DNA from: an uncultured Spirochaetota bacterium
GTDB taxonomy: Bacteria; Spirochaetota; Brevinematia; Brevinematales; JAOACQ01
NCBI GenBank assembly: GCA_963768055.1
Contig: CAVYGN010000002.1
Location: 1,152,001 to 1,216,000, forward strand
Direction: 5' to 3'
Length of the DNA: 64,000 nt
Part shown: piece after piece, positions 1 through 64,000 of the stretch
How positions within the stretch are numbered: the stretch's first letter is position 1
Layout: every line of letters starts with the position of its first letter
Notes under the pieces: model-generated
Told to the model about the DNA's origin: nothing
Database searches by the model: none
Seen by the model: the letters and a program-made list of their open reading frames with translations, nothing else
Program-made: the position numbers and the translations under genes

Positions 1-63
1 ATAATTTATTGAATTAATTATCGGGAATTGGTGAGGGGGAAATGAAAGATGAGGGGGAAAACG

Positions 64-395
64 TCAAAAGGGCATATTTGCAAGCATTCTTTTAATATAT
101 GAATTATCATCCTCCAGATCCAATTTCAATGACTTGCATTTAGGGCATCTGGGTTTTGCATTAAAGGTGAATTTTCCACCACATTTACATTTGCCAAGTA
201 TTGCAGAAATTTTCATCTCATATTCATTATCCGAGGAAATAATGTTTAACTCCCTAATTTTATACAATAATTTTCAGTAGTCTTTTCTTTGCCACATTTC
301 TTACAATGAAGCAATTCAAAGAACATGCTACCGCCTATCTTTACTTTAAATTTATGACCGCATTGTTTGCAAATAGCTTTGTAAAAATGTGCCAT
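64..395 (-). pseudogene. Zn-ribbon protein (CxxC motifs), split by a 1-nt frameshift
   Basis: ORFs 246..440 (ATG at 395 after AAGGA; CKQC, CKKC) and 64..267 (CKC, CPKC) join in frame if one A is added at GAAAATTA (~270-275). Confidence 0.7.
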
Positions 396-440
396 ATAAC
401 CATCCTTCTTTAATTTATAGCTTGCCTGGAAGGGTGTCAA

Positions 441-1702
441 TTAGTATTTATCAATACAACAACGTTTAAACTTCTTTCCACTGCCACAAGGACAGGGATC
501 ATTCCTGCCAATTTTATTCTTACCTGTTTGCATTTTGCTTAATTGATTATTTATACTTTCAACCAATGGAGAAAAATCCCCATCATTATATTTTACTTCG
601 TTATCAGCTCTTTTTTTTCACGCCTTAAATATTCATCTGCAAATTCGCCAATCTCCGGGATTTCTTTCCCTGATATTATTGAATATAACAATAATTCTTC
701 TTCTAAGTGTATAACTTGTCTGTCATAACCTTCATTTACTATATTCAGGGCATTTTGAATGAATTCTAATGAGAAAATATCATCAAGAGCTATGCAAAGA
801 TTAAGTTTGACCATATCATCTTTAGCGAATTTAAAAAGTTCAAGTATTATACTTTCAGTATTTTCAAAAACCATTTCTTTTAGAATTGAACATAATGCAA
901 TTTGATAATCATTATTTCCTGAGATAAACTCATCCTTGATAAAGGATAAATTATCTTGATTGATATTTTCTAAGATTATTGGATTTATAAGGCTGAGCAT
1001 TTGAAATGTTTCATCGTATTGATAGCATTTTATGATATCAGGGAAACAATCTTTTAGATTAAATTTAGAAGCCGTATAAGCATAAAGATACCATTTTAAC
1101 CAGGGTTGATCCGATTTAAAAGATTCGAAATATTGTTTTATAAACAAATCATATTTTGTATGTTCAAGAGACATCATTTTTTCAATTATTAAATGTCCAT
1201 GATTTAAATCCACTTCATTGTTATATTTATTTATATTTGATTCAATGAAATGGTTCAATTCATTCCATAATTCATCAATAGAATAAGATTTAATCTTATC
1301 TTCAAAACTTTTATATTTAGCTTTTCCCTTTTTCTTTTCATTTTTAATCAGCTTTATAAAGATGGCAGGAAAATTAGTGGCTTCTTTTAATAAATCAATT
1401 GGTTGCTCTAAAAACAAATGCGAGAGAAAATATCGAGAGTTGGCAAATTCTTCTTTGTTGCCTATATTTTCTAATATTTTAAATAGCTCATTAATGTTAT
1501 CTGCTGATAGATTTTGAATTGCTAGCAATCGTATAATTGGAACATTTTTCTCTACCCCAAAATAATTCAATGCTTTAATAGATTCCGATATTAGTTCGTT
1601 GCTTTGATATTTTGTATCAATAAAAAAACGTGCAATTTTGTTTCTAACTTCATCTGTTTTGTGTGTTAAAAATCTTGTTAAATATCCTGGTTGGAGAAGC
1701 AT
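441..1702 (-). pseudogene. Helical protein with a C-terminal SEC-C motif, frameshifted at an A8 run
   Basis: ORF 593..1702 continues in the -1 frame after the A8 tract (611-618) into ...[20 protein letters not shown], with a stop at 441-443. Confidence 0.8.
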
Positions 1703-1828
1703 TAAATACTCCGATTTTTTTCAAATATTATAAAACAATAACTGATACAAAAGCAAACAAGGGCTGAGTTTGCCTTAACCAATTCAATTTTCCACCATCC
1801 CTCAGTAGGCAAAGCAGAGGGGGAAGGA

Positions 1829-2236
1829 TTACCACATATACATAACTCTTTTTAAGATTTCCTCTTCATTCTTAAATCCAAATTTTTTATAAAATTCCTG
1901 GGCTGTTTGAGTTAATAAAAATAATCTTGCTCCTTTTAACTCATCATCATTTAAAATATATTCCATCAGTTTATGACCATATTTTTTATTTTGATATTCA
2001 GTTAAAATAAAAACATCACATAAATATGAAAATGTGCAATAATCAGATATCACTCTTGTGAACCCGATAAACTCGCCATTTAAAAGAAGGCTATAACACA
2101 AAGAATTTTCTATTGATTTTAATATTGTTTCCTGGCTTCTGTTTTTTGCCCAATATGATTCTTTTTGTAAATAATTTATCACTTTGACAGTATCAATTTT
2201 ATTTTTATCTTTGCTGATTATCAAATTGTCATCCAT
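1829..2236 (-). CDS. GNAT family N-acetyltransferase
   Basis: YWAKNRS..SIENSLC, GFTRVISD, LCDVFILTEYQNKKYG acetyl-CoA motif, FYKKFGF. Confidence 0.9.
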   Translation of the reverse strand: MDDNLIISKDKNKIDTVKVINYLQKESYWAKNRSQETILKSIENSLCYSLLLNGEFIGFTRVISDYCTFSYLCDVFILTEYQNKKYGHKLMEYILNDDELKGARLFLLTQTAQEFYKKFGFKNEEEILKRVMYMW

Positions 2237-2339
2237 AAAGCCTCCGAATCTACTTTTTCCTTTATTCTATCCCCTCCCGGCGCTTTTATCAAAAATTCAA
2301 TGGAGAATGGCAATAATGGGAAGAGACAACATTTTGCTT

Positions 2340-3008
2340 TTATAAACCAATTTTCAGCTTTTTCCTATTCATTTCATCTTCAAGATTAAAAGAAAACATC
2401 TTTATATTTATTCTTTTTCTTTTTAATTTATTTGATAATAATTTTATAAATATTCCATTGCCTTGCTCCAGACAAGTCTTATAAAGATTATTATTATAAT
2501 CCTTACGATTTAAGGAATTAATTGATAAACCCGAAATATATTGAAATGATTTCCACATACTTAAATTTGCATTTACACCACATGTAGGAGAGCCATCTAT
2601 TCCAACAATGCCGATAATTTCTAAACCTGAATTTATATAATCTTGAATTATCCTGATTGTTTTTGAAACAATTTGTGAATATATTAAGTAAGTATACCAA
2701 ATAAAAAACGGATAAATGAGTCTTATTACGATGTTGACCAATTTCCCTTTTGTATCAATTGACAACCAAATATAATTTTTTAATACGCCACCCCATGCTA
2801 TTTGTTCCGGACAACTTAGTTGAACAATACCACAATCTATTGTAGATAATTCTTTAAATATATTAGAATCTATTCCACTACAAAACGCCCCACCAAGATA
2901 ACGTGTATTTTCATTTAGAATACAGTGTGCTACAAATAAAATTTTCTTGCTTCTTTCATCTTTGAGTTTATTTACTAATACTTTAAGCTTTGCATTCATA
3001 GTATTCAC
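2340..3008 (-). CDS. DUF523/TudS-related (2-thiouracil desulfurase-like) Fe-S protein
   Basis: Motifs AHCILNEN, QLSCPE, GIDGSPTCGV, G.GIF. Confidence 0.7.
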   Translation of the reverse strand: MNTMNAKLKVLVNKLKDERSKKILFVAHCILNENTRYLGGAFCSGIDSNIFKELSTIDCGIVQLSCPEQIAWGGVLKNYIWLSIDTKGKLVNIVIRLIYPFFIWYTYLIYSQIVSKTIRIIQDYINSGLEIIGIVGIDGSPTCGVNANLSMWKSFQYISGLSINSLNRKDYNNNLYKTCLEQGNGIFIKLLSNKLKRKRINIKMFSFNLEDEMNRKKLKIGL

Positions 3009-3092
3009 CAGCTATTTTTATATTCGAAATTTCCTTCAAAAATTCTCATTCCATAATTGGCAGGCAAAACAGAGGAGTAGAAGTGCTAATTT

Positions 3093-3392
3093 TTATTTCT
3101 TAACTACATATTTTTTATTTATCTCATAAAGAGTTGGGTCATATATTTTTATTTCAATAATAAATCCTTCATAGGTCATAACTTCTTGTCCTAAAGTATC
3201 CCAATGAATTTTCCTTTTCCCTTGCTTTATTTTAGGTAATCTGCTTTCTTCATTGTCTTTTGCATTATCATTATAATAAATTTCAGATGCTAAACTAAAT
3301 CTAGGCTTCATTTTTAATACATCATCTGTAGTAGCTATAATTAATTTTTTATCAAGCTCATTTTGAATATTTCTTTTTGTGACCTCTTTCAT
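3093..3392 (-). CDS. Hypothetical protein
   Basis: Open frame co-oriented with its neighbours; no family recognised. Confidence 0.5.
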   Translation of the reverse strand: MKEVTKRNIQNELDKKLIIATTDDVLKMKPRFSLASEIYYNDNAKDNEESRLPKIKQGKRKIHWDTLGQEVMTYEGFIIEIKIYDPTLYEINKKYVVKK

Positions 3393-3617
3393 ATCAATTA
3401 TCTTCAAAGCAGAACCCCTATAAACAATTTTTTTTACCTATCCCCGTTCAAAGCAAGAGAAAGGAAGAGCCTATCGATAGTCGATTTGTAAAACAAACGA
3501 TACCATAGGTCAAAAACATTTACTGTCAGTTTTTAATGCTCTAATAATTGAATTGCATTTTAGTAATAATTCCTTTTCCCACAAACAACTATTGTCAAAC
3601 CTAAAATGAAATTGCGA

Positions 3618-3778
3618 TTATTCTTGCAATTCATTAATAAAATATTCATTCACAAATTTATCTATTTCGGTACTACCATTAAATTCTTTTTTTATTTTTA
3701 TTTCCCCTGGAGCAAATTTCATAATAGAAGAATTAGAGTCCTTTATACATAGAACTACGCAACCATTTTTAAATTCAG
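3618..3778 (-). pseudogene. 3' remnant of a gene truncated by IS21
   Basis: ORF 3618..3875 starts inside the IS left end; only the part outside the IS looks native. Confidence 0.55.
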
Positions 3779-3904
3779 TGTCCGGGGCCACCCAGATTCC
3801 CCAGTAAAAAGGCAAAATAGGGCCATGAGATTCCCCACCCACCTTTTCCTGTTCAGAATCTAAAAAATCAAACATACTCTCCGGAAAAAACCGGAGGGGA
3901 ATGG

Positions 3905-5446
3905 ATGGGGTACAGATTTATGAACGAACAGGATTACTATGACATTTACAGACGATGGAAAGCCGATCAAAGCATAAGTGAAATTTCCGAACAGGAAAAC
4001 AGGGATAGGAAAACAGTCCGACTAGCGATTCAAAAAATTATCGATTACGGCTTTGAAAAGGCGGGAGAAACAATAAGCCGGGAAGAATTCCATCTGAAAC
4101 GCCCCTTTGTAGGGCCTCCAAAAAATGAAAATAAGGCAAGCATACTTGAACGATATAAAGATGAGCTGTACGGGCTCATAAATGACCCGAAAAACGGAAT
4201 GAAACCCAAGACAGCCTTTGAAGTTGTCTGTATAAGGCATAATCTGGACATAAGCTATACAAGTTTCAAGAGATTCTCGATAAAGAGCGGCCTTACAGCT
4301 AAAGAATTAAAGGAAACCATCCGGATTGAAACTAACCCTGGTCAGGAGATCCAGCTTGACTACGGCAGGGCCGGCACAATGGAATACCTGGGGCACAACA
4401 AGATCGTGCAGTCTTTTATCGGAATAATGTCGAGTTCAAGGCTGCCATTTGTTCAATATGTCTATTCACAAAACCAGGAATCATTCGTTGAAAGCAATGT
4501 GGATATGCTGGAGTTTTACGGCGGTGTGCCTGTAAGAATATCCCTGGACAATCTGAAAACCGGCATCATATCACCGGACCTTTACGATCCTAAATATAAT
4601 CAGGCATATGCTGATTATGCGGAGTATTACAATACTTTTCTTGATCCTTGCAGGGTAAGGAAACCAAAGGATAAAGCCAAGATAGAGAGAATGGTCCCTG
4701 TTGCCAGAGAGCTTTTCAGAAAACTTAAAGCCCTTAATCCCGGAGCCTCGTTAAAGGAATTAAACATCAAAGCTCTGGAATGGTGCAGGTATGAATACGG
4801 GATGAGGAACCATGGAACAACAGGTTTGAAACCAATAGAGGTATTTGAAACGATAGAGAAGCCCCTGCTTAAGAAGCTTCCTGAAGAAAGGTTTAAGACT
4901 CCCGTATGGAAAAAGGCCAAGGTACACCCGGACCAATTTGTCCAGTTCGAGAAAAAGAGGTATTCCCTGCCTCCCAGGTATCGTGGAGAGGAAGTCTTTG
5001 TCAGGAGAACCGGCAATTTAGTGAAGATCTTCTTCCAGTACAAACTTATCCGGGAATTTGTCGTACCAAGAGGACATGCAGCATATGAAAAGACTGATTT
5101 TCCGGAGAATACAAGGGAGATGCTATCCGGGGGATACCCCAAGTATTTATTAGACCAGTCGAGGAAATACGGAGAAGCCGCATACCAGTTGATCTTTCAA
5201 ATCCTTGCTGTTCATGCTAATCTGAATTGCCGGAGGGCCCTGGGGTTCTTAAGTGTAATGGAAACATTCTCGAAAGAAGAATACTTTAATAAAGTCTGTG
5301 AAAGAGCAATATCGGCAAAAATAACCGATCCCAAACTATTCAAAAGCTGGATGGAAAATGAAGGAAAGGATAAACAGGACACCCTGTTTGAAATTTCAGA
5401 AGAAGGGTCTGAAATGACCAGGGACGGCAGCTATTACTTTCAATAG
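3905..5446 (+). CDS. istA: IS21 transposase
   Basis: PGQEIQLDYG, FYGGVP..DNLKT, KDKAKIER (DDE), VQFEKKRYSLP. Confidence 0.95.
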   Translation: MGYRFMNEQDYYDIYRRWKADQSISEISEQENRDRKTVRLAIQKIIDYGFEKAGETISREEFHLKRPFVGPPKNENKASILERYKDELYGLINDPKNGMKPKTAFEVVCIRHNLDISYTSFKRFSIKSGLTAKELKETIRIETNPGQEIQLDYGRAGTMEYLGHNKIVQSFIGIMSSSRLPFVQYVYSQNQESFVESNVDMLEFYGGVPVRISLDNLKTGIISPDLYDPKYNQAYADYAEYYNTFLDPCRVRKPKDKAKIERMVPVARELFRKLKALNPGASLKELNIKALEWCRYEYGMRNHGTTGLKPIEVFETIEKPLLKKLPEERFKTPVWKKAKVHPDQFVQFEKKRYSLPPRYRGEEVFVRRTGNLVKIFFQYKLIREFVVPRGHAAYEKTDFPENTREMLSGGYPKYLLDQSRKYGEAAYQLIFQILAVHANLNCRRALGFLSVMETFSKEEYFNKVCERAISAKITDPKLFKSWMENEGKDKQDTLFEISEEGSEMTRDGSYYFQ

Positions 5447-5464
5447 AGATAATGAGGAGGAAAT

Positions 5465-6211
5465 ATGGAACATCAGAATCAGCTTGAGGCAAACTTAAGG
5501 AGGTTAAAGCTTCCTGGGATGCTATTCAACCTTCCTATGCGGATCAGGGAGGCTCAAGAATCAAACCTGGACTATGGAGAATTTTTCTCTTTGTTAGTTC
5601 AGGATGAATTATGCCAGAGGGATAATAACATGCTCAAAAAGAGGCTGAGAGAAGCGAAGTTCGGCCAGGAAAACACTTTCGAGGGGTTTGATTTTAATTT
5701 CAATGAGAGCGCTATCCCTTCAAGGCTTATTCGTGAAATCGCGTCCTGCCGTTTCATGGATATGAGACAGTTTGTTGTCATCGCCGGGCCTCCCGGCATA
5801 GGTAAAACATGCATTGCAAAATCAGTCGGCCATGAGGCCTGCAGAAGAGGAAACACAGTTCTTTTCAAGAAAGCCGCGGTTCTTCTTGAAGACTTGAAAA
5901 GCGAAAAGCTTATGTTTAAGAATACTCTATTCAGAAAGTGTATTAAAACAGACCTCCTGATAATAGACGATTTCGGATTTAAAAAACTCGACAATGAAGA
6001 AACGGAATACCTATACCGGATTGTCGATGAAAGGCTTGGAAACAGGTCCATTATTCTGACAAGCAACCGGCCTCCGGAGGACTGGCTGGCAATCTTCCCT
6101 GATCCTGTGATTGGAGGGGCTATGCTTGACCGCCTTGTTTCAGGCTCAATTAAAATCCTGGTAAAATCCAAAGATGGAAAATCTTTCCGGAAGGAAGGGA
6201 AAACTATTTGA
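5465..6211 (+). CDS. istB: IS21 helper ATPase
   Basis: Walker A GPPGIGKT, LLIIDDFG, LTSNR, LDRL. Confidence 0.95.
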   Translation: MEHQNQLEANLRRLKLPGMLFNLPMRIREAQESNLDYGEFFSLLVQDELCQRDNNMLKKRLREAKFGQENTFEGFDFNFNESAIPSRLIREIASCRFMDMRQFVVIAGPPGIGKTCIAKSVGHEACRRGNTVLFKKAAVLLEDLKSEKLMFKNTLFRKCIKTDLLIIDDFGFKKLDNEETEYLYRIVDERLGNRSIILTSNRPPEDWLAIFPDPVIGGAMLDRLVSGSIKILVKSKDGKSFRKEGKTI

Positions 6212-6311
6212 AAGTTTTATGATTTCTCTCTAAAATCAAGAACGGTATTTTTCAGGAAAAGGTGGGGAATCTCATGCCCCTGCCACTGGGGAATCTACCC
6301 GGTCCTCGACA

Positions 6312-6660
6312 CGAAGATTTACAACTGCTTAAAGATGAAAAAATAGAAGCTACTCAAATTAGTATAATTAATATTGGTAATATAAATTCAACAAACTCTA
6401 TTATGGCTATAGGCACTAATATTAATCAGATCAGTAAAGATTCAATATTTAAAAATATAATTGAAAAAATTGATTCTGATATTATGAATAAAGAAGATAA
6501 AGAAGAATTGATTACCGCTGTAAAAAATATGGAAAAAAATAAAGATGATAAAGTATCTTTCAAAGAAGCATATAATAGTTTCTTAACGAAAATTAGCACC
6601 TATATGAATATAATTGCACCTTTTTTACCGTATTTAACTCAATATTTTATACCACAATAA
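6312..6660 (+). pseudogene. 3' remnant of a gene truncated by IS21
   Basis: ORF 6262..6660 starts within the IS right end; the helical C-terminal part lies outside it. Confidence 0.6.
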
Positions 6661-6684
6661 ATAATTGGAAAATTATTATGCTAT

Positions 6685-6831
6685 CATTTTCAGCATTCCT
6701 TCGCAAACGCCATGATCGGCAAGACAGGAAAGCTAAAAGCCGTGTCGGAGTACTTGGGACACTTCTCGACAGCTATTACCATGGACGTCTATCTTCACGA
6801 GAATCTGACATCCAGCGATCTGTTCGGATAA
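6685..6831 (+). pseudogene. Tyrosine recombinase/integrase C-terminal relic
   Basis: Hand translation HFQHSFANAMIGKTGKLKAVSEYLGHFSTAITMDVYLHE matches the HxxRH...LGH...T..Y box; catalytic R appears as Q; no N-terminus. Confidence 0.8.
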
Positions 6832-6855
6832 AAATTGTTTGTTATTGAGAATCTA

Positions 6856-7494
6856 TCAGCTAACTAACCACTCAATAAGTTTTGAAAGAGAATCTAAATG
6901 TTTTATTTTTTTATTTTCCTGAGATGGGCCTCTCATAGAACTCCGCATACCCATTCCTCTTTGGTTAGCTCCTGGTAAATCATCATTTATTTCTAAGCCC
7001 TGGATAGCAACATTATCTGATTTTATTTCTTTTATTTTCGAGATTGCCGATTCAAGGTTGCTATATTGAATTTGTAATAGCATTATTGCCGATTCAATTT
7101 CCCCAATATTGCCAGTCTTAAAAAAACCTCTTTGATCGATAACTGAGTCAAATGTATAGCCCCATGTTTTTGTGAAGTTATTTCCTGAGACTTTTGATAC
7201 TAATTTTCCTCTAAAGGGCTCTATTGTCAGTTCATAAATATCATCACCATATTTTGCCATCAATGAATTTTCATTACCGCCAGTTATAGTATATCCTACT
7301 TCATCAAATGATTTGTGCAATTCATCCTTTACTTCTTTATTAAAAGTGTCAGATAGTGCTCGCATCAAATTACCATATTCTTTAGTTCTTTCATCAACTT
7401 TACTCATCAATGCACTAAACTCCTTCTTTACTCCTTCAAACTTATCCGCATTCTTACGTTTTTCTTCTAGTATTTTTTTAGCTTCATTATTCAC
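6856..7494 (-). CDS. Hypothetical protein, fourth gene of the TAC operon
   Basis: GTG start with GAGGAG RBS, 11 nt after the SecB-like stop; helical N-terminus. Confidence 0.7.
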   Translation of the reverse strand: MNNEAKKILEEKRKNADKFEGVKKEFSALMSKVDERTKEYGNLMRALSDTFNKEVKDELHKSFDEVGYTITGGNENSLMAKYGDDIYELTIEPFRGKLVSKVSGNNFTKTWGYTFDSVIDQRGFFKTGNIGEIESAIMLLQIQYSNLESAISKIKEIKSDNVAIQGLEINDDLPGANQRGMGMRSSMRGPSQENKKIKHLDSLSKLIEWLVS

Positions 7495-7505
7495 AATTTT
7501 CTCCT

Positions 7506-7961
7506 CTACTTTTTATTTTTCTCATTATTGAAATATTCAACAAAATTGTAAACTGGTAATATATATGTACCGTTAGGAAACATACTTGATATATTCATTA
7601 AATATCCTCGTGCGACTCCATACAAAATTGAAGAACCATTTAAGCAAATCAAATTATTGACTTCATTTTTATCTTCATTATCATCTTTTTTAGAAATTTT
7701 AAAATATCCCGATATAAGCATTTCATAATAAAAAGGGATGTTTTTTAAATTTTCTTCCTTAATATCTCCTTTTTTAATATCTTCCTGATTAATTATTGTC
7801 ATTTGAATTTGGAACAAAGAGTTGTCATCTTTATTGATTTTGATATCTATTTTTAGTTTAAGATTTTCCTTTTCAGGAGATAAATTTTGATCATAGGACA
7901 TGTTATAAAATGATCTTATGAATAAAACTTTAGAATCTATTATTTCAAGTTTGGAAGTCAT
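7506..7961 (-). CDS. SecB-like chaperone
   Basis: PFYYEMLISGYF, LNGSSILYGVARGYLMNISS..P.G.YILP.NF match the SecB helix and C-terminal LP motif; directly downstream of an HTH antitoxin. Confidence 0.8.
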   Translation of the reverse strand: MTSKLEIIDSKVLFIRSFYNMSYDQNLSPEKENLKLKIDIKINKDDNSLFQIQMTIINQEDIKKGDIKEENLKNIPFYYEMLISGYFKISKKDDNEDKNEVNNLICLNGSSILYGVARGYLMNISSMFPNGTYILPVYNFVEYFNNEKNKK

Positions 7962-7973
7962 GAATCCCTCTTT

Positions 7974-8342
7974 TTATAAAAATAATAAAGCCGGGGATGT
8001 CGCCCCGCAAATGTGAGGCGACTTCCTTATAGACTCATAATTTTTTAAATCTTTAACGGAATATTTCGGTTCCAATTTAACAATAAGATTGAATCCGACA
8101 GCATCCGCAACCTTAACCATCGTTTCAATGGTCATGTTAGTGATTCCATTCAATAGCTTAGTAATATAAGCCGAACTAACTCCTAATTGCTTGGCAAGGC
8201 CTTTTTTCTTTATTCCATCTTCGTACATTTTTTTGGCGATGTTGAAAGCAAAGTCTATAGCAATAGACGCAGTTACGAAAGACGGATCATTAACCGCAGC
8301 CCTTTTGCCAACATCATCCACATTACCCATAAATTCCTCCAT
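7974..8342 (-). CDS. XRE/HigA-type HTH antitoxin with C-terminal extension
   Basis: KKGLAKQLGVSSAYITKLLNGITNMTIETMVKVADAVG helix-turn-helix. Confidence 0.88.
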   Translation of the reverse strand: MEEFMGNVDDVGKRAAVNDPSFVTASIAIDFAFNIAKKMYEDGIKKKGLAKQLGVSSAYITKLLNGITNMTIETMVKVADAVGFNLIVKLEPKYSVKDLKNYESIRKSPHICGATSPALLFL

Positions 8343-8378
8343 AATACTCCTAAAGATAAATAATAACTATCACATAAA

Positions 8379-8795
8379 CTATAACGAATACTTTTTTATT
8401 AATTTCTGCGCCCTGCTTATACAATCATTATCCTCCTTTGAATTTTTATTATTGTCTTTTTTATAAGGGACTAACATTACTATATCATTGCCGCTCATGC
8501 AAAATAAAATTCTTACATGCGCCTGAGTACATTCGAATTTAGGAATTTTTGGTTTTGTTGCTGTCTTTCTTATGAATGTCCCTAATTTGAGCATAAGATC
8601 ATATCCTTCGTCCGCTGTTTTTATTATCTTTCCATGAATAAGATCAAATGCTTCCACCTTTAACCCATCTAAAAATTCTTTAACAGTATTTCTGGTTCCA
8701 TCGCAAAGACAATATACCTTGTGAACGCGTCCGGTATAGTACAATTTCAATTTACTTTCTATATCGCCTTTGCTCATATCGTCACATCTGTACAT
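8379..8795 (-). CDS. RelE/HigB (Gp49-like) toxin, putative
   Basis: VKEFL..L, RILFCMSGNDIVML.P.KK..K....I.RA pattern; toxin-first position upstream of the HTH gene. Confidence 0.65.
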   Translation of the reverse strand: MYRCDDMSKGDIESKLKLYYTGRVHKVYCLCDGTRNTVKEFLDGLKVEAFDLIHGKIIKTADEGYDLMLKLGTFIRKTATKPKIPKFECTQAHVRILFCMSGNDIVMLVPYKKDNNKNSKEDNDCISRAQKLIKKYSL

Positions 8796-8797
8796 AT

Positions 8798-8826
8798 AAC
8801 TTAACTTATAAGTTAAATTTTGTCAA
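8798..8826 (-). promoter_or_regulatory. TAC operon promoter with palindromic operator
   Basis: TTGACA-17nt-TAAGTT overlapping the perfect palindrome TTAACTTATAAGTTAA (8801-8816). Confidence 0.65.
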
Positions 8827-8864
8827 TAGGTTTGTTAATTATATTTTCAGGGGATAATCATTAT

Positions 8865-9023
8865 AAATTTTGCCCTATATAGGCCTCCAGTTTCCCCGTC
8901 TCATGGCCATATAAATTCTCGTAGAGTTATTCGCCGGAGCGTAGAATTAGAATTTTGCGACAATTCCGGTGGTTTCCCTAAAATCCTTAACGTGCTATTT
9001 TTCCCGAATTCTGCGTTCACCCC
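8865..9023 (-). mobile_element. Orphan Tn3-family end: 38-bp IR (8986-9023) plus ~120 bp subterminal sequence
   Basis: rc GGGGTGAACGCAGAATTCGGGAAAAATAGCACGTTAAG; subterminal part homologous to 22763-22920 and 26708-26838. Confidence 0.85.
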
Positions 9024-9049
9024 AAGTACTTTCTCAATTCATATTCTTT

Positions 9050-9370
9050 CTATTTCTTCCTTTTCACTACTTCTTTCATCTCTCTTCCGGGTTTGAAGTA
9101 TGGAGATTTTCTTTCTGGGACTTTTACTACCTCGCCCGTCTTTGGATTTCTTGCTTTCCTGGCCTTCCTTTGCTTTATTCCAAAAGTCCCTAACCCTCGC
9201 AGCTCGATCCGATCTCCAGTTCTTAGATTCAAAACGAATCCTTTCAGCTTGTCTATAAATTTAGAGATGATTGTTGAGATTTCTTTTTTTGAAATTCCAA
9301 ATTCTTTAATCTCATTGTCTTCAAAAACAAGTTCTACAAGATCAAGTTTTGTGTAAGCTCTTTTAGACAT
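9050..9370 (-). CDS. HU/IHF family DNA-binding protein
   Basis: IELRGLGTF, RKARKARNPKTGEVVKVP, PYFKPG signature. Confidence 0.93.
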   Translation of the reverse strand: MSKRAYTKLDLVELVFEDNEIKEFGISKKEISTIISKFIDKLKGFVLNLRTGDRIELRGLGTFGIKQRKARKARNPKTGEVVKVPERKSPYFKPGREMKEVVKRKK

Positions 9371-9430
9371 ATAAAACCCCAATATTGAAATTCTAATGGA
9401 AATGATTGATTATCGAAGTATTATATTATA

Positions 9431-9570
9431 AATGTGGAAGCGGGACAAGAAAAACTGGTATTACTGCTTAATATGGCTACTTGTCAGTACATGACACGAA
9501 TGCTCCCATAGGGCCTAGTATGGGGCATATGAACGTGGTAGAAGTGTTAAAAGAGGCTGGGGCGAAATAG
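9431..9570 (+). pseudogene. Ankyrin-repeat protein C-terminal relic
   Basis: Hand translation ...GHMNVVEVLKEAGAK*; upstream frame disrupted. Confidence 0.45.
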
Positions 9571-9905
9571 ATGACTTCCAAACTAGGGCGAGGATCCCCG
9601 ACAGTCCTTACACAGGATCGGGAAGATGGTTCGGAACCTTCACATGGACGGCTGGCAGGGGTCTAATTTCGACGGCCTGAAGGCGGACGTGAAAAAGATC
9701 GTCGAGGGGATGAAGTAAGGGAGCAAAACCCCAAAGGAACGCCGTTTTGCCCCGCCACAGCCTCTCTTTTGCCTTCTCATGTAATATTTTCTTCCTACGA
9801 ATGAAGGCCGCCGGAGGGCTAAAAAGAGGGTAATATGAAATGCATGAGAACTCCCGGACGCTTCAAGAATATTTTGAATAAGCTTATAAATCTTTTTTAA
9901 CGCAA

Positions 9906-10904
9906 TTATTTTGTTGAAAACTTAGTGACGCTGTTACCTCCATAATTAGCTGTCCACATATTGACCCCGTCAAAAGCAATGCTATAGGGATTGGCACCGG
10001 TTCCTGTATAAGTAGTCATAACTCCCGATGGTGTAATTTTAGTAACGCTGTTACCTCCATAATTAGCTGTCCACATATTGACCCCATCAAAAGCAATGCC
10101 AATGGGTTGGTCCCCCGTGCCTGTATAAGTAGTCATAACTCCCGATGGTGTAATTTTAGTGACGCTGTTATCGGCCCAATTAGCTGTCCACATATTGACC
10201 CCGTCAAAAGCAATGCCAGCGGGTTGGTTCCCCGTGCCGGTATAAGTAGTCATAACTCCCGATGGTGTAATTTTAGTAACGCTGTTATCGGCAAAATTAG
10301 CTATCCAAATTTTAACTCCGTCAAAAGCAATGCCATAGGGATTGGCGCCGGTTCCTGTATAAGTAGTCATAACTCCTGATGGTGTAATCTTAGTGACGCT
10401 GTTATCGGTAAAATTAGCTGTCCACATATTGACCCCGTCAAAAGCAATGCTATAGGGATTGGCACCGGTTCCTGTATAAGTAGTCATAACTCCCGATGTT
10501 GTAATCTTAGTGACGCTGTTATTGTCCCAATTAGCTGTCCACATATTGACCCCGTCAAAAGCAATGCCAGTTGTATAGGGCCCAGTTCCGGTATAGGTTG
10601 TCATAATTCCCAATGGTGTAATCTTAGTGACGCTATTATCACCTTGATTTACAGTCCACATATTGACCCCATCAAAAGCAATGCCAATGGGTACTTTCCC
10701 CGTGCCGGTATAAGTTGTCATAACTATTGTTGGTTTTGAACTGGTGCTGGACGAAGACGAAGAACTGGTTGTATAGGGAGATGAAAACCAAGACGAACCG
10801 GATCCAGGTGAATTCGAACAACCGGTTAATACTGCTCCGGATAAAGTGAATAAAACCAGCTTTATTGTTAAAGCAAGAAATAGATTGGATAATTTTAATT
10901 TCAT
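9906..10904 (-). CDS. Lipoprotein with seven 39-aa NHL/Vgb-like repeats (probable 7-bladed beta-propeller)
   Basis: Lipobox-like VLTGC, Ser-rich linker, 7x MTTYTGTG.....IAFDGVNMWT.N...NSVTKIT. Confidence 0.85.
   Translation of the reverse strand: MKLKLSNLFLALTIKLVLFTLSGAVLTGCSNSPGSGSSWFSSPYTTSSSSSSSTSSKPTIVMTTYTGTGKVPIGIAFDGVNMWTVNQGDNSVTKITPLGIMTTYTGTGPYTTGIAFDGVNMWTANWDNNSVTKITTSGVMTTYTGTGANPYSIAFDGVNMWTANFTDNSVTKITPSGVMTTYTGTGANPYGIAFDGVKIWIANFADNSVTKITPSGVMTTYTGTGNQPAGIAFDGVNMWTANWADNSVTKITPSGVMTTYTGTGDQPIGIAFDGVNMWTANYGGNSVTKITPSGVMTTYTGTGANPYSIAFDGVNMWTANYGGNSVTKFSTK
9909..10721 (-). repeat. Seven near-identical 117-bp coding tandem repeats
   Basis: 117-bp periodicity visible in the DNA. 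Confidence 0.93.
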
Positions 10905-11149
10905 AAATAAATTCTCCTATCTAGTGATAGATCATTTTCTTGAACACCTTCTGTTTTGTCAATATTTATTTATTTTTATTTTCATTCTATATTAAATTCT
11001 CCAAAGCCTTAATAATTCATATAGAGTATACTCTAATTAAATAATCCCCTAACCTTATTTATTAAATAATCTTGCTTAATTATTAAATACTATTTAAAAT
11101 ATCCGGAAATCCACGTAAAAATTAAAATCCATTTAACAGGCGGCAGTAT

Positions 11150-11743
11150 ATGAAAATAGGCTATGCCAGGGTATCGTCGAAGGACCAGAACCCCGAGCGC
11201 CAGCTTGAGGCCCTGAAATCCGCCGGCTGCGAGAAGATCTTTACCGACAAATTATCAGGAGCGGAGAGGGAAAGGCCGGCCCTGGGCGAAATGCTGAACT
11301 TCATCCGGGAGGGCGATATCCTCATCGTCGCCTCGATCGACCGCCTGGGGCGCTCAACGATCGACCTCCTTGAGATCATCCGGATGATCAGGAAGAAGGG
11401 AGCGATCGTCGAATTCCTGAAAGAAAAAATCGACCTGGCCACTTCCATGGGAAAATTCTTTTTCACTATACTTTCCGCCCTGGCGGAACTGGAACGCGAT
11501 TATATCCGTGAAAGACAGTCCGAGGGCATCAAAATCGCGAAAGCAAAAAACGTCTACAAGGGCCGGAAACCCCTGCAAAAACCCGCAGAGTGGGACTCCC
11601 TGGCCGCCGAGCTGGTCGCCGGCATGATATCCGGACACGAAATGCGCAAGCGCCTGGGCGTATCGATCGCCACATATTACAAAATGCGCCGGCAGTACGG
11701 CCCGGAGATTACCGGGAATATTCCTCAATTGGATCGAACCTAA
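11150..11743 (+). CDS. Serine recombinase (resolvase/invertase family)
   Basis: MKIGYARVSS.DQ, DRLGRS, AELERDYIRER..EG, C-terminal HTH. Confidence 0.95.
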   Translation: MKIGYARVSSKDQNPERQLEALKSAGCEKIFTDKLSGAERERPALGEMLNFIREGDILIVASIDRLGRSTIDLLEIIRMIRKKGAIVEFLKEKIDLATSMGKFFFTILSALAELERDYIRERQSEGIKIAKAKNVYKGRKPLQKPAEWDSLAAELVAGMISGHEMRKRLGVSIATYYKMRRQYGPEITGNIPQLDRT

Positions 11744-11805
11744 GAATTTAGAATCATGAATTGACATTTAATGGAGGTCTTATGTGTATGTCTATTATAA
11801 ACTAA

Positions 11806-12477
11806 CTAAGAGTTGGGTATGAGTATAGACCTTTTTTTAGAGCTTATTCGCCCGGTGGTAGTTTCTGATATCTTGCTATTATTCTTATACGTCTTCCACG
11901 AAATTTCATATTCCTCAGCCTGGTTGCCCCAGGTCGTCCAGTTTTCCCTTGCGCCCCTGCCGAATAGTTCAAGATAAGGCCCTGGACTGCAGCTTTCAAT
12001 AATCTGATACTGTTCATCCGGCTTCCGGGAATGTTCTCTTTTCATGGTTCTGATGATATTTACCTGGCTTCTCCCTGCTTCTAAAGTCCTCATTTGTCCC
12101 CTGATACCGAAAAGCAAAAGCTCAGTCGTATTCCTGAAATAAAATCCTACCCCTCTGCCATCCGGCCCGCCGTCTTTTCTGATTTTATGCCAGACGATAT
12201 TAGACTTATAATTGAACCCCCATGCTTTCATCACTTCAAGGCCCTCGGGGAGAAGCGCGTTAGGAACCCATAAATATAAATGCGCCGTTTCTTCCGCAAC
12301 CATGTAAACAGGAATTTCACCTATATCGTGAAGATTTAAAGTTTCATACCTTTTCAGCCTTTTATGCTCAGGTGCCATTTTCCCGGTCCTGTTCTGGAAT
12401 TGCCAGGGCGGATCGGCCAGAATCGTTTTAAATTTTCTATCGCTTATGAAATTGATGAAATCGTTCGCGGCGCTCAT
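11806..12477 (-). CDS. MT-A70 family N6-adenine DNA methyltransferase
   Basis: ILADPPW, HLYLWV, AWGF.YK, REHSRKP, YLELFGR. Confidence 0.93.
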   Translation of the reverse strand: MSAANDFINFISDRKFKTILADPPWQFQNRTGKMAPEHKRLKRYETLNLHDIGEIPVYMVAEETAHLYLWVPNALLPEGLEVMKAWGFNYKSNIVWHKIRKDGGPDGRGVGFYFRNTTELLLFGIRGQMRTLEAGRSQVNIIRTMKREHSRKPDEQYQIIESCSPGPYLELFGRGARENWTTWGNQAEEYEISWKTYKNNSKISETTTGRISSKKRSILIPNS

Positions 12478-13067
12478 TATTCTTTCTCCATATAAAGATT
12501 TTTGGAAATACCGAATACTAATAACGGACAGCCGGCTCCGCTTCCACCTTCAATCCTCGGAAGAAGTTTTGACATATGGGTTGTCGAACTACCGTAAGAA
12601 GCGCCTCTTCCTAATTCATCAAATATATCTTGCAGATCATCACAGCGGGTAATAATTATACCGACGCTGATAGCCCTCAGATCAAACAAAAGTCTAAAAT
12701 TGTTCAGGTCCCTGTCAAAGAAAGGATCTTTGTTGTTCCATTCCATTTCAAGGGCGGTTTTATTCTTATAGCAATCTATGCTGTGTGTCGGGGATTCTCT
12801 TATTTCTTCATCTACTTTAACAGCCGTTAAAAACTTCTTTTCAATCCATCCGCGAGCGCCCATGAATTCATCTATCCATTCAGCTATTTTTGTTTTTCTT
12901 CCTCCGGGACTAAGAATCCATGATTTTTTTAACTTAAAGGCTTTTAGCATTTCAATGATATCCTTCCATTCCGAAGGGTAATCACTTTTTAAGATCGCGC
13001 AGGCATGCTTCCATTCGTGAACTTCAAAATTATTCCGGATAATTTCTGGAAGATCTAAAATACTCAT
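12477..13067 (-). CDS. BglII/BstYI-family restriction endonuclease
   Basis: TH.IDCYKNKTALEMEWNNKDPFFDRDL.NF, VGIIIT; overlaps the methyltransferase start. Confidence 0.82.
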   Translation of the reverse strand: MSILDLPEIIRNNFEVHEWKHACAILKSDYPSEWKDIIEMLKAFKLKKSWILSPGGRKTKIAEWIDEFMGARGWIEKKFLTAVKVDEEIRESPTHSIDCYKNKTALEMEWNNKDPFFDRDLNNFRLLFDLRAISVGIIITRCDDLQDIFDELGRGASYGSSTTHMSKLLPRIEGGSGAGCPLLVFGISKNLYMEKE

Positions 13068-13415
13068 TAAACCACATCCGAATTATTTTATATAAAATAT
13101 TATCATAATAAAATTTATTTAGCTAATTCAGCGATGCTTTCGCCCTGGCATCCTTCCACCTAGTAAACTTGCTGCCATCTGGGTCCAAATATGTCCAGAG
13201 TTTAGATCATCGACCAGGTCCCTGGACAGCTCTCAGGCTTCCCAGGGAGATATCACCCTGGTTCCAAGAATCTCCTCAAAAAAACGAAATAACATTCCAT
13301 TTATATTTAAAGAGGAGAAAATAATAAATATTTTAAAAATTACTTCAATAAATAGCCAAAATTACTCTATAATAATATAGACAGGAATAAAGTAAATACT
13401 TTTAATGGGTGTTTT

Positions 13416-13919
13416 ATGAGTGAGCCGATAGACAATAAAAAAAATAATTATGCCTTTATCGATAGCCAAAACTTAAACCTTTCTATTCAGGATCAAGGCT
13501 GGAAACTGGATTTTAAAAAATTCAGGGTTTATTTATCTGACAAATACAAAGTCCGGAAAGCGTTTTTATTCATTGGGTATGTTCAAACCATGCAAAGCCT
13601 TTATACTTCCCTGCAGCAATATGGCTATATATTGGTATTCAAACCGACACTTGATTTAGGGCATGGAAAAATAAAGGGAAACGTTGACGCGGAGTTAGTT
13701 TTACATACGATGATTGAATACCCGAATTACGAAAAAGCTGTTATAGTTTCAGGTGATGGAGATTTCTATTGTCTGATTGAATACCTAATAAATAATAATA
13801 AACTTGAAAAGCTTATCGTCCCGAATAGACATAGGTATTCTTCTCTTTACAATAACTCGATTATACGCCCATTTATGGGTTTTATAAATGACCTGAAAGG
13901 CAAATTAGAGCATAAATAA
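13416..13919 (+). CDS. NYN domain (LabA/DUF88, PIN-like) nuclease
   Basis: AFIDSQNL, KGNVDAELVL, IVSGDGDF acidic catalytic motifs. Confidence 0.92.
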   Translation: MSEPIDNKKNNYAFIDSQNLNLSIQDQGWKLDFKKFRVYLSDKYKVRKAFLFIGYVQTMQSLYTSLQQYGYILVFKPTLDLGHGKIKGNVDAELVLHTMIEYPNYEKAVIVSGDGDFYCLIEYLINNNKLEKLIVPNRHRYSSLYNNSIIRPFMGFINDLKGKLEHK

Positions 13920-13975
13920 AAAAAGAGAGGCATTCCGCGGGACGAGCCCTTTGGGACAGCCTCTCATCGTGATTC
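13917..13975 (-). ncRNA. Candidate ~58-nt small RNA convergent with the NYN gene
   Basis: Minus-strand TTGACA(14010-14005)-17nt-GATAAT(13987-13982), followed by a long hairpin GAGAGGC...GCCTCTC and a U7 tract. Confidence 0.5.
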
Positions 13976-14244
13976 AATAATATTATCGTCAATTTATTCA
14001 CAAATGTCAATAATAAGCCGCTTATTTTTACAGATCTGCCGCCAGCGCTCCGGCCATGATCAACATGCCGCAGCGTCAAAATCCCAGAAATATTGGCGAT
14101 TTAACCCCCGACTATGCCCCTAAAGCCACCTATTTCTGCACCAAGTTTATTATTATATTTTCTGTCTGCATCTTTTTTCTAAGAATCTCACTTAAATAAT
14201 ATAATAATAGCGGCGGTGGTAAAAAGTTTTATAGGAGGCATAAA

Positions 14245-14433
14245 ATGAGCAGGATAAAACCGATTCCAACCTCACAACCAAATCAGTTCATTATTCCAAC
14301 ATACGATATTCCTGGAGGTGGACAGATTCACGAGACATTCAAGATCGATCGCTATGGAAATCTTTATAAAGAGCATTCCACTATTGAAATTCCTGGAGGC
14401 ATAAAAGGTCATGTTAATTGGGATAAAGATTAA
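14245..14433 (+). CDS. Small 62-aa hypothetical protein
   Basis: AGGAGG RBS, TATAAT at 14200, internal [DE]IPGG repeat. Confidence 0.7.
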   Translation: MSRIKPIPTSQPNQFIIPTYDIPGGGQIHETFKIDRYGNLYKEHSTIEIPGGIKGHVNWDKD

Positions 14434-14524
14434 AAAATTAATGCCATCGCCGCAATATATATTTGTTGAATCAATTCATAGAAGAAGCCCCTACGTTGAC
14501 CGTTTTGAAGGGCAAATAATTATC

Positions 14525-15430
14525 TCATTCTTTTAATGCTCCCACAAGTCTGAGTAATATAAATTCAGTGGTTACCAAACAAATTTGTCTAAGGAGTCTG
14601 GCTTGATCTTTTTCTGCCATGTATGGGTGTGAACCTGTATGACTTAAAAGCCCATAAATCTTATCAATAGCTTCTCGTTCTTTTTTTTCTAAAAGAGACT
14701 CTGTTTCCAAATACTGGCGAATTAAAACTGGTTTATCAATTATTGAAGCTGTAAGTTTTATTCCTTTTGTTTTCTCCGAATGTCTATTTGCCACTTGTTG
14801 AAATATTGCTTCAAAAAATTTACGGGCATTTCCTATACTGTCGCTCCAACGACCGGCTACATAATGATCCTCGGTAAGTTTCAGAAAATTAAATGTCTGT
14901 TGTCTATCAGGAAGCTTTAATTTATTATGAAGAGACTCAAGGTAGCCCATCTCAGCTTCAACGTCCAAAACTTCTTCTTCTGTCTCTCGCAATTCTCCAT
15001 CATAAAATATATATCCATCTATTTCTAAGCGGCGAATCATTTCATCATATAACTTTTTATCTTCTTCGCTAATATAAGAAGCATCTAAAGTTTGAAAATA
15101 TAAAATATAGTCTCTTGCTAAGTTTTTAAGATAAGATTGACCAAGTTCTTTCCTTTTTTCCCAAGACCAGTTAATAGTAATGTTATAAAAAGATTCTCCC
15201 GTATGAATTTTTAACAGCCATTCCTTTAATTCTCTTGTTGTTTGTATTGTTTTCACCATATTACAGAACAAAGCCTCATACTCGTTTTCATAAAGAAAAT
15301 CGTAGAAATAGTTATTATTGACATTCTCTTTTATTGATCTTCCTCCAAAGGCTGTTTGATAGTATGATTGATGTGAAAACATTTTTGTATAAATTTCAGC
15401 GATGGAAATAGCAGATTTACGACTAATCAT
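14525..15430 (-). CDS. Hypothetical protein with Abi_C/HEPN-like C-terminus (candidate anti-phage)
   Basis: SIGNARKFFEA...YGLLSHTGSHP...A.L resembles abortive-infection C-terminal domains; family not confirmed. Confidence 0.55.
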   Translation of the reverse strand: MISRKSAISIAEIYTKMFSHQSYYQTAFGGRSIKENVNNNYFYDFLYENEYEALFCNMVKTIQTTRELKEWLLKIHTGESFYNITINWSWEKRKELGQSYLKNLARDYILYFQTLDASYISEEDKKLYDEMIRRLEIDGYIFYDGELRETEEEVLDVEAEMGYLESLHNKLKLPDRQQTFNFLKLTEDHYVAGRWSDSIGNARKFFEAIFQQVANRHSEKTKGIKLTASIIDKPVLIRQYLETESLLEKKEREAIDKIYGLLSHTGSHPYMAEKDQARLLRQICLVTTEFILLRLVGALKE

Positions 15431-16052
15431 GGTTTAAACAGCTCCTCCCCCTTCCCCATCTTTTCCCTGGCTTCCCTCATTGACTTCTACGCCTCTTCCC
15501 TGACCGTCATTCGCTCCGGGGAATCCTCCGGCAGGGCCAGAAGCCGCTTCTGCCTCTCCATCTCATCTTTCTCATCAGTTGGGGTATTATACAATCCAAT
15601 TAACAAAATTATATGAATCCAATCAATAATTTGCAAACCTTTCTCCGAATGTGTTTTTCACCCAGTTCCTCAGCCTGGCCAGAACTGGTAGCCCCCCAGG
15701 TAGATATCGCCCTGGTTGCCAGACCTCCGGCAGATCGACAAGGCTCGCATCTGGATGTATGAACCCCTCACCGGTGGTAAATGAAAGGCCCCACGTTGAG
15801 CATTCCGAGGCCCTATTTCCATAACAGCCCTTAAAATCGGATCTTTTCCAGACATAATTCTATTTTCCGGCGATTCGCCGCCGATCGGCGAATCGATGCA
15901 TCGATCGGGGCCGTTGCATCTGGACAGCTGCCTGGCAACTTCCCGGCCAGCTCCTCGAAGCTAAGATCAGTCCAAAGAATCTCGGGCGGATTCTGTCAGA
16001 AGATCTCGGCCAGATCCTCAGCCACATCGAATAAAAGCCTCACGATGAAGTT

Positions 16053-16246
16053 GGGGTCACCTTGGAATTCGAATATTATTGTACGTTAAGAATTTTAATA
16101 TCATTACCGAGTAAAGAGTCGATAAAATCATAAGATTTGGGTTATCATCTGAAATTGATGATATTTTTAAGTTCTTATTATATAATAAGATAGATGGGTT
16201 TATAATTCGTTAGCGTACTATTTTTTCCGAATTCCAAGGTAACCCC
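16053..16246. mobile_element. 194-bp Tn3-derived MITE
   Basis: Inward-facing 38-bp IRs GGGGTCACCTTGGAATTCGAATATTATTGTACGTTAAG (16053-16090) and rc GGGGTTACCTTGGAATTCGGAAAAAATAGTACGCTAAC (16209-16246); non-coding interior. Confidence 0.85.
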
Positions 16247-16266
16247 TTATTCATTGTGGGGAAAAG

Positions 16267-16546
16267 AGTTGTGAGATATCGGTATCCCCCCCTCTCTGAT
16301 ATCCATAACTCTATACTGGATAACGAAATAGGAACCTAAGATTGCACAGATTTTACTGATTGATTTAATTTAAAAAATGCCTTGTTTCATATCTATATAC
16401 CTGTTAATAAATTATCCTTAGACTAATTTGTCTTATCGAAACTTTCATTTGGCTGGTTTGGCTCTTTTTGGTGAAAAACGATCATATTAGTAAATTCAGC
16501 CTACAGCCAATCTAACCAAAAAAGCAGTTTTAAAATATTTTGCCAA
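16267..16546 (+). repeat. Long intergenic repeat, diverged copy A
   Basis: Shares GATATC.GTATCCCC..CTCT, CATTTGG.TG, CCAATC.A.CCAAAAAAGCA.TTT and TTTGCCA with 20685-20994 and 21568-21913. Confidence 0.7.
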
Positions 16547-16825
16547 TAGGGTTTTTTACCGGAGAAGATGCCGGATTTTGCTTAAAAAATTTGGAATATC
16601 AGAAATGAAAATACATAGTTCTTTTGAGGATAAATACTGTATTATTCCATGAAATTGCTTCCGAAAAACCCAATTATGGGACAGCCATCTGGCCATAAAA
16701 CCTTGTTGTTATTACCTGATTTAGCATTTGTAAAATATTCTAGTTTCTTTTGGAGTTTTAATAAAATTGTTACTTATTTACAAATAGGCTATAATAGGCT
16801 AGAAATCTATAATAAGAAGGCTTAT

Positions 16826-17723
16826 ATGCCAATTTTGAATTTAAATTATACAAGGGTCAAAGCAGATGAAAAGAAGTTTGGTTCTGGTTTTAGTTTAAAT
16901 TCACTTAGTAGAAGATTTCGAAAGATTTAATCCTTTAATTCTCGGTTTAGGAGATATTTCTATAGAAGGCGAATATATTCAAGCATTAGCGGGTTTTTTA
17001 GATTTAAGTGGATTTACTGATTTCTGTAATCAAGTGGATTCTCATCTTGTGATTCCTGAATTTATGAAAAAATACCTTGAGTGGATGTTTAAAAAGATCG
17101 CAGATCAAGCTTTAGAAAGTTCAGATGGAATTAATGTAAGAATATGGGGTAATCTACCCTTTTATGCTAAGTTCTTAGGAGATGGCATTCTATTTCTTTG
17201 GAATACAAATTCATGTGGAGGTTTTAGTGGATTATGTAATATTGTTATCCAATTATACAATTTAACTGATGAATATAAAAGCGAATTTATACCGATTATA
17301 TCAAAAAGTGTTGTAAAACCACCCAAATTACTTAGGTGTGGAATAGCTCGCGGACAAATTATTTCAATTGGTAATGGTCAAGATTTTGTCGGTTCATGTA
17401 TAAATGTTGCAGCAAGATTACAAAAGTTATCGGATTTAACTTTTGTAATTTCACGAAGAGGTTTTGATATAAATAAAATCCCAAAACATCCTTTAAATGA
17501 TATTCTTGAACTTAGAAAATATAAAATTCGTGGAGTTGGTAAAGATGAGTTAATCTGGGTTTTAAAAGAGGAGTTCCAAAATCTAAAAAAAACAGAGAAG
17601 AATAATTTTAAGAACCCATTGCCGTCCGGCAGGTTTAGTGACCCAGGGTCGGCGTTTTTAGTGACCCGCCCCCCTGTCTACCTTCAGTATAGCCTTTTCA
17701 GATTTTCAGGTCAAAGATTTTAA
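16826..17723 (+). pseudogene. Class III adenylate/guanylate cyclase; frameshift near 16895-16910, stop codon hit by IS21
   Basis: FLDLSGFTDF (upstream of the called start), KFLGDG, GSCINVAARLQ; native end AAC CCA T|AA split by the IS. Confidence 0.8.
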
Positions 17724-18467
17724 CTTATTTTTCTTGATGAAATTATTCAACCTGAAACTTTTACCATCAATAACTATTTTAACCGAACCGTCTATCAAGC
17801 GGTCCATAATCGCACTTCCAATTAAGGGATTAGAAAAAACCGCAGACCATTCAGATATATCTCGGTTGCTCGTAATAATGGTCGAGGCTTTGGTATACCG
17901 TCCATTAATAACTTCATATAGATCATCCTGCTGCTGCTGATTTAAATCCTGAAGCCCAAAGTCATCAAGAATGAGAAGTTCGATTTTGAAGATGTTTTTC
18001 AGCTTTAAATTATAACTTCCATTGCCTCTTGCGGCGTTCAAGGAGCGCAGGAGCAAAACAGTGTTCTTAAACACTACCTCATGGCCTCTCCGGATAGCCT
18101 CATGTCCGATCGATTGAGCCAGGTGCGACTTTCCGACCCCGGAATGGCCTAAAAAAAAGATGTTTTCTTTGTTTTTAAGGAAATAACAGGTTGCCAGTTC
18201 CTTTATAACAGCTTCATTAATCTGAGGATTAAAACTAAAGTTGAAACTTTCCAGTGTTTTGTCATATTCAAGACCGCTCTTTTTTAACCTGATTTTCATA
18301 GCTCGCTGTTCCCTTCTTTCTGATTCTTCAAGCAGTAGACCGAGCAGGAAATCAGTATATGATGTCTTTTCATTCTGGGCCTTCTGGATATGATAATCAA
18401 GATTTTCCAATACCCCCGAGAGTTTCAAATGTTTAAGCCGGGGTATTAATTGTGCCCTGTCGTCCAT
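17706..18467 (-). CDS. istB: IS21 helper ATPase
   Basis: GHSGVGKSHLA, LLILDDFG, ITSNR, IMDRL. Confidence 0.95.
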   Translation of the reverse strand: MDDRAQLIPRLKHLKLSGVLENLDYHIQKAQNEKTSYTDFLLGLLLEESERREQRAMKIRLKKSGLEYDKTLESFNFSFNPQINEAVIKELATCYFLKNKENIFFLGHSGVGKSHLAQSIGHEAIRRGHEVVFKNTVLLLRSLNAARGNGSYNLKLKNIFKIELLILDDFGLQDLNQQQQDDLYEVINGRYTKASTIITSNRDISEWSAVFSNPLIGSAIMDRLIDGSVKIVIDGKSFRLNNFIKKNKLKSLT

Positions 18468-18482
18468 AATATTTTCCTCCTC

Positions 18483-20033
18483 CTATAATTTGAAGTAACT
18501 GCTATCCCTGGCATACTTGAACGGTAGGTAAGTTTTAGGTGGATGATTCTCGTCATAAGGCTCTTTCAGATCAAGCTCTTTAACCAGGATGCTCTTTACA
18601 CTTGTATAGTTCGGAGTATCATAGAAAATTGCCCTCCTGCAGGCCGCTTCTAAGCGCTCTTTCGGATATTTCTTAGAAAGGAACAAAATACCTCTCGCAG
18701 AACGGAACCCGTCTATCTGTCTATTTGAAAGTATCCTTTCAACAACTTCCAGTGTCGTTTTTCCTATGTTTCCAGCCCAGGTAAGCAGGGATTGTGATGT
18801 TTCTGCCATATATTCTTCTTTGTAGGGCGGCGCGTGAAGGGGATTATGTGTATATTTCCATTTTATTCCGGATTTCTCATGAAGCGCTATCAATTCGTAC
18901 CCGGAATATACTTTTACAGACTTTGAATCTGCGCAGACCATTACTTCCTGGCCGATATACTTGTAAGGGACGCTATAGTATGAGCTGTCGTACTGAATCA
19001 GCCATTCGGGCCTTACAACGCAGGTTTTCCAGTTTATCATATCCCAATCTGTTAAAGGGAGCTTTGAGAGGGTCTTTGATTCTTCAATAAACATTTCGCA
19101 GGGGGATCTTCCTACGCCATGAATAATTCTGATATCTGCCGTGTCTTCATCCCATTTTTTAAGCGACTCTTCAAGATCAATTGATATGGGTATTTTGTGG
19201 CCTTTCTGTTCCTGTTTCTCGATGAAATACGGCCAGAAGTTTCTTTTAATATATTTGATATCATTCTCTACGCCGCCCTTGTGTTCCGGTTTCCCGGGAA
19301 GACATGGACTGATCATGAAATCGTAATACTTGGCCATTTCAAGAAAACTTCGATTAAAGATAGGGTCATAAAATGCGGCTTTTACAACGGCCGATTTCAG
19401 GTTGTCCGGCACGATCTTCTTCGGTATTCCTCCAAAGTGATGAAAAGAATGTATGATGCATAGAAAAAATGTCTCTTTTTTCTGGTTATAGACCACCTCG
19501 CGATATGCCTTACGGCTCTTTCTAAGCCTGCCGGAGAATACCCAGGCTTTTCTGTTCCTGCATTCCAGCGGATCATAGACTATGCCGAGATATCCGAAAT
19601 CCACTTCCATAACCCCGTCTTCAAGGGGTCTGATCATCACGCTTGGTTTCAAAGCAGGAAATTTTCTCTGTATATACCGCCGGACGGTTGTTTCGGATAT
19701 ATTTGCACAATCAGAAAATTCACTGATCAGCTTGTGAATAACCACATAACTTTTTTCATCTTCCCTGTATTTTTTTAGTTTCTCAATATGATTATCCAGG
19801 ATGTGAGGTTTTCCTTTGATATTTTCCGGCTCATTATATGCCAGGTCCATTTCTTTTTCTGTGGGCACGTCTGATGACGATGAAAGCCATTCCTTTTTAT
19901 CGCCTATATCCTTTATTTTTCTTATGACTTCCCGGTGTGTCCCGGTTTCTTTGTGGATATTTCTGATAGATTCGCCTTTCTTTAGCCGGGTCAATATTTC
20001 GATGAGTTGTGCCATGGTTTTTACCCTCGCCAT
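18483..20033 (-). CDS. istA: IS21 transposase
   Basis: MEVDFG, FGGIPKKIVPDNLKS, PEHKGGVE, YYSVP. Confidence 0.95.
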   Translation of the reverse strand: MARVKTMAQLIEILTRLKKGESIRNIHKETGTHREVIRKIKDIGDKKEWLSSSSDVPTEKEMDLAYNEPENIKGKPHILDNHIEKLKKYREDEKSYVVIHKLISEFSDCANISETTVRRYIQRKFPALKPSVMIRPLEDGVMEVDFGYLGIVYDPLECRNRKAWVFSGRLRKSRKAYREVVYNQKKETFFLCIIHSFHHFGGIPKKIVPDNLKSAVVKAAFYDPIFNRSFLEMAKYYDFMISPCLPGKPEHKGGVENDIKYIKRNFWPYFIEKQEQKGHKIPISIDLEESLKKWDEDTADIRIIHGVGRSPCEMFIEESKTLSKLPLTDWDMINWKTCVVRPEWLIQYDSSYYSVPYKYIGQEVMVCADSKSVKVYSGYELIALHEKSGIKWKYTHNPLHAPPYKEEYMAETSQSLLTWAGNIGKTTLEVVERILSNRQIDGFRSARGILFLSKKYPKERLEAACRRAIFYDTPNYTSVKSILVKELDLKEPYDENHPPKTYLPFKYARDSSYFKL

Positions 20034-20250
20034 TCATTCCCCTCCTGTGTGATTTCAAAAATTATATCACATCAGGTGGGTCACTAAATACGCCGGGGGG
20101 TGGGTCACTTAAAGTGCCGATAGGTGGGTCGTTATTTTTGCCGACCCTGGGTCACTTGGGGTGCCGGATTGCACCCATAAAGAAATAGAAATATTGTTTA
20201 TTCTAGCATTAAAATAAGTTAAAATATATTTATAGTTATTAAGGATAGTT

Positions 20251-20439
20251 ATGCCAAAAGTAAAAATGGCAATTGATTTGATAGAAAAAGATGGATGGTT
20301 TATTTCAAGGATAAGAGGAGATCATAGACAATATAAACACCTAAGTAAGAAAGGTCTTGTAACAATCCCCGGTAAAATGTCTGATGATTTGGCTCCCGGG
20401 ACTTTTAATAGTATCTTAAAACAAGCCGGATTAAAGTAG
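20251..20439 (+). CDS. hicA: HicA family toxin
   Basis: DGW...RGDHRQYKH..KKGLVTIP...DLAPGT..SILKQAGL. Confidence 0.93.
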   Translation: MPKVKMAIDLIEKDGWFISRIRGDHRQYKHLSKKGLVTIPGKMSDDLAPGTFNSILKQAGLK

Positions 20440-20447
20440 GAGGCACA

Positions 20448-20672
20448 ATGAAAAGATTTACTGTAAATTTCGAAAAAACTAATACAGGTTACAGCGCTTA
20501 TATACCGGACTTGCCTGGATGTGTAGCTACTGGCGCCACAAAAGAAGAATGTGAAAAGAGTATTTATGAGGCATTGAAGTTCCATATAGAGGGAATGGTC
20601 GAAGAAGGTTTGCCGATACCTGATAGTATCACAGATAGTGAAGTAATGTTTGTCCCGGATCTTGTAAAATAA
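20448..20672 (+). CDS. hicB: HicB family antitoxin
   Basis: YSAYIPDLPGCVATGAT.EE....EAL..H. Confidence 0.93.
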   Translation: MKRFTVNFEKTNTGYSAYIPDLPGCVATGATKEECEKSIYEALKFHIEGMVEEGLPIPDSITDSEVMFVPDLVK

Positions 20673-20684
20673 GAAAAACTATAG

Positions 20685-20994
20685 AAAACTTCTGCCAGTC
20701 CCCTGCAAGTAAAATCATTTTGCAAGTTGCGTAATTCGTTGCGGAAAAATAAGTTGTGGAATATCCGTATCCCCCTCTCTACGAATCCTGTAATTCTTTA
20801 CCCTGCAATCATTTGTGTTAATTTATCTTGATTTTATGTGGTTAGAGTGGCTCATTTGGTTGAAAAAAGGGTATTCTATCAAATTCTTACCAATCCAGCC
20901 AAACCTGCCAAAAAAAGCATTTTTATTAAAATTTGCCAGTCTGGTGCCGGTAAATTATATAGAGTTACGAGTTTTACTGACACTGGAAAAAATA
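20685..20994 (+). repeat. Long intergenic repeat, copy B
   Basis: AAAACTTCTGCCAGTCCCCTGC...TACTGACACTG; direct repeat of 21568-21913. Confidence 0.9.
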
Positions 20995-21019
20995 TGTTTT
21001 TTGAATAAAAAAAAGAATA

Positions 21020-21307
21020 TTATGATACTCGCCGTTTTAAGATATCATAAAAATTTTCTCTTTTCCCAATCATCAGGATTGTAACAATATTTTCATTTTC
21101 ATTGATGATAAAACATATCCTGTATTCTGTTCTTACTTCCTTGAAATGATAAGAATATATTCCATTTAGGTTGCCTGTTAATTTTTCATATTTGAAAGGG
21201 TCTCTAAGAATATTGTCAATATGACTCTGCTGAATTTTTTTAATAACTGTGTAATCCAATGATTTTAAATCTTTTTTGACTTGAGGATGATATTCATCCT
21301 TAAACAC
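21020..21307 (-). CDS. RelE/ParE family toxin
   Basis: HPQVKKDLK.LD, LTGNL.GIYS.H, YRI.F, IGKRENFY. Confidence 0.9.
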   Translation of the reverse strand: MFKDEYHPQVKKDLKSLDYTVIKKIQQSHIDNILRDPFKYEKLTGNLNGIYSYHFKEVRTEYRICFIINENENIVTILMIGKRENFYDILKRRVS

Positions 21308-21482
21308 TAAATATTTCCGCTCTTGAAATGGGTTTGACCTTCTTTTTTTCTATTTCGTTTTTTCTCTTGATTAAATTTCCGGAAATTCCGGAAAGCAAAA
21401 CTAATAGAGTTTCTTTATCATGGCGATTTAAATTATTAACAGTTTCAGCCAGTGTTTCCATGCTGATTTTTAATTGGGGCAT
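21300..21482 (-). CDS. Putative antitoxin of the RelE toxin
   Basis: Small upstream gene overlapping the toxin start; GGAGGA RBS. Confidence 0.75.
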   Translation of the reverse strand: MPQLKISMETLAETVNNLNRHDKETLLVLLSGISGNLIKRKNEIEKKKVKPISRAEIFSV

Positions 21483-21567
21483 ATTGTCCTCCATTCTGAC
21501 CACATTAAAATTTTAACTAATGGAATGGTTTGTGTCAAACGGCTTATAAATATGAGAATTTTAATAA

Positions 21568-21913
21568 AAAACTTCTGCCAGTCCCCTGCCAGTAAAATTA
21601 TTTTCCGGGTTGTGTTATTCTATGCAGAGTAATGAATTATAGGATATCCGTATCCCCATCTCTCCGATATCCTGTAAGTCTTTACCCGCCAATAAGTTAT
21701 GCCGAATTATCTTGATTTTATATGGTTAGAGGGGTTCATTTGGTTGAATAATGGCTACTTTATGAAATTCTAACCAATCCAGCCAAAAAAAGCATTTTTA
21801 ACAAAATTTGCCAGTCAGGTGTCTCTGATGGCCGAAGGCTGCCAGTAGATTATAATTAGTTACGTGATTTACTGACACTGACAAAAATAGGAGTTTGATT
21901 AGTGAAAATGTGT
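21568..21913 (+). repeat. Long intergenic repeat, copy C
   Basis: Direct repeat of 20685-20994 with a short insertion. Confidence 0.9.
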
Positions 21914-22178
21914 ATCTTAGAGTTTTTCAGTCAACGCACTGTTCAAAATGCACTCTTTGTGAAAACTAGTCAATTTTAACAGGTTAACAGGTTAAATTGT
22001 GCGTTAATTTCTTCTCGGTAAAGAATGCTCTCAATATTGGTAAATTTGGAGAGTTATTTGGGAAATCTTGGCTTAAATTTATAAGTAAAGAAAGCATGCT
22101 CGGCAATTCATCTTGACAAAATTGATATTTCTTATTTAATTTTATTTAGGACATTTACAAACAAAGAAGGGGGAGATA

Positions 22179-22745
22179 ATGAGAAAACTTATATGGCAAA
22201 TGAGTGTTTCTTTAGACGGTTATGCAGATCATACAGAGGTAATTGCAGATACCTCCCCCGAAGCTTTCGATGAGTTGTTTGATTTTACCACTAAACAATG
22301 GGATCAAATGGATTTCTTGTTGTTCGGACGGGTTACTTATCAACTTATGGAGGTCTGGCACAAAGTTCCCGAAGACCCTAATGCAACAAAGAAGATGATT
22401 GAATTTGCAAACAAGTTTAATGCTATGCCAAAAATTGTATTTTCACGATCCCTCCAGAAAACTGTGCGGGAGAATGAAAGATTGATAAGAGATAATGTCA
22501 TTGAAGAAATTATCAAATTAAAGCAGCAATCTGGCAAGGACTTATCCATAGGCGGTTTAAACCTCCCTCAAGAATTTATAAGACATGGATTGATTGATGA
22601 ATACCTACTTTTGCTTCAACCTCATATTTTAGGGAAAGGGAAGCGTTTGTTCGATGGTTTAGAAGAAAAAATCAAACTGAAACTTATTAATACGGTGACG
22701 TTTCAGTCCGGTGTAGTCGTTTTACGCTATTCCTCTGAAAAGTAA
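22179..22745 (+). CDS. Dihydrofolate reductase/RibD C-terminal domain protein
   Basis: SVSLDGY, LLFGRVTY, PKIVFS, GLIDEY, LGKGKRLF, SGVVVLRY. Confidence 0.9.
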   Translation: MRKLIWQMSVSLDGYADHTEVIADTSPEAFDELFDFTTKQWDQMDFLLFGRVTYQLMEVWHKVPEDPNATKKMIEFANKFNAMPKIVFSRSLQKTVRENERLIRDNVIEEIIKLKQQSGKDLSIGGLNLPQEFIRHGLIDEYLLLLQPHILGKGKRLFDGLEEKIKLKLINTVTFQSGVVVLRYSSEK

Positions 22746-22762
22746 GTTTTCCTCCACTAAAT

Positions 22763-22920
22763 GGGGTAGCCGCAGAATTCGGACAAATTGGTACAACGTT
22801 AATGATTGGGGAAACTCAAAAAAAACCGTAAAATTCTAATTTTACACTCCGGAGAATAACCCGGCGAGTAAATAAGACCATGAGGCGGGAAAACAGGGGG
22901 CCCTATAGAGGGCAAAATTT
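22763..22920 (+). mobile_element. Orphan Tn3-family end (degenerate IR plus subterminal segment)
   Basis: GGGGTAGCCGCAGAATTCGGACAAATTGGTACAACGTTAA; colinear with rc 8865-9023. Confidence 0.75.
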
Positions 22921-22982
22921 CAGGGGGTGTGGATCCTTCGCATTCTAACAAGATAAATGGTTCCAAATGAATGAAATATTAT

Positions 22983-23948
22983 TTAATCGTTTGTAATCAT
23001 TTTATTAGTTATGATGGAATTTGAACTTATTGTTTCGTTGGTGTTAACAACTTTTGTATTGAGGTCATTGGGTTCAATGAAATCAATATATTCATTACCA
23101 ATAATAAAATTATTTAATTTCAGTTCAAATCTCATTTTCCCCTTATGAGCATTTCTGTCATTGTATATATTATTGTGCCAAGTATTCCAACTTACTGATT
23201 TTGGATGGAACTTATAACCACCCTGATCAATAATATTATTATTGCTATCATAAACAGTTGTTACCAAATAATATGTGTTTTTAGATAAATTAAACCATTT
23301 AACATAAAAATACAAATCTTGATCGCGCCCTAAAATATAATAATTAACCTCTGGGTTATTATTACCTGCCCTTAAATGAAAAACTGCCTTATATTTTATA
23401 TTAGTTTGATCTTCCTTACTTAAAATGAGATTGGATGCTCCCATAGGGTCTACCGAACTCGAGTATAGGGCCAGGGCCCCCGTTATATTAGTATTGGTAC
23501 TTACAAAATCAATGAATTCATTTCCAAGCACATAATTGTTAAGAGTAATCTCAAACCTGTATTTTCCGGGTGCTATGTTAGCATTGTATTTTCTTTTAAA
23601 CCATGTTCTGAAATAATATTCTTGCATCTGGAAATAATTATGGAAACTGTCGATAATTTTATTACTTTCATTATAAACTTTTAAAGATAGCAGATATTTA
23701 TCATTTGGCATCTTCCATTCTATATATATAATCAAGTTCCTGCCAGAATCCAGCGAATATTTATCCAATTTACCCACAGGTTTAAAAACCCTATCCAGCA
23801 AGTCTGTAAAGGTTAGATCATACCATATATTCGAAGCATTATCCTTTGTCAATGGCCTTATCCAATATTTGCCGATTTTTATCAAATTGTCATCGGTAAA
23901 CCCCGCCAAAGTAGTTGTGAATAATAATAATAGCATAATTTTAATCAT
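22983..23948 (-). CDS. Secreted protein with an internally duplicated beta-rich domain
   Basis: Signal peptide; two copies of ..Y..W...Y.L...VY.....IID...TW.....GK.RFE..LNN...GNE.IDF. Confidence 0.75.
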   Translation of the reverse strand: MIKIMLLLLFTTTLAGFTDDNLIKIGKYWIRPLTKDNASNIWYDLTFTDLLDRVFKPVGKLDKYSLDSGRNLIIYIEWKMPNDKYLLSLKVYNESNKIIDSFHNYFQMQEYYFRTWFKRKYNANIAPGKYRFEITLNNYVLGNEFIDFVSTNTNITGALALYSSSVDPMGASNLILSKEDQTNIKYKAVFHLRAGNNNPEVNYYILGRDQDLYFYVKWFNLSKNTYYLVTTVYDSNNNIIDQGGYKFHPKSVSWNTWHNNIYNDRNAHKGKMRFELKLNNFIIGNEYIDFIEPNDLNTKVVNTNETISSNSIITNKMITND

Positions 23949-24383
23949 TATTTCCCTCCTCTTCGCGGATGGTTACCCTAGAATGCCGAGACTATCAAAA
24001 TTTAGAAAATCCTTATTTTTAATCTGAATATTATTAACCTTCAAAAGGTTGAAAAATCTTAATTTATTTAAAATTTATTGTCAATATTCATGAAAATAAG
24101 AGAAGACTATTTAAGAAATTCCCAGGTTGTGGATCCTCACAATTCTAACAAAAGGAAAGTCGGTTCTGAAGTCATTAAGCAATATAAATGCAAATATAAT
24201 AAAATTGAATCTAATGTGACTTTTGTCGGCAATGTTGGAGGTACTCCATTAAGATCAAATGTCACTTTAATTTTCTTTAATTAAATCGGCGGCTTGTAAA
24301 ATTCTCAAACCTTTGATAAATAAAAATATTCCAATTCCCCGTGTGTTAGGATAGTTGTCGCCTAAAATATTAGGAGACAAAAA

Positions 24384-24866
24384 ATGAATAGTCAAATTCG
24401 TTCAGAGGAATTCAGGAAATCTATCGTTCAAAAGATGTGTATGCCAGGAGGAAAAACAGTATCTGAACTGAGCCAGGAAATAGGAGTATGTGAACAAACC
24501 CTTTACAACTGGAGGAAAATGATCCAGAATAATGTATCCAGAGGATTCCAGGATAGAAGCCCGAGAGGCTGGAAATTATCTGATAAATATCAGGCGGTAG
24601 TAGACGCAGCAAGCCAATCGGGAGAAGAGTTAGGACAGTGGTTGAGAAAAAATGGTCTCCAGTCGACTCATATCGAACTCTGGAAACAGGAGTGTTTATC
24701 AGTGATATCTAATAACTCATACAGAGAAGAAAACAAGGGTTTGAAAGCAAAAATCATAGAGTTAGAAAAAGAAATTAACCGTAAGGATAAAACTATAGCC
24801 GAGGTTACTTCTCTGCTGGTGCTTAAAAAAAAACTGAACAAGCTGTTCGGGATCGAGGAAGATTAA
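24384..24866 (+). CDS. IS3 transposase OrfA
   Basis: N-terminal HTH, coiled coil, LLVLKKK ending on an A9C slippery site (24825-24834). Confidence 0.9.
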   Translation: MNSQIRSEEFRKSIVQKMCMPGGKTVSELSQEIGVCEQTLYNWRKMIQNNVSRGFQDRSPRGWKLSDKYQAVVDAASQSGEELGQWLRKNGLQSTHIELWKQECLSVISNNSYREENKGLKAKIIELEKEINRKDKTIAEVTSLLVLKKKLNKLFGIEED

Positions 24867-24871
24867 CTCCA

Positions 24872-25900
24872 TTGGATATACGCATAGATATCTGTGCCTT
24901 GATTAATGAGGCTGTTACGACAGGGGCCAGCAGGGATAAGGCTTGTGAAGAATCTGGCTATGATATAAGGACCATACAGCGCTGGAATAAAAATCTTGAG
25001 GGAGACAGAAGAAAATTGAGAAATGTAATGCCTTCAAATGCCCTGTCGGCCGAAGAAAGGGAGGAGATCATCTCCTGCTGTTGCAGCGAGAGATTTAGAG
25101 ATATGACGCCGAATGAAATAGTGCCCATGCTGGCAGAGGAAGGTCGGTATATAGCATCAGAATCATCTTTTTACCGCGTTTTAAAGGACAATGATTTGCT
25201 GCACCATAGATACGAAACGAAGCCGAAAACGGCAAGGAAAACGCCAAGAGAACTGGAAGCGACGGGTCCTAATCAGGTATGGAGTTGGGATATTACATAT
25301 ATATCCAGTCATATAAAAGGTAAGTATTTCTACCTCTATATGATCGAAGATGTCTGGAGCCGTAAGATAGTCGGCTGGAAAATGCACGAGGAGGAAAGCT
25401 CTGATCATGCCGCAAGAATGGTGGCAGAGATCGGAGAAACCATTGATTTGAAAGGCTTGTATTTACATTCTGATAATGGTTCTCCTATGAAAGGGGCTAC
25501 GATGTTAGCGACCTTGCAGAGGTTACAGGTTATGCCGTCGTTTTCAAGGCCGAGTGTAAGTAACGATAACCCTTACTCAGAATCATTGTTTAAAACATTG
25601 AAATATAATGTGAAATACCCAGGCAATTTCGAGACAATGGAATCGGTAGAAATATGGATGCAAAATTTTGTAGACTGGTATAATAATAAACATCTTCATT
25701 CAGGGATCGGATATGTCACACCAGCACAGAGACATGAAGGTAAAGATAAGGCGATACTCCTGAAGAGAGCGGAAACTTATGCGGCTGCAAAAAGCAGACA
25801 TCCTGAAAGATGGTCAGGAGAATCTAAAAAATGGGAACGGATAGAATCGGTATTTTTAAACCCGAGTAAGACTAACAAGGAATCGTTGGTTGCGGCGTAA
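24872..25900 (+). CDS. IS3 transposase OrfB (DDE), probably fused to OrfA by -1 frameshift
   Basis: PNQVWSWDITY, LHSDNGS, NDNPYSESLFKTLK. Confidence 0.95.
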   Translation: MDIRIDICALINEAVTTGASRDKACEESGYDIRTIQRWNKNLEGDRRKLRNVMPSNALSAEEREEIISCCCSERFRDMTPNEIVPMLAEEGRYIASESSFYRVLKDNDLLHHRYETKPKTARKTPRELEATGPNQVWSWDITYISSHIKGKYFYLYMIEDVWSRKIVGWKMHEEESSDHAARMVAEIGETIDLKGLYLHSDNGSPMKGATMLATLQRLQVMPSFSRPSVSNDNPYSESLFKTLKYNVKYPGNFETMESVEIWMQNFVDWYNNKHLHSGIGYVTPAQRHEGKDKAILLKRAETYAAAKSRHPERWSGESKKWERIESVFLNPSKTNKESLVAA

Positions 25901-26707
25901 AATAAAAGCGACAACTCCCTTGACAAAAACCGCAATTATTATGCCTATTAATGTAAATGTACTGTTAAAATATGGTAAGGATCTATAGAAAATAGAAGAA
26001 TAAGTTATTATCATTGAGAAAACGAAAAACATAACGGGGAATATTATACTTGATAGGAGATACATTTTATAACCTGCTTCCCACATTTCATTGGTTGTAT
26101 TATTTCTATAAGCCAAAGCTTTAAATCCTGCATCATTATTGCCCTGAACGGCAACGACAATATTGTCATTTTTGGAGACTGATACAGGTTTATAGGATTT
26201 GACTATAATAATTTTTTCATTCAACATAAACATAAAGATATAAGTTCTTACCATAAATCTTATAGTGCTCACGCCATATCTATATTGAATAGGCATATAA
26301 TATGGTTTATCTTTTATTGTTTTATCTATTGTGGTAGCTAGACCTTTAAGTATTTCCATCTGGTAAGACCCCTAAAAATTGTATTATTAAATATTTACCA
26401 TTTGACACCTTGTTCTCCCGAAAAAATACTTCACAAATTACTCGAAGTAAAAAAATATATTTTAAGAGAAATTCTATTTTACTAATCCTTTATTGTCAAA
26501 TGCAAGAAAATAAAAGAGGAATAGACCAGGGATTTACAAACTGTGGATCCTTCTATCGCTTTTCACAAAGAAATATGGCATAAAGGTTATAGAATTTTTA
26601 TTTTGGAGAAAATACTAATTTGATACCGTTTCATAGAAAATGCTAATACGATACCCCTCTAACTGAACTCCTACTTCAGCAAAAGGGGTAAGAATTCCTT
26701 GTGAATA

Positions 26708-26838
26708 GGGGTGGACGCAGAATTCGGGAAAAATAGTACGCTAAGGATTTAAGGGTTATCCCCCAAAAACCTGCAAAATTCCAAATATACGCCCCGGTGA
26801 ATACCTCGTTAGCTAAATTAAGGACATGGGGCAGGAAA
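26708..26838 (+). mobile_element. Orphan Tn3-family end: 38-bp IR (26708-26745) plus subterminal segment
   Basis: GGGGTGGACGCAGAATTCGGGAAAAATAGTACGCTAAG, close to the Tn501/Tn1721 IR as recalled. Confidence 0.88.
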
Positions 26839-26881
26839 GTCAGACTGTGAATCTAAACAATTTTAACAAAGAAAGTTTTAG

Positions 26882-27045
26882 ATTAATCTTTGTATATGTT
26901 TATATTATCTGAAATTATTTCAAATTTACAAATGTTTTCCGGATCCAAACTCCCAATGCCACTTGAAATTTTTATTATCTATGGTTGTTTTGATATAACC
27001 AGATTTTCCTTTTGTTTCAATTTCAACATGAATATTATAATCCAT
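26882..27045 (-). pseudogene. Small truncated gene between two motif copies
   Basis: Hand translation MDYNIHVEIETKGKSGYIKTTIDNKNFKWHWEFGSG, then frame break; TTGACA upstream. Confidence 0.4.
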
Positions 27046-27172
27046 AAAAAATTCTATTTTATCCAATTACTATTGTCAATGTTAGAGTGTGGATCCTTCG
27101 CAATTCTAACAAAGAAAAACTTCCAACCTAGTTGAAACCTGCTATTTTCAAAAAATATAGTGGATAATTAAT

Positions 27173-27907
27173 TTAATTTTTTATGGCTATTACTGTGTTA
27201 AACCAAAATCCCTGGGGTAGAAATTTGGGTTTTTCAATCCTGACTGACATTCCAGCCTTAGAGAAAACATCTTTGTATTCTTTAATAAAAAAATAAGCCG
27301 CGTCAGATATTATGACAATCCCTCCGGGTTTAAGAACACGGTAAATTTCCAGGCAAGCGCTGTATCTTTCCTTTTTCGAAGGTATATTATGAAGGCATAG
27401 ATTTGAAAGTACAATATCAAAATATCCTCCGGGAAAAGATGTTTTTATTATATTTTCGTTTTTAATCTCAATCCTGCCGGAAACATTTTCTATTTCAGCG
27501 TTCTTAATTGCACTGTCAGCTATATTAACCGCCATATCCTGCTGTCTCCAGATGTCAATCCCTATCGACTTCCCATACGGCAGTTTTTTAGCGGCACCAA
27601 TCATAAGCAAGCCATGTCCTGTTCCGACATCAAGGACGGTTTCGTTTCCCTTCCATTCAATATTTGATAATATAGCATCCCTGTGCTTTAATTTTCCAAT
27701 CCTTATATAAATGATCAACTTGGTCGCTCTGTACAAAATAACAATCCCGAAAATCAAAATAACACAAGCGGCTAAACGAAATAAAAGCCCATGTAAAACA
27801 AAAAGTGAAACAATAAGAGTTGCATCGGTTACAACAGCTATTATCAAAGTAATGATCGTAACCCGCGGGTTGCCATCCCAGCCGTAATCGGGATTTACCT
27901 GTTTCAT
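27173..27907 (-). CDS. Class I SAM-dependent methyltransferase with N-terminal membrane helices
   Basis: YGWD, VLDVGTGHG, GIDIW, FDIVLSNLCLHNI, RVLKPGG. Confidence 0.92.
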   Translation of the reverse strand: MKQVNPDYGWDGNPRVTIITLIIAVVTDATLIVSLFVLHGLLFRLAACVILIFGIVILYRATKLIIYIRIGKLKHRDAILSNIEWKGNETVLDVGTGHGLLMIGAAKKLPYGKSIGIDIWRQQDMAVNIADSAIKNAEIENVSGRIEIKNENIIKTSFPGGYFDIVLSNLCLHNIPSKKERYSACLEIYRVLKPGGIVIISDAAYFFIKEYKDVFSKAGMSVRIEKPKFLPQGFWFNTVIAIKN

Positions 27908-28016
27908 TCAAAACCCCTATTTTTTATATGGAATTATAAATGCTTAATAGAGATTGTTCAATAATAACCTAATTATGAAATCATGTGACTCGAAAAGTCT
28001 TTTGTTAAAACATACG

Positions 28017-29717
28017 TTGCCTGTCGTTTTTTATCAATAACCCATGTACATTGAGACCTCATCCCGTTATAATAAATGTAAGAAAAACGGGAGTAATCTA
28101 TGGCAAACTTCGAGCATAATACAAGCAGCCAGGGATTGTTTTTATCTATCCAACTTGAAGATCAGTTTGATCCGGATAGCCGTGAATATATTATAAAAGA
28201 GTTTATTCAGAAAAATGTAAAAATTGAAGATTTTGAAGAAGAATACAAGAACGATCATACTGGCCGTAAAATCAAAAATCCTCAAGATGTCGTCGCGGCA
28301 ATCCTTTACGGTTACATTACAGGAAACCGTTCAAGCCGCAAGATCGAAGAACTCCTGAAAACTCACATCGGGTTCATGTATATCTCTAATTGTCTTAAGA
28401 TTGATCATTCGATCATTTGTAATTTCAAGATTAAATTTCGGGAACAGATTAAAAATGTTTTCAGCAAAATGCTTTATGTAATGAATGAAATTGAAATGAT
28501 AGACTGGAGCATTGTTGCAGGCGACGGAACTAAGATTAAGGCTTATGCGAGTAAAGGCCAGAACATAGGCAGGGGATTCATACAAAAACTTCTTGAAGCA
28601 TATCACGAGACGGCTGACAAGATAGTTGAACGGGATATTGAACTTGAAAAAGATTTCGAAGAGGGTAAAATCGACCCTAAAGAGCATGATGCGAAAAAGA
28701 TGCGCATTATCAGACAGAAGCGAAAAATTGAAAAGGCTATTTCCAAGATGAATAAATGCATCGAAGATGATGAAACGAACAAAAAATCTGAAAAGAAACG
28801 GGTTAATCTAACAGATCCGGATAGTGGTTTGACAGTGTCAGGTTCGAAAGATGGATATATCCAGGGGTATAATGCGCTGCTTATGTTAAGCAATAATGAT
28901 GTTGTTCTTGATTTTGATGTAATCACTTATGAAAAGGAATGTAATTATACAGAAGAATTGGTCAATGGGGTTGAAGAGCTTAAGAAGGATTTTGGAGCTG
29001 AAGAAGAAAGCAAATATTTATTTGATTGGGGATTTCAAAACATGGAAAAAACACTCAAGCTCGAGGATAAAGGGCTTGATATGTATATTGATGTCAGGGA
29101 AAGGGATTTCTGCGATAAATCCGAAAAGCGGAAAAATTTTAAGTTAATAAATACAGAGGGACAATATAAACTCAAATGTCGTAATAATAAGGAAACAAAG
29201 GGATATTGGAATAAGAGAACCAATAGTTTCTCATTCCTGTTTGACCGCAAAAAGTGTAAGGGTTGTCCTTTCATGCCAGAATGTTATAGTAAGACGAAGG
29301 AAACGACTTTACATAAGACAGTTTCGTATTATAGATTCGAGGTTGAAAATTGGGATAAGATAGAAAAATACATGAATAAATTCCGAAGCGAGGAAGGTCA
29401 AAAAATATACTCGAAACGAATAGGTAAAGAACATGTTCATGCAAACATAAAAAACCAGCGTAACTTTCAACAGACTTATTACCGGGGAAAGTCAAATGTC
29501 AGGATGGACCTCTGCTGGGCGGTTCTGGCACAGAATATGTGTCGTTATATCAACTATATGAGGAAATAGGAGGGAATTTGGTAGGATTTCAACCATTATA
29601 AAAAAGCTGTTTCAATCTTTGGAATTTATCCGAGGGCTGACCAAACTTTTTCAAAAATTTAAGCATGATATCGTAAGAGAATCCCTGTTTTTTTAAATTG
29701 TATTAAACGACAGGCAA
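28017..29717 (+). mobile_element. IS1182-family element
   Basis: 13-bp perfect IR TTGCCTGTCGTTT; 5-bp DR ATACG at 28012-28016 and 29718-29722. Confidence 0.9.
28100..29569 (+). CDS. IS1182-family transposase
   Basis: LYGY..G.RSSRKIE, DGTKIKAYAS, NLTDPDS, QGYN, CKGCP, Y.KR...E. Confidence 0.9.
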   Translation: MANFEHNTSSQGLFLSIQLEDQFDPDSREYIIKEFIQKNVKIEDFEEEYKNDHTGRKIKNPQDVVAAILYGYITGNRSSRKIEELLKTHIGFMYISNCLKIDHSIICNFKIKFREQIKNVFSKMLYVMNEIEMIDWSIVAGDGTKIKAYASKGQNIGRGFIQKLLEAYHETADKIVERDIELEKDFEEGKIDPKEHDAKKMRIIRQKRKIEKAISKMNKCIEDDETNKKSEKKRVNLTDPDSGLTVSGSKDGYIQGYNALLMLSNNDVVLDFDVITYEKECNYTEELVNGVEELKKDFGAEEESKYLFDWGFQNMEKTLKLEDKGLDMYIDVRERDFCDKSEKRKNFKLINTEGQYKLKCRNNKETKGYWNKRTNSFSFLFDRKKCKGCPFMPECYSKTKETTLHKTVSYYRFEVENWDKIEKYMNKFRSEEGQKIYSKRIGKEHVHANIKNQRNFQQTYYRGKSNVRMDLCWAVLAQNMCRYINYMRK

Positions 29718-29925
29718 ATACGATATTCACAAATGACACCCCTTTTCCCCATAATATTTCCTTGCTTTTTACCTCTTTTTTGTGAGAATTATGGTACTCC
29801 ATTTGTTAAAATTTAATGAGTCCGGTCTAAAAAGTATTCATTTAGAAACGTACAAATCGTGATCAAAACATTGATAATAACAACATAACTAATTACAATA
29901 TATGCAATTGAAATTTAGGAGTGGT

Positions 29926-30198
29926 TCAATGTTCAAAGAAAACAATTGTAAAAATAGCAAGGCAAAACGTGAGCCATTTTATTGCAACCTCTTCATTGTG
30001 AAGTGCATCTCTAAGGCGCCGATTTGATTCCACAATTGCGCTATTGTTTATAGAGTACGATGCCCGGAGTATTTTTATATCGGGTAATTTCATTATTTTT
30101 TCTAATTTATCGTCTGGTAAATTTACAATACCCATATTTTCTGTACGTGCCGGTGAACCAATTATATCGGCAAGCTTAAGATTCTTATCTATTTTCAT
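29926..30198 (-). CDS. Small hypothetical membrane protein
   Basis: Open frame with a hydrophobic C-terminus. Confidence 0.4.
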   Translation of the reverse strand: MKIDKNLKLADIIGSPARTENMGIVNLPDDKLEKIMKLPDIKILRASYSINNSAIVESNRRLRDALHNEEVAIKWLTFCLAIFTIVFFEH

Positions 30199-30285
30199 GA
30201 ATACCATAATTTGCGGTCTTCACGCCGGCTTAATATTTATATAAGTTGACAACCAGTGGTTTACTATGCTATTATTATAGTTGAT

Positions 30286-30564
30286 ATGATAAAATCTTTT
30301 CAGCATAAAGGGCATAAAGCCTTTTTTAATACAGGCACAAAAAGTGGCATAAACCCCGATCATGCCGAGAAGATCGACTTCATCCTTGCCACCCTAAGAA
30401 CATCAAGAAGTCCCCAAGACATGAGACTACCGATGTTCGATCTCCACGAATTGAAGGGGGATCGCAAGGGAACATGGGCGGTAAGCGTAAGCGGAAACTG
30501 GCGGATAACATTTAAATTTGAAGATGAAAACGCCATAGATGTAAATTATGAGGATTACCATTGA
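30286..30564 (+). CDS. higB: HigB (plasmid maintenance killer) toxin
   Basis: MIKSF.HKG, LHELKGDRKGTWAVSVSGNWRITF.F, DVNYEDYH. Confidence 0.93.
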   Translation: MIKSFQHKGHKAFFNTGTKSGINPDHAEKIDFILATLRTSRSPQDMRLPMFDLHELKGDRKGTWAVSVSGNWRITFKFEDENAIDVNYEDYH

Positions 30565-30574
30565 GAGGATTAAA

Positions 30575-30874
30575 ATGAATATAACCGAAAGGAAACCCAT
30601 GCATCCGGGCAAATTATTGCTTGAGGCGGTTATTAAACCGTTAAATTTAACCATTACCGAGGCCGCTAAAAGGCTTGGTACGTCCAGACAGAATTTGACC
30701 GATCTCATACATGAACGAATATCACTCACTGTTGATATGGCGATGAGGATTGCTGCTGCGACCGGCACAAGTCCGGAAAGCTGGTATGATCGCCAGGTCA
30801 TTTTAGACATGTGGACTGCATCAAAAGAACCACCGAGAGATATAATTAAATTCTCAGGAAAGAAAACAGCATAG
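30575..30874 (+). CDS. higA: HigA antitoxin
   Basis: HPGKLL, LTITEAAKRLG.SRQ, GTSPESW..Q...D.W. Confidence 0.93.
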   Translation: MNITERKPMHPGKLLLEAVIKPLNLTITEAAKRLGTSRQNLTDLIHERISLTVDMAMRIAAATGTSPESWYDRQVILDMWTASKEPPRDIIKFSGKKTA

Positions 30875-30894
30875 GATACATTTTTTATGAATTC

Positions 30895-30939
30895 TACTGA
30901 CACTGGAAAGGGTAGGAGTTTTATAATATGAAAATGTGT
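30895..30939 (+). repeat. Partial copy D (3' end) of the long intergenic repeat
   Basis: TACTGACACTG-N7-TAGGAGTTT-N7-TGAAAATGTGT matches 21870-21913. Confidence 0.75.
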
Positions 30940-30941
30940 TT

Positions 30942-31520
30942 ATGATTGATTCGAAAAAACGCATCTGCTGGCCAACAAATGATCCTCTCGTTGTTGAATA
31001 TCATGACAAGGAATGGGGCGTCCCCCTCCATGATGATAGAAGACTGTTCGAATTCCTTGTCCTCGAAGGATTCCAGGCGGGCCTGAGCTGGATTACAATT
31101 CTAAGAAAAAGGAAGCGCTTCAGGGAAGCGTTCGACGATTTCGATTTCAGCAAAGTTGCCGGATACGGAGAAAAGAAAGTAGGCCTTCTTATGGAAGATT
31201 CGGGAATAATAAGAAATAGGCTCAAAATCGTTGGAGCGGTGGCAAATGCGAAAGCATTTTTATCGGTCAGGAAAGAATTCGGGGATTTTGACAGGTATAT
31301 TTGGGGTTTTGTTCAAAACAAGCCGATTCGGAATAATTTCACTTCCCTGGAAGAACTTCCGGCAAGCACTGAATTATCCGGAATTATCAGCGTGGACTTG
31401 AAAAAAAGAGGGTTCAGGTTTGTAGGTCCAACGGTCGTTTACGCTCATATGCAGGCAACCGGAATGGTCAACGACCACCTGGTATCCTGCCCCAGGCATG
31501 GGGAAATCGCTGTATTGTAA
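30942..31520 (+). CDS. tag: DNA-3-methyladenine glycosylase I
   Basis: YHDKEWGVP, LEGFQAGLSW.TIL, GF.FVGPT, GMVNDHL..C. Confidence 0.95.
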   Translation: MIDSKKRICWPTNDPLVVEYHDKEWGVPLHDDRRLFEFLVLEGFQAGLSWITILRKRKRFREAFDDFDFSKVAGYGEKKVGLLMEDSGIIRNRLKIVGAVANAKAFLSVRKEFGDFDRYIWGFVQNKPIRNNFTSLEELPASTELSGIISVDLKKRGFRFVGPTVVYAHMQATGMVNDHLVSCPRHGEIAVL

Positions 31521-31712
31521 TTGAAAGTTTGAATAATTCTTTTTTCATTATACCCGCCATAATTTCCCGGGAATTTTAACTGGCCCGAAAAAAAATTTAA
31601 ATAGCCCTGCAGGATCTGGTCAGGACCGCGAAGTCAGAGGCCGGCAAGACTAAACTCCCTGCTGAAGGATCATTTCCTCCGGCAGGGAGAAAGGTTTTTT
31701 AATAAAATAAGT

Positions 31713-32579
31713 TTAAAGATCGCTTAAAGCGTATATTTTATTGTTAATATTTTGTATGGTAATATATCTGGCGTCATGGCTGATAAATACGCTCCCAAAC
31801 CCTAATGAAACCGCTTCCGGTACTCTTTCTTCTTTCCATGAATTACCGGCATCGGATGTGCGGGCGATAATCCATTTCAAAGTCTTATCCAGGTAAATCA
31901 GGACTGCGTCTTTTTCGGATGTAAATCGCAGGGCGGAATATGGCTGCCTTTCCAGAGGCATGAGTGACCTTCCGTTCAGATTAACCGATTTTTTATTCCA
32001 TGTCTTCGCTCCGTCGGTTGTTGTAAAGAGACTCCCCCCGCTGTCAAAAAGATAGCCGGTTTTCGGGTTCAATAATGAAATAGCTTCGATTTCCAGTATC
32101 CCTTCGGGAAGTTTTATGGCAGTCCATGATTTGCCTCCGTCGGAAGTATTGGCTAGCAATTCCTGGGAACCGATCCAGCCGTTGCTGGCGTCCGAAAAGC
32201 TGAGATAACGGCACTGATTCGGTTCGGATCCGCCGAAAGAAGCCAATTCCGACCAATTAACCCCGCTGTCGTGAGATATACGTACATTTCTGTAGTTTCC
32301 GCAGCTCCAGGCATTTTTAGCATCCAGAATTTCGAGTCCGAACAGGCAATATGAAGAATTAGTTCCGTGTGGCCATGTTTTCCCACCATCGGTCGTATAA
32401 TGCACTTCACCCGCATACCCTGCGGTAATGCCGGTTCCGGCATTGTTAAACCCTGCGATATAAACGTGAAAAGAATAATCTGAAACCGATAAAACCTTCC
32501 AGCCGGAATCCGCGAATACACAGGCCGAATTGATCAGCAAACCAAGAATTGTACAGTGAACAACAGTTAACAAACGCAT
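31713..32579 (-). CDS. Secreted YCF48/BNR-repeat beta-propeller protein
   Basis: Signal peptide; repeated T.DGG..W Asp boxes. Confidence 0.85.
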   Translation of the reverse strand: MRLLTVVHCTILGLLINSACVFADSGWKVLSVSDYSFHVYIAGFNNAGTGITAGYAGEVHYTTDGGKTWPHGTNSSYCLFGLEILDAKNAWSCGNYRNVRISHDSGVNWSELASFGGSEPNQCRYLSFSDASNGWIGSQELLANTSDGGKSWTAIKLPEGILEIEAISLLNPKTGYLFDSGGSLFTTTDGAKTWNKKSVNLNGRSLMPLERQPYSALRFTSEKDAVLIYLDKTLKWIIARTSDAGNSWKEERVPEAVSLGFGSVFISHDARYITIQNINNKIYALSDL

Positions 32580-32682
32580 AATATTTTTCCTCCTATAAAT
32601 ATCATGATTATATTATAGGAAATATCAAAATAAGAATGGAGTGTCGATTTACAATAAGAAACAGCTTTTTTACAATTTTAAT

Positions 32683-33621
32683 TCAGGGAAGAACGGACGG
32701 ATCGTCAATCCAGTTGTACTGCTTGCGGTAGGACCTTGGATTGAATCCGGTATGCTTTTTAAATGTCCGTCCAAAATGGGCCGGATCGATAAAACCGGCC
32801 CTTTCCATAATTTCGGCTACAGGGATGGTAGTATCCCGGAGAAGCATAGCTGAAAGCCGGACACGGAATTGAAGCATATACTCTTTGATCGATAGGGAGG
32901 TATAATTCCTGAACTTGTTCATCAATGTTGTCCTGTTGGTATTGAATATTCTGGCCAGTTCGTCAATCGTAAATCTATTTCCATAGTGAGTATGGAGATA
33001 AAGTATAATTTCCTCGGCCTCCGATGGCTTTTGAGATATGATAGTTTCATTCCTGCTCATATTCGGTTCCCCATACAGCCTCCGGATCAAGAACAGCAGT
33101 TCTATCAGAAAAGAACGGCTCATGCAAGGCCAGTAATCATTATCCTGGGCCGATAATTCTCTGTTAATCTCCTGGATAAGCCGGTTTGTCCTGTGGACAA
33201 TAATGAGAGAGGCAGGGATATAACCGAAATAATCATTTTTTTTATGAACAAATGGATGAAAATAATAGCAGTCGTTTAATTCACTGCCGGTGAAATGACT
33301 ATCGTTATGGAGTTTTCCGTTTATGAAATTATGATTAATGATCCTGGGATCAAAAACAACCAGGTCCGCCTTCAAATTATCCTTTTTATCTAAAACCATT
33401 TCATCAAGATCATTCAGCAATAAAAAGGCGGGGGACTCCAGAAACCTTCTCCGCCCGTTTAAAATAAAAATAGCCGCGCCCTCACGAATGAAATAAATGC
33501 GGTAATAGTTTTTTATTTCCCTGTCTTGTATAAAATTAAAATTTAGGTACACTCCAAGTTCAAAGCGCCATCCTACTTCAAAGAACCAGTCTTTTCTAAA
33601 GTTTTTGGTGAAATATTCCAT
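32683..33621 (-). CDS. AraC family transcriptional regulator
   Basis: C-terminal double HTH, GF.D.AHF.R.FKK.TG..P..YR. Confidence 0.93.
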   Translation of the reverse strand: MEYFTKNFRKDWFFEVGWRFELGVYLNFNFIQDREIKNYYRIYFIREGAAIFILNGRRRFLESPAFLLLNDLDEMVLDKKDNLKADLVVFDPRIINHNFINGKLHNDSHFTGSELNDCYYFHPFVHKKNDYFGYIPASLIIVHRTNRLIQEINRELSAQDNDYWPCMSRSFLIELLFLIRRLYGEPNMSRNETIISQKPSEAEEIILYLHTHYGNRFTIDELARIFNTNRTTLMNKFRNYTSLSIKEYMLQFRVRLSAMLLRDTTIPVAEIMERAGFIDPAHFGRTFKKHTGFNPRSYRKQYNWIDDPSVLP

Positions 33622-33721
33622 ATGATCCCAGAAATAACACAAATTCTATTAATAGTAAAATTCTAACAGAAATAAGAAATAAATGCCAATTAAAATTATT
33701 TTCTCATCTCGTTTGATATCT

Positions 33722-33814
33722 CCTCCAGACAGCATAGCCTACCGGCTCTTGTGCCCGAAGGGTACTTGTGCCCGAAGGGTATGTCCGGTGAAAAGGCTAT
33801 GTCCTGTAAGGAGG
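33722..33814. other. Nested hairpin element containing a 17-bp tandem duplication
   Basis: CATAGCCT/AGGCTATG and ACCGG/CCGGT stems around 2x CTTGTGCCCGAAGGGTA (33748-33781). Confidence 0.6.
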
Positions 33815-33828
33815 TTATTAGAAGTGCC

Positions 33829-35018
33829 CTAAATTACATGTTTTTTGGGTATTCTGGATAAAAATAAAAAAATCAGTGTAATGCATCCAAGTACAATCAT
33901 TGTCATATGTAATGATTTATCTGCAAGTAGCCCGACACAAGGATAAAGAAGAAACATAATCAATTTTTCCAGCATTGACACACCGGAAAGTACTGTGGCC
34001 CGGTTCCTGCTTTCAATAAGCTGATTCATTAAATCCGACAAAAGCGGTGCTCTGAGCTGTTTGAGGCCTGCAATGCTAAATATTGCCGGAATAATAATAA
34101 AAGGTGAAAAAGTAAAACCCAATAAAATAAAAAATATTCCGGGAATTAAAGCGGAAAAAAGGATAAGTGTTTTTAATCCGAATATTTTTTCAAGTCTTGA
34201 AGAGTTAAATAAAAGCAGCATCCCGATTAGATTAAAGCCGGCTCCGAAGAAACCGTTCCATCCGATAGGAAATCCGGCCAGTCCGGTTATTTTCTGATAA
34301 AACCAGTAGATAAAAAATGTTACAGCAGATATCAATGCAAAATTAAATCCGTATAAACGTATACCTGGATGACGGAAAATATATAAAAAACCATATACGC
34401 CTTCTTTAACAAGGCTCTCGATTTTCTTATGTCTCCCGGGTTCTTTTACGAATATGGACGCTGTTCCAGCAAGAAACATGATAACCCGGAAAGAATAAAT
34501 GTATAAGGTAAGCCTTTCGGATATTGAAATAGATTGCTTCCAGCCAGAAGTGAACCTATTGGGAAAGCTGCAAGCATTCCGATTGTTCCAAAAGCATCCG
34601 ATCGTGAAAAATAACTGCGGGATTCTTTTTCTTTTCCGTACTCAAGCAATGTATCGAAAAGCAGCGCCCGGTCAGTACCCGAAAACAAAGCCATTCCAAT
34701 AGCGCAAATAAAGTTCGCTATATAGAAAACAATATAGTTATTAACCAGCCCAAATAGAAGGAATCCAAGCCCGGAAAATATACCTCCCAGGACAAGTGAA
34801 AATTTTCTTCCGAATTTATCGGCGATTACTCCGGTTGGAATTTCAAGCAATACAACTTCAAGAGCGAAAACCGCTTCCAGAATAAAAGAACGAGTATAAT
34901 CCAGTTTTGCCCAGGCAAGGTAAAAAAGCAAAGTGACCGAACCAAAAAAAAGAAAGTTTTTGAGAAATTCGAAAAGATAAATAAGATTAATATTTTTATT
35001 TAAACTTTGCCGATTCAT
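33829..35018 (-). pseudogene. MFS transporter split by a 1-nt frameshift
   Basis: LEIPTGVIADKFGRK motif A; the two ORFs join near 34475-34487. Confidence 0.85.
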
Positions 35019-35125
35019 TTTTTCTCCTGAAACCGGATTAATAAAATCAAAAGGATTTTATTTGGAGTAACTTTTATTGTCAAAGATTGACAGCCTGCTA
35101 TAGACCTTTTATACGTGGTGGCCCT

Positions 35126-35479
35126 TTACCCGGTTATGTGATTTAAAACTTTCATGCCTGCAGAAACATCTACTATCGGAGGAAAGAGGAAACGGGTTGT
35201 CGCTTCGCTGTCAATAGATTTAAAAGCCTGCGTTTCGTTATTGTTAAAGTTATTCAATAAAAAGTTCCAGGAATACTGTAATATAACATGGTATATTACA
35301 GGCATAAAAATCGAACCGGTAGCCGGATAATAATGAAACCCGCAATTGATAACCATCGCCGAGATAATTATTATTATTATCGTAATAACTTCGTACTGGG
35401 GATCTAAAAAACCGAATCCACCCATTGTTTGGCCGTTTGGTCCAAAAGGAATCACCCGGGAAAGAAATTGTAGAGGCAA
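35126..35479 (-). pseudogene. Membrane protein fragment, possibly CAAX-protease-like
   Basis: TGSIFMPVIYH resembles the CPBP motif; no clear start. Confidence 0.35.
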
Positions 35480-35610
35480 ATAACTTGACTACTGGTTCAT
35501 TGCTATTTGAGTCAGGTGCCGGTTTATCGGCTGGTCATAATGTCCCGGATGAATTTTCATGAGGCTGTCAAGTCCTTGTCAGTCCAATTTCCTGATGGTT
35601 TCGTGCCGGG

Positions 35611-36576
35611 TCATGAAAGCATGGCCACGATTTTGGCGCCGGCATCCTGTTTCAATGCCTTTACGAGATTCAAAAGTTCGACCCTGCTCCTTGCGCCTGT
35701 TTTCTGGTAGATATTATAAATATGATTTTTTACGGTCAAGGCCGATATTTTGAGGTCATAGGCTATCTCCTTATTGAGCTGCCCCATGGCCATCCTGGTA
35801 ATTATTATTTTTTCACTCGGCGTGATCCTGTAATTCTGGAGAAAAATATCCGGAATAATCAATGAGGTGATATCCTCCGGGTTAAGGAAATAATATCTGC
35901 CTATGAAAATAACTGAGAACAAATTCCATATGAAATAAAAAACATTTGTCGAAGATAAAGGGCGGATATAACGGTAAAGATTGAAGTTCCAGAAATACTC
36001 GAATATCCAGATCGGGATAAAAACAATATACTGGAGAAGCATGATAATGATTATCGTTTTCTTTTCCTGGATCGGAGTGTTTTTAATTCCGCTTAACATC
36101 AGGATAATGCAGAAGACATTGACGCCAATCATGATTATGGCAATTGCCCTGAAAGTTAAATTTATCAATACGAACTGTCTCAAATCGAAATTAGGGTTAA
36201 AAAGAATATAAGGAACGAATGTGATCAGGACTATAGAGGAAGCCAGAACCCCGAATAAGGTTTTTAAAACCTTGCTGAATTTTATGCCGAGCAGCGTATA
36301 TAGCCAGCCCGGCAATGTATATATTATTACTCCGTAGCATAGATTGTAAAGCAGGACTGTAATAATATTGCCGTATGTGTCGTATTTCGATAGGAAAGCC
36401 ACGCGGTAGTAATCTATGTTTATTAATATAAGAACGGCTGTCAAAGCAGTTATAAACGGGATATAGTACCTGAAGAAAACGAGCCTTGTCCTGATCTGGC
36501 AGATTATTATAAGAGTAATAGCAGCAAAACCTGAAGAATAAGAGCATAAATAAATAATTAAAAGCGTGTATTTCAT
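35611..36576 (-). CDS. Multi-pass membrane LuxR-type regulator
   Basis: Several TM helices, then NKEIAYDLKIS..TVKNHIYNIYQK. Confidence 0.9.
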   Translation of the reverse strand: MKYTLLIIYLCSYSSGFAAITLIIICQIRTRLVFFRYYIPFITALTAVLILINIDYYRVAFLSKYDTYGNIITVLLYNLCYGVIIYTLPGWLYTLLGIKFSKVLKTLFGVLASSIVLITFVPYILFNPNFDLRQFVLINLTFRAIAIIMIGVNVFCIILMLSGIKNTPIQEKKTIIIIMLLQYIVFIPIWIFEYFWNFNLYRYIRPLSSTNVFYFIWNLFSVIFIGRYYFLNPEDITSLIIPDIFLQNYRITPSEKIIITRMAMGQLNKEIAYDLKISALTVKNHIYNIYQKTGARSRVELLNLVKALKQDAGAKIVAMLS

Positions 36577-36688
36577 AATATTCAAAACCGGCCTTAATAA
36601 TAAAACATCGATATTTATTGTCAAGTTTCATTAATTTGAGTAGCGGTATTTTCAGACATAATTTATAATCTTTTAAACGAGGTATTAT

Positions 36689-37684
36689 ATGGGCAGGTTT
36701 TTAATATCTGCTTTGTTTTTATCGGCAGTTTTATCGGCTTATGCGGGGGAATCGGGTCTTTACACCATGAACAATGAAATTTATTACGGGGATCCCTCTA
36801 AAACCGATTTTAATAAATTGACCTCGGGGAATGTGGATTATCATCCCACAATGTCCCCGGATGGAAAATTTGTTTTATTTTTCAGACTGACAGGAAATTA
36901 CTTATGGTATGTCCAGAGGTGGAAAACATCGGTCGACATAATCGGTACTGACGGCGCGGTGGTAAGAAAACTTACAAGCGGAAGCTTTGCCGATTACGAC
37001 CCCGAATGGTCGCTTGACGGCTCAAATTACATTTACTTCAATCGTTATGATACCGTCAAGAACCAGTTTTTGATTTACAGGACCTCCGTTTCTTCCTCTC
37101 CCGGCGATGAAGAACTTGTAAGCGACCCGGATTTCAGCGAGGGCGGCTTAATTTGCCTTAAAGACGGCAGGTTAATTATTACCTCGAGCCGGGGTAGTAA
37201 AAAGAATTATTCATATATTTATTCGGACACCCCCGGCAAAGACGGATTTTTCGAACCCCCGTTTATCTACGCCCTGACACCGTCTCCGGGCAGGGCGGGG
37301 AAATACGAGCAGATCCGTTTCCAGCATAAGCTTAACGCCCTTCCCTTTCACATGTCCGTTTCAATGAATGAAAAAAGCTTTTCATGCGAACTTAATTATT
37401 CCTGGGATACTTTTAGCTATAATGGCCATCCCCTGATGGCAGCCGATTTCGATGCTAAAAACCTTGTCATTTCAAATGAAGAGGTCCTGATCGATACAAG
37501 ATACTATTCGGTGTCTCAATTCCCTGCGGTTACCGCTGACAGCGAAGGCCTGATCTATTCATCCGATATAGACGGAAAATTCCAGCTTTATTATTATTTA
37601 CGCTCTACAGGAAAAATAACCCGAATATCATATCAAAGGAGTTCGGATTACAAATTTTTCAAACCCGGTTCTATTCTGAAATAA
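36689..37684 (+). CDS. Secreted TolB-like/PD40 beta-propeller protein
   Basis: Signal peptide; P..SPDG and PEWSLDG repeats; paralog of the next gene. Confidence 0.8.
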   Translation: MGRFLISALFLSAVLSAYAGESGLYTMNNEIYYGDPSKTDFNKLTSGNVDYHPTMSPDGKFVLFFRLTGNYLWYVQRWKTSVDIIGTDGAVVRKLTSGSFADYDPEWSLDGSNYIYFNRYDTVKNQFLIYRTSVSSSPGDEELVSDPDFSEGGLICLKDGRLIITSSRGSKKNYSYIYSDTPGKDGFFEPPFIYALTPSPGRAGKYEQIRFQHKLNALPFHMSVSMNEKSFSCELNYSWDTFSYNGHPLMAADFDAKNLVISNEEVLIDTRYYSVSQFPAVTADSEGLIYSSDIDGKFQLYYYLRSTGKITRISYQRSSDYKFFKPGSILK

Positions 37685-37696
37685 CTTTTTTATCAT

Positions 37697-37749
37697 ATAG
37701 GAATAAATTCCTATTTTAAAATACCGCCTTTCTGGGAAAAACTTCCTAT
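37697..37749. promoter_or_regulatory. Palindromic operator plus a degenerate second copy
   Basis: ATAGGAAT-AA-ATTCCTAT (37697-37714) and CTGGGAAAAACTTCCTAT (37732-37749). Confidence 0.55.
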
Positions 37750-37814
37750 TGTGTAAACCCCTCTATTTTGATAAACTTTTGTAAATTCTGGAGCATTTTT
37801 AAAAGGAGGAATTT

Positions 37815-38807
37815 ATGAAACTTTTTCAGATCATGGCAATTGTTATGCTCGCCTGCGCATCGGCCTTTGCGGAAAGGGCCGCCTATACGGTTAACGACGA
37901 AATCTATGTAAACAACCTCGGCTCACCCGAAGGCAGCCCTATCACAAGCGGCCACCCCGACTATAAGCCTTCCTGGTCCGCCGACGGAAAATGGATAGTA
38001 TTTTTCCGGATCATGGCAAATCCCGGATGGGATATAAGCCGCTGGAAAACGGCTATATTTATAGTAAAACCCGACGGGTCGGAACTCAGGCAGCTTACAA
38101 GCGGTAAATTTACCGACTATAATCCGACCTGGTCGAGGGAGGGTTCTAATTTTATTATTATAAACCGTTATGAAAAATCTTTAAACCGCTGCTATATCTA
38201 CAGGACTACCCCCGATTCGAAGCCGGGCGACGAGATCCTAATAAGCGATCCAAATTACAGCGAATTCGGGAACACCTGCTCAAAAGACGGAAGGATCCTC
38301 GTAACATCCGACAGGTTCCGTGATAAAATTCCGGGTTATGTTCTTTCATCCTCTCCCGTCAAGGAAGGGTATTTCGAACCGCCTTTTGTATTCATAATGA
38401 CACCCGATCCGGGGCATGCAGGCAGATATGAACAGATCCGTTTCCAGCATAAGCTTCCTGCCCTGCCAAGCAGGGTGAACCTTTCGGAAAGCGAAAGGCT
38501 CGTCGCCTACGAAGTAGACAATTCCTGGGGAAATTTCTCTTATAGCGGCCATCCCCTTGTGATAGCCGAGATAGACCTTAAAGGGCTTGTCGTTTCAAAC
38601 GAGGTTACCGTACACGAAACACCTGGAAACGTCTGCTCGATTTATCCGACTTTTACAAAGGATGAAAAGGGGATTATTTACTGCGACAACAGGAACAATA
38701 TCTTCCAGTTCTATTATTATGACAGAGATAAAAAAAACACAACCAGAATATCATCAAACCAGGGAGCGGATTATAAATATTTCTGCCCTGAAGCGGTTCC
38801 CAAATAG
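37815..38807 (+). CDS. Secreted TolB-like/PD40 beta-propeller protein
   Basis: Signal peptide; PSWSADG, PTWS; paralog of the previous gene. Confidence 0.8.
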   Translation: MKLFQIMAIVMLACASAFAERAAYTVNDEIYVNNLGSPEGSPITSGHPDYKPSWSADGKWIVFFRIMANPGWDISRWKTAIFIVKPDGSELRQLTSGKFTDYNPTWSREGSNFIIINRYEKSLNRCYIYRTTPDSKPGDEILISDPNYSEFGNTCSKDGRILVTSDRFRDKIPGYVLSSSPVKEGYFEPPFVFIMTPDPGHAGRYEQIRFQHKLPALPSRVNLSESERLVAYEVDNSWGNFSYSGHPLVIAEIDLKGLVVSNEVTVHETPGNVCSIYPTFTKDEKGIIYCDNRNNIFQFYYYDRDKKNTTRISSNQGADYKYFCPEAVPK

Positions 38808-38815
38808 GAGGGGCC

Positions 38816-40420
38816 ATGAAGAAGATATTTAAAAGAGCGTTAATATTCCTCCAGGCCGCAATCGTCATAGCAGCCGTCATCAACTGCAGCGTAAGGCCCG
38901 ACGATATGGCGGACAAGGCGTCCATGACCCTTGAGTTCAAAACCGGCAGCCATTTTACAAATCTCGTTAAAGTCGGCTTTTCGTCAAGGACAGCCGAGCC
39001 CTCCGATTCAGATGTAAAAATCATGGCCGACGAGGTTATATTCCAGATCCTGGGCCCTAAAGGCCTTGACTCGATCGTAAAAAAGGGCGACAAAGTAGTC
39101 ATTAAAGTCAATAATGTTGGCCCCTACGTAGGCTTAAACGGCGAGAAAGGCCGAGGCGTTATAACAGACCCGAGGCTTGTAAGGTATATTGCCGAAAAGG
39201 TAAGGGATATCATCGGGTCGGAAGGCAGTTCAGACCTGAAGGTGGTCGACGGGGTTTATTCGCCCTCTAAAAATCCCTCGGATCCCGACAATAAGCAAAG
39301 CTTTTACTGGGCCAGGCTTGAAAGGAGCGAAACGAACGGCGGGACCGTTTATTACGATGAGAAGGGAAGCGGGTTCCTCGACGGAGGTTCGAAGGCAAAG
39401 CTTGTCAATCTTGACGCGATAGGCAGTGACGAACGCTTCCTTGCCAGGGTGAAAAATTCTGAAGGTGGCTACATAAATGTCTGGATGCCCTTTTTTATGA
39501 GGACAAAGGAAGATGCGCTAAAATACGGGCCGGCTTCTGCGACAAACGAATTCTGCGATGTTCTCATAGGCCTTCCCGTGTTTAAAAGCCATGGCTTTGC
39601 CGGGGTTACGGGGGCCCTGAAACTCGATTACGGGTTCAGGCCTGTTTTCAGCTTTAAAGGCGAAACCGGAAGGTTTTCCCACAGCGGCCTTGGCTACGAC
39701 TATTCCGGAATGCATAACGAGGAGAAATTGTTTTATTTCCTCTGCGCCCAGCACAGGGTAAGGGACTACGACCTGATAATAATGGACTGCCTTGCGGGAA
39801 ACCGCAGGGGCCCTACAAATCCGACCGGGGGAGTAAGCAGCGTGGATTACTCCTTGAGAGTGGATTATATCCTTACGCATGCAATGATGGCTTCTGTAAA
39901 CTCTGTGGCGATAGATACCGCCGAGGCCGTCCTTGCAGGCTACGATGCATCCTCGATTGAATTACTGGGCATTGCAAGCTCCTGCGGCCTCGGCCCTAAC
40001 GATCCTGGCCTTATCGAGCTATGCGGCCTTACAAATTTTTCTTCTCACAGGAAATGGCTTTACGACACTTATTCTCCAAAAGGCCTGTACCCCTTCCAGA
40101 ATAGATGGGGAGTATCGAAAGCTGAAACAAATGTTAACCTTTCGGGTCCCGGCCAGGTATTCCTTTCCAGGCCCGAACGGGTTAAGGGCGGCATCTATAA
40201 TTTCAAGTTCGGAGTTAATCCTTCGGCTTCGGGCCTGAAAATAACCAGGATCGACCTGCTTGTGGACGGTAAAATTTTTATATCCCTGCCAGACGCCTCT
40301 GTCAGGAAGTTTACCGCGGACCTCAGGCCCTTTTTGAAGCATACTATAGCTTGCAGGATAGCAGTCTGGGACGGTCAGTTCAACTGTTCGATATCGGATG
40401 AAAACAGTTTGAAATTATAA
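38816..40420 (+). CDS. DUF362-domain exported protein
   Basis: VKKGDKVVIK.N, TDPRLV, LPVFKSH...VTGALK, VAID; signal/lipobox-like N-terminus. Confidence 0.75.
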   Translation: MKKIFKRALIFLQAAIVIAAVINCSVRPDDMADKASMTLEFKTGSHFTNLVKVGFSSRTAEPSDSDVKIMADEVIFQILGPKGLDSIVKKGDKVVIKVNNVGPYVGLNGEKGRGVITDPRLVRYIAEKVRDIIGSEGSSDLKVVDGVYSPSKNPSDPDNKQSFYWARLERSETNGGTVYYDEKGSGFLDGGSKAKLVNLDAIGSDERFLARVKNSEGGYINVWMPFFMRTKEDALKYGPASATNEFCDVLIGLPVFKSHGFAGVTGALKLDYGFRPVFSFKGETGRFSHSGLGYDYSGMHNEEKLFYFLCAQHRVRDYDLIIMDCLAGNRRGPTNPTGGVSSVDYSLRVDYILTHAMMASVNSVAIDTAEAVLAGYDASSIELLGIASSCGLGPNDPGLIELCGLTNFSSHRKWLYDTYSPKGLYPFQNRWGVSKAETNVNLSGPGQVFLSRPERVKGGIYNFKFGVNPSASGLKITRIDLLVDGKIFISLPDASVRKFTADLRPFLKHTIACRIAVWDGQFNCSISDENSLKL

Positions 40421-40484
40421 AAAAGCGATAAAGTTCAAGCATCTACATTGAACCGGGATTTCCCGGATGAAACTTTGAAAATGG

Positions 40485-40829
40485 ATGACGGCATTTGCCG
40501 CTGATAAAAACGAGTACTTCCCCGGAGATTCTTGGAGAGTGTCCACCCCGGAATCGCAGGGAATGGATTCCGGCTATCTTGTAAGGATGATGGATTATAT
40601 CCGCACCAATAAACTGGATATACACAGTCTGATTGTCATCCGGCATGGTTATGTAGTAATGGAGGCTTATGCGGCTTGATAACAATACGCACTGGCTGAC
40701 CACCAGCTATCTGGCAGTAGAATTTATAAACAAGTCCATTATTTCGAACAGGGGCATACCGGAAGACATTGAGAAGCAGGCAGAACATGCCTCTGCAATT
40801 ATGAATTTCGGGATAAAACCCCTTTGAAA
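40485..40829 (+). pseudogene. Serine hydrolase (beta-lactamase family) relic
   Basis: W..STPESQGMDS...IHSLIVIRHGYVV.EAY followed by a stop. Confidence 0.7.
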
Positions 40830-41021
40830 TGTTTAATCAAAAAAGTTAGGCAATGTTTTGGCATGAATATTTTTTGATTTTTAATATGCCAAATTTTAAA
40901 ATAAATCAATAGCTTTTAGGAGTATTATATCAAATGAATAATCTTTTCACTGAAGCTATTGTTGACAAGTAATGTAAATGGGAATCCGCCGTATATAAAT
41001 GCAATTCAAGGAGTCAATTTT

Positions 41022-42566
41022 ATGAAAAGATTTTTAAAGAAGGAAATATTATTCAGTGAAAAAGCGGTTATCTGCTATTTTATTATTATTAATATGATTA
41101 TCTGCCTCTATCCTTACAATTACGGATTTTTCGGTGATGAACTTCTGTATATATCCCTCTCCGACCGCCTTGGCTGGGCTTATCTCGAAGTGCCTCCTAT
41201 CGCGCCTTTGATCCTGGCAGGCGTCCGGTTTTTATTGGGGACTTCTTACTTTTCCCTGCACCTTGTACCGGCATTGCTTAGCTCCATCGTCATAATGATA
41301 TCGGCTTCCATGGTGAAAAAAATGGGCGGGGGGCTTTACGCGATGATCCTCTGCCTTATCTGCGTAACCCTGGCTCCAGGGTTTATCGGCGGAAATTCCC
41401 ATTATGATTACAACACGTTCGACAGGCTTTTCTGGACGCTTTCACTCTATATGGTTTTACTTTTGCTTGTATCAGGGGATAAAAAATACTGGCTGTATTT
41501 CGGCCTTTTTGCCGGGCTCGGCCTGATGTCTAAAATCACCATGCTTTACCTGGGTTTTGCGTTATTCCTGTCATTTCTGTCCCTTAAGGACAGGAAATTT
41601 CTTTTTGACAGGCGTTTTCTGCTCGGCGGTTTGATCGCAGTGTCTATTTTCCTTCCCTTCATTCTTTGGCAGGTTTATTACAATTTCCCGATTATAGAGT
41701 ATTTTAAAGGCTATGCGGGCAAACTCAGCCATTTATCCCCGATTCAATATCTTCAAGCCCAGATCATTGATATGAACCCATTTGCTTTTCCTGTCTGGAT
41801 ACTGGGATTAATTTATTTCCTTTTCAATAATGAAGGCAAAAAATACAGGATTTTCGGGCTTGCCTTTCTTATCCTATGCGCAATTTTTATTCTTCAGCAG
41901 GCAAAGTCTTACCTTATTTTCCCATATTATACTTTTCTTTTTGCCGGGGGCGCGGTTTTCATAACACGGTTTATTGAAAAAAATAAAATTAACTGGCTTA
42001 AACCGGTAGCTGCGGTCTTCACTTTACTTATTATATTACTTGGAGTAATCTTAATTCCTTACTGCCGGCCTGTCCTTTCGCCGGAAGCTTTTATTAGATA
42101 TTCGGGCGGCCATAAATCTACCGATAATGAAAAGAATGACACCGGATCCCTTCCCCAGAATTTCGCCTACTGCTTCGGGTGGGAGGAATTGACGGAAGAT
42201 ATAGCCGGTGTCTATCAAAAATTGAGCGATTCAGATAAAAAGAAAGTATGTATAGCGGCAAGGAATTATGGAGAAGCCGGCGCCCTCCATTATTACGGTC
42301 CGAAATACGGCCTGCCCGAGCCTGTAAGCGGACATAATATCTGGTATTTCTGGGGGCCGGGCAATAATACCGGCGAAGTGGTGATTTATATAGGTCCCGC
42401 CGATTCTTACAAGCCTTTGTCCGACGAGTTTACCGGCGTGGAAATCGCGGGGAAAATCGGGGCGAAATACGCGATGCCCTTTGAAAACGATGAAGTGATT
42501 TTTCTTTGCAGGGGAATGCATGCGCCTTTAAAGGAAGCATGGAAATATGTAAAGCATTTCGAGTAA
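41022..42566 (+). CDS. GT39/PMT_2 (ArnT-like) membrane glycosyltransferase
   Basis: YGFFGDELLY, PP, GLG..SK, NYGEAGAL, SGHN. Confidence 0.88.
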   Translation: MKRFLKKEILFSEKAVICYFIIINMIICLYPYNYGFFGDELLYISLSDRLGWAYLEVPPIAPLILAGVRFLLGTSYFSLHLVPALLSSIVIMISASMVKKMGGGLYAMILCLICVTLAPGFIGGNSHYDYNTFDRLFWTLSLYMVLLLLVSGDKKYWLYFGLFAGLGLMSKITMLYLGFALFLSFLSLKDRKFLFDRRFLLGGLIAVSIFLPFILWQVYYNFPIIEYFKGYAGKLSHLSPIQYLQAQIIDMNPFAFPVWILGLIYFLFNNEGKKYRIFGLAFLILCAIFILQQAKSYLIFPYYTFLFAGGAVFITRFIEKNKINWLKPVAAVFTLLIILLGVILIPYCRPVLSPEAFIRYSGGHKSTDNEKNDTGSLPQNFAYCFGWEELTEDIAGVYQKLSDSDKKKVCIAARNYGEAGALHYYGPKYGLPEPVSGHNIWYFWGPGNNTGEVVIYIGPADSYKPLSDEFTGVEIAGKIGAKYAMPFENDEVIFLCRGMHAPLKEAWKYVKHFE

Positions 42567-42630
42567 ATTTGATCCCTTTTCAAATTAATACCAGGTAAAA
42601 TCGGGATTCTATGGGATAAAGGATAAAGAA

Positions 42631-43509
42631 ATGGGAATTATCTCTGAAATATTGATGCAGACAGGCGGTATTCTCCTCAGGCTTATTCCCTTTGCAGCAG
42701 CGGGAAGCCTTTTAAGCGCATTTCTGAGGGTTTACAGGAGGAGAATATTCGGGGAAAAATTTTTCAAACTGCCCGGGCCTGCCCTTGTTTCCCTCTGCTC
42801 GATTTTAGGGGCGTTTTCTCCCTTCTGCACCATAGGCACCGTGCCCGTAGTTATCGGGCTGCTAAGCTGCGGGCTTCCCGCCGGAGCCGGCATCGCTTTT
42901 TTGACCGCTTCTTCAATCGTAAATCCGCAGATATTCATGATCGAAGTTGCATCCCTGGGCCTTAAGCTGGCTGTCGTCCAGGCTTTAAGCGGGATAGGCA
43001 TAGGAATTACGGCGGGGATGCTCTTTTCTTTAATGAAGAAAGCAGGGACTGCGCTTTTAAATGAGAAAATGCCGGCCCCTGATAATACCGCCCCTGCGAA
43101 AAAAACCGGTATTTTCAGTATATTCCTTGATCAGTTCGAATTCATATCGTTTTTTATCCTTGCAGGCGCCCTGCTTACATCGGCAATAAATGTCCTTGTG
43201 CCGCCTTCCTGGTTTACACCGTTTTCAAATATGCCTTCCATTGTTTCGGCCCTGCTTGGAACATTGATGTCCGTGCCCCTTTATGCCTGCGGGGGAAGCG
43301 TAATGCCGGTGCTGTCTATGCTTCTAGGCAAGGGCATATCCCCCGGGTTTGCCGCGGCTTTCATAATAGCGGGCCCCGCGACAAGGATACAGACTGTCGC
43401 TGCAGTCAAGTCCCTCATAAGCGGCAAAGCTCTTGCAGGATACCTGGCCCTTATCTGGGCATGGGCCATAGCGGCCGGCATGCTGGTTAATTTCATCGGA
43501 GTTTTATAA
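42631..43509 (+). CDS. Permease (DUF318/ArsP-like)
   Basis: SPFCTIGTVP and PLYACGGS..P motifs; multiple TM helices. Confidence 0.85.
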   Translation: MGIISEILMQTGGILLRLIPFAAAGSLLSAFLRVYRRRIFGEKFFKLPGPALVSLCSILGAFSPFCTIGTVPVVIGLLSCGLPAGAGIAFLTASSIVNPQIFMIEVASLGLKLAVVQALSGIGIGITAGMLFSLMKKAGTALLNEKMPAPDNTAPAKKTGIFSIFLDQFEFISFFILAGALLTSAINVLVPPSWFTPFSNMPSIVSALLGTLMSVPLYACGGSVMPVLSMLLGKGISPGFAAAFIIAGPATRIQTVAAVKSLISGKALAGYLALIWAWAIAAGMLVNFIGVL

Positions 43510-43723
43510 GACTATCAGCCGGGATTTCCCAGATGAAATCTGCAAATTAGGCCATGGTATAATCAATGAACGGATAAAGAGATAGGCCCTAATCAAACGT
43601 CACTGGCCGCTTTTCGACGTAATCCGAAAAACGATAAGATTAGCCTACAAAGATTGACCCAAAAAGACGGCGCTGGGGGTACGACACCACTTTACTGCCG
43701 GAGATTCGAGCATCGAAAAGGCT

Positions 43724-44233
43724 TTATCTTGACAGGCAGCTTAAAATCTCTCCTATAAAGATGCGATGGTAATCTTTTAACGGATAGTTTCTCTCTATCG
43801 ATTTATCGAGAAAATTAAGGGGATCCAGGTCCTGGAAGTAGATTTTCTCGCATTCAAGGACAAGGCTTGACTCCCCGAAAAATACGGCGCCTGATTCGCA
43901 CTGCATCGGGGTAAGGCCTGATACTTTCATTTTATTGACTTCCCTGCCCGAATGGGAGCCGCAGTAATCAAGCTTATCTTTATATTTGCCTGATAAAAAA
44001 TTCGCCGTAAAGTAATTTTGCTTCTGCATGAATTCAAAGGTATATCTGCCCGGCCTTATGAAACACATGAAGATATCTTTATTCCAGAGAACCCCCATTG
44101 TTCCCCAGCTTGCCGTCATCATGTTGTATGAATCCATCGTCCCGGCCGAGATAAGGACCCATTCCTCGCCGATCATATTAAAAACATTTCCCTGAATTTC
44201 TGCGGTTTTTATTTTTTTGAACTGTGCGTCCAT
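43724..44233 (-). CDS. Flavin reductase family protein
   Basis: N.MTASWG, IRP.RYT.EF, CGSHSGR, YHRIFIGEI. Confidence 0.9.
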   Translation of the reverse strand: MDAQFKKIKTAEIQGNVFNMIGEEWVLISAGTMDSYNMMTASWGTMGVLWNKDIFMCFIRPGRYTFEFMQKQNYFTANFLSGKYKDKLDYCGSHSGREVNKMKVSGLTPMQCESGAVFFGESSLVLECEKIYFQDLDPLNFLDKSIERNYPLKDYHRIFIGEILSCLSR

Positions 44234-44528
44234 ATTTCCTCCATACATAAGCAGGGTTTTCAATATCTCAGGAGCCCAACCTTAATTTTAGTTCTTATTA
44301 TTAATATAAGATACAGGATTATTCAGCATCAAATACTGCGACTCTTTAAGCTTAAGCGCTTTCTTTAGCCCTTCCTGGTCCATCGTTGCCCTCGGCCTTG
44401 TCGAAAGGCCGGTGCCGGCGCAAAAAAGAGCGATGTTCTGCGATACAATACCCGCGTCTTCCGAACGCGATCTCTGTCTTATTTTTTACAGAAAATCTCA
44501 TTATCTATTGAAATCTGCAACTTTGATT

Positions 44529-44912
44529 TTAAGGCCCGGTCAAGCCGTAAGAAATATAAATAGATTTTACTTTCCCTTTTTCATGGACGATTGCAGCCTG
44601 CCATCTTTCAGAGATCCAAACGTCAGGCCATTTAGGCCTTTCCAGGTCGCAGTAGAGGTAATCCATATTTTTTAAAAAGATCCCCTTTGAATTACCCGGC
44701 CATTCTTCGATGAAATCGGCGTTGGTCATGTACCGGCATTTAAAGCCGTAGCTCTTCATGGTCGTTTCTGCATCGGCAATCCCGCTGCCGGGGGGGATCG
44801 ATCCCGCCAGATGTTCCTTGAGCTCCCGGATATTGCCTGAAAGCGCTATCCGTCTTGAAACGCAGGAATATACAATAAGCAGCAGAGGAGGTAAAATAAG
44901 TAGAATTTTCAC
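44529..44912 (-). CDS. Hypothetical lipoprotein
   Basis: Hydrophobic N-terminus followed by Cys; start overlaps the upstream stop. Confidence 0.6.
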   Translation of the reverse strand: MKILLILPPLLLIVYSCVSRRIALSGNIRELKEHLAGSIPPGSGIADAETTMKSYGFKCRYMTNADFIEEWPGNSKGIFLKNMDYLYCDLERPKWPDVWISERWQAAIVHEKGKVKSIYISYGLTGP

Positions 44913-46060
44913 GTTTCCCTCGTGATCCTCCTAAAGGGGGATAATTTGATGATTCCTTTTGAAGTATCGTTTGACAGATAAAATAAAATGCTTTCCCCGT
45001 TGTCGTAGTATTGTTTTTTTACTTTCAAAATCTCATCCAGAGCCATGAAAAAGGCGTCGACTACCGAAGGGCTGAAATGCGAATTACTGCTTTCCCGTAT
45101 GATTTCAATGGATTTTTCGATTGCCAGGGGCTCTTTATAAGGGCGTTTCGAAGTAAGAGCGTCGAATACATCAGCGATGGCGGTTATCTGCCCTTCGATC
45201 GGGATGGCTTCCCCTTTTAATCTGTATGGGTAACCGCTTCCGTCCCATTTTTCATGGTGGGATATAGCTATCTTTTGAGCTATCTGCATTAATTCAGTCC
45301 TGGAATTTTGAAGGATTTTTTCACCGAATACCGTATGCAGCTTCATGATTTCAAATTCTTCAGCGTCAAGCTTTCCGTGTTTTAACAGTATCCGGTCAGG
45401 AATACCTATCTTACCGATATCATGCATTGGAGTCGAATAAAGAAGATTGTTTACGAATTCAGGTTTCTGCCCCATTTTCTGTGCAATGATTGCCGCGTAA
45501 TGGCTCATACGGAGAATATGGGCCCCGGTATCTTCATCCCTGTATTCGCATACTTTAGATAGCAGGTATATTGATTCAAGCGAGGATTCTTTTATTTTTT
45601 CATAGGCTTCCTTAAGCTCGATCGTTTTTTTTCTGACTTCCTCTTCCAGGAAATTTTTACTATCCACCATAAAATCGTTATAAGCTTTTACCTTTATCAA
45701 AGATTTAACCCGGGCTCTCAATTCTGATATTTCAACAGGTTTTGTCAGAAAATCGTCAGCTCCTGCTTCCAGGGCTTTGACCCTGTGGTAAACCTCGTTT
45801 AATGCGGTTACCATGACTATTGGGATAAATTTTGTCTTATCGGATGTTTTCAGAATTTTTGTCGTTTCAAAGCCATCCATTTTCGGCATCATAACATCGA
45901 GAAGGATCAAATCGATTTCAGAGCTGTTTGCAATTGAAATTGCTTCTACCCCGTCATGCGCACGGAGAACCTTGTATCCCATAGGAATAAGCATTCCATC
46001 CAGTATCCTCAGGTTTGTCTCATCATCGTCAACCGCAAGTATTTTCGGTTCGTCTTTCAT
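44909..46060 (-). CDS. Response regulator with HD-GYP phosphodiesterase domain
   Basis: REC (VDD, LLDVMMP, KP), HDIGKIG, HHEKWDGSGYP. Confidence 0.95.
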   Translation of the reverse strand: MKDEPKILAVDDDETNLRILDGMLIPMGYKVLRAHDGVEAISIANSSEIDLILLDVMMPKMDGFETTKILKTSDKTKFIPIVMVTALNEVYHRVKALEAGADDFLTKPVEISELRARVKSLIKVKAYNDFMVDSKNFLEEEVRKKTIELKEAYEKIKESSLESIYLLSKVCEYRDEDTGAHILRMSHYAAIIAQKMGQKPEFVNNLLYSTPMHDIGKIGIPDRILLKHGKLDAEEFEIMKLHTVFGEKILQNSRTELMQIAQKIAISHHEKWDGSGYPYRLKGEAIPIEGQITAIADVFDALTSKRPYKEPLAIEKSIEIIRESSNSHFSPSVVDAFFMALDEILKVKKQYYDNGESILFYLSNDTSKGIIKLSPFRRITRET

Positions 46061-46443
46061 ACATTCTCCTGAATTGGTAAATATTTCCGGATCATTAAAA
46101 CAAACTCCTTTAAATCCAGGGGTTTACTTATGTAATCACAGCATCCCGTAGTAAGCATTTTTTCTCGGTCTCCGATCATAGCTGAAGAAGTCAGCATGAT
46201 ACAGGGAATGTTTTTTGTCCGGTTATCGGACCTGATTAAACGTGCGGCCTCCATGCCATCCATTTCAGGCATATTATAATCGATCAATACAAGATCGGGG
46301 ATTTCACTAAGGGCAATATCAACCCCCTCTTTTCCATTATTTGCCGCAAGTACGGAATACCCGTTTGCTATAAGGATATCCCTTGCTACCCGCATATTTT
46401 TCTCATCATTGTCCATAATGAGGATTACCTTTTTATCTTTCAT
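46057..46443 (-). CDS. Single-domain response regulator (DivK/CheY-like)
   Basis: LIDYNMPEMDG, ISKP; start at MKDKK. Confidence 0.9.
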   Translation of the reverse strand: MKDKKVILIMDNDEKNMRVARDILIANGYSVLAANNGKEGVDIALSEIPDLVLIDYNMPEMDGMEAARLIRSDNRTKNIPCIMLTSSAMIGDREKMLTTGCCDYISKPLDLKEFVLMIRKYLPIQENV

Positions 46444-46456
46444 ACCGGCACCTCTC

Positions 46457-49400
46457 TTATTTGAAAGGAATTCTAACGATAAATTTGCTTCCCTTTCCCG
46501 GCCCCTCGCTTTCAGCCCGTAAAGAACCATTATGGAGTTCGGCGAACTTTCTGGACAGCGGCAACCCCAGGCCGGAACCGGGTTCTTTGGACAAATTTTT
46601 GTACGGAATCTGGTAAAATGTTTCAAAAATATTTTCAAACTGGTCTTGCGGGATTCCTATCCCGGTATCTATAACGCTGATAACAACGTCATCCCCGGAT
46701 ATTTCACCTGTAACTCTTATTAACCCTCCGTCAGGAGTATATTTCGAGGAATTGGAAAGAAGATTGTAAAGGATCTGCTTGATCCTTCTTTCATCGGCTT
46801 CGATCTCGAGGCCTTCTATTGAAGGATGTAATTGTAATTCAAGCCCTATATTATTTTTCAGGCATTTTTCCCTGATCATGTTAAGGCTGTTGGCTATAAC
46901 CGGCCCGATATGGAAAAGGGATTTATCGAGCGTCATTTTATCGGCTTCGATTTTTGAAAGATCGAGCAGATCGTTAATCAAAGACAAAAGATGATGTCCG
47001 CTGTCCAGAATGTCGTCTACATAGCCCTTTTGATTTTCATTCAACGGCCCGTAATACTGCTCGTTAAGAATCTGGGAAAAGCCGATGATAGCATTCATCG
47101 GGGTCCTGATCTCATGGCTCATGTTTGCAAGAAACTCGCTTTTGGATTTTGTCGCCTCTTCAGCAACTTCTTTAGCTATTTCTAATTCTTTTATCCTTTT
47201 CTTTTCCGTTATATCCTCGAGCACCCCTTCAAAATAAAGGATATGCCCCTTTTTATCACGGATAACATGGGAATGGACAGAAACATCAATGATACTCCGG
47301 TCCTTTTTATAGGCGCCGAACTCAAAATCCGTAACATAACCCTGTTTAAGCATCAATTTTAGAAAATCCTTTGTTATTGCCGGATTGACATAGAAATCCT
47401 GCTTAAGGTTCCGGATAAGGTCTTTATTTCCGGCTATCATTTCTTCAGGAGAATCGTATCCCAATATTCGGGCTATTGCAGGGTTGGCGATCAGGATGCG
47501 GCCATCCGGCGTGATCTGATAGATACCATCCGATGAGTTATCGAAAATGCTCCTGTATTTTGCTTCCGCAAGTCTCAATTCCTCCTCGGCCCTCTTCCGT
47601 TCCGTAACATCCCGCTGGATTCCCCGGAAGCCTGCCGGTTTTCCCTCCCTGTCTTTGATAAGCATTACCGACCCTTCCATCGTCCGTATATCGCGGTTCT
47701 TACGAATAATCTCATAATAAAGCAGTCCTTTTTCAATTTCGCCTCTGTAAATCTTTGAAAAAAGGGTGAATATTTTTTTTGCGTTTTTTTTATCCATATA
47801 CTCCCTGTAGTTCATACCGAGGCACTCTTCCCGCGAGTACCCCAGCAGTTCACATCCGGCATCGTTGAAAAAAATAAAGCTGCCGTTCAGATCTACTTCA
47901 TAATACACTTCAGACATATTTTCAAGAATGCCCCTGTATTTTTCCTCGCTTTCACGAAGGGCTTCTTCAGTCTGCTTGCGTTCGGCATAAAACAGAGCGT
48001 TTTGAATGGAAATGGCCGCCTGGGATGTGAGTATCCTGAGCACCTCCATGCGGTCCCGGGTAAAGGCGGCTGTGACCTGGTTATTTTCCATGTATAGAAT
48101 TCCGACTATTTCACCATGCTGCATGACAGGCGTGCAGAGGATCGACAGAGGTTTCTCCCTGATAATATATGGGTCCCTCATAAACATTGCATCGACCAGA
48201 GCATTGTTCAAAACAACAGATTCATGGGTCCGGTCTACATAATTGACAATTGCCCTGGATAGAAAGCCGCAATCTTCTGCCGGAAGGTTTTCAGGCAGGG
48301 TTGCGCTATCCATTCCCTCTTCGATACGCGCCCGGACCATAAGTCTGCCGTTATTTTTCAGGATCAGGCATCCTTCCTGGGCGCCGGCGTTCTCTATCAG
48401 GATACTCATCACCTTTCTCAGGAGGTTATCGAGATCGACTTCGCTGGAGATTGCCTGTGAAGTCTTGATCACACTTTCAAGATCAAGGACGCCGGCGTTT
48501 GTCTGTTTTTCGGCTGAGCCGGCAAGGAGTTGGGGATAGGTACTTTTAAGTTGATCCGCCTTGGCTTTTGCCCCCCAGCGGTTATAACAATAGTGCGCCT
48601 CTCTCATAAATAGACCGGCAATCTCCTCATCGCCTCCGCCGAGCCAGAACAGCGCCGTTAATTCGTTGGCAAGGGCCTCTTCATTGACGAATTCATTTTC
48701 CCTGGCTAAAAGGATCGCCTCCTTGAAGAATTTTATTGCATCGTGTTTCCGCCCCTCGATCCTTGAAAGCTCCGCCTCGACGAGAAGCCATTTGTGCCGG
48801 GTGTTTTCAGGGGCATGAAGCGACCATTTCTTTAGCATCTTCTGGTTTCTAACTACTTTCCGCAAAGACTTTCTTTTCTCCGGCCTTATCATTGCCGGGA
48901 TCATTGCCAATGATATGAGTGAGTCGTAGAAGAAAAATACTGGGTTCATCATTGTTGACCTGACGCCGTCAAGGTATTCCCGCGCCTTTCGCGCGTTCCC
49001 GGCCGCATCGTTATATTCGCCGAACATAAACCCCAGCACTGCTTTGGTTATATACATATAAACGATGGAAGTCCTGTCGCCGGCTTCGATGTGGAGGGGG
49101 AGCATTTCATCTTCATTGTAAAATTCGCCTGTGAGCCGCGCAGGATTCATTTCATTTCCTAAAAGATTTTTGACTGTTTGACGGCAGATTCGGATAACGT
49201 TCACCTGCATGAACTGTTTTAACCGGCTGACTGTCTCGCCGAATCCAGCCATTTCAGCCTCAAGCCTTGACAGGGGAATTCCTGCATAGAAGGCGTGAAT
49301 GCAATACACCTCAGCTGAAAATGCGGCATCTTCCAGGTCTCCGGTTTCAAGCCCGGTTTGATAAGCCTCATGTAGGGGGGCAAGGGTCTTCCGGAGATGG

Positions 49401-52396
49401 TCCTTCCAGTGCCTGATAAAGGCGTTGAAAATAAAAATATTACGGGCCCTCCATTCCCTGGCATTAAGGTTTTCCATGAGGCGCAGTCCCAACAGGCCGA
49501 AGCGGTAGCCGTTCTCTATATCCCCCAAAACCCCGCAAAGTATGATACCGTATCCTGAATAACTGCTTGTGGCCACGGAGGTATTGCCGTAATTTATGGA
49601 TAACTGGAGGCTTTTCATTATCAGTAATGCGAAGAGGGAGGGAATTGTCATATAAAGGCTGGCCGTCAGAATATGAATTATCATCAAGAGGTCGAGTTTT
49701 TCCGGATCGGTCATCCTGGGTAGATTAAGGAGGCTTTCAATATTTTTTCCTTTCAGGATAAGTTTTGTATTAAGTAATTCCAGGATAATATTCAATACGC
49801 CCGGATTCCCGGGAAGCCTCTCTCCAAGGAGATTGAGGCTGTGCAGGCCGGTCTGAATAGCCTTCAGGGGCTGATTCTGGGCTATATATGAATGCATTCT
49901 GGAAAGGTAGATATTTACCTTGTCATGAACCGTACGGGCATTTCCGAGCAATGTTTCTGCCAGATTTTCCATTTCAGCAAACTCTGTGGAAAGATATGCC
50001 GCCTCGACAGCCTCGCTGAAGAGCGTAAGAGCGAGGGAGTATTGCGTATTCCAGCAATCCTTCTCCAGGCAGGAAATACCCGTCTTAAGGTATCTATATG
50101 CCTGCTCATATGCCGCCGACGCCCTCGCCTTCCGGCCGGCAATAAGGTTCATTCCGGCGAGCCTCTTTCGTTCTTCATTGTCTTCGATAAGTTCCCGCCC
50201 CAGATTAAAGTGATGGACTATCTCGAAGACATGCTCTTCAAGGGCCTCCGGCGGCGTGTGGGCCAGTATGGACCTGCCTGCCCTGAGGTGGAGGACCTGC
50301 TTCTGCGAATCATCGATCAAAGAATAAGAAGCCTGCTGTACCCGGTCATGGAGAAACCTGTATCCGGGGGCGGCAGCTGAAAAATCAATATCCGTATCTC
50401 CGGTAAGCACGAATTTGTAAGACTTGTCCGCAGGGACGGCAAGCCCTTCTTCAAGGGCAGGCCATAAAAAACGGGCTGTTTCCGGCACGAATTTCCCTGA
50501 GACAATTGATAAAGTCCGGAGATCGAATTGATTGCCGATGCAGGACGCATATTTCAGTATTTCCTGTGTGGCGGGAGGGAGTTTTTTTATCTTTCCGACC
50601 ATGAAATCGATGACGTTTTCTGTTATCTCATGTTCTTTAAGCTTGTCCATATCCCAATGCCAGCGCCTGTGTTCTGCATCGAATTCGATCAGGCCCTCCC
50701 TGTAGAGGGACAGCAGGAACTGGCTGAGGTAAAACGGGTTGCCGCGGGTCTTCTGATAACACAGGCCGGTCAGGTCTGCGGCGTCATTATCCGCGCAATG
50801 AAGAGCCTCGATTATGAGCCGGCTGATATGATTTATGGAAAGCGGGGACAGGATAATCCTGTTCAATAACGTACCGGCCTTCTCCATACGACCCAGGGCG
50901 ATCATAAGCGGATGTCCTTCTTCCACTTCATTGTCGCGGTAGGCGCCGATAAGAAGAAGGGAACAGTCCGAAGGGTCGCTCATGATGAATTCGATCAGCT
51001 GCAGCGAAGCCTGATCGGCCCACTGCAGGTCGTCGAGAAAGATTACTAAAGGATTGGATGGAAGTGCGAAGATCCGGACAAAATTCTGAAAGACGTAACG
51101 AAACCGGTTTTGCTCCTCTTCGGGTGAAAGAACGGGAATATACGCCTGGGCTCCTATGATCAGTTCCACTTCAGGGATGACCTCCGCCACCACTTTCCCG
51201 TTCGGTCCTAATGCCGCAAGTATTTTTTCCTTCCAAAGGGCTAAAGAAACATCGCCCTCAGAAAGAAGCTGCCGGATGAGCTGCCCGAATGCGTAGATCA
51301 GCGGGGCGTAAGGAATATTGCGGTGAAGCTGGTCGAACTTTCCTTCAATAAAATATCCCTGTTTCTTCACGATGGACCTCTGGATTTCATGGACGACCGC
51401 CGTCTTGCCGATCCCCGCGTAGCCAGTCAGCAGCATGATCTCCGCCCTGCCCGAGGACGACCGTTCGAAGACATCAAGCAGAAGACTGATCTCCTTATCC
51501 CGGCCGTAAAGCTTCTGAGGGATCTGGAATTCTTCGGGGAAGTCATCCCCGCCAAGCTCGAACTGCTCAGAGTCAGGCCAGGTTTCTAAACATCTTTTCA
51601 GATCGGCTGTCAGGCCGTAATCGCTCTGGTAACGGTCCTCAGCCATCTTCGATATAAGCTTCATAATAATTAAAGAGAGAACGGGAGGGATCGCCGGGTT
51701 CAGTTCGTGCGGGACTGCAGGCGTTTTAGCGATATGGCTGTGAACCAGTTCCAGCGGGTCCGCGCTGTTAAAGGGGAGAGTTCCGGTAAACATCAAGTAA
51801 AATGTTACGCCCAGGGAATACATATCGGTCCGGTAATCCAGGGCGCGGTTCATGCGCCCCGTCTGCTCAGGAGAAATGTACTCAAGAGTTCCCTCCAGGG
51901 AACCGGGATTAAGGATTGCGGTTATCTCGCGGCTCAGTTCAGTAGAAATTCCGAAATCGATTATCTTTACAGTATTTTTCTTCTGGTTCCATAGTATATT
52001 TGAGGGATTGATGTCCTTGTGGATGACCCGCTGCCGGTGGATGATTCCGAGGCATTCCGCGATCCTGACGGCCAGCTTCAAAAGGCCTGCGATATCAAGC
52101 CGGATAGCAGGCAGCAGTGAAGCCAGCGATTCGCCGCCGAAATCCTCCTCGACGATGAAGAATGTGTTTTTGTATTTCTGCAGGTCATAAAACCGGATCG
52201 CCCCGTCTCCTTTCATCTTCTTCGTCATCTCATACTCATGCAGGAAGCGCGAGCACTCCTCCTGCCCTGGATGATCCATGTCGAGAAGCTTTATGATCAC
52301 GGGCAGGCCGTCAGATTCCCTTACCGCATTGTAGATAGAAGTACGGGCGCCCGAATAAATGTTTTTGTTAATGCGGAAAGAAGGTAATGAAATCAT
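46457..52396 (-). CDS. Ser/Thr kinase-AAA ATPase-GAF-PAS-PAS-histidine kinase
   Basis: HKDINPSN, DFG, GYAGIGKT, FLDDLQW, GAF, two PAS, SHEIRTPMN, G boxes. Confidence 0.95.
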   Translation of the reverse strand: MISLPSFRINKNIYSGARTSIYNAVRESDGLPVIIKLLDMDHPGQEECSRFLHEYEMTKKMKGDGAIRFYDLQKYKNTFFIVEEDFGGESLASLLPAIRLDIAGLLKLAVRIAECLGIIHRQRVIHKDINPSNILWNQKKNTVKIIDFGISTELSREITAILNPGSLEGTLEYISPEQTGRMNRALDYRTDMYSLGVTFYLMFTGTLPFNSADPLELVHSHIAKTPAVPHELNPAIPPVLSLIIMKLISKMAEDRYQSDYGLTADLKRCLETWPDSEQFELGGDDFPEEFQIPQKLYGRDKEISLLLDVFERSSSGRAEIMLLTGYAGIGKTAVVHEIQRSIVKKQGYFIEGKFDQLHRNIPYAPLIYAFGQLIRQLLSEGDVSLALWKEKILAALGPNGKVVAEVIPEVELIIGAQAYIPVLSPEEEQNRFRYVFQNFVRIFALPSNPLVIFLDDLQWADQASLQLIEFIMSDPSDCSLLLIGAYRDNEVEEGHPLMIALGRMEKAGTLLNRIILSPLSINHISRLIIEALHCADNDAADLTGLCYQKTRGNPFYLSQFLLSLYREGLIEFDAEHRRWHWDMDKLKEHEITENVIDFMVGKIKKLPPATQEILKYASCIGNQFDLRTLSIVSGKFVPETARFLWPALEEGLAVPADKSYKFVLTGDTDIDFSAAAPGYRFLHDRVQQASYSLIDDSQKQVLHLRAGRSILAHTPPEALEEHVFEIVHHFNLGRELIEDNEERKRLAGMNLIAGRKARASAAYEQAYRYLKTGISCLEKDCWNTQYSLALTLFSEAVEAAYLSTEFAEMENLAETLLGNARTVHDKVNIYLSRMHSYIAQNQPLKAIQTGLHSLNLLGERLPGNPGVLNIILELLNTKLILKGKNIESLLNLPRMTDPEKLDLLMIIHILTASLYMTIPSLFALLIMKSLQLSINYGNTSVATSSYSGYGIILCGVLGDIENGYRFGLLGLRLMENLNAREWRARNIFIFNAFIRHWKDHLRKTLAPLHEAYQTGLETGDLEDAAFSAEVYCIHAFYAGIPLSRLEAEMAGFGETVSRLKQFMQVNVIRICRQTVKNLLGNEMNPARLTGEFYNEDEMLPLHIEAGDRTSIVYMYITKAVLGFMFGEYNDAAGNARKAREYLDGVRSTMMNPVFFFYDSLISLAMIPAMIRPEKRKSLRKVVRNQKMLKKWSLHAPENTRHKWLLVEAELSRIEGRKHDAIKFFKEAILLARENEFVNEEALANELTALFWLGGGDEEIAGLFMREAHYCYNRWGAKAKADQLKSTYPQLLAGSAEKQTNAGVLDLESVIKTSQAISSEVDLDNLLRKVMSILIENAGAQEGCLILKNNGRLMVRARIEEGMDSATLPENLPAEDCGFLSRAIVNYVDRTHESVVLNNALVDAMFMRDPYIIREKPLSILCTPVMQHGEIVGILYMENNQVTAAFTRDRMEVLRILTSQAAISIQNALFYAERKQTEEALRESEEKYRGILENMSEVYYEVDLNGSFIFFNDAGCELLGYSREECLGMNYREYMDKKNAKKIFTLFSKIYRGEIEKGLLYYEIIRKNRDIRTMEGSVMLIKDREGKPAGFRGIQRDVTERKRAEEELRLAEAKYRSIFDNSSDGIYQITPDGRILIANPAIARILGYDSPEEMIAGNKDLIRNLKQDFYVNPAITKDFLKLMLKQGYVTDFEFGAYKKDRSIIDVSVHSHVIRDKKGHILYFEGVLEDITEKKRIKELEIAKEVAEEATKSKSEFLANMSHEIRTPMNAIIGFSQILNEQYYGPLNENQKGYVDDILDSGHHLLSLINDLLDLSKIEADKMTLDKSLFHIGPVIANSLNMIREKCLKNNIGLELQLHPSIEGLEIEADERRIKQILYNLLSNSSKYTPDGGLIRVTGEISGDDVVISVIDTGIGIPQDQFENIFETFYQIPYKNLSKEPGSGLGLPLSRKFAELHNGSLRAESEGPGKGSKFIVRIPFK

Positions 52397-52585
52397 AAAT
52401 CTCCTTCCAGTGCCTGATAAAGGTGTTGAAACATGGAATTCGTACGATAAGACGGTTACTTACAAATTTGTATTATAAAAGAATGAAGATTATAGATATA
52501 ATTATTATTGGATATTATAATATGCATTAATAGTTTGTCCAGTATTTTTATTTTTACAAGCGGTTTGAATTTTTGGAGGCTTTGT

Positions 52586-52750
52586 ATGGCCGAAGAAAAG
52601 ATAGGCAATGTTCCCTGCCCCCCTGAGGCATGTCCCCACTGCGGAAGTCTTGAATGGAAGCCGAAATATATTACTGATGATAAAGGAAATGATATCGGCT
52701 TTTGTACAAAGTGCGGATATCATGGGGTCACAGAACCGCTTAAACATTGA
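52586..52750 (+). CDS. Small Zn-ribbon protein (54 aa)
   Basis: GGAGG RBS; CPHC and CTKC. Confidence 0.7.
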   Translation: MAEEKIGNVPCPPEACPHCGSLEWKPKYITDDKGNDIGFCTKCGYHGVTEPLKH

Positions 52751-52812
52751 GAACAATTTGTTAATACTTATAATTATGATTAATTCCTGCTTTTGTTTTC
52801 TCTGAAGAAAAT

Positions 52813-53436
52813 CTATTCGATGCGGTTTTGAGGATATCCGACTGTCTGCCCGAAGAGCACACGCTGGTCGGGGCGTAATTTTAATTTTGACTCGAGGCCG
52901 GCCCTATTACAATTATGGAACCATGAGGCCAGGCCCTGTGAAGAGGCAAATAAATAAATATTACCCGCGATAATACCGGTATCGACATAATAATATGATT
53001 TTTGAACTTCAGGATCCTGCAGCCCGGGTTCCTGATAACCTGCTGTATTGTAAAGTTTGTTTAAATCTGCGATGTAGATGATATGAAGGGGCGCCCTGGC
53101 AGCAAAATCCGATTGGCCTTCACCAATCGCCAGGTACCGCAGGTCTTCTAATATAACCGGTGCCAGCCTGTGTTGAAAAGCATCGTATAAATAAATCCCA
53201 TCCTGCATAGCCGCATAAAGATCGATTTCCTGTGAATTACTCGCCGATGCAGCCGTTCTTCCTCCAATTCCAAACGGTCCTTTTTTTCGGTTTATCCCAT
53301 TCGCGGCCCAGAGAAGATTTGAAAGTACCTGCAGGGGGATCTTTTTTTCGTTTATTTCACGGATGGTTTTTCTTTGTTTTAAAGCCCTGAATACCTCGCC
53401 GCCGCGATCAAACTTTGGTTTCGGCAGTTCTGTCAT
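52813..53436 (-). CDS. Nitroreductase (SagB-type) family protein
   Basis: LSNLLWAA.G, RTA.SA.N, DTG..A.N.YL.A. Confidence 0.88.
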   Translation of the reverse strand: MTELPKPKFDRGGEVFRALKQRKTIREINEKKIPLQVLSNLLWAANGINRKKGPFGIGGRTAASASNSQEIDLYAAMQDGIYLYDAFQHRLAPVILEDLRYLAIGEGQSDFAARAPLHIIYIADLNKLYNTAGYQEPGLQDPEVQKSYYYVDTGIIAGNIYLFASSQGLASWFHNCNRAGLESKLKLRPDQRVLFGQTVGYPQNRIE

Positions 53437-54248
53437 TGGAACCTCCCCTGATTTTTGAACCCGTACATATTAAAGAGGGTCTTTCCCATAATTCCGATAG
53501 TTGATCTTCTTGGAATCAGCCGGCGTATTATAAAATCTGCAAGTATGTTCCCCATGCCGGGAATCGAGACCGGTTTTTTCCCGATATCCCTGAGGGCGGT
53601 ATTAGCGACAAAACCCGGATCCATTGCCCTGATTTTACGGCCTTGCAAGCTTTGACGGTAGTTAGGGGTGTCGGTCGCCCCGGCCGCACATGCCAGTACA
53701 TCGATGCCGAATGGTTTAAATTCATACCATAATCCTTCGGCCAATATCAGGTTCCATGCCTTGGTTGCGGCATAGTTCACGATCAATGGAGAGCCTTGAG
53801 AGGAACTTAGGCTTGACATGAGAATAATCCCGCCGCAGCCACGCTTGATAAATCTTTCGCCGAACAAGTATGATAGAGTAAGCGGCCCTTTGCAGTTGAT
53901 ATCAATTTCCTTATGGTGCTGCTCCAGGGGATTATCCAGAAATGGGCCTATCAAGGACAGGGCTGCATTATAAACTACCAGCCCGATATCGAGGCCGGCT
54001 GTCATTTTATTGATTTCCGATATTCTCATTGTTTCGGATAAATCAAAATTTATTGTACGGATGCTGATATGGTACAAGTCCTCCAGTTTTCGAGCAACCT
54101 CTTTCATGAGTCCTTCGCGCCGTGCGATCAGGACAAGGTTCAAACCGATCCCGGCCAGTGAATCTGCAAAAGATTCTCCCAGGCCCGAAGAGGCCCCCGC
54201 GATAAGAGCCCATGGGCCGTATTTTTTCATAAAAGCGTCTTTTTTCAT
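53433..54248 (-). CDS. Short-chain dehydrogenase/reductase
   Basis: YGPWALIAGASSGLG, YNAA, YAATK. Confidence 0.93.
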   Translation of the reverse strand: MKKDAFMKKYGPWALIAGASSGLGESFADSLAGIGLNLVLIARREGLMKEVARKLEDLYHISIRTINFDLSETMRISEINKMTAGLDIGLVVYNAALSLIGPFLDNPLEQHHKEIDINCKGPLTLSYLFGERFIKRGCGGIILMSSLSSSQGSPLIVNYAATKAWNLILAEGLWYEFKPFGIDVLACAAGATDTPNYRQSLQGRKIRAMDPGFVANTALRDIGKKPVSIPGMGNILADFIIRRLIPRRSTIGIMGKTLFNMYGFKNQGRFQ

Positions 54249-54253
54249 AATCG

Positions 54254-54769
54254 TTATTCCATTGCCCGGGTAAAAGGATGCCCGTTCTTAGACATACGCC
54301 AGATAACGTATATAGGAAACAGGAACCAGGGTAGATTCGCCATTAAGACCATAGGAAGGTCGGGCGTAGGATAAGATCCGCAGATCTCTTCGCCGAAGAT
54401 GATAATAACATTGGTGATTAGCATAGTACTTGTAATAATAGAGGGTATCCTGATCCATTCCCGGCCTTTGATAAATGCATAGATGGCGGCGATGTAATAA
54501 GGCCCGAAAATAATCACGTCGATCCAGATAGTCATTTTCCACCACACCGGCCGTGCAAATAACAACGGATCGAAACTCTTTCCATACCAGTGAACCAGAT
54601 CGACAACAATTTTAGGAGGCCAGACAGGATAAGTAAAGTTCGAAGCGTTCGCTACAACGACCTGTTCCAGGTCGAAGAGGTATGTAATAAAGATTATGTT
54701 GATCAAATAGAAAACAATAATCGCTATATCCCCTTTTCTCATATGCAGCGGGATTGTTTTACGGTTCAT
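54254..54769 (-). CDS. EXPERA/emopamil-binding (TM6SF2/EBP) membrane protein
   Basis: WY...DPL, NLPW..FP; four TM helices. Confidence 0.8.
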   Translation of the reverse strand: MNRKTIPLHMRKGDIAIIVFYLINIIFITYLFDLEQVVVANASNFTYPVWPPKIVVDLVHWYGKSFDPLLFARPVWWKMTIWIDVIIFGPYYIAAIYAFIKGREWIRIPSIITSTMLITNVIIIFGEEICGSYPTPDLPMVLMANLPWFLFPIYVIWRMSKNGHPFTRAME

Positions 54770-54927
54770 AATATCGTTCCTCCGCCAGATATCTAAACTC
54801 AATATTATATTTTTGTCAATATTTTACATGTTTATTTCCATGTTGTAAAATGAAACCTCCGGCCCATTGCGGTGAGTTATAATATCTGTTATAATTCAAT
54901 ATGGATTTTACAGAGAGGTCCTAATCT

Positions 54928-55398
54928 ATGGTCCCGGGAAACGGCTGGATCCTGCCGGCATTGATCATGGCCCCTAATGTCTTATTCCTGTTTTTTTTAC
55001 CGGTGGACGCCCCGATAAAGGAAAATCCGGATAAATTCGGCCGGTTTATGATAATTCTTGAAAGAACCGGCCAGGCGGGAGTCGTTATTATTCCCTTCTT
55101 TTACAATTTCCAGTTTCAGCCGGGCACTATTTTAGAAAAAACCGGCCTTGCCGCTGCAGTTCTCAGCCTTATTTTCTACTATTCGGGATGGCTCCGTTAT
55201 TTCCTGCTGGGAAGGCATTTCCGTCTCCTTTTTGAACCGATGTTAATAATCCCTCTGCCGATGGCTGTCAGTCCTGTTATTTGCTTTATATCCGGCTCTA
55301 TTGTTCTGTCGTCATTTCCCCTGTTCATTGCGGCGGTAATTTTGGCGGCGGGGCACTTGTATAATTCCGCCGTAACTTTGAGTTCCATAAGAAATTAA
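54928..55398 (+). CDS. Hypothetical membrane protein
   Basis: Hydrophobic ORF, PN..F, LER.GQ, P.PMA..P. Confidence 0.7.
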   Translation: MVPGNGWILPALIMAPNVLFLFFLPVDAPIKENPDKFGRFMIILERTGQAGVVIIPFFYNFQFQPGTILEKTGLAAAVLSLIFYYSGWLRYFLLGRHFRLLFEPMLIIPLPMAVSPVICFISGSIVLSSFPLFIAAVILAAGHLYNSAVTLSSIRN

Positions 55399-55412
55399 GA
55401 GAGGCCTATTTG

Positions 55413-56132
55413 ATGAAAAAGCTGTTAATAATCGTCCTTCTCGCAATTCCGGCGTTTGCTTTCTCAGATGAGACTTTGATTGAAGCCGCTACAAACGGCG
55501 ATCTTTCGTTTTTCGAAAATTATAAAGGCGATATTAACCTGCCTCTTGACAATGACGGCTGGACGGTTTTAATGGAAGCGGCGGCTTACGGCAAAACGGA
55601 TATTGTTAAACATTTGATCGGGTCGAAGGCAAATGTAAACGCGGTGAACAAGCTTGGTTATACAGCTTTGATGCTTGCCGCCATTAAGGGCCAAACCGGA
55701 GCGGCCAGGCTTTTAATTTCGGCAAAGTCCGATGTCAACGCCGCGAATAATGACGGTTTTACCGCTTTAATGGGAGCTGCCGAAGAAGGCCAGACTGAAG
55801 TAGTTAATGCATTGATCTCGGCAAAAGTATTCGTAGATGCGGCGGATAAAAACGGGCAGACCGCTTTGATGTGGGCGATATATTTGAACTTTATCGAACA
55901 TAAGGATACGGTCGAAGCATTGATCAGGGCAAAATCCAATGTTAACTGGAGGGATAAGGAAGGTTATACGGCTTTAATGTATGCAGTAGTAAGGGATCAG
56001 TCCGACATAGTCAAAATTTTGCTCTCTGCCGGGGCCGAAGTCAACGCGCTGAACAATGGCGGAACTACCGCTTTATCACTTGCTAAAGATCCGACTATTA
56101 TCAATATTTTAAAATTGGCCGGGGGTAGATAA
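55413..56132 (+). CDS. Secreted ankyrin-repeat protein
   Basis: Signal peptide; repeated G.TALM.A. Confidence 0.93.
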   Translation: MKKLLIIVLLAIPAFAFSDETLIEAATNGDLSFFENYKGDINLPLDNDGWTVLMEAAAYGKTDIVKHLIGSKANVNAVNKLGYTALMLAAIKGQTGAARLLISAKSDVNAANNDGFTALMGAAEEGQTEVVNALISAKVFVDAADKNGQTALMWAIYLNFIEHKDTVEALIRAKSNVNWRDKEGYTALMYAVVRDQSDIVKILLSAGAEVNALNNGGTTALSLAKDPTIINILKLAGGR

Positions 56133-56220
56133 CTCAGTACGGGAGTTTTTTAAGACACCAAGGATTGGCTGGTTTTATAAAAAGTCAACTCAATCGTGTC
56201 AACAGATAAGATAGCCGCGA

Positions 56221-58077
56221 TTATTTTCCTTTAAACATATACCTCTTGACTTTATTGCTTGAAGTCATCGGCAGTTCTTTATCAAGTATCTCAAATCCTT
56301 TGACTTTTTTATAATCCGCCATGGTACTGGTTTTTTCTTTAATTTCCATAGAGATGAGTTCCCGGATATCGGAATTATCCAGTTTTTTCTGCGTTTCTTT
56401 TTCAAGTACGGAAATAGCATCAAAATTAGGATAAATAAAAGCATAGGGGTATTCGCCCGAATTGCCCTCCGATTTAGGAATGACTACTACTTCTGAAATG
56501 TATTCGCTTTCCAGGAGATTGTTTTCTATCTCCTCCGGATAGATATTTTTTCCACCCCTGGTAACAATAATATTTTTCATTCTTCCCCTGATTGAAATGT
56601 AGCCGTCTTTATCTATCCTGGCTATGTCGCCTGTATGAAGATAACCATTGTGATCTATAACCTCAGAGGTTAATTTTGGATCGTGGTAATAACCCAGCAT
56701 TATATGAGGGCCCCTGGTTAATAGTTCTCCGTCCCCGTTTTGATCCGGTTTATCGATTTTAACTTCCACATTGCAGAGCGGCAGGCCGACCGTTCCCGCA
56801 CGATTATTTTCCGGTACCGTGGCGGAAATGACAGGCGAACATTCAGTTAAACCATAACCCTGCATTATGGTCAATCCCAGAGTTTCCATTCCGTCTATGA
56901 TTTCTTTTGGAATGGGACCGGCGCCGGAAATAAAGAATTTCAGATTTATTACGCCCAATTGTTTACGGATGCTTTTAAATAGTACCGGGCCGATTTTAAT
57001 TTGGAAAAATTTGTAGAAAAAACGGCTGATTCCGAAAAGAATTCTGAAAATCATATAAACTGCCAATCCCTTCTCACGGGCGCCGGTAAAGATGTTTTTA
57101 TAAATCTTTTCAATTAATACGGGGACCGCCGGGATGCATGTCGCACCGGTTTCCCGCATTGTCTGGATCAGGATATTCGGCCGTAATGTCGGGACAGTAG
57201 TTATCGTTGCATATGTAAGAATCGGTAAAATTACCCCAAGGATAGTAGGATAAGCATGATGGTAAGGCAGGACGATGATCCAGTTATCGCCCGGCCCCAA
57301 TTCAGTAACCATGTTCAGCCCATCGGCGTTTGTAATTAAATTTTTATGCGAGAGCATAACACCCTTGGGCTTACCTGTGGTCCCTGAAGTGAATATCAGG
57401 GCTGCCAGGTCCTGCGGTAAAACCTCTGCTTTCTCATAGTATAAATGACCATCGGCTATCAATTTTTTTCCCAGGCGGACTAAAGAATCAAAATATACAA
57501 ACCTGGCATGACGAAAAGGTATCTGATCAGCGAATTCCCTTGCCTCAACAACTTTTAATTCTTCCCTGAAGGCATGAATTTCGGAAAAATCGGGATTTTT
57601 CCCATAAAGTCTTTCCACATCTGCCCCGAGAACCGGGTCTTCGTCAAAAAGAATTATCTGTTTAAGCCGGTGCGACTTTTGTTTGGCATGCAGTACCTTT
57701 TCCAGATGGGTGCTGGAGGTAAATACCAGTTTTGTCCCGCTGGCCTTGATGATTTCTGATAATTCGTTCTGTTTTAAAAGGATATCGAAAGGGGTTATCA
57801 CAGCTCCGATATAGGTGACCGCAAGGTAAGTCAGGGTCCATTCGGTGCGATTTTCAGAAATTACCCCGACAGGTTCACCTTTTTTTACCCCCATGCTGAT
57901 CAAAGCATTGGCTATTGCACGTACTGTTTCCCTCAGTTCGCCGTAACTATATTTTTTATAACCGACATTAAGTTTCATTTGAAGGGCAGTCAAACCCAAT
58001 TTTTCATTTTCAAAACGATCGATGATTTCGCGGATGGAAGTTCTACCGGCTGTTTCCCTGATTTTATTTGAAATCAT
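56221..58077 (-). CDS. Long-chain fatty acid-CoA ligase
   Basis: FTSGTTGKPKGV, QGYGLTE, LHTGD, GKNIYPEEIE. Confidence 0.93.
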   Translation of the reverse strand: MISNKIRETAGRTSIREIIDRFENEKLGLTALQMKLNVGYKKYSYGELRETVRAIANALISMGVKKGEPVGVISENRTEWTLTYLAVTYIGAVITPFDILLKQNELSEIIKASGTKLVFTSSTHLEKVLHAKQKSHRLKQIILFDEDPVLGADVERLYGKNPDFSEIHAFREELKVVEAREFADQIPFRHARFVYFDSLVRLGKKLIADGHLYYEKAEVLPQDLAALIFTSGTTGKPKGVMLSHKNLITNADGLNMVTELGPGDNWIIVLPYHHAYPTILGVILPILTYATITTVPTLRPNILIQTMRETGATCIPAVPVLIEKIYKNIFTGAREKGLAVYMIFRILFGISRFFYKFFQIKIGPVLFKSIRKQLGVINLKFFISGAGPIPKEIIDGMETLGLTIMQGYGLTECSPVISATVPENNRAGTVGLPLCNVEVKIDKPDQNGDGELLTRGPHIMLGYYHDPKLTSEVIDHNGYLHTGDIARIDKDGYISIRGRMKNIIVTRGGKNIYPEEIENNLLESEYISEVVVIPKSEGNSGEYPYAFIYPNFDAISVLEKETQKKLDNSDIRELISMEIKEKTSTMADYKKVKGFEILDKELPMTSSNKVKRYMFKGK

Positions 58078-58234
58078 AAACCTACTCCCAATAAAGGTTT
58101 TGATTTGAAATGCTAAAGAAATTCATAATTCATTGAATAATAATGATATAGTAAAAAACAAGCCGTAAAAAAGCAAGTAAAAGGAGGTTTTTATAAAAAA
58201 TTTCGCGAAGGTTTAGCGGCCTGCAGGCCCGGGG

Positions 58235-59074
58235 CTATTTCCAGACGCTTATTTCATCAAGTTCGCAAGAATTGTTATTATCCCCCGTCTCTTTTACCAG
58301 TATACCGGTTTCTTCATCGATCCAGAAAAAATAATCCTTATAAAAGATCTCCATGAGCATAGCCAGAAAAATATTTCCCATTGACCAGCTGAATTTAACT
58401 GTGTTGAATTTCCCGGCTTTTGTTTCGACAATTTCCCTTCCTTTGAAAATAAAACTTCCTACGAACGGGTCTTTTATCCAGTGCGGCACGACCATATTTA
58501 CGCTTCCAGGATTCGAAGGGTCAAGATAACGCAAGCCCAGATACATGACGGAGTTCCAGTTCCATACAGGATAACCGGGTTTAATTTTAAGAGTGCTTGA
58601 GGATGTTTTCAGGGTGCATCCATCCCAGTCTTTTTCGATATAATTAGCCTCCAGCGATTTCTCATCGATTTTCAATTCCGTAAAAACAATACCCTTTTTA
58701 TTATCTAGCACGGCATTGGTTTGATAATCCTCGAAGAAGTATTGTAGCGATCCGCTTTCCAGAGAAACGATCATTTTCGAGGGATAGTTAGTATAATGGT
58801 CCGGAATTTTGACTTTCGAACCGATTTTAACAAGGGTCATATAAGCGGTAATTTTTTTCGAATTATCATCAACAGTATTAACAATTGTAAAATCTCCTGT
58901 TTTCGTTCCTTTCTCCATCACTGAATATCTCAAAACCTCTCCATTTTGTATGGCTTTCGGGGTCGGTTTCATCGGATTGTCGGAATAATTCTTTCCCGGG
59001 CACATAGCGATTAAGATAAAAAATACCGAAATGAATATAAAGCCTCTTTTATTCAATTTTTCCATAAAAACCAT
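58235..59074 (-). CDS. Exported hypothetical protein (DUF3108-like)
   Basis: Signal/TM segment; GE.L.Y and E.V.TKAG.F. Confidence 0.55.
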   Translation of the reverse strand: MVFMEKLNKRGFIFISVFFILIAMCPGKNYSDNPMKPTPKAIQNGEVLRYSVMEKGTKTGDFTIVNTVDDNSKKITAYMTLVKIGSKVKIPDHYTNYPSKMIVSLESGSLQYFFEDYQTNAVLDNKKGIVFTELKIDEKSLEANYIEKDWDGCTLKTSSSTLKIKPGYPVWNWNSVMYLGLRYLDPSNPGSVNMVVPHWIKDPFVGSFIFKGREIVETKAGKFNTVKFSWSMGNIFLAMLMEIFYKDYFFWIDEETGILVKETGDNNNSCELDEISVWK

Positions 59075-59470
59075 AAAACATCCTCCTTTATTTTGAATAA
59101 ATAATTTCCATTACTTGCACGTATTTCACCAGCCCGGGATCTATATAAACACCTGTTAATATAAATAATGGTATATATAAACCATCGCTTATATTCTATC
59201 ACTAAAAAGTTCTGTTGTCAAGGTGTAATATTTATTTATTATTAACTGAAAGTTAACAATCGATAACTATAATAATATAATTGATTATAGAATGAAGGAA
59301 ATTTATGGGAGCTGTAAAAGTCCTGCTCGTTTGTGCTCATAACTCTGCAAAAATTTATCAAAGAAGTGAGCAAACTTGTATCTTCCGACCCTTTCTGACT
59401 TTTGAGTTGCATTATTTATACCGGAATGGCATAATATAAAAAGCGCTTTTATTCGCATGGAGAAATTATT

Positions 59471-60711
59471 ATGCCTGTTCAAACTATAATCATGGCCGAG
59501 ACCCTTTTTGACGGTAAAAAAAAAGATGATAACTGCTATATTGTGATCGAAGGGGATAAAATAACTGATATTACAAAAAAAAGATCCGGTACAATTATTC
59601 AGGCATTGTCACGCCTGCTTTTATTGATGCGCATTCCCACATCGGGATGCACCGGAGCGGTGAGCCTGATAGCGAGGGTGAAGGCAACGACCGCATAAGC
59701 CAGATAACCCCTTTGCATAATCCGATTAACAGCATCTACTTCGATGACAGCGCCTTTTTAGAAGCGGTATCGTTCGGAGTGCTTTACAGCTGTGTTGTTC
59801 CGGGAAGCGGAAACCTGCTGGGCGGGCGTGCGATAGTGATAAGGAATTTCGCGCAGGACAGGAGCGAAGCTGTCGTCCATGATTTCGGCTATAAAATGGC
59901 TCTGGGTTATAATCCCCGTTCGACGGAAAATTGGAAAGGCGACCGCCCGAACACCAGGATGGGCATTTACAGTATGCTGGAAAAGAAATTTGACAGCGTT
60001 CTTTTGAAAAAAGAAAAGGCCGATCTTAGCAGGGAAAGGAAGCTCCTGGAACTTGAACGGAATTTGAAGTGGAAAAAGATCCGCCTTTCAGAAAAAGCCA
60101 AAGAATTGGAAATGATAGATATGGAACACCGCCTGGATTTTGATGCCGATGAACAAGCGATACTGGAGCTATTAACGCGGAAGAAAAAAGCCAAGGTCCA
60201 TGTCCACAAAGAGGACGACGTCCTGTATCTGATGGGATTGGTCAAAAAATACGGCCTTTCGGTAAGCGCAGACCACCTGGGGGATGTCTTTCATATTGAA
60301 ATATTCGATACTCTTGCCAGGGAAGGTATTCCAATCGTTTACGGCCCCCTGGGTTCGTTCCCATACAAAGTTGAGCTCAAGCATGACAGTTTTGATAATA
60401 CAAAAATATTGATGGGCTCAAAAGCCTTCTACGGCCTGATGACGGACCATCCTGTAATTATGACCCCGAACCTTCGGGATTCCCTGAAATATTTCCTCAT
60501 ATTCGGAATGAAAGAAGAGGAAGCGATAGGCATAATTACATTTAAAAATGCTAAAATATTGGGGATTGATGACAGGCTGGGCTCTGTCGAACCTGGAAAA
60601 CTTGCCAGCCTGGTTGTCTGGGATAAAAATCCGCTCAATTTTTCTGCTTTTCCAAAATATGTAATGGCGGAAGGAAAAATAATCCGGGGCAAAGCCCGGG
60701 AGGTTGTGTGA
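59471..60711 (+). pseudogene. Amidohydrolase family protein, frameshifted at an A8 run
   Basis: Adding one A at 59575-59582 joins the ORFs through TPAFIDAHSHIG; also KVHVH, TDHP, GSVEPGKLA. Confidence 0.85.
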
Positions 60712-62234
60712 ATAAAAAGATCCTGATAATAGGCGCCGGTATAGCAGGGCTTTCTGCAGGCTGTTATGCCAGGATGAACGGGTACGACACTGAAATCTAT
60801 GAAATGCATTCAAAGCCGGGCGGATTGTGTACTGCCTGGAAAAGAAGCGGTTATACAGTAGACGGCTGCCTCCACTGGCTTACCGGATCGGCTCCCGGCA
60901 GTATGTTTTATAACTTCTGGGAAGAACTTGGCGCCGTTCAAAACAAAAAGATGTATAACCCGGAGATATTCTTACGTTTCGTGGATAAAGACAACCGGAT
61001 ATTTAACCTCTATACGGATGTCGATAGGCTTGAAAAACATATGATCGAATTCTCACCCCGGGATGAAGCCTCTTCTATCGAATTTTGCCGGCTTATCCGT
61101 GTTTTTTCCTTATTGAAAATGGATATGAATAAAGCGCGGGAATTGATGAATATTTTTGATATGTTGAAAATGATGAAAAATTTAAAACCCGGGATGAAGG
61201 AACTGATCTACTGCATCAAAACAAGCAACCGGGAATTTGCTGAAAAATTTCAAGACCCGATTTTATCCGAGTGTATTATGAATATTCTTGCACCGGAAAC
61301 ATCACTCATAGCACTTGTGATGACAATGGCCGGCCTAAATACCCGGTCAAGCGGTTTCCCTGAAGGCGGCTCCTTTGAATTTACGAAATCGATTGAAAAT
61401 AGGTACCTGGGCCTCGGCGGGAAAATATTTTACAACAAAAAGGCCGAAAAAATTTTAGTTAAGAATAACAAAGCTTACGGTATCAGGCTTGAAGACGGTT
61501 CGGAGATATCTTCCGATATAGTCATTTCGGGATCCGATCTGAAAACGGTCCTGGATAAATTGCTTGAAGGAAAATTTAATTTTCCGATGTACAGCTATTT
61601 ATTTGATAATACGGACACAATTCCTACCACTTTACAGGTATCTTTCGGGATAAACAGGGATATTGCGGATGATTCCGACGCTGTGGCCGTTATTTATAAA
61701 CTAAGCGATCCTATAGAAATTGCGGGTAATAAAAAGGAATACATGTTTATAAGGAACTATCACTTTGATAAAACCATGTCCCCTGAAGGAAAGACCTTTA
61801 TGATGTCGCTTATAACCACCGATTATGATTACTGGGAAAATCTTTATCGTGATAAAGAGGCTTATCAAAAAGAAAAAGACAAAATTGCTGAAGCAGTCCT
61901 GGATGTGATCGATTCGAAATATCCGGGGACCCGGGCTCTTGTCGAGGTCGTGGATGTAGTTACCCCCATGACTTATTACCGCTATACCGGTAACTGGAAG
62001 GGCAGATTTATGTCATGGATCATGAACCCGGGCAACGCAGGTAAATTGCAAATTATTCCCAAGCGGGTCAAAGGTTTGAACAATTTTTATATGACCGGAA
62101 TGTGGGTAATGGCGCCCGGCGGTGTTCCTTCGGGGGTAAAAACCGCCCGTGACGTGATCCAGATCATCTGCAGGAAAGACCGCAGGAGATTTAATACCAG
62201 CAAACCCGAAGCTGTCTTTTCCCAAGGAAAATAA
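60708..62234 (+). CDS. Phytoene dehydrogenase-like FAD oxidoreductase
   Basis: IIGAGIAGL, E....PGG, TP.T..RYT, G.W..PGGVP. Confidence 0.9.
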   Translation: MNKKILIIGAGIAGLSAGCYARMNGYDTEIYEMHSKPGGLCTAWKRSGYTVDGCLHWLTGSAPGSMFYNFWEELGAVQNKKMYNPEIFLRFVDKDNRIFNLYTDVDRLEKHMIEFSPRDEASSIEFCRLIRVFSLLKMDMNKARELMNIFDMLKMMKNLKPGMKELIYCIKTSNREFAEKFQDPILSECIMNILAPETSLIALVMTMAGLNTRSSGFPEGGSFEFTKSIENRYLGLGGKIFYNKKAEKILVKNNKAYGIRLEDGSEISSDIVISGSDLKTVLDKLLEGKFNFPMYSYLFDNTDTIPTTLQVSFGINRDIADDSDAVAVIYKLSDPIEIAGNKKEYMFIRNYHFDKTMSPEGKTFMMSLITTDYDYWENLYRDKEAYQKEKDKIAEAVLDVIDSKYPGTRALVEVVDVVTPMTYYRYTGNWKGRFMSWIMNPGNAGKLQIIPKRVKGLNNFYMTGMWVMAPGGVPSGVKTARDVIQIICRKDRRRFNTSKPEAVFSQGK

Positions 62235-62413
62235 CGCGCCCCATCATTTCGGAATCCCTTAAATGGGATAAAATACCCATTGATATTCATAGTATATAAT
62301 GATAAACTCTTGGACTGGCGTCTCAGGGGTATTATGTGATAATACTGGGATAATATTTGAAGTTAATTTGCAAAAAAGCTAAAATAGAAAATGGCGGCGG
62401 GGTCCTCTGGAAT

Positions 62414-63646
62414 ATGTTTAAACTGATAATTTATAATGTTTTCAGGCACAAATTCCTATTCATCCTGATAGGCTTTATGGTTATGCTTCTTTGTTTTTAT
62501 CTGATGATAGGGCTTAATATGGTTTTTTCTGTCTCGGAATCTCTGACAACAGCGGTATCGGAAAACATGACGGGAAATGTTATCATTGCTTCGTCTAAAG
62601 CCAGGCATATCGATGTTATAACTAAAGAAGGTGAAAAGAAGATAATTCCGCTTGAAAAATGGGAGGAACTCCTTTCATTTCTCAGGTCAAGAGATTATGT
62701 CATTAACGCATCTCCGCGGCTTCGAGTATGGGGATTGGTTAAATCAGATTTAAATGAGATGTCCATGATCATTACCGGGATAGATCCCGAAAGCGAGGGC
62801 AATCTTTTACCCAATCGTGTCCTTTTATCCGGCCGTTGGGTGAGGACCTCGAACGAGATCGCAATGTATTACAGGCATTCTGAATTTTTAAGCACTTCGA
62901 ATAACGAGGTCCTCGGCATAGCTGTTATGACGGTGGACGGATACCAGAATTTCGATACCAACAGGCTGGTAGGCATATTCGATTATAAAGACCTGGCTTT
63001 CTACACCGAGTTTGCGTTTTACGGGCTTGTAACGCTGGATAGCCTGAATTCGCTGATGATGACAAAGTCAAAAACAGCGAGCGAGATATTCGTCAGGCTC
63101 AAGGGTAATAAATATCTGGACGTGATGAAAAGGGATATTGCTGCAAATTTCGGGAATAATTACCGCTTAATCCTTCCCCAGGATTCCTCGAATATTGTTA
63201 ACGGTATTTACCTTCTTACGCAATTTTCAGTCTGGTTCGTGGCGGTATTGCTGATCCTTATGGTATATCTCTGCAGTTCCTTTCTTGTGAATATCTCGAT
63301 CGAGACCCGGAGGCAGGAGATAGGTATCTATCAGGCCCTGGGGGTAAAAAAATGGAGGATCGGGCTGCTTTTCGGCGGAGAATTCCTTTTTGTCCTGATA
63401 CTATTCGGGATTATAGGCATCGTGTTGGGATGGATGGCTGTAGAAAATATTGCAACTAACGGGATCGAGGCAACGATCATTCCCCTGCAATTGATATTCG
63501 GGAGGTCGGTGCTCTATATTCAGAGTTATCCCGGGACTTTGTTAGTGCTTTGCCTTATTCTTTTCATTACTTTAATCGGCAGCGTCCTTAACGCGATCGT
63601 AAAACTTGCAAGGCTGGATCCTGTCGAAGTTATGAGGGAACTATAA
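62414..63646 (+). CDS. ABC transporter permease (FtsX/LolE family)
   Basis: N-terminal TM, periplasmic domain, RRQEIG...ALG, LDPVEVMR. Confidence 0.88.
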   Translation: MFKLIIYNVFRHKFLFILIGFMVMLLCFYLMIGLNMVFSVSESLTTAVSENMTGNVIIASSKARHIDVITKEGEKKIIPLEKWEELLSFLRSRDYVINASPRLRVWGLVKSDLNEMSMIITGIDPESEGNLLPNRVLLSGRWVRTSNEIAMYYRHSEFLSTSNNEVLGIAVMTVDGYQNFDTNRLVGIFDYKDLAFYTEFAFYGLVTLDSLNSLMMTKSKTASEIFVRLKGNKYLDVMKRDIAANFGNNYRLILPQDSSNIVNGIYLLTQFSVWFVAVLLILMVYLCSSFLVNISIETRRQEIGIYQALGVKKWRIGLLFGGEFLFVLILFGIIGIVLGWMAVENIATNGIEATIIPLQLIFGRSVLYIQSYPGTLLVLCLILFITLIGSVLNAIVKLARLDPVEVMREL

Positions 63647-63647
63647 T

Positions 63648-64000
63648 ATGTTTACATTGATAATAGCTGAAATAACCGGCGGTTTTAAAAGAATTTGGAA
63701 ACTATATCTAACAAATATTATGTCTATAATGCTTATCATTCTCCTTTATGCTTATATAGACGGCTCGAGGCGGCAGCTTAATCTGCAGAACACGGTATTC
63801 TCGGGCGAGATCGTAGTAAAGATGGGCACTAATATAGATAATGTCGAGGGAACTATAGAGTCCAATATCAAACCTATTTTATATGTTGCGGAAAAGTTAA
63901 GCTCGGATGTGCAGTACAGCGTTCCGAGGGAGAGCAGTTCTTTTGCAAATAACGCCCAGCTTATAGGCGTCGATATGCAGAAAGATTTAAACCTCGCCTC
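63648..64000 (+). CDS. Second FtsX/LolE-type permease, truncated by the window end
   Basis: ATG just after the upstream stop; MFTLIIAEI...TM...SGEIVV open to the window end. Confidence 0.65.
   Translation, partial: MFTLIIAEITGGFKRIWKLYLTNIMSIMLIILLYAYIDGSRRQLNLQNTVFSGEIVVKMGTNIDNVEGTIESNIKPILYVAEKLSSDVQYSVPRESSSFANNAQLIGVDMQKDLNLA

Follow-up and report, generated by a model that had tools for sequence, protein, structure and literature searches.

Type III toxin-antitoxin systems (ToxIN, CptIN, TenpIN) couple an endoribonuclease of the ToxN/AbiQ type to a small, structured and highly expressed RNA encoded next to it. This antitoxin is an array of 34-36-nucleotide direct repeats, located upstream of the toxin gene, in the same transcript and before a terminator. 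In type I systems, the usual toxin is a small hydrophobic membrane peptide and the antitoxin RNA pairs with the toxin mRNA. Some type I toxins are nucleases, as in SymE/SymR and RalR/RalA, and some antitoxin RNAs are convergent with the toxin gene and overlap its 3' end, as in txpA/RatA, bsrG/SR4 and the RNA I/RNA II pair of Fst. Another association of nuclease and RNA is that of TnpB and IscB, nuclease genes of mobile elements with a conserved omega RNA at their 3' end. As for the NYN proteins of PF01936, we know of none for which a toxin role has been demonstrated.

The window, that is, the whole 64-kb stretch of DNA analysed here, carries an NYN gene whose 3' end meets, on the opposite strand, a candidate gene for a small RNA. 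All the elements described at this site by the initial annotation were found where it had placed them or within a few bases of there:

13416-13919, plus strand: gene for an NYN protein (LabA-like, PIN-fold), a predicted nuclease (open reading frame list and Pfam PF01936)
13918-13975, minus strand: predicted small RNA of about 58 nucleotides (match to covariance model R1; 5' end placed from the -10 box)
13918-13924, minus strand: U7 tract, intrinsic terminator of the small RNA (from the sequence)
13925-13965, minus strand: interrupted hairpin (fold prediction and covariation)
13966-13975, minus strand: single-stranded 5' tail GAAUCACGAU, 10 nucleotides, with the AUCAC common to RNA types A, B and C
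13982-13987, minus strand: -10 box GATAAT (promoter scan; 17-nucleotide spacer from the -35 box)
14005-14010, minus strand: -35 box TTGACA (promoter scan; also the right-hand edge of the conserved unit)

The NYN open reading frame encodes 167 amino acids and ends with a TAA codon at 13917-13919. Its product matches Pfam NYN (PF01936) over residues 14-129 with 45.7 bits (curated cut-off 24.2, E 1.3e-11), which places it by sequence in PF01936, among the LabA-like proteins of NYN.COG1432. An AlphaFold (AF2) model (pLDDT 88.2, pTM 0.84) has as its closest Foldseek match 2qip (E 1.8e-7, TM 0.68/0.70), with the NYN domains of MARF1 (5yaa_C, 6fdl_A) at TM 0.58-0.65. Entry 2qip, which is VPA0982 of Vibrio parahaemolyticus, a protein of unknown function, was also found by a profile of 28 NYN homologues at E 4.6e-12. 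Judged by this overall fold match, the protein is predicted to adopt a PIN-like alpha/beta fold without the helical insert after strand 2, in agreement with the PIN fold that the initial annotation stated for NYN/LabA proteins. Residues D16, D91, E93, D114 and D116 are invariant among the 28 homologues; four conserved acidic residues that bind metal are described for NYN domains in the portions consulted of the PIN-superfamily classification, a role that here is putative, and the same portions give the function of NYN.COG1432 as unknown and mention no RNA partner for it (PMC5499597). From its modelled fold and invariant acidic residues, the protein is predicted to be an intact nuclease. PADLOC returned for it a weak match to an NYN domain only (E 6e-6). 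At least 8000 protein clusters were scored as NYN candidates, all at E <= 0.001, and the best 120 of these at least 8000 are 67-100% identical to the window protein and 157-196 amino acids long. The subfamily is very large, distinct and very tightly conserved.

The RNA hairpin consists of an outer stem of 7 bp (GAGAGGC/GCCUCUC), internal loops, an inner stem and an apical loop with GU at its end and a closing CC. The last two U of the U7 tract overlap the NYN stop codon. The promoter, TTGACA-17-GATAAT as initially annotated, scores 11/12, the highest value of any promoter-like site between 12.8 and 14.8 kb; such sites are common in this AT-rich stretch (14, against 7.6 +/- 2.7 in shuffled sequences). 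On the minus strand the hairpin has a folding energy of -21.2 kcal/mol (z -2.09, 5 of 200 shuffles as stable) and on the plus strand one of -21.3 kcal/mol (z -2.35, 4 of 200), values so close that energy cannot pick the strand; the plus strand has no U-tract after the hairpin. A simple terminator scan did not flag the hairpin, because its rule wants an uninterrupted stem with a loop of 3-8 nucleotides and this stem is interrupted. At this level, the site could pass for an ordinary terminator hairpin after NYN accompanied by a chance promoter-like match in AT-rich DNA: the fold of the single sequence exceeds shuffles by about two standard deviations, equally on both strands, and promoter-like matches are frequent in the stretch. 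Taken alone, the window sequence is only modest to weak evidence for an RNA gene, and it is comparison that raises it above chance.

Covariance model R1 matches the window at 13919-13975 on the minus strand (68.9 bits, E 1e-15). This is the sole strong match in the 3.69-Mb genome, and an element dispersed or repeated within its own genome was rejected on this single copy. We also rejected a coding role. The consensus contains an AUG with an in-frame UAA, which is not credible as an open reading frame since its start codon has its G at a covarying stem position (columns 13/55, with G-C, G-U and A-U) and single-base indels, including one in the window copy, shift the frame; the initial annotation had likewise seen no credible ORF in the hairpin.

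Two sets of NYN loci were compared. In the genome set, limited to one genome per species, at least 521 of 599 pattern-matching stretches were confirmed as relatives, and in the independent metagenome set at least 552 of 599; the best 80 of each were kept. Among the 80 genome loci, 76 present a small-RNA gene antisense at the 3' end of NYN, complete with promoter, AUCAC tail, hairpin and T-run, so that the hairpin, its CATCGTGAT flank and the antisense promoter, whose conservation downstream of NYN homologues had been proposed as a check, are indeed conserved there. Three further loci, truncated at the ends of their contigs, retain a partial match to the RNA model. The remaining locus, L057, has its entire RNA gene inverted, running in the same direction as an intact NYN gene; since L057 lies on the same contig as L165 of the metagenome set, the inversion counts as one event. 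NYN and the RNA gene converge and overlap in 79 of the 80 genome loci. R1, whose source alignment is restricted to type A, locates the RNA immediately 3' of NYN in 51 genome loci and in the window (E <= 3e-10); in the metagenome set it gives 62 strong and 8 weak matches, all directly 3' of NYN. The 10 other metagenome loci have no R1 match at E <= 1, with a model restricted to type A and with one locus (L175) ending at a contig end. An NYN homologue on a viral contig, 48% identical, retains the promoter, the hairpin and its GGUUUUGUCC apex.

According to record titles, which are labels of metagenome-assembled genomes and may be imperfect, carriers belong to Omnitrophota, Elusimicrobia, Planctomycetes, Chloroflexi, Deltaproteobacteria, Nitrospirae, Aminicenantes, WOR-3, Fibrobacterota, Lentisphaerae and many CPR/Patescibacteria lineages. 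The RNAs fall into three types. Type A comprises 48 sequences, that of the window among them, and overlaps the NYN coding sequence by the stop codon only. Type B (22 sequences, from CPR) has a longer inner helix, and the NYN frame extends into the hairpin; type C has 5 sequences. Two cassettes, L064 and L068, are odd variants outside these types, and two of the 80 loci, L043 and L079, have two hairpin modules in one transcript unit. Common to types A, B and C are the 5' AUCAC and the apical loop with its GU end and CC closure. Tail columns A3, T4, A6, G8, A9 and T10 are invariant in the 48 type-A sequences, and the CPR forms of the tail read AUCACCAACGG.

Covariation, named in the initial annotation as a check on the hairpin, supports the structure. 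In type A, 95.5% of the 576 cells of the named structure are standard pairs, against 53-67% with the partners slid; 8 of the 12 stem pairs have changed on both sides in a compensatory manner, and none of 500 shuffles reaches any of five covariation measures. In types B and C taken together, 87.5% of 432 cells are paired, against 38-67% with the partners slid, and 11 of 16 pairs have changed on both sides; of the five measures, that of further pair types alone fails to exceed shuffles here (335 of 500 reach it). A second set of 65 matches (58 distinct) is 98.1% paired with 9 of 12 pairs changed on both sides, figures that lean towards the model because the set was aligned by it. Which strand is selected can be read from wobble pairs: G-U outnumbers A-C by 31 to 7 in type A and by 27 to 18 in types B and C, an excess which indicates that selection acts on the strand antisense to NYN. 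The claim that the U tract suits the minus strand is supported by the type-A count.

Promoters were scored in 77 cassettes, counting sites with at least 9 of 12 matches to TTGACA-16..18-TATAAT at a fixed distance upstream of AUCAC. The promoter is kept in 72 of the 77 cassettes, against 2.4% of 1520 control positions drawn at random from these loci, with scores of at least 10 in 58 cassettes and of at least 11 in 32. Each hexamer position is conserved (-35: T 74, T 74, G 72, A 74, C 68, A 53; -10: T 70, A 76, T 62, A 56, A 28 or C 24, T 75, all out of 77) and the spacer is not. A T-run of at least 4 follows the hairpin in 75 of the 77 cassettes. The element thus combines, as predicted from these alignments, the marks of a small-RNA gene: its own promoter, a structure backed by covariation and an intrinsic terminator.

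Averaged over the 1128 pairs of type-A loci, identity reaches 0.770 in the RNA as a whole and 0.765 in its unpaired columns, but only 0.395 at third codon positions of NYN in the same pairs. The contrast between the last two values implies that the sequence of tail and loop is constrained, and not the fold alone. Comparison shows the predicted RNA gene to be real, on the strand antisense to NYN, and its fold, together with much of its unpaired sequence, to be under strong purifying selection. Conservation, covariation and promoter statistics over more than 130 loci refute the reading as a terminator hairpin with a chance promoter, to which we leave practically no probability; the initial annotation likewise held that the hairpin is not simply the NYN terminator.

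Is this RNA already known under another name? At the gathering threshold, Rfam 15 has no match in the 64-kb window, and a permissive scan of 13850-14060 returned chance-level hits only, the best being L20_leader at 16.2 bits against 58.7. A tRNA or tmRNA identity was rejected, as ARAGORN finds none in 13-15 kb. In the full-text literature searched, which lies outside the subscription journals, we found no description of an NYN (DUF88/PF01936) and RNA pair. On these comparisons, the small RNA is a new family of predicted structured RNAs. With neither an Rfam family nor a describing paper found, the proposal of an undescribed nuclease-plus-ncRNA module with an independently promoted RNA stands supported.

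The two facing genes, NYN and small RNA, form a unit of about 0.65 kb. Pairwise blastn between cassettes typically gives similarity from about codon 11 to 50-110 nucleotides past the last codon; the end of this similarity coincides with the RNA promoter. Two cassettes in different flanks, L045 and L067, have 90% DNA identity, which begins about 55 nucleotides before the ATG and stops precisely at the -35 hexamer of the RNA promoter. Their common upstream stretch contains TTGAAA-17-TATATT, a possible NYN promoter. Judged by eye over the 80 loci, no shared sequence or RNA target site precedes the NYN start codon.

In 66 of 78 loci the gene upstream of NYN is on the strand of NYN itself, and in 26 of these 66 it lies at most 20 nucleotides away. 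The 78 upstream neighbours are mutually unrelated and mostly housekeeping genes, including SecA, CTP synthase, SHMT, DNA ligase, ClpB, FtsY, RecQ, TsaD, Asd and HisB; others are RadC, a helicase-PLD protein (4 loci), SIR2 and Fic. There is among them no conserved protein partner of NYN and no recombinase travelling with the unit. At E <= 1e-20, NYN was found in none of 60 relatives of the window genome, four of the same genus included. Unrelated flanks and this absence from relatives point to a mobile unit of about 0.65 kb.

Sharp borders, many unrelated contexts and a conserved imperfect palindrome at the end of the unit are also what would be expected of a DNA-level recombination or end signal of a gene cassette (attC-like, or a transposon-end hairpin) with incidental promoter boxes, and the wobble asymmetry could arise as G-T in single-stranded DNA too. 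However, both hexamers are conserved at a fixed distance from the hairpin while the 16-18-nucleotide spacer is not, and such a pattern, together with the T-run in 75 of 77 cassettes, marks a transcription unit. No second conserved end signal was seen by eye upstream of NYN, and no recombinase accompanies the unit. We regard a DNA signal as very improbable.

The initial annotation placed the module inside a defence island. Locally this has some basis: next to the window cassette is a type II restriction-modification pair, made up of an MT-A70 methyltransferase and a BglII-like endonuclease; a resolvase gene comes just after this pair, and the cassette lies between two different IS21 copies, with a ParE gene and further transposases downstream. 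The context in the window is a variable, mobile region. A composite transposon was rejected, since no inverted repeat of 60 nucleotides or more is common to the two IS21 copies. The claim does not extend to other genomes, where neighbours are mostly housekeeping genes; with only two viral contigs carrying the unit, context gives no sign of a defence role.

How closely does the RNA follow NYN? Five carrier genomes each have one NYN gene and one adjacent RNA gene; one of the five also holds a decayed relic of the RNA, with a loop insertion, no promoter and no recognisable NYN. In 151 genomes of one phylum, sampled without NYN anchoring, the RNA model and the NYN profile each match 10, and 9 genomes are matched by both. 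The genome with RNA only, G100, has two orphan RNA genes, each with promoter and terminator; in this draft genome, no NYN was found within 1.3-1.5 kb of them or elsewhere in the assembly at E <= 1e-15. The genome with NYN only, G132, has just a 30%-identical paralogue, and the RNA is absent. This co-occurrence indicates that the RNA is specific to this NYN subfamily and that orphan RNA genes exist. By comparison across genomes, the predicted RNA is shown to travel with this NYN subfamily and with nothing else.

A mobile, patchily distributed nuclease, lacking a protein partner and linked to a strongly promoted small RNA, suggests a toxin-antitoxin system with an RNA antitoxin. We see about an even chance that the locus is a horizontally mobile two-gene unit in which NYN would be an RNase with a cognate inhibitory RNA, following toxin-antitoxin or abortive-infection logic. 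NYN would be a harmful or tightly controlled RNase and the small RNA its cognate inhibitor, made from its own strong sigma-70 promoter and ended by an intrinsic terminator that falls on the NYN stop codon. The presumably abundant RNA would most likely bind NYN directly, in a type-III-like manner, with its 5' AUCAC tail and its conserved apical loop as the recognised parts; a possible second route would be to pair with the NYN transcript at its complementary 3' end.

Does the RNA recognise the protein or its transcript? In a type-I-like arrangement, the RNA would pair with the 3' end of the NYN transcript and the duplex would lead to cleavage and decay or block expression, and protein and RNA would never touch. 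Complementarity is complete between the RNA and the DNA immediately 3' of the NYN stop; in CPR forms it includes the last codons, where the NYN frame enters the hairpin and makes the RNA antisense to coding sequence. The layout is convergent and overlapping in all but one of the genome loci, and, with no U-tract on the plus strand after the hairpin, the NYN transcript would have to read through it. There is precedent both for convergent antitoxin RNAs that overlap at the 3' end and for type I toxins that are nucleases. However, complementarity comes free with this layout, and compensatory stem changes and an identity of 76.5% in unpaired columns against 39.5% at third codon positions would not be expected from it beyond the needs of a terminator; cis-antisense action alone would not need conserved unpaired sequence. 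In type A the overlap with the coding sequence is the stop codon only, and the RNA gene has stayed intact both after inversion, in L057, and in the absence of NYN, in G100. We consider purely antisense control unlikely, though a serious contender.

Conserved unpaired sequence, the L057 inversion, the G100 orphans and the two-hairpin forms of L043 and L079 favour instead an RNA that acts in trans and in a sequence-specific manner. The inversion is a single event, and G100 a draft genome. The convergent, overlapping layout also fits antisense action and may simply be ancestral. Sequence-specific recognition of the RNA would, we infer, most simply be by NYN itself.

The RNA might also serve NYN as cofactor, substrate or fixed guide rather than as inhibitor, which would suit a nuclease tightly linked to a structured RNA of conserved sequence with a conserved 5' terminal motif. 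The two would then make up a ribonucleoprotein directed at another RNA, or NYN would process the small RNA as its natural substrate. Having no variable segment, the RNA is unlikely to be a programmable guide. A fixed guide acting on 16S, 23S or the 48 tRNAs was rejected: duplexes of tail and loop with them are no better than those of shuffled probes (fractions of 0.70 and 0.72 of the shuffles do at least as well). Sites complementary to the tail show no enrichment across the genome. The 5' AUCAC(C) resembles AUCACC near the 3' end of 16S, over 5-6 nucleotides only, a likeness to which we give no weight. We find a cofactor, substrate or guide role rather improbable.

Within the reading as a nuclease with an inhibitory RNA, we tentatively raise, as a possibility somewhat short of even chances, a new class of RNA antitoxin, in which an NYN toxin would be neutralised by directly binding a single, convergently encoded hairpin RNA and the whole would be a minimal selfish cassette. 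This cassette of about 0.65 kb would have spread over more than 10 phyla, reduced CPR genomes included, often lodging behind essential genes, so that host transcription would drive the toxin, and orphan RNA copies might act as anti-addiction genes. The position flush behind housekeeping genes suggests a route by which a selfish cassette may secure its expression.

More than 130 independent loci with promoter, covarying stems and terminator are unusually clean comparative support for an RNA family. The RNA is the first functional handle on a large NYN/LabA-like subfamily of more than 8000 protein clusters and, if it inhibits the nuclease, the pair would constitute a toxin-antitoxin family in which both the toxin fold and the RNA architecture are new. 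The unit is abundant in CPR, Omnitrophota and other uncultivated lineages, in which RNA regulation is almost unstudied. Its natural variants, inverted, orphan or with tandem hairpins, are ready-made contrasts between protein binding and antisense control.

How does the unit compare with known systems? With NYN.COG1432 and LabA-like proteins (PF01936, 2qip) the window protein shares Pfam match, fold and acidic residues. Its subfamily differs from other NYN.COG1432 proteins in its size (157-196 amino acids), in an identity of 57-79% to the window protein across phyla, and in having a partner RNA and no OST-HTH or other added domain; the 30%-identical paralogue of G132 is without the RNA. Like TnpB and IscB with their omega RNA, the unit is small and mobile and joins a conserved structured RNA to the 3' end of a nuclease gene. 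However, this RNA is antisense, has its own promoter, measures about 58 nucleotides and has no variable guide segment, and the unit has neither transposon ends nor transposase.

The likeness to type I systems such as txpA/RatA, bsrG/SR4 and Fst lies in a convergent RNA that overlaps the 3' end of the protein gene, in the shared terminator region and in a promoter that is likewise strong and constitutive-looking. The candidate toxin is a 167-residue protein with a soluble nuclease fold and not the usual hydrophobic peptide, the unpaired sequence of the RNA is conserved across phyla, and the RNA gene survives inversion and NYN loss, which is unexpected for a strictly cis-antisense antitoxin. From type III systems the unit differs by a toxin fold that is NYN/PIN-like and not ToxN/AbiQ-like, and by a single long hairpin, downstream, convergent and with its own promoter, in place of a repeat array upstream. 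It resembles them in being a compact, mobile association of a nuclease with an adjacent structured RNA and no protein antitoxin, and in the two tandem RNA modules of L043 and L079.

The NYN gene (window 13416-13919, plus strand) and the small-RNA gene convergent with it, which together make up the cassette, lie among restriction-modification genes and several mobile elements. The features on either side, by window coordinates, are:

3905-6211, plus strand: IS21-type element (IstA and IstB)
9906-10904, minus strand: 332-aa ORF with a match to a beta-propeller family (Vgb_lyase)
11150-11743: serine resolvase gene
11806-13067, strand opposite to NYN and directly upstream of it: type II restriction-modification pair
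14245-14433, plus strand: 62-aa ORF adjoining the RNA promoter
14525-15430, minus strand: 301-aa ORF adjoining the RNA promoter
17706-20033, minus strand: IS21-type element (IstA and IstB)
21020-21307, minus strand: ParE-like toxin gene
24384-25900, plus strand: IS3-type transposase pair
28100-29569, plus strand: DDE transposase

The restriction-modification pair consists of an MT-A70 methyltransferase (PADLOC MTase_II, E-value 1.5e-90) and a BglII-family endonuclease. Pfam, NCBIfam and PADLOC give no match for either of the two ORFs that adjoin the RNA promoter, and the 332-aa ORF contains a 117-nt (39-aa) unit in seven tandem copies (9795-10796). The two IS21-type elements flank the region on both sides, in opposite orientations; since they have no inverted repeat of 60 nt or more in common, they are different copies and do not form an obvious composite transposon. 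The ParE-like gene, the IS3-type pair and the DDE transposase further mark this as a mobile region.

Among the homologous loci, L030, L039, L046 and L047 show partial synteny with one another. Upstream of NYN, all four have a large gene (about 700-1000 aa) encoding a helicase with a PLD nuclease, whose end is overlapped by the NYN start by 9-17 nt. Given the partial synteny, the cassette may hitch-hike on a mobile defence gene in these loci.

In L031 (2373-2675) and L086 (90-383), the intact cassette is preceded by pieces of a second NYN gene, which may therefore represent tandem or decayed copies. Genome G064 contains the decayed remnant of a cassette (L100:113-186): a 17-nt palindromic insertion sits in the apical loop of the hairpin, the promoter has gone, and an NYN reading frame can no longer be recognised. 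In L043 and L079, one promoter precedes two tandem hairpin modules 3' of NYN, the second of which, in L043, resembles the CPR type, the form with a longer inner helix found in CPR bacteria.

Genome G100 has two orphan small-RNA genes (L186:792-849 and L187:541-598) that have the upstream flank, the promoter and the terminator in common. No NYN gene was found near either copy or elsewhere in the assembly. In L057, which is the same contig as L165, promoter, RNA and terminator are inverted as one block (3500-3600) and run in the same direction as NYN, whose reading frame terminates at a TGA within the -35 box of the inverted gene. This arrangement offers a natural test case for action of the RNA in trans.

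Follow-up and report, generated by a model that had tools for sequence, protein, structure and literature searches.

A Tn3-end-derived promoter module at gene-content junctions in an uncultured Spirochaetota family, possibly an orphan TnpI-type resolution site

The window analysed here, a stretch of 64,000 nucleotides from the genome of an uncultured Spirochaetota bacterium (G000), carries five co-oriented copies of a two-part motif, termed C (consensus TGTGRATCY-N5-9-TTYTMACAA), all on the + strand, where the sequence-only reading had located them (Table 1). The 321-aa open reading frame (ORF) of this array has no confident Pfam family and no DNA homologue in 11 family genomes. The 167-aa ORF likewise lacks a Pfam family and is probably truncated, since its 3′ end runs into the IS3-family element; this element is partly multi-copy, judged by contig depth, and its true left end may lie near 24285. 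Four copies had been described as lying beyond the 3′ ends of minus-strand genes; at copy 2 the IS3-family element intervenes between gene and copy. Mobile DNA is abundant here: the region holds two IS21, the IS3, an IS1182-like element, three to four Tn3 ends, three toxin-antitoxin (TA) pairs and an RM system.

Table 1. Features of the array and its surroundings (window positions)
Feature	Position	Strand	Description
Third Tn3 end, same type	8830..9023 (approx.)	-	IR, box, B, degenerate motif
Near-perfect palindromic relative of C	21957..21982		TTGTGAAAA-N7/8-TTTTAACAG; ~200 nt upstream of RibD_C-family gene
RibD_C-family gene	22179..22745	+	dihydrofolate-reductase-like; just outside first Tn3 end
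Tn3-family terminal IR 1	22763..22800	+	GGGG tip at 22763, element interior rightward; precedes C1
Box	22828..22845		18-bp palindrome GTAAAATTCTAATTTTAC; homologous to -10 region of P2, P3, P5
Block B	22879..22927	+	CATGAGGCGGG...CAAAATTTCAGGGGG; kept beside motif in relatives
C1	22928-22951	+	TGTGGATCC TTCGCA TTCTAACAA
321-aa ORF	22983..23948	-	signal-peptide-like N-terminus
Promoter P2	24056..24084	-	TTGACA-17-TAAGAT; drives 321-aa ORF
Diverged block B	24085..24127	+	AT-rich; between P2 and C2
C2	24128-24151	+	TGTGGATCC TCACAA TTCTAACAA
IS3-family IS	24337..25932	+	orfA 24384-24866, orfB 24872-25900
167-aa ORF	25856..26359	-	3′ end extends 77 nt into IS3 element
Promoter P3	26471..26499	-	TTGACA-17-TAGAAT
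C3	26542-26568	+	TGTGGATCC TTCTATCGC TTTTCACAA; longest spacer
Tn3-family terminal IR 2	26708..26745	+	followed by box and shortened block B; precedes C4
C4	26846-26869	+	TGTGAATCT AAACAA TTTTAACAA
Small ORF	26926..27045	-	39 aa from ATG, 46 aa from TTG at 27066; begins right after P5
Promoter P5	27051..27079	-	TTGACA-17-TAGAAT; 8 nt from C5; without block B
C5	27088-27112	+	TGTGGATCC TTCGCAA TTCTAACAA
Class I SAM methyltransferase gene	27173..27907	-	96% DNA identity to G003 gene

Rather than an independent motif or scar of about 26 bp, as first proposed, C is the sharp inner edge of a repeat of 130-195 bp and is not free-standing. The repeat runs from a Tn3-type terminal inverted repeat (IR; some copies) through the box, which is the -10 of an outward promoter, and a block B of about 50 bp to C. 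Between IR-carrying and promoter-carrying copies C, B and the box can be aligned; the right boundary is sharp and common at C to 16 copies, and the left boundary is ragged. The minus-strand TTGACA boxes noticed earlier before three copies belong to P2, P3 and P5, left of copies 2, 3 and 5, and these promoters are among the top-scoring sites of a promoter scan (10-11 of 12 matches); at P2 and P3 the distance from C to the -10, counted by hand, is 65-66 nt. Copies 1 and 4 have no promoter and abut transposon IRs, in agreement with the two Tn3-type ends seen at first. The other three junctions lack an IR, and the two IRs share one orientation. Together with the IR at 9023, those at 22763 and 26708 match the IRs of Tn3-family transposons elsewhere in the genome, and a plasmid-database search with the end segment gave IR 1 as its sole match. 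Inward of the third end lie a promoter and then four small genes, including one of Xre-type HTH. No accessory direct repeats were convincingly identified in B.

Strict and relaxed scans of the 3,688,977-base genome for the two-part pattern returned the five window copies and one degenerate copy (C2:50964), and the reversed sequence, used as control, gave 0 matches; the pattern is therefore not due to chance. By itself, the left 9-mer is weak (5 occurrences versus 2.0 expected; at least 5 in 4 of 100 shuffles). Four genomes of the same uncultured Spirochaetota family, G000 and its relatives G001 and G003 among them, carry the repeat, in at least 16 well-formed C-bearing copies. C is an imperfect 9-7-9 inverted repeat, and across the 16 copies its arms are strongly conserved and its spacer is unconserved, the TGT...ACA span being 23 nt in nine, 24 nt in six and 26 nt in one. 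The left arm follows the genome (TGTGGATCC in 4/6 G000 copies, TGTGAATCC in 3/6 G001 copies; the rest are single variants); the right arms form three classes that occur mixed, with unrelated spacers, inside one array. The outermost copies, 1 and 5, differ by one inserted base over a 24-25-nt core, and their flanks past ACAA differ.

Between genomes, gene content switches at the motif or within about 10-100 nt of it, as a capture site would lead one to expect. In G003 a single B-C lies between a RibD_C-family gene (75% identical) and the methyltransferase homologue, which follows arsR and is itself followed by the B-C copy; in the window, the same interval holds five C, three ORFs, an IS and a second IR. 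One G001 copy combines a left flank matching that of copy 1 (z 22, 0/300 shuffles) with a right flank matching that of copy 2 (z 15, 0/300 shuffles), the latter match being due in part to a mobile repeat, an IS3 end. The blocks on either side of the solitary G000 copy are syntenic with different relatives, and homology restarts 13 nt right of C. The flanks of two relatives' copies have their counterparts at places that are unlinked in G000, one of them stopping 17 nt from C, and a third copy sits inside a 1.38-kb insertion. Several synteny boundaries fall 20-100 nt from C and not inside it.

These junctions might be passive remains, that is, decayed non-autonomous Tn3-family ends inserted repeatedly into a plastic region and trimmed by IS activity or illegitimate deletion, with C a merely conserved transposon-internal sequence that was never a crossover site. 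The density of mobile DNA would suit such a history, as would the IR-bounded elements of relatives, among them a 251-bp miniature IR-IR element with the same IR in G004. The end segments are mutually 69-79% alike and therefore old, and tandem clusters of Tn3-IR-bounded single-gene cassettes with solo IRs are described for Xanthomonas (PMC4337579). Such Tn3-derived mobile insertion cassettes and miniature elements (MICs, TIMEs; PMC4337579; PMC4133298) resemble the present array as non-autonomous Tn3-IR units with single passengers, sometimes in tandem with solo IRs, but the units here are delimited by an internal site and not by IR pairs. Decay and trimming would, however, leave unexplained the sharp right boundary common to 16 copies, the conserved arms beside an unconserved spacer, the existence of perfectly palindromic versions and the presence of copies without any IR exactly at synteny junctions. 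We consider this history unlikely.

The palindromic versions occur in relatives: the three right-arm variants of C recur exactly in perfect 25-bp palindromes (TTGTTAGAA-N7-TTCTAACAA, TTGTTAAAA-N7-TTTTAACAA and TTGTGAAAA-N7-TTTTCACAA) of 3/12 family genomes, against 0 in the control. No palindrome of the strict form, whether perfect or near-perfect, occurs in G000; the near-palindrome scan gave the site at 21957..21982 as its only genome match with at most one mismatch. The three perfect palindromes occupy unremarkable intergenic DNA (MFS/MarR, isocitrate dehydrogenase, TMEM175), one of them 141 nt upstream of the MarR gene, and not beside tnpI, which suits a transcription-factor site as well. 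C could accordingly be read as a dimer site of such a factor, placed upstream of a promoter within a regulated promoter cassette that was disseminated through duplication and homologous recombination; the array would be a set of co-regulated accessory genes. Operators typically combine conserved arms with a free spacer, C precedes strong -35 boxes by 8-43 nt in 3/5 window copies, and the left neighbour is transcribed away from the module in 8/16 copies by computation (10 once two spurious ORF calls are corrected). Yet no regulon is apparent: the 3.69-Mb genome has only 6 sites, of which 5 fall within 4.2 kb, and thus not the genome-wide scatter of an ordinary regulator site that the sequence-only reading had considered. 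Near-palindromes with two mismatches number 11 versus 3 in the control, C sites are not conserved at orthologous loci of the compared genomes and mark synteny breaks instead, the distribution of the MarR orthologue does not track the repeat, and two window copies are promoterless and abut an IR. An operator thus appears a rather doubtful explanation.

C could also be a subsite of a serine-resolvase res, a TGT...ACA dimer site of variable length, for the resolvase at 11150, originally suspected as the driver, or for another TnpR. Its TGT and ACA ends and variable length recall res subsites, and the genome's own TnpR transposon, ordered as TA genes, promoter, about 55 nt and res site I, parallels the order of gene, promoter, 43 nt and C. 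Known crossover subsites of serine resolvases, however, measure 28-34 bp and C spans 23-24 bp, no clusters of three subsites were found, and no tnpR adjoins any of the 16 copies. Upstream of the 11150 gene, the putative res consists of ATTAAATA-type repeats without C, which makes this enzyme an unlikely driver; at the other two tnpR genes the sites measure 30-35 bp and contain TGTCAGAAT or TGTTCnAAT half-sites. One G001 copy does lie upstream of higBA, and Tn3-family elements as a rule carry their TA genes beside res site I (PMC7157771). Overall we regard a serine-resolvase site as improbable.

At the RNA level, C-B might act as a 3′UTR or terminator module, or as a protein-binding RNA, between co-directional genes. 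B contains a weak terminator-like hairpin with a T-run on the minus strand, G-to-A changes in some copies would, on our reading of the alignment, retain G-U pairs on that strand, and a gene on the minus-equivalent strand ends 5-126 nt from C in 9/16 copies computed with a 50-aa cut-off (10 if the 39-46-aa ORF right of copy 4 is included). Nevertheless, the stem has only 5 bp, RNAalifold on 10 copies gave no consensus pair, Rfam gave no match at E up to 1, and fold energies were shuffle-like in 9/10 folds, which renders an RNA function highly improbable.

A closer parallel is offered by tnpI, the tyrosine resolvase gene of resident Tn3-family transposons. In 5/5 relatives' loci examined (6 found), a 9-7-9 inverted repeat precedes tnpI by about 60-130 nt (hand count), with arms of TTGnTAAAA form (for example TTGATAAAA-N7-TTTTATCAA, TTGGTAAAA-N7-TTTTACCAA and TTGCTAAAA-N7-AAATAGCAA); the core lies about 67-71 nt from the -10 (hand count), and in 4/5 loci a single arm repeat overlaps the -10. 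In sequence, C resembles these repeats in geometry and arms. It would at best be a half-degenerate core, because its left arm has only TGTGRA in common with the palindromic arm. Strong TnpI homologues occur in 4/4 genomes with B-C and in 1/8 without (that one with a stop), a co-occurrence across 12 related genomes that is not independent of mobile-element load. The two tnpI genes of G000 (C2:1571316-1572053 and C2:1577416-1578060) have no 9-7-9 palindrome upstream, and the window contains no tnpI or other tyrosine recombinase, the nearest weak match lying about 21 kb outside.

On the basis of these observations, we tentatively favour the possibility that the module is the orphaned resolution-site-plus-promoter region of a non-autonomous TnpI-type Tn3-family transposon, with C an irs-like site recombined in trans. 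A TnpI-like recombinase encoded elsewhere in the genome would bind C as a putative protein-binding site, and crossover in the spacer would link the conserved left half, together with B and the promoter, to the right halves and flanks of other sites. One-gene segments with their own module could thereby be excised, inserted and stacked head to tail, leaving a hybrid site at each junction. The spacers vary in sequence and their lengths are unequal by 1-3 nt, and tyrosine recombinases normally require matching overlaps, so that most copies could not recombine together now.

In the best-studied parallel, the IRS of Tn4430, a core of two inverted motifs is joined by accessory repeats (PMC2847244), and TnpI is described as able to act on bare cores that collide at random, inter- and intramolecularly (PMC2847244; PMC7157771). 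Like the IRS/irs of Tn4430 and Tn5401, the module has a core of two inverted, here putative, recombinase-binding motifs, further motifs and a promoter between core and downstream gene, and a 38-bp Tn3-type IR close by, and resident elements of the same IR type carry tnpI with 9-7-9 repeats of similar sequence. Unlike them, it is followed by unrelated genes or an IR instead of tnpI/tnpA, C has one degenerate arm and a 9-7-9 geometry where the Tn4430 core is 14-4-14, and the module forms a tandem of five copies with one gene each. Modules are reportedly exchanged at res among Tn3-family transposons, as in Tn1/Tn2/Tn3 hybrids and the Tn21 group. There too, one side stays with the transposon end and the other is swapped, giving a sharp content switch, but the known cases involve a complete res beside tnpR with one hybrid each, and to our knowledge none yields a head-to-tail series of single genes with their own site and promoter.

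Integron arrays share with the locus co-oriented single-gene units split by a recurring recombination-type site and growth at a single site in comparison with a related genome. An integron was nevertheless rejected: a search found no IntI and a fold test no attC-type hairpin, both as the sequence-only reading had it, the platform is a transposon end, and C precedes a promoter belonging to each gene instead of following a gene that lacks one. The pdif-bounded modules of Acinetobacter plasmids and other Xer-exploiting elements are small gene modules with short sites served by an enzyme in trans, as proposed here, but dif modules alternate in orientation and C copies do not. A Xer/dif site was also rejected, C being unlike the dif candidate of the genome (ATTTCCTATAA-GATATA-TTATGTTAAGT, at the GC-skew peak).

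Of the original idea of repeated gene capture, the synteny switches and the non-integron character have held, and the independent scar and the link to the 11150 resolvase have not. The copies mark gene-content differences between related genomes of this family, and they look like scars of recombinase-driven gene shuffling.

All five co-oriented copies of the motif described in the sequence-only reading were recovered in the window. They follow the two-part pattern TGTGRATCY-N5-9-TTYTMACAA (motif C); bare coordinates are window positions, and those prefixed C1: or C2: refer to the two contigs of the host genome, G000. In a scan of this 3.69-Mb genome the pattern occurred outside the array as a single degenerate copy (C2:50964), with no match in the reversed-sequence control, and its left 9-mer by itself was mildly in excess (5 observed versus 2.0 expected). 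The TGT-to-ACA span measures 23-24 nt in 15 of the 16 well-formed copies that were tabulated.

As determined by alignment of the window copies with those of relatives, the ~26-bp delimiting motif is real but makes up only the right end of a more extensive repeat. Immediately to its left lies a ~50-bp block B, CATGAGGCGGGAAAACAGGGGGCCCTATAGAGGGCAAAATTTCAGGGGG, preceded by a box, AAAATTCTAATTTTAC, that constitutes the -10 region of the minus-strand promoters just left of copies 2, 3 and 5. The TTGACA hexamers noted before three copies belong to these promoters (TTGACA-17-TAGAAT/TAAGAT), the region's three best minus-strand matches, and three units of the array carry a near-consensus sigma-70 promoter of their own. 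Some module copies instead show a Tn3 inverted repeat (IR) ~55 nt past the box. The Tn3-type ends reported ahead of two copies proved to be terminal repeats preceding copies 1 and 4, which match the IRs of Tn3-family transposons with full TnpA genes elsewhere on the contig; a 38-bp terminal IR with a GGGG tip and likeness to TnpA-element IRs is found at copies 1 and 4 and at the end at 9023, and is absent at copies 2, 3 and 5. IR-type and promoter-type copies are homologous across box, B and C. In the relatives G001 and G006, promoter-type copies drive higBA, a GtrA-like gene and an ankyrin gene. The right edge of the repeat is sharp (ACAA followed by ~6 A-rich bases) and the left edge ragged, B being short at copy 4 and missing at copy 5.

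Positions of motif C, module copies, terminal repeats and the dif candidate
Feature	Position	Orientation	Description
Motif C, copy 1	22928-22951	co-oriented	IR-type
Motif C, copy 2	24128-24151	co-oriented	promoter-type
Motif C, copy 3	26542-26568	co-oriented	promoter-type
Motif C, copy 4	26846-26869	co-oriented	IR-type
Motif C, copy 5	27088-27112	co-oriented	promoter-type
Module copy at Tn3-type end	9023		IR-type
Module copy, G000	C2:1026041		promoter-type
Module copy, G001 (one)			IR-type
Module copy, G003 (one)			IR-type
Module copies, G001 and G006			promoter-type
Terminal IR preceding copy 1	22763		Tn3 family
Terminal IR preceding copy 4	26708		Tn3 family
dif candidate	C1:1165357	minus	11-6-11, cumulative GC-skew maximum of contig C1

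Several other identities for the repeat were rejected. Unlike in a MITE, the two termini of the B-C unit resemble neither one another nor the IR, and flanking duplications were not seen. An open reading frame for a small peptide in B-C is open in copy 1 and frame-shifted or stopped in other copies. Comparison of the end segments with three TnpA proteins by blastx gave nothing below E 0.02, which disfavours a remnant of the tnpA 3' end, and no longer reading frame spanning the IS3 element was found. Two other recurring short sequences were observed. One, resembling TCTCCCTGTGAAAAT and with an arm TGTGAAAAT, lies at ~1395-1425 of locus L076 and near position 1026000 of contig C2, and recurs beside motif copies. 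The other is a conserved ~48-nt stretch with no Rfam match in the 5' leader of the 167-aa reading frame (26390-26438), also present at C1:273181, C1:416846 and C1:555029 and in G001, G003 and G004.

Synteny changes at several copies. The relative G003 has the order arsR, a methyltransferase gene (96% identical to 27135-28012), one B-C and a RibD_C gene (75% identical to 22140-22743); between the homologous genes the window holds five motif C copies, three reading frames, the IS3 element and a second IR. The outermost copies, 1 and 5, differ by a single inserted base across the 24-25-nt core. One IR-type copy in G001 combines a left flank like that of copy 1 with a right flank like that of copy 2, the latter match consisting mostly of an IS3 end and, after it, part of the region of the 167-aa gene. 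At the solitary G000 copy, a block with dapA that shares synteny with G001, G002 and G004 on one side meets a G003-syntenic block on the other. Breaks away from the motif would have spoken against the capture idea: homology restarts 13 nt right of C at the solitary copy and stops 17 nt from C at one of two relatives' copies whose flanks map to unlinked places in G000, but a third relatives' copy lies within a 1.38-kb insertion between G000-adjacent blocks, with edges ~100 nt from C. Separately, an IS3-family element of one kind lies right of a motif copy both in G001 (26 nt away; locus L094, contig C1, ~7860-7935) and in the window (~107 nt away; 24152-24337), which is explained either by common descent plus an indel or by a preference for targets close to the site.

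This distribution also bears on an operator for a transcription factor carried on a mobile promoter, a reading that we consider unlikely. The genome holds only six sites, orthologous loci lack them, so that the motif is not a regulator site scattered genome-wide, and the copies sit at synteny breaks; near-palindromes with two mismatches number 11 versus 3 in the control. MarR does not fit as cognate factor by its distribution, and a CRP, IHF or sigma-54 site or a Tn7-like end is at odds with the spacing or the inverted partners.

The array had been called integron-like in logic yet devoid of IntI and of attC folding, and both absences hold. The window has no PF00589 hit (14 occur elsewhere in the genome), and genome-wide none passes the IntI model, the best TIGR02249 score (87.8 bits) lying below the cut-off of 265. 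Whereas attC sites, at 57-141 nt, are imperfect palindromes with a single-stranded fold, nine of ten single-strand DNA stretches (five copies, both strands) are no more stably folded than shuffled sequence (z +0.46 to -1.16; -2.32 in the tenth), and no long dyad was seen around the motif copies. Integron cassettes are, moreover, mostly promoterless and read from a common Pc, in contrast to the three units with their own promoters. An integron was therefore rejected on all three counts. A Xer/dif site (28 bp, 11-6-11, as in dif modules and IMEX) was rejected as well, since the arms of the host dif candidate match motif C at 5/11 and ~2/11 positions. This candidate is likely the chromosomal dif site; with the GC-skew minimum near C2:700000 and the maximum at the candidate, contigs C1 and C2 are probably one chromosome.

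The serine resolvase at 11150 had been put forward as a possible driver, a role that its upstream region, with other repeats and no motif C, does not support. Two further tnpR genes in G000 have longer sites with different half-sites, and no tnpR adjoins any copy. A res site comprises two or three dimer subsites next to tnpR whose half-sites are shared with the cognate res, an arrangement not seen here, and motif C as a serine-resolvase subsite is very improbable. Even less credible is an element acting at the RNA level: 19000-32000 gave no Rfam match at E up to 1, and the copies share no consensus base pair. No tRNA or tmRNA gene that could supply an att site was found.

A different connection emerged from IR-bounded elements of the same IR type in relatives, in which a tyrosine recombinase gene adjoins tnpA. 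Upstream of all five tnpI genes examined lies a 25-bp inverted repeat of 9-7-9 geometry with arms TTGATAAAA, TTGGTAAAA or TTGCTAAAA, and four of the five loci have an additional single arm repeat overlapping the -10. By analogy with Tn4430 (PMC2847244) and Tn5401 (PMC7157771), we read these repeats as putative cores and accessory sites of irs, the resolution site of TnpI transposons. Motif C is itself an imperfect 9-7-9 repeat with similar geometry and arms. Palindromes built from its right arm occur three times in 12 family genomes (control, none), each with one of the three arm variants of C, the 9-7-9 geometry and the same TGT-ACA span, and a near-perfect palindrome lies inside the window at 21957. 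The box contains TTAGAAT, common to arm TTGTTAGAAT; repeats within B are weak. No irs-type palindrome was found near the tnpI genes of G000, and the window has neither tnpI nor tnpA, though an irs normally lies just upstream of tnpI-tnpA; the genes downstream of the array promoters are unrelated to either. Each of the four repeat-bearing genomes has strong homologues of TnpI, against one of the eight that lack the repeat (there stop-interrupted), a co-occurrence that lends weak support because the genomes are kin. Two further places involve Tn3-type IRs: G004 has a 251-bp miniature Tn3-derived element between two inverted Tn3-type IRs (locus L092, contig C3, 860-1110), and a CRISPR array of 32-nt repeats in G000 (locus L008, C2:1589874-1592905) with cas2-like coding upstream ends ~100 nt away from a lone IR of Tn3 type.

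Within a genome the left half of the motif is conserved by descent, and right arms and spacers are mixed inside one array. On the basis of these patterns, the sharp right edge and the synteny breaks, we favour the view that motif C is an orphan site of irs type, with recombination performed in trans by an enzyme like TnpI. Such an enzyme, encoded elsewhere, would act on the orphan sites, crossovers within the spacer would leave hybrid sites with the pattern seen in the copies, and the promoter embedded in the module would express any gene landing behind it. Most copies are probably fossil, given the lack of an adjacent enzyme, the degeneracy of one C arm and the differences among spacers. That the repeats are passive Tn3 debris we hold to be improbable. 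More doubtful still is a capture system at the Tn3 end, in which single-gene circles, each bearing a promoter and an irs-like site of its own, would be cut out and inserted head to tail beside the IR by a TnpI-family tyrosine resolvase in trans.

Pattern and DNA searches placed module copies in G000, G001 and G003 (same genus) and G006 (same family); the remaining genomes of the class gave none except one 18-nt match (E 0.009). Around the copies the gene content is varied and frequently ordinary (dapA, FtsJ-type methyltransferase, AhpC, MatE, ABC and glyoxalase genes). In G003 an IR-type copy whose motif is degenerate (locus L093, contig C1, 970-2536) carries PabB-like and aminotransferase-IV (PabC-like) genes; with the RibD_C (DHFR-like) gene at a window copy, folate-related cargo thus recurs near the ends. 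A wider scan of genome contigs yielded 41 loci, of which by inspection one (G006) has the repeat context; the other 40 look like chance or coding matches. A first metagenome scan for the repeat gave no match, a second a single contig 100% identical to G001, and the plasmid collection only 40 nt of the IR. In public reads the stretch is present in part in four runs of one study, in low-depth contigs (~2x on unique parts); they showed no joints, no read-derived piece crosses the whole array, and the depth is too shallow for variants such as circles or deletions. RNA runs are absent from the listed holders of the stretch. Full-text literature searches turned up no account of single-gene arrays delimited by irs-type sites; the nearest published case is tandem IR-bounded cassettes in Xanthomonas (PMC4337579).

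The neighbourhood holds further accessory features. A second repeat of ~340 bp (20666-21004, 21549-21899, 30880-30924) separates toxin-antitoxin pairs (HicAB, ParE-type, HigBA) and may be another cassette-like junction type; partial copies cluster near both contig starts (C1:5790-18335, C2:11542-22909). Beside the serine resolvase lies a restriction-modification pair (BglII-family endonuclease and MT-A70 methyltransferase, 11806-13067), with HU, NYN and toxin-antitoxin genes nearby, and the 13.7-kb segment separating the IRs at 9023 and 22763, which face outwards, looks plasmid-derived. At 33829-35018, two overlapping reading frames (216 and 190 aa) together make up an MFS transporter, and a frameshift probably caused the split.

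Testable candidates for recombinase and site are now at hand: a pair of tnpI genes at C2:1571316-1572053 and C2:1577416-1578060, three tnpR genes (the window resolvase at 11150-11743, C2:1558469-1559032 and C2:1598635-1599213) and the defined sites. Were gene capture true, transposon cointegrate-resolution machinery would have given rise to a functional analogue of integrons whose cassettes arrive expression-ready. If the sites are active, a transposon resolution system would serve as a platform for stacking and shuffling single genes, a second route to integron-like arrays with cassettes bearing their own promoters. Arrays lacking attC and IntI would escape integron finders. Even as scars, the repeats mark rearrangement junctions in this uncultured Spirochaetota family.
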